A DNA stretch of 39,283 bases, taken from Candidatus Micrarchaeota archaeon. GTDB taxonomy: Archaea > Micrarchaeota > Micrarchaeia > Norongarragalinales > SBBD01. The stretch's first letter is position 1; each line of letters begins with the position of its first letter. Made by a program: the position numbers and the translations under genes. The DNA lies in the NCBI GenBank assembly GCA_043813365.1, contig JBDRLB010000046.1, positions 1 to 39,283 of the forward strand. The letters are read 5' to 3'. A model generated the notes under the pieces. That model saw only the letters and a list, made by a program, of their open reading frames with translations, was not told the DNA's origin and searched no databases. Shown here piece after piece: positions 1 to 39,283 of the stretch.

Positions 1-3000
1 AGCGGCGATTGCATCTGCACAATTACATTCCCGCTTGCTTGGGAGCCTTCGAATTCACAATCGGTCGTTACATTGAGCCTTATTGGCACGAGATTGGAAG
101 TGTTGTATTCGCTTCCATTTGCAGGAATGAGCAGCTCGTTCTTCAGCTGCCCGGTGACATTGACGGTGAAATTGGACGTCAGGGAACTGGTGTAATATGC
201 ATCGTTCTGGACGCCACCCTTCCACTTCTGGGGCATCGCCGCATAGGTGCAATCCGGATCGAAGTAATGGGCCAGATGCCCGGATGTGTTCGTAGTGACG
301 TTAATGGAAGGCGCATAATTCTCCCCATCCACAGTGATAAAGAAGGTGCCGTTGACTCCGTCATCCACGTAAAGCGAGCGCGTCTGGTCGTAAACCCGCA
401 GGACGAGCGGTATCGAATCGCTTCCCTCGCGGTCAACGAGGATGTTGGGGTCGGTTTCGATGTCGATGCTAACCGCATCCCTGTTGATTGTGAAAGCAAT
501 CGGGCTGGTGCTTGCATTGTACCCGTAAACGTCAGTTGCATTGAAGAAATATTCGCTGCCCCCCACATCAGTATTGTTGAACTCCTGGACGAACAGCAGC
601 TCCTGCGCATTGCATGGCCCGCAGGTTTGCTCCTGCAAGTAAGTCCAGTTGCCGCCCGATTTCCTCTTGAATAAGTAAACCGTGACGTTGTTGTCATCAA
701 GATCCGTCGTAGTGACGGTGAAATTGAATTGTGCGCCCCATCCCTCCGCGCCGGGGGTGACCGACGGGGAGCTTAGCTGCGGCCTGCTTGCAATGTAGAA
801 GCTGAGGTTTTGCATCGTCGAATAATTGGAATAGTAGCTCCTGCTGACATTGATGGTCACATTATACCACCCATATGCCCAGGTCGTTGTGGTGGTATTG
901 GCGATCGTGCAATTGTAGTAACCCTGCTGCTCATCGGTGCCCGTGCAGCTCACGCCATCAAGCGGCGACATCACTACTGTTGCTCCGGAAACCCTTCCGC
1001 ATCCTCCCGAATCGGTCACGTTTGCCCGGAGGTTTATGTTGTCAACTCCCTTGATGTAAGTGACATTCAACGGGGCCGAAAGCGTCGCATAAAATTCGGA
1101 TGTGATGGTCACGTTGAATTGCGTGGAGTTGGAAGGCTTGTACAATCCGGACTCGTTCAACAGGCCGGCTTTCCATTGCTGTATCCCAACGCCCGTATCG
1201 CAGCCCGGGTTGAAATTATAGTTGATGTAGCCGCTGCCGTTCGTATATACCTGCGCGCCCGTCCCGAATACGGAATTGTTCGTCCACCAGACATGCGCCT
1301 CCTCGCTTGCAACCTTGTTGGAAGGCTTGTCCGTATCCTCCACTTTTGTGATGAAGGTGGTGTAATTGGTGCCCAGCCTGCTTACGGTGCTGTAGTTGCC
1401 CGCATAATAGTCAACTCTCGTGTCATCGCGCTCTATTGAGAAATTATACTCGGAAGAGGTCGCATTCCAAACATCATCCTCGGTAGAATTGAACATTAAC
1501 GCCCAGTCTCCCAGGTCGGCTGAGGAAAATGTTTTCGTGAAATTGACGGATTGGTTTACTCCCTGTTTCGTGACCTGCTGCACGAAAGTATATTCCCCGA
1601 GCGATGGGGATAGTTGCCGGATGAATGCGTAAACCGTTATTGTGTCATTGTCCTCATCAGTGATGTTTGCCAGCAGCGTGAACGTCTCCCCCCAGCCGCC
1701 CACCTGCGGGATTGCAACCACCCCGTTGAATTCGGGCACGGTCTCCACCCATAGCCCCTGCAGATTCGGAACGTACTCGGCGTTCGAGGGTTCGATGTTG
1801 TGGTAGGGCTTCGAGGAATTCATCGTGATATTGTATGCGCCCGCCTTGTAGGAGGAGGTGTTGAGGTAGCAGGTGTAGTTTCCTGGCGAGGAGTTGGTTA
1901 CCCCGGAACAGAGATAAACCGTTAGCGAGTTGTTGTGCCTGATGGAAATGTTGACATTTGCATCTGCAACCGGGGCATTGCAATCATCAATCACGGTTGC
2001 ATTGATGGTGACATTGGCGCCTCTGAGCACCTCGGGGCCATAGGGGTAGGTGAAATTGTTGGTAAGCCCTCCCAATATGGTCGCGGTATAGTTAATAGTG
2101 TTGATGTCATAATAGCAGCTGTCGGAAATTCCGGCCATCCAATTCTGCGGCCCGGGCGAATAGCTGCATGAGGGATTGAAAAGCACTTCCAAATGCCCTG
2201 AAGAGTTGGTGGAGGTAGCATTTCCGTCATCAAAGTTCACGCCATCTGTTGTGATCCAAGTGATTCCGGATGCTGTTGGTGCATACCTCCCCCAGTCATC
2301 GTCATATGCTGAAATAATCAATGCAGTGCTATTGCCGCCGCTCCGGTTCACATAGGAGCCGTCCCCTGCAACCAGTGCAAGCGTAAGTGCATCCCGGGTT
2401 ACGTTGAAAAGCGGCCCAATTGAAGTATTGAAGGTGTTTGCAGGCTCGCCGTTGATTATTTGGAACATGAATTGCGATTCGTTGCTTATGTCGCCGCACT
2501 CAAAATGATCAACCGTGACGCTGCAGTTGCCCTGCCCCAAGGGAACGGCGCCATACCCGCGGTAAACCCATTCCCCGGTCGTATTCGTGAAGAGTTGGCA
2601 GGTGATGCTCTCGTCCTCGGGGTCATCTATGGTGACATTGAACTGGAAGCTGCTTCCCCAGCCGGCCTCTATTGTGCTTACGTTGAGATCCGATGCATTT
2701 GTTAGGAGGTTCTTGAGGTAAAACCAGTTCTGGTAGAGGGTTGAATTGGAATTGTAATACTCCGCAGTTGCGTTTATTGTGACGGAATAATTGCCCTGCA
2801 TGCTTTCCGAAGAGGGCCAAGTGCAGTTGTAGTAGCCGATGGTTTCGTTCTCAATCGGAGAGCAGTAGGTTAAGTCGCTCGTATCTTCATTTGTCAGGGT
2901 GATGTTTGTAACTGAGCCATTCAGGAACCCTTCCTCATCGATGCATTCGGAAGTGACGTTGAACCTCAACAGGATGTTGTTCGTAACATTGTATTCGTCC

Positions 3001-6000
3001 CAGCGGTTTGGAAGCTCAAGTCCCACTTGCGCCTGCCCGGTGACGTCGAACCCCGCTTCAGAGGAATTGGTGGTCTTGTAGCAAACGTCATTGAACACTC
3101 CCGCCCTCCAGTAATGCGATTCCGCCTTGTAGGTGCAGGAAGGGTTGAATAGCGCATTGATGTACCCAGAAGTGTTTGTCTGCGTGTGATTCCCCCCGTC
3201 ATAGCTGCCTCCGGATGTCGTCACCCAGATGGTGCCGTTTGCGCCCGAACTCACGAATACATTGCGGTCCAGATCGAAAATCCTGGAGGAGAGTGCGATT
3301 GCGGAATCCCCAACCCTGTAAACGGAAGTGCCATAAGTGTCCAATGAGAGGTTGATGTCGTCCTTCTGCAAGCTGAAAGTCGTTGTGGCGGTTTCGTTGC
3401 CGAAAGTATAGCATAAGTTTACAGTAGCATTGAACTTGTATTCCCAAGTGGCATTAGAAACGAGGTTGGAGCATGTGAAATATACGTCCGTGAACGTGAG
3501 GTTCCTTGCTTCCGAGCACGAGTCGCACATTTGCGATGCCCGGAGTATCCAGGCGGACGAGCCGCCCGCCCGCGCCCAGAGAGAAACGTTCACATCGCCT
3601 CCGGCAAGGTCAAGAACCGTAACATTGAAAGTGCGGTTTACCCCCCATCCTTCCGCTGGAATGTCGATGATCGGGTCATAAACCATTGGCACGGAGGAGA
3701 GCCTCAGTGCATGGATTGTCGTGTTGGAGCCGTTGTAGTAATCCGTTTTGGAGGAGTTCAGCGTCACGTTGTAGAGCCCGTAATTCCTCCCAATCGAATT
3801 CCAGACGCAGCTGTAATTGCCCTGATACACGTTGGTGGTTGAGCCGCAAGATGAGCCTGCTCCTGTTCCGACGGTGAACGCCACGACTGCCAAGGCAACT
3901 CCGGAACATTCATCCGCAACGGTTCCGTTGATTATTATCTGCTCCCCCGGAACATAGCAAGTGCCGTTAAGCGGCCGGGTGATGTTGTTGTTCAGCTGGT
4001 TTGTAATTACGGTGACATTGTAGACTGAGGAATTTGCCGTAAGGTAGCAATTTGTCTGCGGCACGCCGAATTTCCATTTCTGCAATCCAACTGCCGTAGT
4101 GCAGGTGGGGTCGAACCTGCGCGATGCAAGCCCGTTGATGGTGTTGTTTGTGCCATCAACCTGGTAGGTTGTGCCGTCCTTCGTCACGAAAAGGGTGGCA
4201 GTGACTCCGCTGGCAAGGTATTGCGTGGGATCGACCGAATCCACGAATCTCGTTGCGAGGAAAGTGGTGTTGGTTATGCGGTGCACAGAGCTTTCATTTC
4301 CCTGCTGATAAATGTCGATCAGATCCCTTCTAGTCAAATCGAAATTGCCAGTTGTTGTTTGCACGGTTTCCCCTGTCGAGTCCGTAGCATTGAATTTGAA
4401 CGTCCATGTGCCGAAATCGGTGCATGCACTGTGGGTGTCATCGGTGAAGGTCATGTTCTGGCCGGAGCAGTTGGTGCATATCTGCGTTTGGATCAGCACA
4501 TATTCGTCCCCCGAAGCGTTCTTTTCCCAAAGGTTGACGCTAACGACGTCGTCCTTGTCCGAAACAGTCACGTTGAAAAGGATTGTGCCTCCCCAGTAAA
4601 CAGAGCTCGTGTTTGCGAGCGGATTCGCGAGGGTCGGCGCCGTCTGCATGTGGAATGCATCATGTAGGACGGCGGTTTTGTTGCCATAGTAGAGCTTCGA
4701 GCCGTTCATTGTAACGAAATAATTGCCCCCGCTTAATGAGGTCGTGTTGAGTGAGCAGTTGTAAAATCCATCGCCTTCATCGTAAACTATCGGGCACAGC
4801 ACTGGCGCTGCGCCATCCTGAACGAGGAAGTTCACAGTTGCTCCTGAAACGAGGTTGCCGCAATCGTCAGTTAGATTGCCGCGGATCGTTACATTCTGCC
4901 CCGGAGTGACGTTTATCCCGTATGGCACGGAAATGTTGACGTTGAGCGCGCCGATGATGTTTATCGCATAATTGATTGTGCTGTTGGAATCGAAGAAGCA
5001 ACCATCCGAAGCGATCCCGCCCCTCCAAAGCTGGGTGCCTGCGCCATAGCTGCAGCTTGGCTTGAATGCGATGCTGAAATTCCCAGAGGAGTTTGTCCAG
5101 GAATAATTGCCATTGCCGAAGGACGCGCCATTCGTAGTGACCCAGATTGCGGCGCTTCCGTTGTAGGCCATGCTGCGGTTATCGGTGTCATAAGCGTAAA
5201 GGGAAAGCACGGTGCTTCCGTTGTTCCTTGTGACATTGGTGTTGTTGCCTGAAACGTAGTAAATCGAGACATTGTCCCTCTGGATGGTCCAGTTGCCCAC
5301 TTCCGAGCTCCCATTGGCATAAAGCTCATCGGTGCCGTTGAAGATGAAGAATTTCATTCCAATGTCGGAGCATGTGAAAGTGTGGTCAATAGTGAAATTA
5401 ATGATGTTCCCGAGGCAATTGGGGCATACGGTCTCGTTGATGTATGAAAACGGGCCGCTGCTTGCATTCCCGTTGGAAAGCGTCACGAGCACATTCTGGT
5501 TTTCGGCATCCCTTACGTATGCGGAAAAGTTGAGCTGCTCCCCCCATCCTGCAGGGTCGGGATATGCAGTGATGTTGAGAAGTATCGGCTCGGTATTAAT
5601 CGGTGAAAGCAGCCGGAATACGTTTGCTGCTGTTGTCGCATTCCCATTGTAGAATTCCTTGGTCGCATTTGCCCTGACATTGAAATACCCGGGTGCTAGG
5701 TCGCTGGTGTTCAGCGTGCACGAATAAGTCCCGTTGCTGTAATTGACGAGGTTTGCGCCTCCGCAATATGTGGTGTTGTAAAAGCCTATTGCCGTGAACC
5801 CGGCAGTGGCGTTCGCAACTATGTTGTTGCATTCGTCAGTGGTTGTAAGCGTGAATGTAACATTCTCCCCTATGACAACGTCGTTGCCTGTTCCGTTGCT
5901 CGTCGATATTGCAAACTGGAAGTCGCCGTAAACCTGCAGGACGTATTCTTTCGAAAGGTAATCCTTGTAGCACGTGTTGGAGGTCGTGAACGCGAACCAC

Positions 6001-7560
6001 TTCTGTATTCCAGCTGAGTTGTTGCATGTCGCATTGAAATAGAAATCGGCCGTGCCGCTTGCATTTGTCGTGTTCGACCCTTCGCTTTGGTTGGCAATGC
6101 CGTTTGTAGTGACATTGAAGTAAACTGTCGAATAGGGGTCGCCGGCCATCAGGTTGCGGTCCGTGTCTGTCACGTTTATAACGAGGCGCACATGCTGCTC
6201 TCCCGACCTGTTTGCAATAGTATTGTTGCCGCTAACGTGCGTGACAACTACGTCATCCTTCTCCACAACGGTCGAGTTTACTGCAGTTTCCGAATTGATC
6301 TGCTCGGTTGTGTTTGCAAGGTATTTGTAGAACCATGTTCCAACGTCGGAAGTGCCCGGCGGGTTCTCGCAGCTGAATGTCCTCGTCCAGTTGATCGTGT
6401 AATTCGCGCAATTTACGCCGACGCAGCTCTGTGCCGGGAGGGTTTCCAAGGTGAGCTGCACGGGATCGCTGACTGTTCCAAAATAAAGATGGCCGGTTAC
6501 GGGAACGTTGTAAACCGGTGCGGTCATGTTGACGGAATAATTGAATTGCCTGCCCCAGCCTTCGCTTAATGGTGCGGAGTGCCAGTCCGTAAGCTTTGCC
6601 TTTGCGAACAGGTAATAAAGGTACCACGGATCGGACCCTACTTTGGTGAAGAATGCGGGGTAGTATTTGCTGGCGGTCGCGTTCATGGTCACGTTATAGT
6701 ACCCGCCGAATTTGTTCGTTGTCTGCAGCGTGCATTCATAGAAACCGCCGCCCAGGCTTGTGCCTGCGCACGAGTAATGCGTGGTGTTGTCCGTGTGATT
6801 AAAGGTAACCTGGATAGTCGGATCCTCTAGGGGGGAGATGTAATTGCCGCAATCGTCCCGCACGTTCCCCTGATCAAGTATGGGCGCTGGCTCCGTGAAA
6901 TTCGTATCGCCTTTCGGGTTCGTGACGTTATTGTTCAGGAAGCCCTTCACCTGAAGGGCGTAAATGTCGGAGGAAATGTCATTGTAACAGCCGCTGCCAG
7001 CAAGGGTAGCCTTCCATTTCTGGTCGGGCCGCGATTGGTACTCTGTTGGGGAGCAGGTTGCATTGAAATAAAGGTTCGCATATCCGGAAGAATTCGTAGG
7101 GGTGAGGTTTGCCGGCCCGTAGGTGCTTCCATCCGTAGTGACGGAGAAATTAATCCCGAGGTCTCCGATGTAGGTGCCATTAGTATCGTTCACACGCATG
7201 CCGAGAAGCGCCAAATTCGACCCGCTCCTGTTGGAGAGCGAATTGTTCCCGAAAACCAGGTTGAATTGCAGCGTGTCCTTGCTTACTGTAAACACGGTCT
7301 GCAGGTTTACGGGCGTGGTATTGACGTTCCCATCGGTATCGTATGCGGTGAAATTATAGTAGGAGGAGCCGACTTCGTCGCAGGAGAATGATTGTGTGAA
7401 ATTTACAAGTGCCCATTGCCCCTGCGAAACAACATAAGTAGAGTTCAATACGGTCCAGTTGCTCGAGCCATCCAGGGAAGACGTAAGGTTGACGGTAAGG
7501 TTGTGGAAGTTCGAATAAACCATTACAGAAAAGTATTTCTTGAACCCAAAGCCGGAAGTG
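1..7560 (-). repeat. At least 8 degenerate tandem protein repeats of 316-337 aa within the giant ORF
   Basis: In-frame G[WF]G/YWG anchor motif, followed by an F-x-F-x-V-like strand, at 735, 1689, 2655, 3642, 4590, 5541, 6552 and 7545 (spacings 954, 966, 987, 948, 951, 1011, 993 bp). D[DE]C, W-x-T-x-[DN]G and F-x-P-x-C-x-Y-x-x-G-x-Q-x-W motifs recur in most units. Confidence 0.85.
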
Positions 7561-10500
7561 CCCGGAGTTACCGAATAGTTCTCGAATAGTGGGGTGTCAG
7601 TGCAAATCAGGTTGACGGAGTAGTTCTGGCCGTAATAGTTCGCGGTGCCGGATCCGTTCACTGCAGTGCCCTCGAAAATCTGCTGGTAATAGATGCCAAG
7701 GGGCGTCGTGAACGAGTAATTGTAGAAGGAGACGTTTGCAATGCCGGATTTGTTGAATGCGGTTGTGTTCCCCCATGTGATGAAATTTGTGCCAGTTTGC
7801 TTAGGAGTAGGGGTATAATTTGCCGTTGTGATGCTGGAAGGATGCAATTCAGTGACATTGAACGACCAAAGGTTCTGGTTGCCCTTGTTTAGCACTTTGA
7901 GGCTAGTGTTCAATGTCGTGCAACCAAGGCTGGTTGGGAACCCTTCCACCCAATCGCTTGCATCCGTATCGTAATAGCTGCGCACCATTTTCACATACGG
8001 GCCCTGCACTTGAGCTGCAAAATGGATGTCATCGTCCCTATATTGCAACGGAAGGGCGGAGTCAACATTTCCCCTTACGGATTGCCATATGTGCTTCCCT
8101 CCGGGAATGTAATCCGGAGAATCTGAAAGGTTGACATAAAAATCATACGTAAAAGTGCCGCCTCCTTCTGCAAGTTCACCAAAGCTCGCAAATTTTACGG
8201 TCCAGCCCTCTTCAACCGAGCCTATTGGGTAACCGGGAAGGGGGACTGCATTGGTGAAACTGAACGGCCTCTGGAAGCCCGGAGGCAAATATAGGTGGGG
8301 CAAAAGCATGCGTATGTTCGTGACACCTCCATTGCCCCCCCAGTTCCGCGTGTAGATGTAAATGTGGTTTGTTGCATTGCGCCTCAATGTGATATTGCCG
8401 GAGTAAACAGAGCCATCAGTTGATATGACCGTTGCAGGGGAGGGGTTGTCCCCGCTGTATTGCGTCAGCGTCCTGAACTCCTCCACTGCCTGTTGGTCGT
8501 TGTCCCATATTACCGTTTGTATGAAATTGAAGGAGCCGGGATTCTCATCCGCCCAGTAATACATCAATTGCCCGCTGTAGCATTCCGAAGGGCCAAGGAT
8601 GATATTATACCATTCGATAAGCCCTTCTGACACAAGGTCCGCTGCAGGGTAGGTGTTTGGGAGGTTGCTTGCCCTGCATGCATAAGAACCGGGGCACTCT
8701 TCGCGCAAAGTTGCATTGATGATTTGGTCCCCGTAGTTGCAAAAAGTGATAGTCTGATTCAGCCTTTCGTTCGCATCGGCATCAACCGTATCCGAAGTGT
8801 AATCGGTCATGGAAGTGTAAATTACAACGGGAGCGGGCTGGAGGGTAAAGGTATGCTCGAATTCCCTGCTGCCAGTAGCCCACGTAACGTTTATCTTTGC
8901 CTTGTACGTCAAGGCAACATCCGCGCTGTCGGGAATTTCAAGCCTGAATCGCACTACTTTCTCGGAAAAGCTGGGGTTGGTTCCGTTCGCGGATGCGGAA
9001 AAATTGACCATTTTGGAATTGCCGTCCCTGAACCACCAGTTCTGGAGGGTTGTTCCTTGGTAAATGTTTACGGTCACATTCGTGTTGTTGATTGAATTGA
9101 CCTTGTAATTGAACAAGGGGACGGTGATCGTATTTGTAGAGCCTGCGATTAGCACGTCCTTCGTCCCATCTGGTCCTTTTACGGCTATGTCCCTGTTCGC
9201 CAGCCCGATGTCCGTGCAGTTCTGGATGTTGATCGCTTTCCTGTTGCTTAAATACAGTACTACTCCGTTGCGCTGGATCATGTACGCCCGCAGGTTGTAG
9301 GAGCCAACAGCGTTTGGCGTGTGGAAATAATACAGTGTGTTCTGGGAACCATACCGCGGGTCGGCACATTGTGCAGCAGCATTACCATCGCAGTCGCAAA
9401 GATACATTGTGTGTGGGTTCGAATCGCCGTTGAAGAAGGTGAAGCCGTTCGAGGGGAGGTTGACGAAGGTGATTCCCGGCGACGATTGCAAATAAGTTGG
9501 TTCGCTCGTGTCTGCAGAGGAGTGGAGATTTATGATGGTCAGGTTTAAAGTGTAATTCTGGTTGGCGCAAAGGGTAAGCGGATCCCAAGGGTAAGGGCTG
9601 GATCCGACTGTTGCGGTCATATTGTGGTAGAAACTGAAATCGAGAATGAAGCCCCAGTCATCAACTGCAACGCTCCATGAACGGCCTTCGGTGAAATTCC
9701 CATCCGAATGGAAAATTTTTGCGGGCCCGAAGAGGTATTCACGGGGGTATACTTCAGGGGGAAGGAAAGTATATTCAAGAAGGCGTGTTTCCCCGGCAGC
9801 CATGTTTCCCAGTTCCCATGTGATGATTTTCGTGTCGTTGGTTTCAGTGTAATTGAGTGAGGAGGGATATAACGTAAGGTTGGACGAGACCGGCTCGAGG
9901 AATATAGCATCCGTGACCGCACGCTTTGCAATAACCATTATATGCATTTTTTCAGCATCGGGGTACATTACAGTGGGGGCAGTTCGGATGATGTCGAAAT
10001 CATAATTGCTGAGAACTGAAAAGCCCGTGGAGGAATCTGCATCCACATCAAAACGGATTGCGAATGCATGAACCGAGTACGTGCCTACTTCGTTCACAGG
10101 GTAAATGAGGCTGTAGGAGCCGTCTGAATTGTCTATTATGTCGCCAGCCATTGTTGAGAATGTGCGGATGCTCCCGGAAGGCGAAGTGATGATTGCAGTA
10201 ACATTCGCCGAATCGATGCGGTAGCCTTCGTTCGCAAGCACCCCAATGGTGATGTTTGCCGTTTCTCCGGGAGAATAGATGCCCTTATCGGAATTGATGT
10301 TAACAAGGCCGAGGGCGAAGCCATCCTCCTCGCCTTCGTCCGCGATGTCCTCGATGACTTCTTCCCGGACAATCCTTGTCCTGGGAGCGGAAGCAGGAGG
10401 AACGTCGCCGCCCGCACTGCTTTCTGAACCGGAGGATTCGGAAGCTGCTTTCCCATTCGCAGTCATGCCGGGATCTTCGGTTTCATCGATTGGGACTTCG

Positions 10501-12572
10501 CGCTCTACGATGGATCTTTTCTGGAAATTCGCAACGAGCTTCAGGTAGTAGTAGCCGGGCCGCAGCGCCCTTGTTGCAGGAAGCCGGAATTCCTTCTCGT
10601 TCCCGAAATCCCGCAAGGATACCTCCGTTTCATTGCCATCCGGCGCAACAAGGAACACGCGGAACCTTCCGCTTTCTATGAGGCGGTTCTCATCGTCCTG
10701 GAAGGTCATCCGGAAGACTATTTCCTCCCCAATTTTGTAGGATTTCTTCTTCCCGAACGAGAGCACTCGGAATTTGGTCGGCTTTTTCCTCAATTTGGAG
10801 GCGTTAAACTCGGTCATGTTCAGCTCCGTAAAATTGAGGTCGGTCGCATTGAGCTCGGATTCGTTTAATGATTCATTCGAAGGTTCGTTGATGATTGAGG
10901 TGAGGTTTGCCAGCAGGAAGGTTGATTCGTTGATGAAGAAGAGCGGCTCGGAATACTCCGTGTAGTTTGTAAGGTTCAGTATGAGGGAATGGAAGCCGAT
11001 TGTGAGGTTCGTGATGTTTGCAGGCGTCTGGTTGCGGTATTCGCCATCAATGAAAATATCGGCAAGGGAGGGGGAGGACTCGATGAACAATGTTCCGTTT
11101 GTTTCGTTTCCGGTTTGGTTCAGTTCGCTTATTGCGATGATAGTTCCCGTTGCATTGGAGCCGTTGAGGAAGGCGTTTTCGTCCCGGGGGAAAATTGCAG
11201 TAAGGTTGTAAGTTCCTTCCGAAAGGTTAAGTGTGAAGTTTGCTGAGCCGTTTCCATCCGTAATGGAGGACGCATATGCAACGGAATTCACCTCCAACTC
11301 AATTTGCATGCTTTCAATCGGGGAGCCATCCGATTGTTTGGAAAGCAATGCATGGATTCCAAAATTCTTATTTGCAGGGTAGAAAGCATTTGCCATCAAA
11401 TTCAACTGCGTCAATTGGAAGATGCCGTTCTGGGGTTCGGGGGAAGGCGAGACGGTTGCGTTTATGGAGGGAGAGGGGGAAATGGTCGCATTGATGGAAG
11501 GTTCTGGCGAGGCGGATGCACTGGGGGAAGCGGTGGCATTGATTGAAGGCTCGGGTAAAACGGTCGGTTCGATTGTGGCAGTAGGAGTCGGAGTTATGGA
11601 ACCGGCTGGGGAAGGTGAAATGGAGGGAGTGGGCATCGGGGAGGGAAGTTCGGAGGGAGTTGGGGAGAAAGTTGGAGTGGGCATCGGGGAAATGTTCGGG
11701 GAGGGCATTATTGTGGGGGAAGGCGAAATTTCAGTTGTGGGGGAAGGAGTGGAGCTGGAGGTTGGGGAAGGTGAAATCGAAGGGGTAGGCATGGGGGAGG
11801 GGGTATCTGAAGGCGTAGGTGAAAAAGTGGGAGTGGGCATCGGGGAAACCTGCGGCGAGGGAGAGGTGTTTGGCGAAGGTACCGGCGAAGGGGACGCGAC
11901 ATCTGTTGGAGTCGGGATAATTGAAACGCTGGGAAGAATGGTTGGGGAAGGAAGAACGGAAGCATCAGGGGTAGCTGTTGGGGAAATCGATGGTTCGGGA
12001 GTTGATGTCGGGAATATTGAAGGATCGGCTGTTGGGGAAGGCAGCATGGAAGGCTCCGCAGTTGTTGTGGGGGTTGGCAAATCAGTAGGAATATTGGTCG
12101 GCGAGGGAGTAAACGAATCTATTGGAATATCTGATGCCGAAGGAATTGCAGTTGGCGTAGGGATGAATGATGCTAAAATTGTCGGCAAAATATCCTCAGT
12201 CGGTGAAACGCTTGCGGAAGGCGAGGGTGCCGGAATTGGCGTAGCGGTCTGGTTGTCAATGAACCCAGCATCCAAAAGCAGCCCTCCCCCAAAGCCAAGG
12301 AAGCCTTGGAAAATCACTCCCATGAAGGAAAGCGCAAAAAGCGCGAGCATCGGGAACCCCATTGAGAATTGGGACCGCTGCCCTCCCTTGGATTTCAAAA
12401 TGGAGGTCTTTTCATCCGCCTTGTCGTCCGGCTTTATTTCCTTCAAAACCAGGTTGCCTTTCTCATCTGGGTACGGATAGAGCTCCACGCCTTTATCCCA
12501 TCCCATCAACGCCACAACGTCCTTAGGAATGGTTATGGTAAACTGGTCTCGTTTACGCTGGATAACAACCAT
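1..12572 (-). CDS. Giant (>=4190 aa, 3'-truncated by window edge) membrane-anchored surface glycoprotein with N-terminal AbrB/SpoVT-like domain, P/S/T stalk, PEGA domain, Ig/MG2-like modules and tandem ~325-aa repeats
   Basis: ATG at 12572-12570, preceded by GGGGCTTGTGAG. Manual translation gives MVVIQRKRDQFTITIPKDVVALMGWDKG..., and the same frame is open at the window edge (...NVTTDCEFEGSQASGNVIVQMQSP). None of the listed minus-strand ORFs in 1-12572 is in this frame, as expected for one stop-free ORF. Very rich in N-x-S/T sequons. PEGA-like GTLFIESSPSLADIFIDGEYRNQTP at about 11020-11100. Confidence 0.92.
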   Translation of the reverse strand, partial: MVVIQRKRDQFTITIPKDVVALMGWDKGVELYPYPDEKGNLVLKEIKPDDKADEKTSILKSKGGQRSQFSMGFPMLALFALSFMGVIFQGFLGFGGGLLLDAGFIDNQTATPIPAPSPSASVSPTEDILPTILASFIPTPTAIPSASDIPIDSFTPSPTNIPTDLPTPTTTAEPSMLPSPTADPSIFPTSTPEPSISPTATPDASVLPSPTILPSVSIIPTPTDVASPSPVPSPNTSPSPQVSPMPTPTFSPTPSDTPSPMPTPSISPSPTSSSTPSPTTEISPSPTIMPSPNISPMPTPTFSPTPSELPSPMPTPSISPSPAGSITPTPTATIEPTVLPEPSINATASPSASASPEPSINATISPSPSINATVSPSPEPQNGIFQLTQLNLMANAFYPANKNFGIHALLSKQSDGSPIESMQIELEVNSVAYASSITDGNGSANFTLNLSEGTYNLTAIFPRDENAFLNGSNATGTIIAISELNQTGNETNGTLFIESSPSLADIFIDGEYRNQTPANITNLTIGFHSLILNLTNYTEYSEPLFFINESTFLLANLTSIINEPSNESLNESELNATDLNFTELNMTEFNASKLRKKPTKFRVLSFGKKKSYKIGEEIVFRMTFQDDENRLIESGRFRVFLVAPDGNETEVSLRDFGNEKEFRLPATRALRPGYYYLKLVANFQKRSIVEREVPIDETEDPGMTANGKAASESSGSESSAGGDVPPASAPRTRIVREEVIEDIADEGEEDGFALGLVNINSDKGIYSPGETANITIGVLANEGYRIDSANVTAIITSPSGSIRTFSTMAGDIIDNSDGSYSLIYPVNEVGTYSVHAFAIRFDVDADSSTGFSVLSNYDFDIIRTAPTVMYPDAEKMHIMVIAKRAVTDAIFLEPVSSNLTLYPSSLNYTETNDTKIITWELGNMAAGETRLLEYTFLPPEVYPREYLFGPAKIFHSDGNFTEGRSWSVAVDDWGFILDFSFYHNMTATVGSSPYPWDPLTLCANQNYTLNLTIINLHSSADTSEPTYLQSSPGITFVNLPSNGFTFFNGDSNPHTMYLCDCDGNAAAQCADPRYGSQNTLYYFHTPNAVGSYNLRAYMIQRNGVVLYLSNRKAINIQNCTDIGLANRDIAVKGPDGTKDVLIAGSTNTITVPLFNYKVNSINNTNVTVNIYQGTTLQNWWFRDGNSKMVNFSASANGTNPSFSEKVVRFRLEIPDSADVALTYKAKINVTWATGSREFEHTFTLQPAPVVIYTSMTDYTSDTVDADANERLNQTITFCNYGDQIINATLREECPGSYACRASNLPNTYPAADLVSEGLIEWYNIILGPSECYSGQLMYYWADENPGSFNFIQTVIWDNDQQAVEEFRTLTQYSGDNPSPATVISTDGSVYSGNITLRRNATNHIYIYTRNWGGNGGVTNIRMLLPHLYLPPGFQRPFSFTNAVPLPGYPIGSVEEGWTVKFASFGELAEGGGTFTYDFYVNLSDSPDYIPGGKHIWQSVRGNVDSALPLQYRDDDIHFAAQVQGPYVKMVRSYYDTDASDWVEGFPTSLGCTTLNTSLKVLNKGNQNLWSFNVTELHPSSITTANYTPTPKQTGTNFITWGNTTAFNKSGIANVSFYNYSFTTPLGIYYQQIFEGTAVNGSGTANYYGQNYSVNLICTDTPLFENYSVTPGTSGFGFKKYFSVMVYSNFHNLTVNLTSSLDGSSNWTVLNSTYVVSQGQWALVNFTQSFSCDEVGSSYYNFTAYDTDGNVNTTPVNLQTVFTVSKDTLQFNLVFGNNSLSNRSGSNLALLGMRVNDTNGTYIGDLGINFSVTTDGSTYGPANLTPTNSSGYANLYFNATCSPTEYQSRPDQKWKATLAGSGCYNDISSDIYALQVKGFLNNNVTNPKGDTNFTEPAPILDQGNVRDDCGNYISPLEDPTIQVTFNHTDNTTHYSCAGTSLGGGFYECTLQTTNKFGGYYNVTMNATASKYYPAFFTKVGSDPWYLYYLFAKAKLTDWHSAPLSEGWGRQFNYSVNMTAPVYNVPVTGHLYFGTVSDPVQLTLETLPAQSCVGVNCANYTINWTRTFSCENPPGTSDVGTWFYKYLANTTEQINSETAVNSTVVEKDDVVVTHVSGNNTIANRSGEQHVRLVINVTDTDRNLMAGDPYSTVYFNVTTNGIANQSEGSNTTNASGTADFYFNATCNNSAGIQKWFAFTTSNTCYKDYLSKEYVLQVYGDFQFAISTSNGTGNDVVIGENVTFTLTTTDECNNIVANATAGFTAIGFYNTTYCGGANLVNYSNGTYSCTLNTSDLAPGYFNVRANATKEFYNGNATTAANVFRLLSPINTEPILLNITAYPDPAGWGEQLNFSAYVRDAENQNVLVTLSNGNASSGPFSYINETVCPNCLGNIINFTIDHTFTCSDIGMKFFIFNGTDELYANGSSEVGNWTIQRDNVSIYYVSGNNTNVTRNNGSTVLSLYAYDTDNRSMAYNGSAAIWVTTNGASFGNGNYSWTNSSGNFSIAFKPSCSYGAGTQLWRGGIASDGCFFDSNSTINYAINIIGALNVNISVPYGINVTPGQNVTIRGNLTDDCGNLVSGATVNFLVQDGAAPVLCPIVYDEGDGFYNCSLNTTSLSGGNYFVTMNGSKLYYGNKTAVLHDAFHMQTAPTLANPLANTSSVYWGGTILFNVTVSDKDDVVSVNLWEKNASGDEYVLIQTQICTNCSGQNMTFTDDTHSACTDFGTWTFKFNATDSTGETVQTTTGNFDLTRRDLIDIYQQGNESSVHRITNTTFLATRFVDSVDPTQYLASGVTATLFVTKDGTTYQVDGTNNTINGLASRRFDPTCTTAVGLQKWKFGVPQTNCYLTANSSVYNVTVITNQLNNNITRPLNGTCYVPGEQIIINGTVADECSGVALAVVAFTVGTGAGSSCGSTTNVYQGNYSCVWNSIGRNYGLYNVTLNSSKTDYYNGSNTTIHALRLSSVPMVYDPIIDIPAEGWGVNRTFNVTVLDLAGGDVNVSLWARAGGSSAWILRASQMCDSCSEARNLTFTDVYFTCSNLVSNATWEYKFNATVNLCYTFGNETATTTFSLQKDDINLSLDTYGTSVYRVGDSAIALSSRIFDLDRNVFVSSGANGTIWVTTSGGSYDGGNHTQTNTSGYINALFNPSCTYKAESHYWRAGVFNDVCYKTTNSSEAGFDVTGQAQVGLELPNRWDEYNVTNNILLRFNVTSECIDEEGFLNGSVTNITLTNEDTSDLTYCSPIENETIGYYNCTWPSSESMQGNYSVTINATAEYYNSNSTLYQNWFYLKNLLTNASDLNVSTIEAGWGSSFQFNVTIDDPEDESITCQLFTNTTGEWVYRGYGAVPLGQGNCSVTVDHFECGDISNESQFMFQIINGEPANTFNTSIGPLFNVTRDALTLALVAGDGSYVNRSGGNSTALIISAYDDDWGRYAPTASGITWITTDGVNFDDGNATSTNSSGHLEVLFNPSCSYSPGPQNWMAGISDSCYYDINTINYTATILGGLTNNFTYPYGPEVLRGANVTINATVIDDCNAPVADANVNISIRHNNSLTVYLCSGVTNSSPGNYTCYLNTSSYKAGAYNITMNSSKPYHNIEPSNAEYVPNLQGLWVETVPEFNGVVAIPQVGGWGETFTLLANITDEDNDTITVYAFIRQLSPSLGEYTFVQQVTKQGVNQSVNFTKTFSSADLGDWALMFNSTEDDVWNATSSEYNFSIERDDTRVDYYAGNYSTVSRLGTNYTTFITKVEDTDKPSNKVASEEAHVWWTNNSVFGTGAQVYTNGSGYINYNFNPGCDTGVGIQQWKAGLLNESGLYKPSNSTQFNVTITSEFYATLSAPLNVTYIKGVDNINLRANVTDSGGCGRVSGATVVMSPLDGVSCTGTDEQQGYYNCTIANTTTTTWAYGWYNVTINVSRSYYSNYSTMQNLSFYIASRPQLSSPSVTPGAEGWGAQFNFTVTTTDLDDNNVTVYLFKRKSGGNWTYLQEQTCGPCNAQELLFVQEFNNTDVGGSEYFFNATDVYGYNASTSPIAFTINRDAVSIDIETDPNILVDREGSDSIPLVLRVYDQTRSLYVDDGVNGTFFITVDGENYAPSINVTTNTSGHLAHYFDPDCTYAAMPQKWKGGVQNDAYYTSSLTSNFTVNVTGQLKNELLIPANGSEYNTSNLVPIRLNVTTDCEFEGSQASGNVIVQMQSP
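11430..12260 (-). repeat. Pro/Ser/Thr-rich low-complexity stalk (~270 aa) with an internal 156-bp duplication
   Basis: Translation SPSPMPTPTFSPTPS...; GGGGAAGGTGAAAT...GGAGTGGGCATCGGGGAAA occurs at 11608 and at 11764. Confidence 0.85.
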
Positions 12573-12640
12573 TTTCTACTCACAAGCCCCGCAGTTTCAT
12601 TCATTAATTTTGGCTGGTTTTTAAATTTAATCGAAGATGG

Positions 12641-12900
12641 ATTTAACGGGTAAAATAATACTGCAAAACCCGTATTTAAACCTGCTTGAAGCAATAAAAG
12701 AACCCTGAAATTAAAACCGTATTTAAAAAGGCGCTTTTAAACCCGCATTTTTGGAAAAATTGGTGCTTGACGAACTTCAATTCAATTTTTAACGAAGCGG
12801 GTTTTTCGGCTTCACCGATTTTGGCTGCATTAAATTTTCCGCCCCAACCGCTGGTGTTCTTACGACGTAAAATGCACTACGAAAGAGCAAAGCTTATATA
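12641..12900. promoter_or_regulatory. AT-rich divergent promoter region with repeated AAACC(C)GTATTTAAA motifs and a TATA box
   Basis: AAAACCCGTATTTAAA 12665-12680, AAAACCGTATTTAAA 12713-12727, AAACCCGCATTTTT 12739-12752; purine-rich BRE-like run plus TTATATA at 12894-12900 upstream of the + gene at 13017. Confidence 0.5.
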
Positions 12901-13016
12901 CCGGAATTTTTTTTACTTGTTTCCCACCTGGGGATCACTGGCTGCAAACTGCCAAACCCCAAAATATAGTATTCTTCGGCTAGGCCCGTGGAATGCTTTC
13001 ACAGAGATGATGCAAG

Positions 13017-13622
13017 ATGAGAAAAACGAGGATGGTGTTCGGAGCAGCTGCTGTGCTGCTACTTCTTGGGATAATAAACCAAGTGGTAGGCGGTGCGGTA
13101 GTATCCGATAACACCAACGTAGCTGTCCCTGCTGACAACGGGACATCTACGCTATTGAACGTGACAACAAGAATGCAGCAATACGTCGGCTTCTTCGGGA
13201 ACGTCACAGCAGAAGTCAGGCTGAACGTGACCGTGAATTCCGGCACGCTCTACAGGAAGGACGTAGACCGGGGGAAGATATACTTCTTCGACACCGGCGC
13301 AACCCCGACAATGCCATTCGTGCCTGCATTGAACAACTCGGAAACGGACGGGAACTTCTCGCTGACCGGGTTCTATGTCACAGGAAACCACTTCATATAC
13401 AACAATACGGTATGTGGTGTTGTTTCGGTTGATCACCTGAACACAAGTGACAACTACATGGTCGGCATATTCAGGGATGCGGCAGCAGCGCCGAATTACT
13501 TCATATGCACGGATATCCGACCGGTATCCTCAAGTACCGGATTCGGGGCAGTAGAGTTCCAAGCCGTTGTGCCCAAGACCGGGCTGTATATGGCATATGA
13601 TGTGTGGATAGACTTCGAGTGA
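13017..13622 (+). CDS. Secreted beta-rich hypothetical protein (201 aa)
   Basis: Basic-hydrophobic signal peptide MRKTRMVFGAAAVLLLLGII; multiple sequons; two Cys; QYVGFFGNV motif; aromatic C-terminal strand YDVWIDFE; T-tract downstream. Confidence 0.85.
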   Translation: MRKTRMVFGAAAVLLLLGIINQVVGGAVVSDNTNVAVPADNGTSTLLNVTTRMQQYVGFFGNVTAEVRLNVTVNSGTLYRKDVDRGKIYFFDTGATPTMPFVPALNNSETDGNFSLTGFYVTGNHFIYNNTVCGVVSVDHLNTSDNYMVGIFRDAAAAPNYFICTDIRPVSSSTGFGAVEFQAVVPKTGLYMAYDVWIDFE

Positions 13623-13653
13623 GCAGAAAGAGGCTCACATTTTTTTATTTTTT
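13621..13653 (+). terminator. Probable archaeal oligo-T terminator
   Basis: GAGC...GCTC mini-hairpin followed by TTTTTTTATTTTTT immediately after the stop at 13622. Confidence 0.5.
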
Positions 13654-13877
13654 ACATTCGCCTAGCCAAGAGCATGGAAAAAATGGGTTGACTGTTCGGC
13701 TTTTGACAACCCTTAGGGGCAGCTCGTTCATCGGGCTGCCCCTAATTGTTTTTTATGTATAAAATAAAATTAGGGGAAGAATTCAATATTGATTTGAAAT
13801 TAAAGGGGGATGCTTCCAATGTAAGCAGGGGGTTTGGGCAGTTGATAAGAACTAAGGGGGATGTGCCCCCTTGGGTC

Positions 13878-14897
13878 TTATGCTGACTCCTCCTCCTTCT
13901 GCTCCACCAGCCGCAGTTTTGCAAGGAGCTTCCGGATCTTCGGCATGTCCTCCTCGGCTATTTTTTTCGGGGAGCGCAGCCGGTAATAGATCGCTACTGC
14001 AAGCGCGATGATGCATACAGCAGCTGCAATATAAATGAAAATCGGGGGGAACAGGGGCGGCCGGCGGTTGATGTTGCTCTTTATCGAATCCGCTTTGAGG
14101 CTTATGAGCACAAATGATTCTGGCGAAGGCATTTCCCCTATAGCCAAATCCTTCTCGTAATTGGAGAGCTGGTATTCGAGCACCATGAGATCGCGGGATT
14201 GCTGCGTAAGCCATTCATCCTGCTCCCCATAATGCTTTTGCGCTGCCTTTAGGGCAACGGTAGCGTTAATGAAAACTGCTGCAGCCGGGTAATAGTAGGG
14301 CATGATCCTATCGTAACGCATGAACAGGTCCCTGAGCCCTGCATCCTTCAAATCAAAAGATTCGGAGAGCTTATCTATGGATGCTTGTGACTTCACCCGC
14401 CTGAGGTTGAGGAGGTTGCTTTCCATATTGGAAAGATCCCCATCGACTTTCACGAATTCAACTTCCCGGAACTGTCTTGTCTTGATGATGAAATCCTGGC
14501 GTATCGCCTTAAGCTCCGTGAGGGAGCCTTCCCTTTCGAATGCGGCCCGCTTGCCGTTCGCCTCGATGAGGCGCGGTTCCAGTTGGGTGATAATGGAAAT
14601 TGCGGAGAAGTTGAGCCCGAGCGTCTCGTTGTCACAGCCCCGGTAGCCCCTCCGTATGTATTCCCCGATCACATCCTCAACCATAGTTGGAGGAACGGGG
14701 TAAAGGTCGTCCTTCTCCTCCAGCAAAACCGAGGGGATGCAGTTGATGAATATCAAGTAAAACGAAGAGTTGAGTGCATAGAAATTTGCAACAGTATGGT
14801 TCTCGTTCTGCCTTATATAAAGCGAAATCTGGTCTTCGGTTGTAAGCGCCAAAACGGATGTTGCGAGCAAAAAAACAAAAACGAGGAGTTTCATCAT
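13878..14897 (-). CDS. Single-pass membrane protein with signal peptide, helical/coiled-coil ectodomain and charged cytoplasmic tail
   Basis: MMKLLVFVFLLATSVLA signal (alternative TTG start at 14921); heptad-like helical region; C-terminal TM IFIYIAAAVCIIALAVAIYY followed by RLRSPKK... Confidence 0.8.
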   Translation of the reverse strand: MMKLLVFVFLLATSVLALTTEDQISLYIRQNENHTVANFYALNSSFYLIFINCIPSVLLEEKDDLYPVPPTMVEDVIGEYIRRGYRGCDNETLGLNFSAISIITQLEPRLIEANGKRAAFEREGSLTELKAIRQDFIIKTRQFREVEFVKVDGDLSNMESNLLNLRRVKSQASIDKLSESFDLKDAGLRDLFMRYDRIMPYYYPAAAVFINATVALKAAQKHYGEQDEWLTQQSRDLMVLEYQLSNYEKDLAIGEMPSPESFVLISLKADSIKSNINRRPPLFPPIFIYIAAAVCIIALAVAIYYRLRSPKKIAEEDMPKIRKLLAKLRLVEQKEEESA

Positions 14898-14948
14898 GAA
14901 GAGGGTAAGTGCATCGGGCAAGAAAAAGGTTTGCCCCCATAAGTTACT

Positions 14949-15755
14949 TCAATCCAAGGAGGGGTAATTGATCACCCTTCTCCAGATCGAGAGGGCGCTT
15001 TCCTTGATGGAGTCGATTGCATTCAATTTCACTATCCTCTGCACCGGCAGGCCTGCGATGTGGCGGGCGACGTTCAGCAGTTCCTTCGAGGCGGGCGCGT
15101 CCGGGAATGCAAGAACAGCTGGAACCTCTGCTGCAAGCGCGCGCGGAATGGTGCTGTCTCTAGGAATGGAAGCAATTATTTGGAGGGAAAGCATCTTCTG
15201 TATCTGGTCGGCCGACATCTGGGATTCGTTCTTCTGCACCATGTTGAGCACCAGCCCGAGGTGCTTCTTGTCCTTCTCCCGGAGGAATTCCACGTACCGC
15301 AGCACATCCATTATGGAAGGCAGCGTTGGCGTTGCAACAAAAACCACTTCCTCCGAGGAGTTGAGCGCTGAGAGCGCCTCCCTTCCAAGCCCCGGGCCAG
15401 CATCGAGTATCACAAAATCATTGCTCTCGGCGAGTTTCCTTATAAGGGGCCGTAATTTTGTCAGGTCCACCCCTTCCATCTCATGCAGGTTCAATGATGC
15501 CGGAAGGATCCTGAGCCCCGAGGAATGCGCATACACCGCCTCCTCAAGTGGCATTTCCCCCCGCAAAACATGGTTGAGTGCAACCGGTGCGTGGTGCATG
15601 CCAGCTGCTATTCCCAGGTGGGAGGTTGTGATGTTGCAATCAACAACGGTGATTTTTTTTGCGAAATGCTTTGCAAGGCACACGCCTGCATTCAGCACAA
15701 CTGTCGTTTTCCCAACACCGCCCTTGCCAGAAACAACAGAAACTATCCTGCCCAT
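14949..15755 (-). CDS. minD: MinD/ParA-family P-loop ATPase
   Basis: Deviant Walker A SGKGGVGKTT, VVDCNI, ILDAGPG switch motif, LVLN; GAGGAGGGG RBS upstream. Confidence 0.9.
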   Translation of the reverse strand: MGRIVSVVSGKGGVGKTTVVLNAGVCLAKHFAKKITVVDCNITTSHLGIAAGMHHAPVALNHVLRGEMPLEEAVYAHSSGLRILPASLNLHEMEGVDLTKLRPLIRKLAESNDFVILDAGPGLGREALSALNSSEEVVFVATPTLPSIMDVLRYVEFLREKDKKHLGLVLNMVQKNESQMSADQIQKMLSLQIIASIPRDSTIPRALAAEVPAVLAFPDAPASKELLNVARHIAGLPVQRIVKLNAIDSIKESALSIWRRVINYPSLD

Positions 15756-15834
15756 TTTCCCCTCCTCGGAAAAAATAACCCTGAAGGGTTATTTAAGTGC
15801 ATGCAAAATCAAATGAGAGCACATGCATGATTTT

Positions 15835-18800
15835 TCATTTGGAAAGTTTCTTCTCGATTTCCGCTATCTTGCGGTCATAACGCCGTTTCAGCTCGCTGTA
15901 AGCCGATTGGGAAATGGACCCGTCCTCAAGCTCCTCCTCTAGCAGGCGGAGGGTGCGCATGATCTTCGACTTCTCCTTTTCCAGCGAGTCCTTATCGGTC
16001 TTCTGCATCACTTCGGCGACTTTTTCAATCACTCCTGGCGACTCCTTCTTTTCTGCAGGCTCCTGCTTGCGCCTCTTCCTAACGAACCAGAAGACGAGCA
16101 CGCCCATGCCGGTGCCGACAAACCCCATTGCTATTGTGATCCAGCTTGGAAGCTGCGCATAGGCGGGCGGCAGGAATGGGGCTGAAATCAGCGCCCCCCT
16201 TCCTTTCGAGAGCAGCGTGTCTGCGATCTGCGCATTGCTTTGCGCATCGTCCATTTCCTCGTTGCGCAGGTTGTCCTCTGCAGCTGAAATGTACTTGTTG
16301 GCCTCCTCAATGGCACGCCATGCCTCCGTAAGGTCCTTCCCCAGCTTCTCGGCCTCCTTTGCATCGTTCGCCAAAGTCTGCGAGCGTTCCTTCAGGCGCT
16401 GGATCTGGTATTCGATCATTGCAAGCTTCGACTCGAAAATTGCCACGTCGAAGCGCGCCTCATCCTTCCTTTCGGAGGAGACCGCGATTACGCGCACCTT
16501 CTTCACCGAGGTTTTTTCCGTTGTCGGGGCCGTGATCCTTATCACGAAGGTGGCAACATCACCGGGCGCAAGTGCATTGATCCTCGAGGGCAGTATTTCA
16601 AGCCACGCAAGGGGTATGCCAGCAAGCGTTACTGTGAGGTTGTGGAGAAGCACAAGCCCTGTATTTTTCACTTGGATTTTCGGGTATTTTATTTCGCCAG
16701 CCTGCATGGAAATTTCCTCGGGGTAGCTGATGATCTGCATTCCCGAATAGTCCCTGAACGGCGGCGCAGAAGCGGAAGGCGGAAGCGTAACTACGGCTCC
16801 GCTGGGAGGAAGCGTCGCAACGCCCTGCTGGCCGCCGGTTGCGGGAGTGGCAGTTGCCGCCGGCCTTTGCGCAACCTCGAAAGTATATGCGACATCAATT
16901 GGCGGTTTTATCAGGTCGTATGTCACGCGGCCATGGATTGTATATGTTCCCGGAGGCTGGGAGGTGAAGATGTATGCGCTCCTCAAAACAGATGTATTTT
17001 GGAATGCGGGGGTGAGCACCGCTTCTGAGCCGTAAAACCAAGTCTGGCTCCCATCAGTCACCCAGTATTCAAGGGTCACATCCTGCGTAACCTCGCCCTT
17101 GTTTTCCATCACTGCCCGGAAATCAAGGTAATCGCCGGCATAAACACGGCTCTCGAGCAGTTCCAAGCGGATATCATACGGCCCTCCCTGTGAAACCCTG
17201 AACGGCTTCAGCTTGAAAATGGTGCCCGCATCGCGGCTGGCGCTTATCTGCGCATAGTAATTGCCAGTTGAAGTGTTCACACCCATTGCATAATTGTACA
17301 GGTAATAGCCCGTTGATTGCCTTGTTAGGCTCGAAAGCCCTACTGCAAAGTAAGTGTTGCCAGCAGGATCGATGACAGTTAGATTAAGCGAACTTGGGTC
17401 CAGCGGCTGCCCATCGCCGGCATAAACGATCATCCGGAAAGTCATCACACTGCTCGGGTACCACACGAAGGAGGTTTCCACATCGGCGTACAGCGAGGAA
17501 GAAATTCTGAAAAGAGCGAGGTTGCGCGTGAAATAGCTTCCCCGGACCGCATTGAGCTCCGCACGGTAAACTCCCGATGAGGCGTTTGCGGGAGCAGTGA
17601 ATTTGTAGAAATAAAGGCCGGTTGAAGAGTGGTTGATGTCTGAAAAATTGACGAAGGAATAGATGCTCTCGTTCGGCGAATAAATGGTTATGTTCATATA
17701 GTCCGGGTCAAGCGGCGCACCGTTCACATCATAAACATTTATCGCAAGCTCGATCGTGTCGCCCCCAAAGAACAAATCCCCGGAAGTGAAATCCGTGAGC
17801 AGACCGGAGAATGTGACGTTGCTCGATCCTCCCGAGGAATCCACTACAAGGAAGGTGGAGTTGGATGTGTCGGACATGAGCTGCGATGCATTGCCATCAT
17901 AATATGCGGATGCGGAATAAATTGTCCAGTTGCCTAGAGCGCCGTCCGGAGTGATGTAATGGGTGGGAAGCGGCTCAGCAATCCCGGAAACGGACGTCAC
18001 ATAGGAATTGTTGAAGACGAGGACGCCGTTGGCATCGCGGATCCATACCGTTGCGTTCGCATTCTGCAAAGGAAGCCCGCCGAAATCCTGCGCCCTGAAA
18101 TATATTGAGGCGGTTGAACCGCGCGCATACGTGCCGGAGAGAGTTGAAACCGAGGAAGCGAGTATCGGGTATGCATAGAACGTGCCCGTTGAAGTGCCGT
18201 TCACATCCACATTGTCGAATGCAATTGAAGTGACAGAGTAATCCCCATGCAAAGCGGTGCTTCCGGTTGTGTTCGGATAATTGCCGCGCCATTGCGTTAT
18301 GTTCCCGGAGGAATTGTAAGTTGTTTCAAAAAGGTAGAGGATGACTTGTGTGGTTGTGCCGTTGGGCATCGATACAAGGGCGGTCGCGTTGTTGATGCCC
18401 ACGAGATTCGAATCCGTCACATTCATATCGAATTGCACGGATTGCAAATTCTGTATTATCAATGGGGAAATCGTAAGCGATGATGGTATCGATTGGAAAG
18501 GCACAAGCGCCACTCTTATTGTGCGGTTTTCTGGGAAGGAATTGCTTGCTGTTGCGTTTACAACGAACGTCGCGTTGTACATGATTTTAGGCTGGCCTGA
18601 AATATTGTAGGTGATATTGAAGCTGAAGGAGGATTGCTTCTCGATGGAGAAGGAAGTTGCATTTGCTGTGGAGTAGTTTGCGGTTGCGGGGGTAACCGTG
18701 AAGTTCATGAAGGTGTTTCCGGTGTTGTTTACAGTAATGGTGCAAACTGTGCCCGCCTCCGGGCTCTCGGTCTTCTCGCAAGTCGCGGGATCGAGAGACC

Positions 18801-21800
18801 AGTCCCTGTCAACTGAAATCCCCAATTGCAAAATCAGTTCGGAATAGCCCGCATTCGTTGTGGAGATGTTAAGCGTCCCGTTCTCTATTGTTGGCTCGTA
18901 GAACGCGGGGACGGTGACGTTTATCTGCACAACTTGCTGCGAGCCCGCTGCAATGGAGGAGAGGTTCTGTGGCCCGAATGTAATTGTGAAGTTGGGCAGT
19001 CCCGTTAGGCTGACATTCACATCTTGCAATTGGTAATTCCCTCTGGAAAGGATCGTGAAGTTGCCTGTAATGGTCGTGTTGCCGTGGGTGGCATTCACAG
19101 AAAGGAACGCCTGCGCCAATTCCAGGATGGGATTTTGTGTCACCGTGATGTTTATTACAGAAGTGTTGGCGGAATTGCCGATGTCCTCATTGTTCCAGAC
19201 TGCGCTTACATTTACAAGGTAGGTTCCGGGAGCTGTTGTATTCAAGACGGTTATGATGAATGCGCTAGTGCAGTTTCCCCCTACGGTAAGATTGCCGCAT
19301 TGGTAGAGGGAAGAATTGGAAGAGATGCCGGCCGGCGCCTGGATGGTGATGTTTGTCCTTGCTGCGGTGCAGTTGCCGAAGTTTGTCAGGTTTACTTGTA
19401 TCTCGAAGGTCTGGTTTTGCGTCTGTGTGATGTTGTCTGCCGTGAAATTCAATGGATTCGTGCTGATTGATACGTTCGCCCCGGAAATTGAAAGGTTGAG
19501 CATTATGGAATCGTTCCCTCCGTCAGAGGAAGTGATGTTGATGATTCCCATGTAATCGCCGCTTGCATGGGAGGTGGGAACGGTTACGTTTATCTGGATG
19601 GATTGCTGCCCGCCTGCTGAAAGGGAGGAATAGTTTGCGGGGATGAATACGAATGTCAAGCCCGGAAGATCCTGCACCGAGAAAGTTATGTTGCGAACCG
19701 CGTCGTTTCCAAGGGAGTTCAGCGTGAAATTCCCGATGCGTTTAGTCAGCCCCTGCCCGGCTACATTGTACAGCATTGTTTCCAAGACATCAAGGAGGGG
19801 ATTGGATGTCACGTTGACAATAGTTTGGGAAGTATTGGATGCGAGGGTCAGGTCCGGGTTCTGCCAATGAAAGGTTGCGTTCGCATAGTAGATTCCGGGA
19901 ACCGTGCGGTTTGAAACCGTGATCGTGAAGTTTGCTGAACACGTCTGGCCCACGCTAACATTATTGCATGCAAAGGTGAGGCTCGTTGCGCTCCAATTGC
20001 CCGGCAAGGTCAGGGTGAAATTCGCTAAGTTTGCCGACCCGTTGCCGGTGTTCGTAGCATTCATATTAATTGAGAAATTATAGTTCTGTAAAAGCGTGAT
20101 ATTGGTGACTGTTAGGTTGTTGGGGAAGTTGTAGACGGTAATGTTCGTTTTGGCTGCTTCCGAGGTGAAATTTGCGGAAATATTGACGAAGTTGCCAGCA
20201 TAAGTTGCGTTGCAGAAGAGCGTGTAATTGATCGGCAGGGACGGGGACTGGATGCTGATGGAATACGTGCCGTTGCCGTAGTCTGTAGAGGCGTTGATGA
20301 AATAGTTGCATGCAAGTGCTGCGCCGGATACCGGAAGGTCTACTCGGTAATTCCTCAGGAAAAGGGTCGCATTCACAAACCGGTCAACAAGCCCGAAGGG
20401 ATTGAATATCACGATTGTAAGGTTGTAATCGTCGGTGACGTTGAAAGCAGTTGAATTCATTGAAAGGAGGAGCTCGTCCGGGCCATATAGTTTCGCAGTG
20501 ATATTCCACTGCCCCAAAGCTGCTCCGGTTGACAGGGTGAAATTCGCGGAGAACAGCTTGTCGCCTGCGGCGCCGTCGCCATGGAGCCCGTCATCAAACA
20601 ACGTAATATTGTAATCATCGGCGGGGTTGGCGGTGCCGTTGTCTATTGTTGCATTCACCGAGCCCGTGAAATTGTAGAAATCCTGCGTCACATTTACGGT
20701 CAATATCACGGTTTCATTGCGGTTGAAGATGGTGACGTTCGTGTTAATGGAGAAATTCGCCTTCCAAGCCTCCAACGAAGCATTGAGCGCAAACGGGTCC
20801 AATAAGCCGAGGCTCAGGTTTTTTAGCGCAAGGATGTCTCCTGTAGTGTCGTTGAATTTCAGGATGGCGCTCTCCTGTATCGAATTGCCGGCAGCTATGG
20901 TTGTGGTCGAGAGGTTGATTCCTGCCCTGTCGGAAATGTTTATTGCAAGGAAATTCGCAGTTCCGTTCTGCCCCAGGTTCACGAAGCCGACACCGAGCGA
21001 GTTGCTCGAATCAGCTGAGTGCGACCAGGAAAACGGCTCCGATGTGTTCTGCTGGCCGATGTAATCCGCACCGAACGCTCTTGCAGCTTCAAATGCAATA
21101 GCGCCCGCCTCGGTGGAGCTCCTGGTGATTCCAGCTGCGGCGATGTTCGTGAGGTTCTGCTCGATCACTATCCAGTTGCTTGAGTTGTAGAATTTGTATT
21201 TCTTCACCAGGTAAGCTTCTCCGGTTGCTGCATCCGGATCGCCCCAGAGGGTTTCCGCCCCACGCAAAATTGCGGTTATCCTTACCGGGCCAACTATGAA
21301 CTCCATGTTCCCAGAGAAATTGAACGAGAAGTTGCTCGTGCCGTTGGTATATTCGGAATATTCGAAGGTTTTCTCGCCAGCAGCAGCCAAGAACATTGGA
21401 TTGAAGCCCTCCACATGGTAAAGCCCGGATGAATTTTCGCCTCTCGCGGTGTCCACATACCATTGCAGCAGGGAGTTGTTCACGCTGAAATCGCTTGCCG
21501 TATTGGAAAGCGAAAGGGGAGACGTATAGCTTACTGGGGGTTTGATGCGGTTCCCTATTGTGTCAAAGTATGCGTAGTAAAGCCGGGTGCTGTATTGCGG
21601 AGTGTAGCCGCTTGCAATGAATACCAGCTCGCCGACTGCATTGTCAATGTAGTTGTAGCCGCTTTCCGAATCTAACTGGAAAGGCACCTCGGAGAGGATG
21701 CTTCCGCTGGTGGCGTTGTACTCGAAAACCCTCAGGGACTGGTTGTCGAAGGATAAATTCTGGCTGCCTGCTTGCCGCAAGAGATCGGTAAAATTCAGGC

Positions 21801-22053
21801 GTATCTCTATCGGATGGTCGATGCGGGGAATTGTCGATGCATTGAATTCCAGCCGTTGCCTGTAATGCCATGTGGAATTGTACCACTCATCAACTGCATT
21901 CGCATGCGGAAGAAAGATCAGCAATACTAGGAATACTGCAACCAATGACGTGCTTCTTAGATTCACTCTGGACTTACCTCCTTTGCCCCTTCTACCAGGG
22001 GCACGAAAAAATGAATGCGGAATCCTTAAAGAAGGTATTGATATTGCAGCCAT
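15835..22053 (-). CDS. Large (~2070 aa) type I membrane surface glycoprotein with Ig-like (CARDB/NEW3/MG2-like) domains, coiled coil and cytoplasmic tail
   Basis: Long basic signal peptide ending PHANA; WYNSTWHYRQR N-terminal motif; LFDDGLHGDGAAGD motif; duplicated two-domain unit (NPLLDV...QINVTVP / NPILEL...QINVTVP) and duplicated GxPLDP modules; coiled coil; TM WITIAMGFVGTGMGVLVFWFV followed by RKRRK; tail ISQSAYSELKRRY. ATG at 22053 preferred over TTG at 22086. Confidence 0.88.
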   Translation of the reverse strand: MAAISIPSLRIPHSFFRAPGRRGKGGKSRVNLRSTSLVAVFLVLLIFLPHANAVDEWYNSTWHYRQRLEFNASTIPRIDHPIEIRLNFTDLLRQAGSQNLSFDNQSLRVFEYNATSGSILSEVPFQLDSESGYNYIDNAVGELVFIASGYTPQYSTRLYYAYFDTIGNRIKPPVSYTSPLSLSNTASDFSVNNSLLQWYVDTARGENSSGLYHVEGFNPMFLAAAGEKTFEYSEYTNGTSNFSFNFSGNMEFIVGPVRITAILRGAETLWGDPDAATGEAYLVKKYKFYNSSNWIVIEQNLTNIAAAGITRSSTEAGAIAFEAARAFGADYIGQQNTSEPFSWSHSADSSNSLGVGFVNLGQNGTANFLAINISDRAGINLSTTTIAAGNSIQESAILKFNDTTGDILALKNLSLGLLDPFALNASLEAWKANFSINTNVTIFNRNETVILTVNVTQDFYNFTGSVNATIDNGTANPADDYNITLFDDGLHGDGAAGDKLFSANFTLSTGAALGQWNITAKLYGPDELLLSMNSTAFNVTDDYNLTIVIFNPFGLVDRFVNATLFLRNYRVDLPVSGAALACNYFINASTDYGNGTYSISIQSPSLPINYTLFCNATYAGNFVNISANFTSEAAKTNITVYNFPNNLTVTNITLLQNYNFSINMNATNTGNGSANLANFTLTLPGNWSATSLTFACNNVSVGQTCSANFTITVSNRTVPGIYYANATFHWQNPDLTLASNTSQTIVNVTSNPLLDVLETMLYNVAGQGLTKRIGNFTLNSLGNDAVRNITFSVQDLPGLTFVFIPANYSSLSAGGQQSIQINVTVPTSHASGDYMGIINITSSDGGNDSIMLNLSISGANVSISTNPLNFTADNITQTQNQTFEIQVNLTNFGNCTAARTNITIQAPAGISSNSSLYQCGNLTVGGNCTSAFIITVLNTTAPGTYLVNVSAVWNNEDIGNSANTSVINITVTQNPILELAQAFLSVNATHGNTTITGNFTILSRGNYQLQDVNVSLTGLPNFTITFGPQNLSSIAAGSQQVVQINVTVPAFYEPTIENGTLNISTTNAGYSELILQLGISVDRDWSLDPATCEKTESPEAGTVCTITVNNTGNTFMNFTVTPATANYSTANATSFSIEKQSSFSFNITYNISGQPKIMYNATFVVNATASNSFPENRTIRVALVPFQSIPSSLTISPLIIQNLQSVQFDMNVTDSNLVGINNATALVSMPNGTTTQVILYLFETTYNSSGNITQWRGNYPNTTGSTALHGDYSVTSIAFDNVDVNGTSTGTFYAYPILASSVSTLSGTYARGSTASIYFRAQDFGGLPLQNANATVWIRDANGVLVFNNSYVTSVSGIAEPLPTHYITPDGALGNWTIYSASAYYDGNASQLMSDTSNSTFLVVDSSGGSSNVTFSGLLTDFTSGDLFFGGDTIELAINVYDVNGAPLDPDYMNITIYSPNESIYSFVNFSDINHSSTGLYFYKFTAPANASSGVYRAELNAVRGSYFTRNLALFRISSSLYADVETSFVWYPSSVMTFRMIVYAGDGQPLDPSSLNLTVIDPAGNTYFAVGLSSLTRQSTGYYLYNYAMGVNTSTGNYYAQISASRDAGTIFKLKPFRVSQGGPYDIRLELLESRVYAGDYLDFRAVMENKGEVTQDVTLEYWVTDGSQTWFYGSEAVLTPAFQNTSVLRSAYIFTSQPPGTYTIHGRVTYDLIKPPIDVAYTFEVAQRPAATATPATGGQQGVATLPPSGAVVTLPPSASAPPFRDYSGMQIISYPEEISMQAGEIKYPKIQVKNTGLVLLHNLTVTLAGIPLAWLEILPSRINALAPGDVATFVIRITAPTTEKTSVKKVRVIAVSSERKDEARFDVAIFESKLAMIEYQIQRLKERSQTLANDAKEAEKLGKDLTEAWRAIEEANKYISAAEDNLRNEEMDDAQSNAQIADTLLSKGRGALISAPFLPPAYAQLPSWITIAMGFVGTGMGVLVFWFVRKRRKQEPAEKKESPGVIEKVAEVMQKTDKDSLEKEKSKIMRTLRLLEEELEDGSISQSAYSELKRRYDRKIAEIEKKLSK

Positions 22054-22227
22054 GCGGCTCCGATAAAATGCGGCGCGGGTCCGCAATTGTTTTCCTGAAA
22101 AAATTGCCTTCTGTTCCGGCGGGTTGAGAATTCCCTTCCGTTTAGGCTTATCTTCCTTCCCGCAATCAGTTAGGTATAAATACGGAAATGCGCATAACTC
22201 TTCTTTCGTTTTTCGGGGTGCGGTAAT

Positions 22228-23826
22228 TTGACAAAGTTCATCTTCGTTACGGGCGGGGTTTTGTCTTCCCTAGGGAAGGGCACCATTGTCGCATCCATTG
22301 GAAGGATTCTCAAGATGGCCGGCGTCAAGGTTTCCGCAATGAAAATTGACCCCTACTTGAATTGCGATGCGGGCACTTTAAACCCGTATGAGCACGGCGA
22401 GGTATTCGTCACGCGCGACGGCTTCGAGTGCGACCTTGATTTGGGGAATTACGAGCGCTTCCTAGATATTTTCGCCACCAGGGAGCAGAACATGATGATG
22501 GGCAGCGTTTACAAGGAAGTTGTTGAGAAGGAGCGCAAGGGGGAATTTTTGGGAACCACCATACAGCTTATCCCGCATGCTACTAACGCGATAAAGGCGA
22601 GGATACGGAATGCCGCAAAAGTCACGGGCGCGGATGTGCTGGTTGTTGAAATAGGCGGCACCGTGGGGGATATTGAGAGCGACGTTGTGTTCGAGGCTGC
22701 AAGGCAGATGCGTTTTGAGAATGGCGAATCACCTTCCGTGCTCTTTGTCCACCTTGCATTGGTCCCGCGGATCACTACCAACGAGCACAAGACAAAGCCG
22801 ATGCAGCATTCCGTGAAGGCGCTTCTTAGCAGGGGGGTCACACCGGATGTGCTCATCGCAAGATCCGACGTGATGATAAATGAAAGCATCAAGAAAAAAA
22901 TCGCGCTGATGTGCAATGTCCTTCCCGATTCGGTATTCTGCTCGCCGAATTTGGATAACATATATAAATTGCCTTCCTACCTCAGGGACCAGGGGTTGAG
23001 GGACGTAATCGCGAAGAAGCTGGAGCTGAAGTTGAAAAAGGAAGGAAAGGATGAATGGGAGGAGCTCATCAATAAATGGGAAGGCTCGAAGGAGGAAAGG
23101 CGCATCGCGGTTGTTGGGAAATATGCGCAGACAACCAAGGACACGTACATGAGCGTATTCGAGGCGCTGAAGCATGCGGCTGTGCATGCAGGCATCAAGG
23201 CACAGCTTGATTTGGTGAACTCCGAGGATGTGGAGAAGAATTTGATTGATTTGAAGAAATACCACGGCTTCCTGATACCCGGAGGGTATGGCTCGAGGGG
23301 AACGGAAGGGAAAATTTCAGTTATTAAATATGCGCGGGAAAACAACGTCCCTCTTCTCGGGATTTGCTACGGGCTTCAGCTGTCTGTGATCGAATTCTCC
23401 CGCCACATTTTGGGATTCCACGGAGCAAACTCGACTGAAATAGATGAGAAAACCAAGTATCCGGTCATTGATTTGCTTCCTGAACAGAAGGCAATTGATG
23501 AGAAGGGCGGCACCATGAGATTGGGGGCATACGATGTGCTGATCAATAAAAATACGAAAGCGCACGAGCTATACAAAAAGGAGCTCAGCAACGACATCAT
23601 TTTCAAGCGCTTCAGGCACCGATGGGAAGTGAATCCGGAATACGTTGCGAAGCTGGAAGCTGCGGGAATGGTGTTTTCCGGAAGGGATCCGAAGAGGGAA
23701 ATCATGAAAGTATTGGAGCTACCGAAGCACAAGTTCTTCATGGGCTGCCAGTACCATCCGGAATTCGATTCGAGGCTGGAAAGGCCGGAGCCCCTTTATT
23801 ACGGGTTCGTTAAGGCTACTCTTTGA
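22228..23826 (+). CDS. pyrG: CTP synthase
   Basis: TKFIFVTGGVLSSLGKG, KIDPYLN, GEVFVTRDG, glutaminase GICYG and YHPE motifs; TTG start with GGGGTG RBS. Confidence 0.98.
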   Translation: MTKFIFVTGGVLSSLGKGTIVASIGRILKMAGVKVSAMKIDPYLNCDAGTLNPYEHGEVFVTRDGFECDLDLGNYERFLDIFATREQNMMMGSVYKEVVEKERKGEFLGTTIQLIPHATNAIKARIRNAAKVTGADVLVVEIGGTVGDIESDVVFEAARQMRFENGESPSVLFVHLALVPRITTNEHKTKPMQHSVKALLSRGVTPDVLIARSDVMINESIKKKIALMCNVLPDSVFCSPNLDNIYKLPSYLRDQGLRDVIAKKLELKLKKEGKDEWEELINKWEGSKEERRIAVVGKYAQTTKDTYMSVFEALKHAAVHAGIKAQLDLVNSEDVEKNLIDLKKYHGFLIPGGYGSRGTEGKISVIKYARENNVPLLGICYGLQLSVIEFSRHILGFHGANSTEIDEKTKYPVIDLLPEQKAIDEKGGTMRLGAYDVLINKNTKAHELYKKELSNDIIFKRFRHRWEVNPEYVAKLEAAGMVFSGRDPKREIMKVLELPKHKFFMGCQYHPEFDSRLERPEPLYYGFVKATL

Positions 23827-23899
23827 TTGGCACGGAAATAAGGAATCCGAAAAGAGCATATTGCTGCAGCTAATTGCAAAAAAATAACAAAATAGGAAA

Positions 23900-24322
23900 T
23901 TACTTCTTCCTTCCCTTGTGCGTCTCAACCGCCTTCCGTATGAGGCCGCGGTGATGCTCCGATATTTGCTGCTCGAACTCCTCAACAGGGAAGATGATTT
24001 TACCGCTCTGGTAGATCATCAGCCCTAAAGTTGCAGCTCCCAACCAGAAGAAGAAACTAGCAAGCGGGCCCATCATCACCCCTACAAAATCCTGGAACTC
24101 GAAAATTTTTGCATCGGGCGAATCGCCTCCAATTGACCAGCCGAAGAGCTCGATCACTTTCGCGGGGTTGTATTGCGCTGCCTCCGCCTTGCTTGCAGTG
24201 ACGAACATCCCGTAGGAGGATTCACCAACCTTCAGCAAAGATGCTGCAAGAATGAAGATTCCGAAAAGTTTCAGCAGATGTATTGTCTGCCCGCCGATTT
24301 TGAACCACATGATTCTCCGCAT
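23900..24322 (-). CDS. Hypothetical two-TM membrane protein
   Basis: Two hydrophobic segments; AGGTGA RBS just upstream of the ATG at 24322. Confidence 0.75.
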   Translation of the reverse strand: MRRIMWFKIGGQTIHLLKLFGIFILAASLLKVGESSYGMFVTASKAEAAQYNPAKVIELFGWSIGGDSPDAKIFEFQDFVGVMMGPLASFFFWLGAATLGLMIYQSGKIIFPVEEFEQQISEHHRGLIRKAVETHKGRKK

Positions 24323-24453
24323 AATGCTCACCTTCTGTTGACTAAACCAATAATGAGCCGGAGTATTTAAGCTTTATCAAAATTAACCTCGAAGGGATGT
24401 GAACCCGGATCAAGCCGTATCTGATTATAAATTTTGGTCTTCTAGCTTGAACC

Positions 24454-25398
24454 ATGAAGAACGACTTGTATGCGCCGCGGCCTTCCCCTTGGAATAACAT
24501 ATTCAAATTCCTAGGCATATTGATGCTCCTGTTTTTGATTGTGGGAATATTCGCGCCTGCACCGGAGGGGGATTGCATCGCTCACATTAAAATTGCCGGG
24601 GAAATCACTTACGATGAAACGGGCTCCATACTTGGCGGAGGCGTTGCGAACACCCCTGAAGAAATAAGTTCCCTGCTCGATGATGCGGAAAGTGACGCGA
24701 AAGTGAAGGTGATTTTGCTGGAGGTCAATTCGCCCGGAGGCTCGGCTGTTGCAAGCAAGGAGATTTTCGACAGGGTAAGGGAGCTTGGAAAGCCGAACAT
24801 GGTTTACATGACTGAGGTGGCCGCTTCCGGAGGCTATTATGTGAGTGCCGCAAGCGATTACATCATTGCAAACCCCAATACGCTCACGGGCTCGATTGGC
24901 GCAAGGGGCTCCTTCATGAATTACGAGGACCTTTTCTCGAAGCTGGGGCTGCGGGAGGAGGTAATCAAGAGCGGCGCATTGAAGGATATCGGCTCCGGAT
25001 CGAGGAACCTCACGGAAAAGGAGAAGATAATTTTGCAGGGGCTCATAGATGAGACATTCGCAACTTTCAAGAAGGACGTGGAGGCAGGAAGGGATGGGAA
25101 AATAAATTTCGGCGTTTACAACGAGTATTTGGATGCGCGCATACTTACCGCATCTCAGGCAAAACGCGCCGGCCTGATTGATGAGATCGGGGGAATGAAA
25201 CGCGTCATTGAAAAGGCTAACCAGATGGCCGGCATCAATGTCACGGATGGAAGTGCACCCCTTCCCTTATGCGATTTCGAGCCTAAAGGCGGACTTAACT
25301 TATTCACGGACCTGGGAAGCAGCTTCGGGAAAAGCATTGCTGATGGGCTGATGAAGGGGATTTCAGAGAAGCAGGAAGTGCAGCTGAATTACAAATAA
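24454..25398 (+). CDS. sppA: Signal peptide peptidase SppA (S49, 36K type)
   Basis: N-terminal TM; NSPGGS, AASGGYY, TGSIG, KSGxxKD and GLIDEIG motifs. Confidence 0.95.
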   Translation: MKNDLYAPRPSPWNNIFKFLGILMLLFLIVGIFAPAPEGDCIAHIKIAGEITYDETGSILGGGVANTPEEISSLLDDAESDAKVKVILLEVNSPGGSAVASKEIFDRVRELGKPNMVYMTEVAASGGYYVSAASDYIIANPNTLTGSIGARGSFMNYEDLFSKLGLREEVIKSGALKDIGSGSRNLTEKEKIILQGLIDETFATFKKDVEAGRDGKINFGVYNEYLDARILTASQAKRAGLIDEIGGMKRVIEKANQMAGINVTDGSAPLPLCDFEPKGGLNLFTDLGSSFGKSIADGLMKGISEKQEVQLNYK

Positions 25399-25402
25399 AA
25401 AA

Positions 25403-27058
25403 TTAGTGCCCGCCGTGCGAGCTTCCGTGGGAGCCGCCGTGCTGTATCTCATGCTTTATGCTCTCCATGTGGTGGCCGCTTGATGGCTCGTCGCCGCGCC
25501 TTCCGACCATGAAGAATAGCAATATGACTACTAGTATGACCGCGCCCAGGACCGCATTGCCGGAATTCAGGGAGAACATGCCCGTGAAGCCGCCTGCTTT
25601 GCCCGAAATTTTCGGCAGCGTTTCAGTTGCAAGCACCTTTCCGTCCTTTGAAATTACGAGCTTCGGGGTCGCTTCGGCTTCAGAAGCCATTGTGATTTCA
25701 AAATTCACCTTCTTCTCCGAATTCGCTGCTATTGTTATTGGGGAAATTTCAGATACCTTCCAATCAGTTGGAAGCCCGGTCACTTCCACATCCAGATCCG
25801 TCAGCGCGAAATTCTCGGCATTCTTGATGGTTGTGAACACTTTCAGCACATTGTCCGTCTGCTCCTGATTGGCAGTAACTGCAACGGCATCCTCCTGGTC
25901 TGCAACAACATCGTTTGCTACAGTAAGGATTGTGTAGGCGCTCTCCGATGCATCCTCTGAAACCGCTTCAAACTGCAGCTCGTATGTGCCAGACGATATT
26001 TTGGAGGTTTTTACCAGCACATCGACCATTTTTGATGCGCCTGCCCTGAGGATGAACTCCCTCGGAAGCACGGAAATCTCGTTTTGGATCTCGCTGTTCA
26101 GCGCTGAAATCCTATAGTGCTGGGAAGTGGTGCCTTCGTTGGCAACTTCCAGCTGGATAGTCATGTCTTTTGAAGTGCGTGCGCTTGCCTTTGAGGGAGC
26201 AATGAATGAGCTCTTGAACTCGTCCTGCAGGTCAACGCAAACATCCTTCTCTGCTATCAGCTCATCCAGATGGAGCACCTGAACAGTAACGAAAATCCTT
26301 CCTGCGCTTGCCTCCGCTTCGGGTTTTATGTCAACTGTAATTTCCTGAGAATCGCTTCTCTGCAGCGAAAGCCCGTCCCTGGAAGGGAATGCCTGCACAT
26401 TGGAATCGGAAATGACATCGATGTCGAAATTGCCGGCTGCGCCGCGGTTTGCAATTGTAAGCCTCACGCTTCCTATTTCGCCCCTGCTGATTGATGCGCA
26501 TGAATCCCCTCCAGTCATTCTCAGTTTGTAGGAAGTGGGGTCGAATTCTGAGCTGTAAACAAGCCGGCTTTCCTTCGGGGCGATGTTATCAACCAAATAG
26601 CAGCCGGTTGTGCCGCAGGAATAGCCGGAGATGAACTGCGTCCTTGAAGCATATCCTTCTATGTAAGTTGAACACTGCCTTGCAGGTTCTACGTATACGA
26701 TTACCTTCTTGCTTGCTGTTTCGCAGCTTGTTGAGGAGCAAAGCTGTGCATAAATAGAGACGGACTCGGAACCCCTGAAGCAATCTGGTGCGCTGATATG
26801 GATGGTCGCGCCTCCTGTTGATCCTGCACGGATGGTTTGGTCGAACTGGTCCGCGTATGCATTAAGGCGGTGACCATCAACTGAAAGGTAGAGGTCCTTT
26901 TCCTCACTAGCAGTATTTTTCACGTAAACGAATACCGATCCTTCTGTCGAGGAGATCGAAATGGAGTCGTCGGAAGTGCGCAAATCAATCGCATTCACGG
27001 AAACGACTAATGCAAATAGAATGAGCAAGATGCCAGTTGCTATTGTTTTCAGGTCCAT
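25403..27058 (-). CDS. Secreted, C-terminally anchored Ig-like domain protein with His/Gly-rich cytoplasmic tail
   Basis: Signal peptide; NEW3/CARDB-like strands (NEGTT, GLPTDW); paired Cys; C-terminal TM; tail HHMESIKHEIQHGGSHGSSHGGH; AGGTGA RBS. Confidence 0.85.
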   Translation of the reverse strand: MDLKTIATGILLILFALVVSVNAIDLRTSDDSISISSTEGSVFVYVKNTASEEKDLYLSVDGHRLNAYADQFDQTIRAGSTGGATIHISAPDCFRGSESVSIYAQLCSSTSCETASKKVIVYVEPARQCSTYIEGYASRTQFISGYSCGTTGCYLVDNIAPKESRLVYSSEFDPTSYKLRMTGGDSCASISRGEIGSVRLTIANRGAAGNFDIDVISDSNVQAFPSRDGLSLQRSDSQEITVDIKPEAEASAGRIFVTVQVLHLDELIAEKDVCVDLQDEFKSSFIAPSKASARTSKDMTIQLEVANEGTTSQHYRISALNSEIQNEISVLPREFILRAGASKMVDVLVKTSKISSGTYELQFEAVSEDASESAYTILTVANDVVADQEDAVAVTANQEQTDNVLKVFTTIKNAENFALTDLDVEVTGLPTDWKVSEISPITIAANSEKKVNFEITMASEAEATPKLVISKDGKVLATETLPKISGKAGGFTGMFSLNSGNAVLGAVILVVILLFFMVGRRGDEPSSGHHMESIKHEIQHGGSHGSSHGGH

Positions 27059-27110
27059 TATATCACCTTAATGTAGCCGAGTTCAACCCTACGTAGTATG
27101 CCGGAAGAAC

Positions 27111-27160
27111 TATTTAAACTTTTGCATTTGTTACTCCCTTACAGTAATAACATTTAAATA
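27111..27160. promoter_or_regulatory. Divergent TATA boxes flanking a TTACT-N7-AGTAA inverted repeat
   Basis: TATTTAAA at 27111-27118 (minus-strand TATA), TTTAAATA at 27153-27160 (plus-strand TATA), inverted repeat at 27131-27147. Confidence 0.5.
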
Positions 27161-27198
27161 CTGGAGATATCATATCCTATAATGCGGAAGTGTTATTT

Positions 27199-28068
27199 AT
27201 GACGGAAAACGCTATTTCTGAACAGGAGCCTGCAGTGGAAGAAAGGCTTATAAACCACCCTTCAGTAGGCAATATTGATATTATGCAGAACCCCCAGTTG
27301 CTCAATTTCCTCCGCAATTTGGGGTTGAACCAGTATGAGGCGCAGGCATACCTTGCACTCTCATTGGGAGGGGTTAATACTGCTGGTGAGATCGCTGAAG
27401 TAGGCAAAATCGCGCGCCCCCGGGTTTACGATGTGCTTGATAAGCTGCAGGAGAAGGGGTTTGCTGCATTGAAGAGCGGAAGGCCGGTGAAGTACGCACC
27501 GGTACCGATTTCCGAGGCAATACAGACGCTTAAGAAGCACAAGGAAAACGCCTTGCATGATGAACTGCTAAAAATAGAGGAATTGGGGGTAAGCCTTCGG
27601 AAAACGCTCGATAAAACATCAGGAACGAAGAAATTTGATGTGGAGGAGAACGTATGGACTTTGAGGGGAAGGAATACCATTTATTCGAGGATTGCGGACA
27701 TGCTGCAGAACTCGAAAAACGTTGTTGTTGTTAATTCGCATCCGGACGGGATTGTTCGAAAATTCAAGGCTAATCAGCTGCATTTTGAGAAGGCGAAAGC
27801 TCGCGGAGTGAAAATCCACCTGATTTCGCCGCTTTCCCAGATTGAGGATAAGAGGCATGCGCTGTTTTCAAATAATTCCCCGATTAAAGGCATTGCACAT
27901 TCCATAATTGACAGGAAACTTCCTACAAGGATGGTTCTTGCGGATGATGAGGCGATGATATTCCTTACAAAGGAGGATTCCGGCCCGGAGGATGAAGTGG
28001 GGCTTTGGCTCAAGAATCCGGAAATGGTCACTACTTTGAGGGAAATCGCGCTGCAGAAGCGCGAATGA
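27199..28068 (+). CDS. TrmB-family transcriptional regulator
   Basis: LGLNQYEAQAYLAL...TAGEIA...IARPRVYDVLDKLQEKG...GRPVKY winged helix; C-terminal PLD-like/effector region (RGVKIHLI, RMVLADD). Confidence 0.92.
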   Translation: MTENAISEQEPAVEERLINHPSVGNIDIMQNPQLLNFLRNLGLNQYEAQAYLALSLGGVNTAGEIAEVGKIARPRVYDVLDKLQEKGFAALKSGRPVKYAPVPISEAIQTLKKHKENALHDELLKIEELGVSLRKTLDKTSGTKKFDVEENVWTLRGRNTIYSRIADMLQNSKNVVVVNSHPDGIVRKFKANQLHFEKAKARGVKIHLISPLSQIEDKRHALFSNNSPIKGIAHSIIDRKLPTRMVLADDEAMIFLTKEDSGPEDEVGLWLKNPEMVTTLREIALQKRE

Positions 28069-28123
28069 TTTTTGCCCCAAGTATTCGATACACTAATGCC
28101 TTATTCTGAATCAGCTTTCCCCT

Positions 28124-28204
28124 CTATCTGGTAAAAACAGTATACATTAGCGCAGCGATTATGAAGAACATTACTAGGTCGTGCTTTTCCCAGCCGTTTA
28201 CCAT
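28124..28204 (-). CDS. Putative 26-aa small membrane protein
   Basis: MVNGWEKHDLVMFFIIAALMYTVFTR*, AAGGGA upstream, single hydrophobic stretch; below the ORF-track length cutoff. Confidence 0.4.
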   Translation of the reverse strand: MVNGWEKHDLVMFFIIAALMYTVFTR

Positions 28205-28333
28205 ATGCGGATCCCTTGAATTAATTTCCAACAATCAGGCAGAACCTGCTTAAAAGCCTATTCCCGCTAGGTGGCGGCTGCATTAAGGCTGAAGCTGGGG
28301 ATTTGAAAAAAAAGCACGGAAAAAAAGGAAAAA

Positions 28334-29017
28334 TCAGAAGATAATTTTCAGGTCGCTTGTGTCTGCTTTGCCAAATATATCCCAGAAATAGGCATATCTG
28401 CCGTTATCTTCTTCTCCAGATGTCAATACGGTCGAGCCGGCTCCGAAATATGCGTATTTGCCGCCGTCCTCATCACCATAATCCTCCCTTGCACCGCCAT
28501 TCATGAGGAAGCTCTGGTATCTGGTTCCCCCTTGCCCGCCGAAATATGCGTATTTGCCCTCGTCAACCGGCTGATCCTCAGTCCACATGAAATATGCGGG
28601 CCTGTCAATAATGTGAAGGAACGATGCCATCCTGCAGTCGCCGCCAGCTCCGAAATATGCGTATTTCTCGCTGTCAATTCCCCTTCCGCCGGGGTTGATG
28701 AGGAACCTTGCGGTTCTGCAGCCCGTGTCTCCGCCGAAATATGCATATTTGCCGCCTTGACCTTCACTGGAAATTGAAAGCACTGGATCAGTGATGTCCT
28801 TGAAATTCGCAACAGGTGCAACTGGGTCGCCGATGTCGCTTGCGATTGTTTTAACGTATCTGGTTTCACCACTACCGCCCATGAGGTTTGCAACCGGCGA
28901 GCCGCCGTCAGAAGGTTCTCCTGTTTGGTTCCAGATGTAATTGGCTCTCCCTCCGCCCATAGCTAATACAAAGAAGCCAATAAGAACAACAGCCGCAAAC
29001 AAAGCCAGTTTCCTCAT
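28334..29017 (-). CDS. Secreted low-complexity protein with repeated [KR]YAYF motifs
   Basis: Signal peptide MRKLALFAAVVLIGFFVLA; five [KR]YAYF copies plus one PAYF; TTTATATA TATA box upstream; T-tract terminator at about 28306-28333. Confidence 0.8.
   Translation of the reverse strand: MRKLALFAAVVLIGFFVLAMGGGRANYIWNQTGEPSDGGSPVANLMGGSGETRYVKTIASDIGDPVAPVANFKDITDPVLSISSEGQGGKYAYFGGDTGCRTARFLINPGGRGIDSEKYAYFGAGGDCRMASFLHIIDRPAYFMWTEDQPVDEGKYAYFGGQGGTRYQSFLMNGGAREDYGDEDGGKYAYFGAGSTVLTSGEEDNGRYAYFWDIFGKADTSDLKIIF
28381..28753 (-). repeat. Intragenic 17-20 bp direct repeats CCGAAATATGCGTATTTGCC encoding GKYAYFG
   Basis: Copies at 28443, 28539, 28650 and 28734 (spacings 96, 111, 84 bp, all multiples of 3), with degenerate copies near 28385 and 28589. 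Confidence 0.85.
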
Positions 29018-29130
29018 GCAACCACCTTTGATCCATTAAATTGCCGGAGGTATATAAAGATTTCTTTAACGGGGAAGAACAGGAATGGATGTGAAGTGAT
29101 GGAATGGGCTTGCACGGGATTCGCCCTTAA

Positions 29131-29790
29131 TCAGCGCTTCTTCAGAACAAGGAACATGTGGTCCTTCTCGAACATGCCCAAATCGATTTTTTCAAGCACT
29201 TCGAAATGCTGCATCAGGGAAGTGATCACTTTGGAATAAACCTGCTTCGGAGGGACGGAGCTGTCAATTGACCTTGATTTTATTGCGATCATGGCAATGC
29301 CGTTGTTTTTCAGGAAGTGGCTGCAATTATCCACTAAAATCTGCACCTGCTCCCGGTCCGCAACATCCTCATAAACAACATCTACTTTTTCAGTTATGAG
29401 ATCGGAATAGCGCTCGGGGAAGCGCGCATCCTCAATTATGGGAAAGAGGTTGGAGCGTTTTTCGGAAACTTTGATCAAATCCCTTCCGGATTGCGCTGAA
29501 AATTCAACCGCATAAATGGTGCCGTTCCCTACAATGTCGGAAAGGAAGGAGCAGGTTACGCCGTTTGCAGCGCCCAAATAGAGGATGGTTGTGCCCTCCT
29601 TGAAGGGGAAGGTGCGCAGCCCCCTTGAAATCGCAGCTGATAATTTGCTGTGAAACGGGTCCCATTCGCGGTAATCCCGGCTGCCCTCCTTGAAAACGAT
29701 TTCATCATGGACCTTGAACCCTTTAACTGCCGAAAGCGTTGCTGTTCTCCCATTGATCCGGTAAACTCCGGGGAATAGTTGCTGGGGCAT
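29131..29790 (-). CDS. flpA: Fibrillarin-like rRNA/tRNA 2'-O-methyltransferase
   Basis: YREWDPFHSKL, LYLGAANG, YAVEFS, EDARFP, YEDVA..QV and KSRSIDS motifs; start at MPQQLFPGVY (29790). Confidence 0.95.
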   Translation of the reverse strand: MPQQLFPGVYRINGRTATLSAVKGFKVHDEIVFKEGSRDYREWDPFHSKLSAAISRGLRTFPFKEGTTILYLGAANGVTCSFLSDIVGNGTIYAVEFSAQSGRDLIKVSEKRSNLFPIIEDARFPERYSDLITEKVDVVYEDVADREQVQILVDNCSHFLKNNGIAMIAIKSRSIDSSVPPKQVYSKVITSLMQHFEVLEKIDLGMFEKDHMFLVLKKR

Positions 29791-29848
29791 AATGATCAAG
29801 TAGATTTTGGCGAGGAGGATTATAAATGAGTAGCAGGAAAGTAGTATT

Positions 29849-31075
29849 ATGGCGGAATCGGTATTCGAAGGAATCATAAGGGAACGAAGAGGGATAGTGG
29901 AAAGCCTCGAAAAGCATGCGGATGGATCGCTTTCAGGCAAAGAGGCGGCACCATACTTTGCTAGAATTGCAAAGCTATATTTCGATTTCTCACAGAGAAT
30001 CGGGGCTGCGAAGGAAAATGAGGAGGAATCTGAAAAAGCAAGCGAGCTTAATGGATTGCTATTCAGGGGGCTCGAGCTGCTTGGAAATAAAATTCAAAAA
30101 AAGGAGGATAGGCTGCACGAAATGCTTGGTGGGGGGCATGGAATCGTTTCCACCACAAAGGTGCACGCAACTAACAATATTTTAAGGGTGTTTTTTGAAC
30201 CTCCACCCCGTAATAAGGAACGGTATGTGGCAACCAAATACAGGCGGGCCCGCTTATTCGAATCCTTGAAGTTCCTGCAGTTCAACAATGGGCTTTTTTG
30301 GGGCTCGATGGCAAAAATCCTGGATGGCGGCATAAAATTCTCGCCCCAAACATACAAATTGGATGATCATAGGATCTATTTGGATGAGGCGGGCAATATC
30401 GGCGCTAAGTCCGATGCATGGGTAGCGCTTTTTAGGAATATCCCCCACGTATTTGGCGATCCGGTATTTACAAGGGCAGTAAAGATTGGCTTTAAGTCCC
30501 CGGAATCGCATAAATCGGTTGTTCTAAGCATGCCCCAGTCGTTCGTGCTGTTCAGAAGCGTGAGCAATGCATTCCACCTTCAGAAAATGGAATATGCGTT
30601 CATGCTCCTAAAGAAGGGGATCCGGGCGTTCGGGCACGAAGATGCGGAAATGTTTTTAAATAAGTTCTACAACGATGGGGAATTTTACGACAGGATAGCC
30701 CACCCTAGCAATACTCCATACAATCCAAAGACGTTTGTAATCAACTCGTTAATTTCCCTGAAGAATAAAACAACCAAAATGCGATCGGAAAAGGCAGGGG
30801 CGCCGGAAGGGGTTTTGAATGCATTGAGATTGGCACGGCATAAGCCAGAAATCGAAATTTCTGTTGGAAAAGGGGGGGTGAGGGTGAGGAATACGGGATT
30901 TAGCGGTTTCTACCATAAGGAATTCACAGGCGTCTTAAAAGCGTTTGAAAGGGATGTCGTAGGAGAGGTACGCCACGGGTCCAGCACATATTACCAGCAG
31001 CAGGTCGCAAGGATTAGGCGGAGAATAACCGAAAATGGCGCTATAACGGAGCTGAGGTTCAGGAAGGCGGCGTGA
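29849..31075 (+). CDS. Hypothetical protein, possible degenerate C-terminal GHKL/HATPase-like domain
   Basis: 408-aa ORF with TTATAAA upstream; C-terminal EGVLNALRLA...VRVRNTGFSG...HG...GAITELRF pattern. Confidence 0.7.
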   Translation: MAESVFEGIIRERRGIVESLEKHADGSLSGKEAAPYFARIAKLYFDFSQRIGAAKENEEESEKASELNGLLFRGLELLGNKIQKKEDRLHEMLGGGHGIVSTTKVHATNNILRVFFEPPPRNKERYVATKYRRARLFESLKFLQFNNGLFWGSMAKILDGGIKFSPQTYKLDDHRIYLDEAGNIGAKSDAWVALFRNIPHVFGDPVFTRAVKIGFKSPESHKSVVLSMPQSFVLFRSVSNAFHLQKMEYAFMLLKKGIRAFGHEDAEMFLNKFYNDGEFYDRIAHPSNTPYNPKTFVINSLISLKNKTTKMRSEKAGAPEGVLNALRLARHKPEIEISVGKGGVRVRNTGFSGFYHKEFTGVLKAFERDVVGEVRHGSSTYYQQQVARIRRRITENGAITELRFRKAA

Positions 31076-32155
31076 TCAGCCGTAAACCGGCGTGACTTCA
31101 ACCAGATAGTCGGCTCCTGATTTAGAGATGGAGCTGATTTTCAGTTTTGGTTCGGAGCGGGAATCTGGTAACAATCTGGGCCCTTCCCCGAAAATTTCCG
31201 GCACAATTACAAAATAGCATTTGTCGAAAAGCCGGGCGCTGAAGAAGGAGGAAATGACTTTGCTGCCGCCCTCAATCATGAGCGTTCCGATGTTCCGCTT
31301 CCCCAATTCAAGGAGGAGGGAATTAAGGTTGAGGAGGCCGTTTTTTCCGTTGAGGGAAAGAACGGGATAACCTGATTTTTCGAGGAGACGGAGCTTATTT
31401 GCATCATGATTTTTCTTCCCGTAAACAACCAGAACATTCTTGTCCTTGAGAACTTTGGAATTAGGGGGTATTTGCAGCTTATCGTCAAGAATTATGCGGA
31501 GCGGGTTCTTTCCGCTCACAAAACGCGTCGTGAGGGAGGGGTCATCCTTGAGAACTGTGCCGATCCCTACAAGAATTGCATCCGATTGGGAGCGGAGTTG
31601 GTGGGCGAATATCAAGGAGGGTTTGCTGGAAAAATATTTTTTTGATGGATGGGTTATTCTCCCGTCGAGGCTCATTGCGACTTTCAGGAAAACATACGGT
31701 TTGCCGGTTGTGATGAACTTGAAATATGGAAGGTTGAGCGAAAGGGCGTCTTTTTGCAAAATACCGGTCGTGACTCTGATTCCGTTCTTCTTTAGGAGGG
31801 AGATGCTTTTGCCGCTTATGTGCGGGTTGGGATCGGTTGTAGCAATAACGATTCGGGAAATTCCGGATTTGATCAGCAAATCAGCACATGCCGGCGTCTT
31901 CTTTCCCTCGTAAAACAAGCAGGGCTCCAGATTGCAGTAAAGCGTGGCGCCTTTTGCGCTTTTGCCTGCCCCTTTAAGTGCAAAAACCTCAGCATGCGGG
32001 CCGCCGAATTTTTTATGGAACCCTTTACCGATGATTTTCCCGTTTTTGACGATGACACAGCCGACTAGGGGGTTTGTTTTTGTGCTTCCCCTGCCGTTCA
32101 ATGCGAGTTGCAAAGCAAGCCGCATGAATTTTTCATCGGAAAGATGTTTAGCCAT
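31076..32155 (-). CDS. ribD: Bifunctional riboflavin deaminase/reductase
   Basis: NPLVG, HAE, LEPC...TPAC zinc motifs; AMSLDG, DDPSLT, IEGG reductase motifs; start at MAKHLSDEKFM. Confidence 0.96.
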   Translation of the reverse strand: MAKHLSDEKFMRLALQLALNGRGSTKTNPLVGCVIVKNGKIIGKGFHKKFGGPHAEVFALKGAGKSAKGATLYCNLEPCLFYEGKKTPACADLLIKSGISRIVIATTDPNPHISGKSISLLKKNGIRVTTGILQKDALSLNLPYFKFITTGKPYVFLKVAMSLDGRITHPSKKYFSSKPSLIFAHQLRSQSDAILVGIGTVLKDDPSLTTRFVSGKNPLRIILDDKLQIPPNSKVLKDKNVLVVYGKKNHDANKLRLLEKSGYPVLSLNGKNGLLNLNSLLLELGKRNIGTLMIEGGSKVISSFFSARLFDKCYFVIVPEIFGEGPRLLPDSRSEPKLKISSISKSGADYLVEVTPVYG

Positions 32156-32213
32156 AAAAGTCGCCCAAATGGGGAATATTGACCCGGCACCATCCACCCG
32201 GAAATTGCCCATT

Positions 32214-32894
32214 TTATTTTATTTTTAGCATGTGGCCCAGTTTTTTCTTCTTTACTTTAAGGTAATTCTCATCATGCTTGTTTGAGGGCGGCTCAAGTGC
32301 GATGCGGCCGGTAACCGTAATTCCGCACGCGATCAGGGAGGCGAGCTTGAGGGGGTTGTTTGTGAGCAGCTTCACGGACTTTACCTTGAAATGCCTCAGT
32401 ATCTGCGCTGCCTGGTGGTATTCGCGGCCATCAATCGGGAGGCCGAGCGCGCGGTTTGCCTCGACCGTATCCATCCCCTTATCCTGCAAGGCATATGCCT
32501 TTATCTTGTTCCCGAACCCAATCCCCCTTCCCTCCTGCCTCATGTAGATTATCATTCCGCACTTGTTTTTCTGGATGAAGTTCATCGCCTCCTGCAACTG
32601 GGGGCCGCAATCGCACTTGAGCGAGCCAAAAGTGTCGCCAGTAAGGCATTCAGAATGGATGCGAACCGGCACATTTTCCTTGTTTTGAACGGTTCCTTTC
32701 ACTAAAACCGCATGCTCATTCCCGCCGTTCTCCGCTTCGAAAGCATATACCCTGAAATCGCCGTATTTGGTAGGGAGATTCGCCTGCGCAATTTCCTTGA
32801 TTGGAACATGGCATTTGTGCTTCGGGAAGGAGATTTTCAGTTTCATAGCATCATCTTGTTCTTTCGTTTTTTCGGCGGGGTAATTTCCGCCCAC
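32214..32894 (-). CDS. ribA: GTP cyclohydrolase II
   Basis: RIHSECLTGDTFGSLKCDCG, QEGRGIG, DTVEAN, LLTNNP, KLGH; the start may be the ATG at 32846. Confidence 0.96.
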   Translation of the reverse strand: MGGNYPAEKTKEQDDAMKLKISFPKHKCHVPIKEIAQANLPTKYGDFRVYAFEAENGGNEHAVLVKGTVQNKENVPVRIHSECLTGDTFGSLKCDCGPQLQEAMNFIQKNKCGMIIYMRQEGRGIGFGNKIKAYALQDKGMDTVEANRALGLPIDGREYHQAAQILRHFKVKSVKLLTNNPLKLASLIACGITVTGRIALEPPSNKHDENYLKVKKKKLGHMLKIK

Positions 32895-32900
32895 GCATAA

Positions 32901-33314
32901 TTATATTTTTCGTTTAAGTTCACATAATTCAATTGCTGCAATTGCCGCCCTTTTTGCATATGGTTTCGCCCGTGCTTTCGCCTGCTGCCAGCTGATTTTG
33001 GGGCCTAAAATTCCCAATGAAACCGGCTTTTTTTCTTGCAATGAGAGATCGAGCAGCTCCTTTGCAACAGCGTGCGAAATAAGTTCATCATGGCCGGTGG
33101 CGCCCTTTATTACTGCGCCAAGTGTGACAACCGCATCGATGTCTTTCCTTTTCAGCAGCAGTTGGGTGCCGAAGGGGATCTCGAACACCCCGGGGACGTG
33201 GACTATGGCCGCTATTTTGGCGCTTCTTTTTTTTGCTTCCAAAACCGCCTCCTCTTCCATTAAGGAAGTGATTTCGGGATTGAATTTTGCTATTACGAAA
33301 CCGATGTTGGCCAT
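32901..33314 (-). CDS. ribH: 6,7-dimethyl-8-ribityllumazine synthase
   Basis: AKFN, VPGVFEIP, TLGAVIKGATGHDE, KPVSLGILGP (archaeal-like). Confidence 0.95.
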   Translation of the reverse strand: MANIGFVIAKFNPEITSLMEEEAVLEAKKRSAKIAAIVHVPGVFEIPFGTQLLLKRKDIDAVVTLGAVIKGATGHDELISHAVAKELLDLSLQEKKPVSLGILGPKISWQQAKARAKPYAKRAAIAAIELCELKRKI

Positions 33315-33351
33315 AAATAACACCACAAACATATTGGATTTGAGTTGACAA

Positions 33352-33810
33352 CTACCTTATTTCGCCCTCATTCCCTTTTCCCTGCCGGATTCCTTTTCCC
33401 GCGTTTTTTGAGAGGGAGGAGGGGTCCTTGAGCAGCAGGTAGGCGTTAATCGCGTGCTTTCTTGCACGGTTTTCAGCTATTTTCAGCAGTTCTTTTTCAC
33501 CCTTGCCCTCGAATTCGAAAACGAAAACTTCGAGGATGTGCTTGTTGTGCTGCAATTTTGCCATTTGAATCCCGAGGGAGGCCTCGTGGGCGCATTGCTT
33601 GTCTATTTCTGCACCGCCAACCCAACCTAGGGCAATGCAAATGTCCGCTTTTTTCAGCAAACGGCTGCATTCAACAGCGAGATCCTTTATGCCGGGGACT
33701 GTTGAATAAATAATGTCAACATCCGCGTGCTTTTGCAACTCTTCGAGCGCAAATTTGGCCATGTCAACGCGTGCGAAAGTGGTGTCAACAACGCAGATTT
33801 TGTATTTCAT
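33352..33810 (-). CDS. ribC: Archaeal-type riboflavin synthase (lumazine-synthase paralogue)
   Basis: VDTTFARVDM, TVPGIKDL, ALGWVG, DKQCAHEASLG, HILEVFV, RARKHA, GKGIRQG signatures. Confidence 0.93.
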   Translation of the reverse strand: MKYKICVVDTTFARVDMAKFALEELQKHADVDIIYSTVPGIKDLAVECSRLLKKADICIALGWVGGAEIDKQCAHEASLGIQMAKLQHNKHILEVFVFEFEGKGEKELLKIAENRARKHAINAYLLLKDPSSLSKNAGKGIRQGKGNEGEIR

Positions 33811-33816
33811 GAAAAT

Positions 33817-34473
33817 TCAGCCCTTGTTTTTCGCATTCAGTATTTCGGAATATTCCAGAATGGGAATTTTATGTTTTTTTGCGTATTTTTTAGCGTCCTC
33901 GAAGGAGAGCGCATTGCCGTTCCCAAGCATCTCGCAGATCAGCATTGCAGGAGGGAGCGATGCAAGTTCGCATAACCGCACCGCCAGTTCCGTATGTCCC
34001 TTGCGTTCCCTCAGATCCCTTGCGAACAGGAGGGGCACGTGGCCCGGAACGTAAAAATTGGCAGCAAACTCCTTTGAAATGTTCCCCTTCTTCGCGATCA
34101 GTTTTGCCATTTCCCCTATGGTTTTGGAGCGGTCGTTGTCCGTGATGCCGGTATAAGTGCCGCGGTGGTTGATGGAAACGGAGAATGCGGATTCGTCCCC
34201 ATAAGGCGTCCTTGAGATCACCAGTTTGCGGAGAACGGAGTTTGGCGAATTGCGGAACGTTTCGGCAAGGAAGCTCATCCCTAGTCGCTTGCGTGTCTTT
34301 TTGTCTGTTGCAAAGCATATGAGCCCGCCGCCGTCCTTCCGGAAAGTGCTTATCTTGTCCGGTGTAGCAAACTGCGCAGGCACCATGAGGTCTGCTTCGC
34401 CCTCGCGGTGGTTGCCGTCGTGAACGATTATCATGCGGCCTTTCCGCAATGCGGCTAACGCGCTTTGGAGCAT
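33817..34473 (-). CDS. ribB: 3,4-dihydroxy-2-butanone-4-phosphate synthase (archaeal-type)
   Basis: REGEADL, DGGGLIC, PYGDESAFSVSINH, TGITDNDR, PGHVP, RKGHTE, CEML. Confidence 0.95.
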   Translation of the reverse strand: MLQSALAALRKGRMIIVHDGNHREGEADLMVPAQFATPDKISTFRKDGGGLICFATDKKTRKRLGMSFLAETFRNSPNSVLRKLVISRTPYGDESAFSVSINHRGTYTGITDNDRSKTIGEMAKLIAKKGNISKEFAANFYVPGHVPLLFARDLRERKGHTELAVRLCELASLPPAMLICEMLGNGNALSFEDAKKYAKKHKIPILEYSEILNAKNKG

Positions 34474-34560
34474 AAAATCAGCAATAGGGTTAGGGAATAT
34501 TGCTATTTAAGGATTTACTTAAATTCGTGAATTTACCCATAAATAGCTAAATGGTCGGGT

Positions 34561-34890
34561 TTAATGGATGCCAGAGCCGTCGGGAATGTCGTTCTCAACA
34601 GACAATAGGCCCAATTGGCCATCCTCGCTCTCCGCAGCAAGGAGCATCCCCTGCGATTCTATTCCCCGCAGTTCCTTGGGCTCCAAATTTGCGATGACAA
34701 TGATCTTTTTCCCCATCAGCTCGTCTTCGGCATATTTTTCAGCGATGCCCGCTACAAGGGTGCGCGTTTCCTCGCCGATGCGGATCGTGAGCTTGTAGAG
34801 CTTGCTGGAGCCCTCCACTTTCTCGACTTCCATGATCTTCGCTACCCTAAGGTCGAGCTTCTGGAAATCCTCGAACGATACATTATCCAT
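34561..34890 (-). CDS. Stand-alone OB-fold tRNA-binding protein (Trbp111/CsaA/MetRS C-terminal domain family)
   Basis: FEDFQKLDLRVAKI, SKLYKL, RTLVAGI, NLEPKELRGIESQGMLLAA. Confidence 0.92.
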   Translation of the reverse strand: MDNVSFEDFQKLDLRVAKIMEVEKVEGSSKLYKLTIRIGEETRTLVAGIAEKYAEDELMGKKIIVIANLEPKELRGIESQGMLLAAESEDGQLGLLSVENDIPDGSGIH

Positions 34891-34972
34891 AGAATATCAA
34901 CAAGAAGGAAGAAACGGTTAATGGAATTGGGTGCATCGCTGTGCTGCCCCAGCCGGCGCCCCGTAAAACACG

Positions 34973-35353
34973 TCAGTATACTTTCCTTTTTGGGGAGTAG
35001 AACCTATCCGCCTTGAGGGATTCCACGAATATCTTGTGTTCTTTGTGCTTCTTCTCTATGACCGCGTAAACGAGAGTATAGTGCTGGAGAAGCAGCAGCA
35101 ATTGCTTGCGCGTGAGCGCCTTTACCTTGCCTGCAATGTCGTGGACTATTTTCTTCGCCTTTTCCGGCTTCAGTTCTGCTTCCTTCAGGAACTCTTCAGT
35201 GTATTTCCTGCCTTGGACGGCCTTGATGAATCTCTTCAATATGTCCTCGCCCGCCTTCAGTTCCTTTTCTGTGAAAGACGTTTCCCTCTTTTTCAGGTAG
35301 CGCTTTTCGCGGATGATGAACGCTATCAGTGAGTCCATGTGCTCTTCGTTCAT
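34973..35353 (-). CDS. Hypothetical basic helical protein
   Basis: Open frame; GAGGGG RBS 6 nt before the ATG at 35353; TATATA box at about 35401-35410. Confidence 0.65.
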   Translation of the reverse strand: MNEEHMDSLIAFIIREKRYLKKRETSFTEKELKAGEDILKRFIKAVQGRKYTEEFLKEAELKPEKAKKIVHDIAGKVKALTRKQLLLLLQHYTLVYAVIEKKHKEHKIFVESLKADRFYSPKRKVY

Positions 35354-35557
35354 TGAAAATCCCCTCATAATCAGTGATTGCATCCTTTATCCCGACTCTC
35401 GTATATATACCTTGCGCAAAAACCGGCTCGGAGTATATAAAATAGCGCTCTTTTTTAGCCGGAGCTAGGGAAAAAGGGAAAGAATGCGGCTCTTCGCATC
35501 TAGACTCTCCTAAACCGAGGTTTGATTAGCAAATCAAATTAAGAGGGGGAACGAGCA

Positions 35558-35594
35558 ATCGGCTCAGGGGGGAGATATCTCCCCCGTCGCCGAT
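35558..35594. other. Strong hairpin with perfect 18-bp palindrome directly after the lemA stop
   Basis: GGGGGAGATATCTCCCCC (35568-35585) enclosed by ATCGGC...GCCGAT. Confidence 0.6.
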
Positions 35595-35596
35595 AG

Positions 35597-36171
35597 CTAC
35601 ATTTTGTCAAAACTGACCTTAACCGGCTCCCTTTCCTGGGCTGTTTCCGTCTTGAAGTAGTCCCTCTTGCCGAATGAGAACATTCCCGCAATGATGTTGC
35701 TGGGGACGGACTGGATTTTCGTGTTGTATTCAAGAACAGAATCATTGTAGAATTGCCTTGCATATGCGATCTTGCTTTCTATGCCCGAAAGCTCCTCCTG
35801 CAATTGCTTGAAATTCTCGTGGCTTTGAGAGTGGGATAGTTCTCGGCAACGGCAAAAAGCGATTTCAAGGCGCCAGTAAGCATATTGTCCGCATTCGCCT
35901 TCTCCGAAACGGAGCCCGCATTGGCCATCATCGCCCTTGCCTTCGTAACAGTTTCAAAAACCGATTTCTCATACCTCGCGTAACCTTTAACCGTCTCCAC
36001 GAGGTTGGGTATGAGGTCATACCTTTTCTTTAGCTGCACGTCTATCTGCGACCACGCGTTCTCAATCCTGTTCCTGAGAGTGATCAGCGAGTTGTAGATC
36101 AGGATGACCATTATCACGAATATGACTACTACTCCGCCCACAATGAGCCCGATGAAACCAAAATCCGCCAT
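35597..36171 (-). pseudogene. lemA: LemA-family protein split by a 1-bp frameshift (pseudogene or assembly error)
   Basis: 5' ORF has [26 protein letters not shown]...AENYPTLKA; the other frame continues [26 protein letters not shown]. The junction reads GCC AC GAG AAT, so one base is missing near 35820 (AAC expected). Confidence 0.88.
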
Positions 36172-36300
36172 AAAAATCCCCTCCTAATTAAATCACGGAA
36201 GTGGTTTATAAGCATAACCCAACAAAATAATGGGGTAAGAAAAAGGGCTGATTTTACTGCAATAACAAAAAAAGGCCTTATTCCAACCAAGTGCATCCAG

Positions 36301-37431
36301 ATGAATTTTCCAAACCCATACGAAGGAAAGCATTACAAGAAGCTGATAGTCATACCGCTGATCCTGATAGTGATGGCGCTGTTTTTCATACCCAACATCC
36401 CCAAGGGGGTAGATTTGAAGGGAGGGTCGCTTTTCACAATAGTGACGGATGCGCCAGCTGGCACGCTCGCTTCGAAGCGGCTTGAGCTGCAGGAAGTGCT
36501 TGCGAAATATTCCAGCGATGTTTCGGTTAGGACTTTTGAGAACCCTTCGGGGAGGGGGTTTGAGATAGAGGTGGGCGCGAGCGGCCTGCTGGATGAGGCA
36601 GAGCAGAAAATCGCGGTTCTTAGGACTGATAATTCGGAGTACTCGAGGCAGGACATCAATCTGCAGAACATGCTGGGAAACGAGCTCGACCCTGCCAAAG
36701 TGGAAGCGCAGAAGAAAGTGGTTGAGGAGCTGAAAACCAAGGTGCTTGTGGATGGGAATGCGATAATGCAGCTGCTGAAATCGCAGACGGTGCTTACCGA
36801 TCCTGAAACTGCCGCGCAAACAGCCGAAAGCGAATATCTTGACATTGTTTCCTCAAACAGGGAAAGAATAATCGGGGACATCAAGGCGACTGTTGAAGTG
36901 AAATCGTACAGTGCAAAGGAAGTTGGATCCAGCTTGAGCAGGTTCTTCCTTTCCGAGACGGTAAAAATCATACTGATTTCATTGCTGAGTGCGGCACTGT
37001 TCGTAGTGGTGATATTCAGGGGAAGGGTCGCATCGCTTGCTGTGCTTTTCGGTGCGTTCGCGGACCTCATAATTACGGCGGGAGTGATGGGAATGCTCGG
37101 CATCCCGCTGAGCCTGTCAACTGTCGCGGCACTTCTGATGCTGATCGGTTTCTCAATTGATACGGATATGCTGCTGACAATCAGGGGCCTGAAGCGGACA
37201 GAAGGAACCGCGAAGGAGAGGGTTTATGATGCGATGAAAACCGCAATTGTGATGAACTCGTCCGCAATAGTGGCATTCACAGTGCTCGTGATTGTTGCAA
37301 TGTCCCTGCAGATTGAAACTTATTACCAGATCGGGATCGTCGCGCTTATCGGCGGCCTTATTGATTTCATAGCGACATGGTGCGGGAATGCGGTAATGGT
37401 TCTCTGGTATGCCGAAGTGAGGCAGAAATGA
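36301..37431 (+). CDS. secF: Protein translocase subunit SecF (archaeal)
   Basis: GVDLKGG, VGSSL, AALLMLIGFSIDTDMLLT, GLIDFIATWCGNA. Confidence 0.93.
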   Translation: MNFPNPYEGKHYKKLIVIPLILIVMALFFIPNIPKGVDLKGGSLFTIVTDAPAGTLASKRLELQEVLAKYSSDVSVRTFENPSGRGFEIEVGASGLLDEAEQKIAVLRTDNSEYSRQDINLQNMLGNELDPAKVEAQKKVVEELKTKVLVDGNAIMQLLKSQTVLTDPETAAQTAESEYLDIVSSNRERIIGDIKATVEVKSYSAKEVGSSLSRFFLSETVKIILISLLSAALFVVVIFRGRVASLAVLFGAFADLIITAGVMGMLGIPLSLSTVAALLMLIGFSIDTDMLLTIRGLKRTEGTAKERVYDAMKTAIVMNSSAIVAFTVLVIVAMSLQIETYYQIGIVALIGGLIDFIATWCGNAVMVLWYAEVRQK

Positions 37432-39026
37432 ATTACAACAACATAATCAACAACCGGAAGGTGCAGATCCTCTTCATAGCGGTAGTCATCGCGATTTTGC
37501 TGTTGGCGCTCAAGGGCCCGAATTTCGGCATCGAGTTCAAGGGAGGGGTACGGATACCCATTACGCTTATTTCAGAGCAGGGTGTTTCTGCTGATGTGAT
37601 GAGCCAGACGGTGGATACGCTTAAGCAGCGCATCAACAAGTACGGGTTGTCGCAATCGGTAGTAAGGCCGCTGGGGGACCGGGAAATTATCGTGGAAATC
37701 CCCAAAGCGGATGAGAGCGTAATAAAAAGCGTGGAGAAGATCCTTCGGGAGCAGGGAAGGTTCGAGGCGGTAATCGATGGGAAGGATGCGCTCGAGGGGA
37801 AGAACGTCCTCACAAACGCGATAGGGGGCGCGAACGGGGAGCGCGTTACGCTTGTGAACGGCGGGTACAGATGGGAGCTTGATTTTTCAGTAAACCGCGA
37901 TGGGGCGGACCAATTTGCAAAGGTCGCATTCGGGAAGGCGAATTTCCCGGTTTACATGATGCTGGATAGGCCGGAAAAAGCGGCCATCATATTCTCGAAG
38001 GCAGCTTATGGCAGCCTCGGCGATTTCTCCGGAATTGAAAGGGCGATGCAGGATGCGCTGAAGAAGGAGGGCGACAATATCGAACTCATTTACCTGGAGA
38101 ACTTGGATGCGAATAAGGAGAAGCTCGATGGGAAAGGAAGAGTGGTAATATCGGAGAATATGAGCAAAATGCCCGAAGTGATGCAGCTCCTTGGAGAAAA
38201 GGGCTTTTCTGCCGAATCAGAAGGCGGCAGGGTAATAATCATCAGGAAGGACGAGGAAATGGCGCCCGAAACGTATAACACGCAGTTGGGGGTGACGGTA
38301 ATTTCCAAATGGAAGGCAATAGGACTGCTTTCCGCCCCGACACTGTCCGAAGGGCTTGCGCATGGGATTGCATCGCAATCATATTCAATTACCGGAACCG
38401 CTGCTGGGCAGACTCCGGATGAGCAGAAGAGAAATGCGCTTTCGGAATTGAAGGAGCTGAAGAGCGTCATTTCGGGCGGAAAATTGCCCGTAAGTACGGT
38501 CATTGGGAGCGCATATGTGGTTGCACCTCAGCTGGGCGAGCAGTTCCTTACCTACAGTTTGATTGGAATGCTGGTGGCGGCACTTGCAGTTGCAATTGTG
38601 ATTTTCATAAGGTACCGGAGGCCCGCATTGGTGGTTCCTATCGTAATGATAAGTGCACTGGAGATTTTCCTTACAACAACAGTTACTTCTGTATTTGGTA
38701 CGCTGGATTTGGCTGCTGTTGCAGGGATCATCGCATTGATAGGGACGGGAGTGAACGACCAAATCATCATTACGGATGAGATATTGAAGAAGGGAAGGGC
38801 AGATGAGGAGCAGGAAATTGCCTATAGGAATGTGAAGGACCGGATTGCAAAGGCGTTCACGATAATTTTTGCGGTTGCCGGGGCAATCATTGCTGCAATG
38901 CTGCCGTTGTTCCTTTCCGGAATCGTTGAGATGATGGGTTTCGCGCTTGCAACAATCATCGGAGTGTTGGTGGGGATCGGGATTACAAGGCCCGCATTCG
39001 GCGCGATTGTGCAGGAGATAAGGTAA
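37428..39026 (+). CDS. secD: Protein translocase subunit SecD (archaeal)
   Basis: FGIEFKGGVRI, RINKYGL, GRFEA, GKLPV, LDLAAVAGIIALIGTGVNDQIIITDE, ITRPAF; ATGA overlap with the secF stop. Confidence 0.93.
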   Translation: MNYNNIINNRKVQILFIAVVIAILLLALKGPNFGIEFKGGVRIPITLISEQGVSADVMSQTVDTLKQRINKYGLSQSVVRPLGDREIIVEIPKADESVIKSVEKILREQGRFEAVIDGKDALEGKNVLTNAIGGANGERVTLVNGGYRWELDFSVNRDGADQFAKVAFGKANFPVYMMLDRPEKAAIIFSKAAYGSLGDFSGIERAMQDALKKEGDNIELIYLENLDANKEKLDGKGRVVISENMSKMPEVMQLLGEKGFSAESEGGRVIIIRKDEEMAPETYNTQLGVTVISKWKAIGLLSAPTLSEGLAHGIASQSYSITGTAAGQTPDEQKRNALSELKELKSVISGGKLPVSTVIGSAYVVAPQLGEQFLTYSLIGMLVAALAVAIVIFIRYRRPALVVPIVMISALEIFLTTTVTSVFGTLDLAAVAGIIALIGTGVNDQIIITDEILKKGRADEEQEIAYRNVKDRIAKAFTIIFAVAGAIIAAMLPLFLSGIVEMMGFALATIIGVLVGIGITRPAFGAIVQEIR

Positions 39027-39086
39027 TCCGCGCAACTAATTGGATCGTTTCGGATTTTTTAATTATAACCGATCATTGGAAATGAG

Positions 39087-39283
39087 TGGGGTCAAGGGGA
39101 TTCGAACCCCTATCCACAGGTATCTCCGAACCTTTTCTTTTTCTGCGGAAAGAAAAGCCCTCCGGAAAAGAAAAAGCCCTATTTGCTCGTCATATTTGTT
39201 TCAGAGCTCCATCAATTTCATCATAGTTCTTTTGGAACTCAACATACCTGCAACAAAAATCTGGAGCCTATTGTTCTACCAGG
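39087..39283 (-). tRNA. tRNA-Trp(CCA) with a 139-nt intron at 37/38 (5' end truncated by window edge)
   Basis: 5' exon ...CCTGGTAGAACAATAGGCTCCAG (39283-39261; anticodon at 39264-39262); 3' exon ACCTGTGGATAGGGGTTCGAATCCCCTTGACCCCA (39121-39087); anticodon stem ATAGG/CCTGT; CTCC/GGAG central helix of a BHB-like motif; CCA end not encoded. Confidence 0.93.
39122..39260 (-). ncRNA. tRNA-Trp intron-encoded box C/D guide RNA (targets C34 and C39)
   Basis: D' TTGA 39242-39239 preceded by guide GCAGGTAT(G); C' ATGATGA 39224-39218; D CTGA 39204-39201 preceded by guide TGGAGC(T); C-like ATGACGA 39193-39187. Confidence 0.85.

Follow-up and report, generated by a model that had tools for sequence, protein, structure and literature searches.

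A giant open-ended gene of a Micrarchaeota archaeon probably encodes the N-terminal third of a SPEARE-type envelope protein

The giant gene and its domains

The stretch of DNA analysed here (the window; 39,283 nucleotides of a Candidatus Micrarchaeota contig) is dominated at its left end by a single giant gene on the minus strand, which begins with an ATG at 12572-12570 and leaves the window 4190 codons later with its reading frame still open. The original prediction of a hidden open reading frame of at least 4190 amino acids is thus confirmed: an open-end listing gives 4190 amino acids with an ATG start, and machine translation from 12572 to 1, where an in-frame stop or frameshift would have overturned the prediction, finds 0 stops. 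As the other five frames of 1..12572 contain 72, 118, 160, 165 and 290 stops, the open frame is not due to chance. It had been missing from the ordinary ORF list because such lists omit frames that run off the end of the source, and the call for this contig in the public protein set (P0002, 3895 amino acids) begins only at residue 296, leaving out the first domains. We refer to the first 4190 residues, whose C-terminal continuation lies beyond the window, as P0001.

The gene is real and native to a Micrarchaeota genome. Its relative synonymous codon usage correlates with that of the window's housekeeping genes (r = 0.92, where a shifted frame gives 0.25), fibrillarin and TrmB identify the DNA as archaeal, the nearest giant relatives of the protein are from Micrarchaeota, and the window's CTP synthase shares 80-86% identity with proteins of Micrarchaeota, which gives the gene a DPANN host, as for SPEARE-type proteins. 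The window also holds a riboflavin operon alongside the CTP synthase gene and, 3 kb from the giant gene, a second large surface protein rich in sequons. Scanning the window for tRNAs and Rfam families returned no matches, and a sigma-70 promoter scan is uninformative for archaeal DNA. The features of the gene, all on the minus strand, are as follows.

3..12572, minus strand: giant gene, open-ended; ATG at 12572-12570, 4190 codons, exits the left edge of the window
12429..12572, minus strand: SpoVT/AbrB-like (MazE_antitoxin) domain, predicted cytoplasmic, residues 1-48 (Pfam below cut-off, and homologues)
12369..12428, minus strand: charged linker, residues 49-68, with K/K/R just before the helix (sequence)
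12270..12368, minus strand: hydrophobic membrane segment, residues 69-101 (Kyte-Doolittle)
11373..12269, minus strand: Pro/Ser/Thr-rich low-complexity stalk, approximately residues 102-400 (composition per 200 amino acids)
10065..11345, minus strand: four beta-sandwich-type domains and one linker, residues 410-836 (Pfam), comprising the next five entries
residues 412-458, minus strand: MG4/Big-like beta-sandwich (Pfam, weak, below cut-off)
residues 493-542, minus strand: PEGA (Pfam, 33.3 bits, above cut-off)
residues 608-694, minus strand: A2M_BRD/DUF4785-like (Pfam, weak, below cut-off)
residues 701-755, minus strand: acidic linker
residues 761-836, minus strand: MG2/Filamin (Pfam, 50.2 bits, above cut-off)
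7596..10055, minus strand: conserved non-repeat 'head', residues 840-1659, predicted all-beta, no family recognised
3..7595, minus strand: eight Y-Z-X units of about 322 amino acids each, residues 1660-4190, starting at residues 1660, 1991, 2327, 2644, 2960, 3291, 3611 and 3929 (repeat comparison)

The order foreseen by the original prediction (AbrB-like domain, transmembrane helix, P/S/T stalk, Ig-like domain, PEGA, Ig/MG2 module, unique region, repeats) proved essentially right by Pfam and composition, and its opening pair of AbrB-like domain and helix is borne out by a Pfam match, by homologues and by hydrophobicity. The match, to PF04014 over residues 11-48 (E=0.005), scores 17.2 bits where the cut-off is 24.7 and is therefore below the family threshold. 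An exhaustive search found 21 homologues of the domain, of which 11 match PF04014 at E<=0.01 and six of these lie above the cut-off, so that transitive homology links it to bona fide SpoVT/AbrB members. Against the PDB, the domain profile found SpoVT (E=0.7) and C56 (E=1.2), neither of them significant. The domain is the best-conserved segment of the protein, being 81% identical to that of the relative P0142.

The hydrophobic helix at residues 69-87 (Kyte-Doolittle 19-mer score 1.93) is part of a longer hydrophobic stretch that reaches approximately residue 101. This segment is conserved in P0142, P0143 and P0144, which share the order AbrB-like domain, linker, helix and P/S/T stalk; the length of the linker differs among the four homologues through in-frame indels. 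Residues 69-101 would be either a signal anchor or a very long signal peptide; judged as a Sec signal peptide, the segment is preceded by a predicted cytoplasmic part of 68 residues. The relatives P0004, P0007, P0008 and P0012 carry plain hydrophobic signals at the N-terminus. Small archaeal AbrB-type proteins, in single and tandem forms, align with the N-terminal 48 residues of the giant protein but differ from it in that here a membrane helix and a giant ectodomain follow within one fused chain, an arrangement found among the 21 matches only in this clade (P0142, P0143, P0144). The fusion of a conserved, predicted cytoplasmic AbrB-like domain to an N-terminal helix, seen in four sequences, is a new feature; literature searches, which took in the accessible text of PMC12892359, PMC8784108, PMC8975820, PMC6349945 and PMC11573180, returned no description of it.

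The dense N-glycosylation sequons noticed originally are also real, with 229 N-x-S/T sites (x not P) in the giant protein as against 76 +/- 8 in shuffled sequences. Residues 1-68 contain none of them, and the cytoplasmic CTP synthase has 2 where 2.2 are expected. In the relative P0020, all 137 sequons lie ahead of the last 350 residues. The giant protein is acidic (D+E 392, K+R 198), and the K/K/R ahead of the helix is followed by acidic residues on its other side. From these patterns, the AbrB-like domain and linker are predicted to be cytoplasmic and the sequon-rich chain after the helix to be extracellular.

The head is conserved at 27-45% in P0003, P0004, P0012, P0010, P0142 and P0163, and no meaningful match to residues 840-1659 was found in Pfam down to E<=10. 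When the head was compared by hhalign with itself and with the profiles of the three repeat domains, probabilities did not exceed 5.4% and no relation was seen. An AF2 model built from five sequences contains strands only, at low confidence (pLDDT 49.4), and its Foldseek matches, to PrgB Ig-like domains and bacterial alpha-2-macroglobulin, have TMq <=0.24. A language model offered a weak lead to DUF11/CARDB (score 0.91) in two queries, with recognition values of 1717 and 1880, both under 2300, and with 171 and 163 features in common. The head is thus predicted to be all-beta, without a recognised enzyme fold, and this segment of 820 residues is a new feature from an uncharacterised family. A protein of the alpha-2-macroglobulin/complement thioester kind was considered, given MG2 above cut-off and the weak A2M_BRD match, and rejected: the C[GL]EQ motif (CGEQ/CLEQ) is absent and no cysteine occurs before residue 1002.

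The at least eight repeats of the original prediction are present as eight units from residue 1660 onwards, the eighth truncated by the window edge within its third domain, giving 23 complete beta-sandwich domains and one that is cut. Such a very long chain of tandem Ig-like domains, already evident within 4190 residues, is what a SPEARE-type protein would contain. The units are 23-35% identical to one another, and within 13 kb TRF reports just one short 24-bp array, located in the stalk (11626-11690). The AF2 model of unit 5 consists of three beta-sandwiches (pLDDT 95.6), and Foldseek matches it to tandem Ig/MG arrays, with the giant adhesins MpIBP and SiiE among the best (E about 5e-10 to 5e-9). 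By sequence, P0001 has 0 matches in the PDB and 0 families in NCBIfam.

Relatives and the sequence beyond the window

P0001 matched 18 proteins other than itself, all of them giant DPANN proteins where named, and its ectodomain is homologous to that of proteins bearing a C-terminal ATPase module, seven of the 18 carrying PF01935. The alignments are collinear with P0003 (46% identity over 3483 columns), P0004 (42% over 3549) and P0142 (49% over 3572). Past the point where the window ends, P0003 has a further 1,612 residues and P0004 a further 2,952, and in relatives the gene extends approximately 6,400-8,000 residues further: 15-18 more three-domain units of 322 residues are followed by a conserved base of about 2,100-2,400 residues, whose last parts are a second membrane helix, then a HerA/FtsK-type ATPase on the cytoplasmic side and finally a coiled coil. 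The expectation of a C-terminal tip or effector domain beyond the window is therefore not supported. As the collinear relatives end in a second helix and a cytoplasmic ATPase, the C-terminus of the protein most likely returns to the membrane of the cell that makes it.

This outline was assembled from pieces. P0003 runs up to a scaffold gap of 100 N on contig L001; past the gap, on the same strand, lie a stretch of 2481 residues with eight more units and then, in the same frame, the ATPase-bearing P0020, with two in-frame TAA codons between them. Uninterrupted ORFs of at least 6,631 amino acids ending in the ATPase occur at 11 loci, and in 63 of 72 loci the ORF reaches the 5' end of the available DNA. 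Among the sequences examined, head and ATPase were not found in one unbroken ORF, L001 being broken by the gap and two stops; no head was found in 80 ATPase loci, and a search with the 820-residue head among longer proteins (1,436-4,100 amino acids) gave one fragment, P0163. The joining of P0004 to P0011 relies solely on repeat phase and the equal size of their contigs. A join of P0001 to contig L002, which carries a CTP synthase 80% identical to that of the window, was rejected, since the 6,637-residue ORF of that contig matches at about 30%, the level of a paralogue, and so provides no overlap. An exact search with the first 50 bases of the window found no match in the genome contig set; with no extension of the contig found there, we infer the C-terminal module of the present protein from its relatives. 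The summed pieces of Micrarchaeota relatives reach at least 10,588 and at least 12,174 amino acids, and a full protein of about 11,000-12,000 residues, itself a new feature, is likely.

Could the protein instead be an adhesin anchored at its N-terminus, a shorter paralogue without the ATPase whose free C-terminal tip ends outside the cell? The window itself shows only an N-terminal anchor beside a P/S/T stalk, which is the usual membrane-proximal layout, and the separation of head and ATPase into different ORFs would suit such a protein. So would the 'reversed' SPEARE protein of 3,315 amino acids described by Hamm et al. (2019; PMC6642349), which has a membrane helix close to its N-terminus. 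However, the locus tag of that SG9 protein adjoins that of another SPEARE gene, as given in the same source, so it may be half of a split gene; furthermore, three collinear relatives extend past the window's end, and on the contig of P0003 the ATPase-bearing part follows on the same strand. We therefore regard a free tip as unlikely. Because the architecture is that of the published SPEARE plan, a second anchor with a motor, rather than a tip, probably lies beyond the edge.

The ATPase module of the relatives is strongly conserved, with a mean column identity of 68% in 46 loci from different phyla. It consists of a single helix followed by Walker A (GTGSGKS) and Walker B (hhhhDE) motifs, a hydrophobic 19-mer (KD>=1.6) being present upstream of Walker A in 45 of the 46, and is short, with about 290 residues after a VFDPT motif. 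Pfam finds DUF87 in all 46 modules, HerA_C in 44, T4SS-DNA_transf in 36, FtsK in 14 and ResIII in six, ResIII being the label used for SPEARE (PMC6642349). The best PDB match of the module profile is HerA (4d2i, E=7e-11), and the weak NCBIfam matches (CedD, TraC, TraB, HerA) are all far below their cut-offs (22.9 against 600 for CedD). By these comparisons the ATPase looks HerA/FtsK-like rather than like a restriction enzyme. At least 537 loci were confirmed among archaeal species genomes; of the 80 loci kept, 42 have a lineage label and 40 of these are DPANN, and a contig labelled Nanohalarchaeota (L020) nests within the ATPase tree. The loci fetched through the module contain 169 full-length Y-Z-X units. 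The next gene in the relatives encodes a coiled-coil protein; the P-loop motif G..G.GK[ST] is absent from it in 61 loci, and in the 12 of these that were scanned against Pfam there was no match above cut-off. A downstream VirB4 partner, as reported for nanohaloarchaea, was not seen in these 61 loci.

Comparison with known giant surface proteins

The SPEARE proteins of Nanohaloarchaeota are described as being up to 8,553 amino acids long and mostly extracytoplasmic, with adhesion-type domains, a C-terminal helix and a highly conserved cytoplasmic part; those described carry one or more laminin-G domains and a Sec signal peptide, and one has been detected by proteomics (Hamm et al., 2019; PMC6642349). 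The same paper already noted similar cytoplasmic parts in Micrarchaeota, Aenigmarchaeota, Woesearchaeota and Altiarchaeales. Beyond that one sentence we found nothing on Micrarchaeota members of the family, some of which may be listed in its Fig. S17 or Table S3. The relatives of P0001 share the C-terminal helix and conserved cytoplasmic part. In contrast, laminin-G, serine-protease-like and toxin-like regions were not found in the 4190 residues (Laminin_G gave no match at E<=0.1 there, nor at E<=0.001 in five relatives), and P0001 starts with an AbrB-like domain and helix instead of a plain signal peptide. We describe it as SPEARE-like, an apparent variant of these giants without laminin-G in its first 4190 residues.

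Similar in plan are the 'giant membrane-anchored extracellular proteins' SVXNc_0300 (9,409 amino acids) and BNXNv_0298 (8,880 amino acids), a kind that begins with an N-terminal Sec signal peptide; in these, the signal sequence and non-repeat N-terminal domains are reported to precede about 75 Ig-like domains, after which come a helix, a cytoplasmic ATPase and a coiled coil (PMC10266531). The window and its relatives together match this plan. Close to their N-termini these proteins contain two WD40-like propellers (PMC10266531), where P0001 has an all-beta head of an unrecognised family, and their ATPase is called VirB4/TraG-like, with a VirB4/TraG gene adjoining (PMC10266531), whereas the module of our relatives scores best as HerA. 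The Micrarchaeota relatives also seem to be longer than either, when their pieces are summed.

The resemblance to the bacterial adhesins SiiE (2yn3, 2yn5) and MpIBP (5irb) is one of form, a long string of beta-sandwiches serving as an extender, and is confined to the fold, sequence homology to P0001 being absent. Calcium rigidification is a feature of such adhesins; P0001 has predicted N-glycosylation instead and, as an archaeal protein, would have neither a type 1 secretion signal nor an outer membrane. Membership of the bacterial RTX/BIg adhesins was rejected, as the first 4190 residues contain no RTX Pfam family and lack sequence homology. With the membrane-anchored pumps HerA (4d2i), VirD4/TraG coupling proteins, FtsK and Ced, the last an archaeal DNA-import ATPase (PMC9905601, PMC11868833), the relatives share a helix and P-loop module, but theirs is short and fused to a giant ectodomain.

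A proposed contact fibre with a transport ATPase

With fair confidence, we propose that the window encodes approximately the N-terminal third of a SPEARE-type giant envelope protein that would combine a contact fibre with ATP-driven transport. The 48 residues of the AbrB-like domain and the charged linker would stay in the cytoplasm, and one helix would cross the membrane. Beyond it would run an extracellular chain of P/S/T stalk, four beta-sandwich-type domains, head and Ig-like units, which, judging from collinear relatives, would continue for another 6,400-8,000 residues or so to the base, second helix, HerA/FtsK-superfamily ATPase and coiled coil. The Ig-like chain may act as a long, flexible, sugar-coated fibre that reaches out and binds another cell or a surface. 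ATPases of the HerA/FtsK superfamily assemble as rings, and this one, probably in ring form, would drive the transport of DNA or protein through the membrane of the archaeon itself where the contact is made. The AbrB fold works as a dimer, and the domain here might either pair N-terminal ends at the membrane or be a membrane-tethered regulator. If the N-terminal helix is kept, it would provide a second anchor and the protein would form a giant loop; if it is cleaved, the result would be a fibre whose distal end carries the head. An episymbiotic lifestyle is plausible for the phylum, of which some orders have been argued to be less host-dependent (PMC12892359).

In a more speculative version, which we consider improbable, the giant fibre of this Micrarchaeota clade would double as a transmembrane signalling device. 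Cutting of the helix, whether during export (by signal peptidase and signal-peptide peptidase) or after contact or tension on the fibre, would release the membrane-tethered AbrB-type domain, which has a DNA-binding fold, into the cytoplasm; export or host contact would thereby be coupled to a transcriptional switch, while the HerA-type ring moved DNA or protein. With the helix uncut, the protein would be a giant loop with two feet, one carrying a module that dimerises and the other a motor that hexamerises, and cross-linking into a lattice would be possible.

A passive glycoprotein coat or spacer, S-layer-like or mucin-like and without a role in contact or transport, would explain the extreme sequon density, the acidic composition and the monotony of the Ig-like repeats; the second sequon-rich surface protein nearby fits it as well, and Micrarchaeota are reported to bear a glycosylated S-layer (preprint, 10.1101/2021.04.28.441871). 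We think a coat of this kind quite improbable, as it would need neither a strongly conserved cytoplasmic ATPase nor a conserved cytoplasmic AbrB-like domain. Micrarchaeota genomes are about 1 Mb in size (the contig of one relative is 1.3 Mb), and a gene this large would be a costly way to make a coat. Least credible is a decaying or mis-assembled gene, the long frame being a remnant or a product of repeat assembly and no full-length protein being made: repeats are prone to assembly errors, and the closest contig, L001, has its gap and two TAA codons within the gene, but the window's 4190 codons are clean, units so divergent with one short TRF array leave little for an assembler to collapse, 11 other genomes keep their long ORFs intact, and a nanohaloarchaeal SPEARE protein has been seen by proteomics (PMC6642349).

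The unexpected N-terminal AbrB-like domain makes the choice between one anchor or two, and between a structural or a signalling role, directly testable. The approximately 11,000-12,000 residues of the relatives would, if true, exceed the 9,409 residues of what has been described as the largest protein in any cultivated archaeon (PMC10266531). For the way in which DPANN archaea grip other cells and draw material from them, the leading candidates are the SPEARE-type giants. The number of loci among archaeal species genomes shows that they are a very widespread family, and this locus supplies what appears to be a Micrarchaeota version of it with a readable N-terminal third: a stalk, a conserved head and a three-domain repeat whose fold is modelled with high confidence.

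The giant gene and its domains

The giant gene (positions 3–12572, minus strand) is real and native. Its 4190 codons run from an ATG start to the window edge without a stop in an ORF listing that allowed open ends, and machine translation, which met no stop, bears out the original prediction of a minus-strand frame open from 12572 to the edge; the remaining five frames of this 12.57 kb contain 72–290 stops each. The sole reason for its absence from the ordinary ORF list is that open-ended ORFs are left out by default. The public protein set's own call for the same gene (P0002, 3895 aa) begins only at residue 296, so that the first domains are missing from it. Codon usage agrees with that of the housekeeping genes in the window (RSCU r = 0.92; 0.25 for a shifted frame), as does GC3 (0.63 vs 0.60).

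In the 4190-residue translation (P0001, to which residue numbers refer), Pfam and repeat mapping match the order first read from the sequence alone: AbrB-like domain, transmembrane segment, Pro/Ser/Thr stalk, Ig-like domain, PEGA, Ig/MG2-like module, unique region and at least eight repeats.

Domains of P0001 in the window (residues)
1–48, AbrB/SpoVT-like domain (Pfam PF04014, E = 0.005, below cut-off)
49–68, charged linker, final residues K, K, R
69–101, hydrophobic stretch (best 19-mer 69–87)
102–400, Pro/Ser/Thr-rich region
412–458, MG4/Big-like domain (weak Pfam match)
493–542, PEGA domain (Pfam, above cut-off)
608–694, A2M_BRD/DUF4785 domain (weak Pfam match)
701–755, acidic linker
761–836, MG2/Filamin domain (Pfam, above cut-off)
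840–1659, 'head', without a Pfam match
1660 to window edge, eight units of ~322 residues, three domains each (named Y, Z and X)

The repeat domains in the window comprise eight Y, eight Z and seven X, plus one X truncated by the edge. The predicted density of N-glycosylation sequons was also upheld, with 229 in P0001 against 76 ± 8 in shuffles and none in residues 1–68. P0001 has no thioester motif, and cysteine is absent before residue 1002.

Pairwise identity among the window units is 23–35%, and the single tandem array at the DNA level is a short one of 24 bp. Unit 5 was modelled with AlphaFold2 from a 90-row alignment that combined the window units with those of relatives; the model consists of three beta-sandwiches (pLDDT 95.6). 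Its Foldseek matches were tandem MG/Ig arrays, namely complement C3/C4/C5, MpIBP and SiiE (giant adhesins), titin and phage Hoc, with TM-scores that are low because the inter-domain angles differ. Pfam Ig families were found in only a minority of the 90 units (Big_7 in 9, Big_1 in 7, Invasin_D3 in 5). For the head, hhalign showed neither kinship to the repeat domains nor an internal repeat. Its AlphaFold2 model, from five sequences, is poor (pLDDT 49.4) and is all strands with zero helix; its fold matches were again Ig-like arrays, at TM-scores that carry no meaning, and two Atlas look-ups lean weakly toward DUF11/CARDB.

An exhaustive HMMER search with residues 1–110 returned 21 proteins at E ≤ 0.001. 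The complete AbrB–linker–helix–Pro/Ser/Thr order is common to three of them, a 3,486-aa fragment (P0142) and two short fragments (P0143 and P0144); as the linkers of these three vary by in-frame indels, we take the fusion to be translated and not an artefact. The other matches are mostly of 47–118 aa, with two larger (226 and 1,039 aa). PF04014 was detected in 11 of the 21 at E ≤ 0.01, and above cut-off in 6. Between P0001 and P0142 the AbrB part is the best conserved (81%, against 39–65% in other segments). Matches of the module profile to SpoVT and C56 in the PDB were non-significant. Four other relatives (P0004, P0007, P0008 and P0012) begin with a plain hydrophobic signal.

Relatives and the part beyond the edge

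Residues 400–4190, used in a word-indexed search, gave 18 non-self matches, every one a giant protein (2,558–6,938 aa), with named sources in Micrarchaeota, Parvarchaeota, Aenigmarchaeota and Anstonellales; seven contain PF01935 (HerA central domain). Collinear with P0001 are P0003 (302–3738 against P0001 737–4172, 46% identity), P0004 (479–3986 against 705–4189, 42%) and P0142 (1–3485 against 1–3478, 49%). Seven relatives have their C-terminal 2,700 residues in common (39–45% identity), closing with a helix, the Walker A (GTGSGKS) and Walker B (hhhhDE) motifs and a coiled coil. The original prediction of an N-terminally anchored adhesin with any C-terminal tip or effector domain beyond the edge was therefore sound in its observation but right only in part as interpretation: where a tip was expected, the relatives show more repeats, a base, and then a helix, a P-loop ATPase and a coiled coil.

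Scanning species genomes with the seven-relative C-terminal alignment matched at least 587 stretches, of which at least 537 were confirmed and 80 kept. Among these 80 of at least 537 loci, record titles name Aenigmatarchaeota for 28, Micrarchaeota for 6 and Nanoarchaeia for 2, with one each for Haiyanarchaeum, Woesearchaeota, Nanohalarchaeota, Altiarchaeota, Heimdallarchaeota and Methanosarcinales; the other 38 are archaea without a lineage label. The Heimdallarchaeota-labelled locus is a 3.5-kb contig, basal in the module tree to a group of rows that are DPANN-labelled or unlabelled, and the Methanosarcinales-labelled locus is atypical, with 563 aa past the motif; both labels possibly reflect mis-binning. 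Motif and stop are present in 72 loci. In 63 of these the ORF reaches the 5' end of the available DNA, and in 11 it is uninterrupted for at least 6,631 aa, the upper limit being flank size.

Two relatives give an idea of total length. At the locus that carries P0003 and P0020 (L001), which belongs to the closest relative sequenced, P0003 terminates at a 100-N scaffold gap (4088–4187). Past the gap, on the same strand, follow a 2,481-residue stretch (8 units), two in-frame TAA codons and then, in the frame of that stretch, P0020 with the ATPase; the pieces sum to at least 10,588 aa. The two TAA codons (11633–11641; three codons apart, read TL*D*C) occupy a spot at which acidic or hydroxyl residues precede the conserved Cys in the repeat consensus; sequencing error, decay or another cause could explain them. 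P0004 has an intact N-terminus and a cut C-terminus, and the ORF of P0011 is still open at the start of its 1,302,862-base contig; P0004 lies on a contig of equal size and, in terms of repeat phase, stops ~75 residues short of P0011. If they form a single gene, as we infer, at least 12,174 aa would be encoded. Unit counts are at least 23 (P0003/P0020) and at least 26 (P0004 + P0011), against 8 in the window, and the non-repeat C-terminal base of the relatives is 2,076–2,390 aa. From these figures, the window most likely holds ~35–40% of the gene.

The ATPase module of the relatives is far more conserved than their repeats: over the last ~410 residues of the proteins, mean column identity across 46 loci is 68%, against 26% in repeat units. 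Pfam matches in the 46 modules were DUF87 (46), HerA_C (44), T4SS-DNA_transf (36), FtsK_SpoIIIE (14) and ResIII (6). In a profile search of the PDB, HerA 4d2i ranked first (E = 7e-11), along with seven further HerA-type entries, FtsK reaching E values of 0.3–0.7; NCBIfam matches to CedD, TraC, TraB and HerA were all far sub-threshold. A hydrophobic 19-mer lies N-terminal to Walker A in 45 of 46, and all 137 sequons of P0020 precede its last 350 residues. In the 46-row module tree, four labelled Micrarchaeota and one unlabelled row form one clade (support 100/100), and the Nanohalarchaeota-labelled row is nested inside the family. In all 68 loci where 1.5 kb or more of sequence follows, the giant gene is succeeded on the same strand by a K/E-rich coiled-coil gene (median 606 aa), a count from BLAST clusters possibly inflated by compositional bias. 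Sixty-one loci have, beginning no more than 2 kb downstream, an ORF of 450 aa or longer on the same strand; a P-loop (G..G.GK[ST]) was found in none of these, and none of 12 downstream genes scanned had a Pfam match above cut-off.

Host and gene neighbourhood

The CTP synthase in the window (22228–23826) is 80–86% identical to proteins named Candidatus Micrarchaeota, and fibrillarin, TrmB and SecD/SecF are consistent with an archaeon.

Neighbouring genes in the window
13017–13622, plus, small secreted sequon-rich protein, upstream of the giant gene
13878–14921, minus, 347-aa membrane protein with signal and C-terminal helix, upstream of the giant gene
14949–15755, minus, archaeal MinD-type ATPase (TIGR01969, 210 bits, cut-off 201.75), upstream of the giant gene
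15835–22086, minus, second large surface glycoprotein (2083 aa), upstream of the giant gene
24454–25398, plus, S49 gene (SppA-type signal-peptide peptidase), 12 kb from the giant gene
28334–29017, minus, 227-aa secreted protein with about five G-[KR]-Y-A-Y-F-[GW] copies, without a Pfam family
31076–34473, minus, riboflavin operon (RibD, GTP cyclohydrolase II, two lumazine-synthase-family genes, DHBP synthase)

The 2083-aa glycoprotein opens with a signal peptide, contains four NPCBM_assoc and two MG2 domains and 115 sequons (expectation 34 ± 5), and ends in a membrane helix and a short coiled-coil tail that resembles SHOCT by eye. Over 300 aa it shares 29% identity with the membrane-proximal base of P0020; it could be an S-layer or stalk protein. 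The S49 gene is pertinent solely to the speculation that the AbrB–helix stub is freed after export. Cofactor and nucleotide biosynthesis in the window exceeds that of the usual reduced DPANN genomes, which bears on the 'episymbiont' label, and it has been argued that some Micrarchaeota orders depend less on a host (PMC12892359). Given this and the riboflavin operon, an episymbiotic life is plausible, no more.

Possible working and relation to SPEARE proteins

P0001 shows a membrane helix in N-in orientation, a cytoplasmic AbrB-like domain before it and a sequon-rich beta-sandwich chain after it. Judging from the relatives, the far end of the protein would carry another helix, with a HerA-type ATPase in the cytoplasm. 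By analogy with Ig-repeat adhesins, the chain may act as a long flexible binder; the rule of thumb is ~4 nm per domain, which would give the window repeats by themselves a length of roughly 100 nm. If it works like FtsK/HerA ring pumps, the ATPase would form a ring and move DNA or protein across the archaeon's membrane. Should the N-terminal helix be retained, the protein may form a two-footed loop, as suggested by the Pro/Ser/Thr stalk adjoining the helix and by the conserved cytoplasmic domain. If the helix is cut, the protein may form a fibre tipped by the head, a form favoured by the plain signal peptides with which other relatives begin.

The name SPEARE was coined for giant, mostly extracytoplasmic nanohaloarchaeal proteins, one of them found by proteomics; they combine a C-terminal helix with a strongly conserved cytoplasmic part, which the authors took for a type III restriction domain, and similar sequences were stated for Woesearchaeota, Aenigmarchaeota, Micrarchaeota and Altiarchaeales (Hamm et al., 2019; PMC6642349). 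The cytoplasmic part was later re-read as a VirB4/TraG-like ATPase with a coiled coil after it, ~75 Ig-like domains were described in a 9,409-aa protein, and a secretion 'straw' was proposed (PMC10266531). The plan reconstructed here is the published plan, and the kind is therefore already known. However, compared with the proteins of both papers, laminin-G and propellers are absent from the 4190 residues of P0001 seen, and its N-terminus is an AbrB-like domain with a helix. Furthermore, set against that of PMC10266531, the relatives' module matches HerA best rather than VirB4/TraG, and its neighbour is a coiled-coil gene where VirB4/TraG is reported for nanohaloarchaea. We found no description of these four differences in the literature searched, which included PMC6642349 without its supplement. 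Thus, P0001 belongs, as a Micrarchaeota variant, to a family of giant DPANN envelope proteins already described and is not a new kind; the new points are its AbrB-like N-terminus, its uncharacterised head and its likely length.
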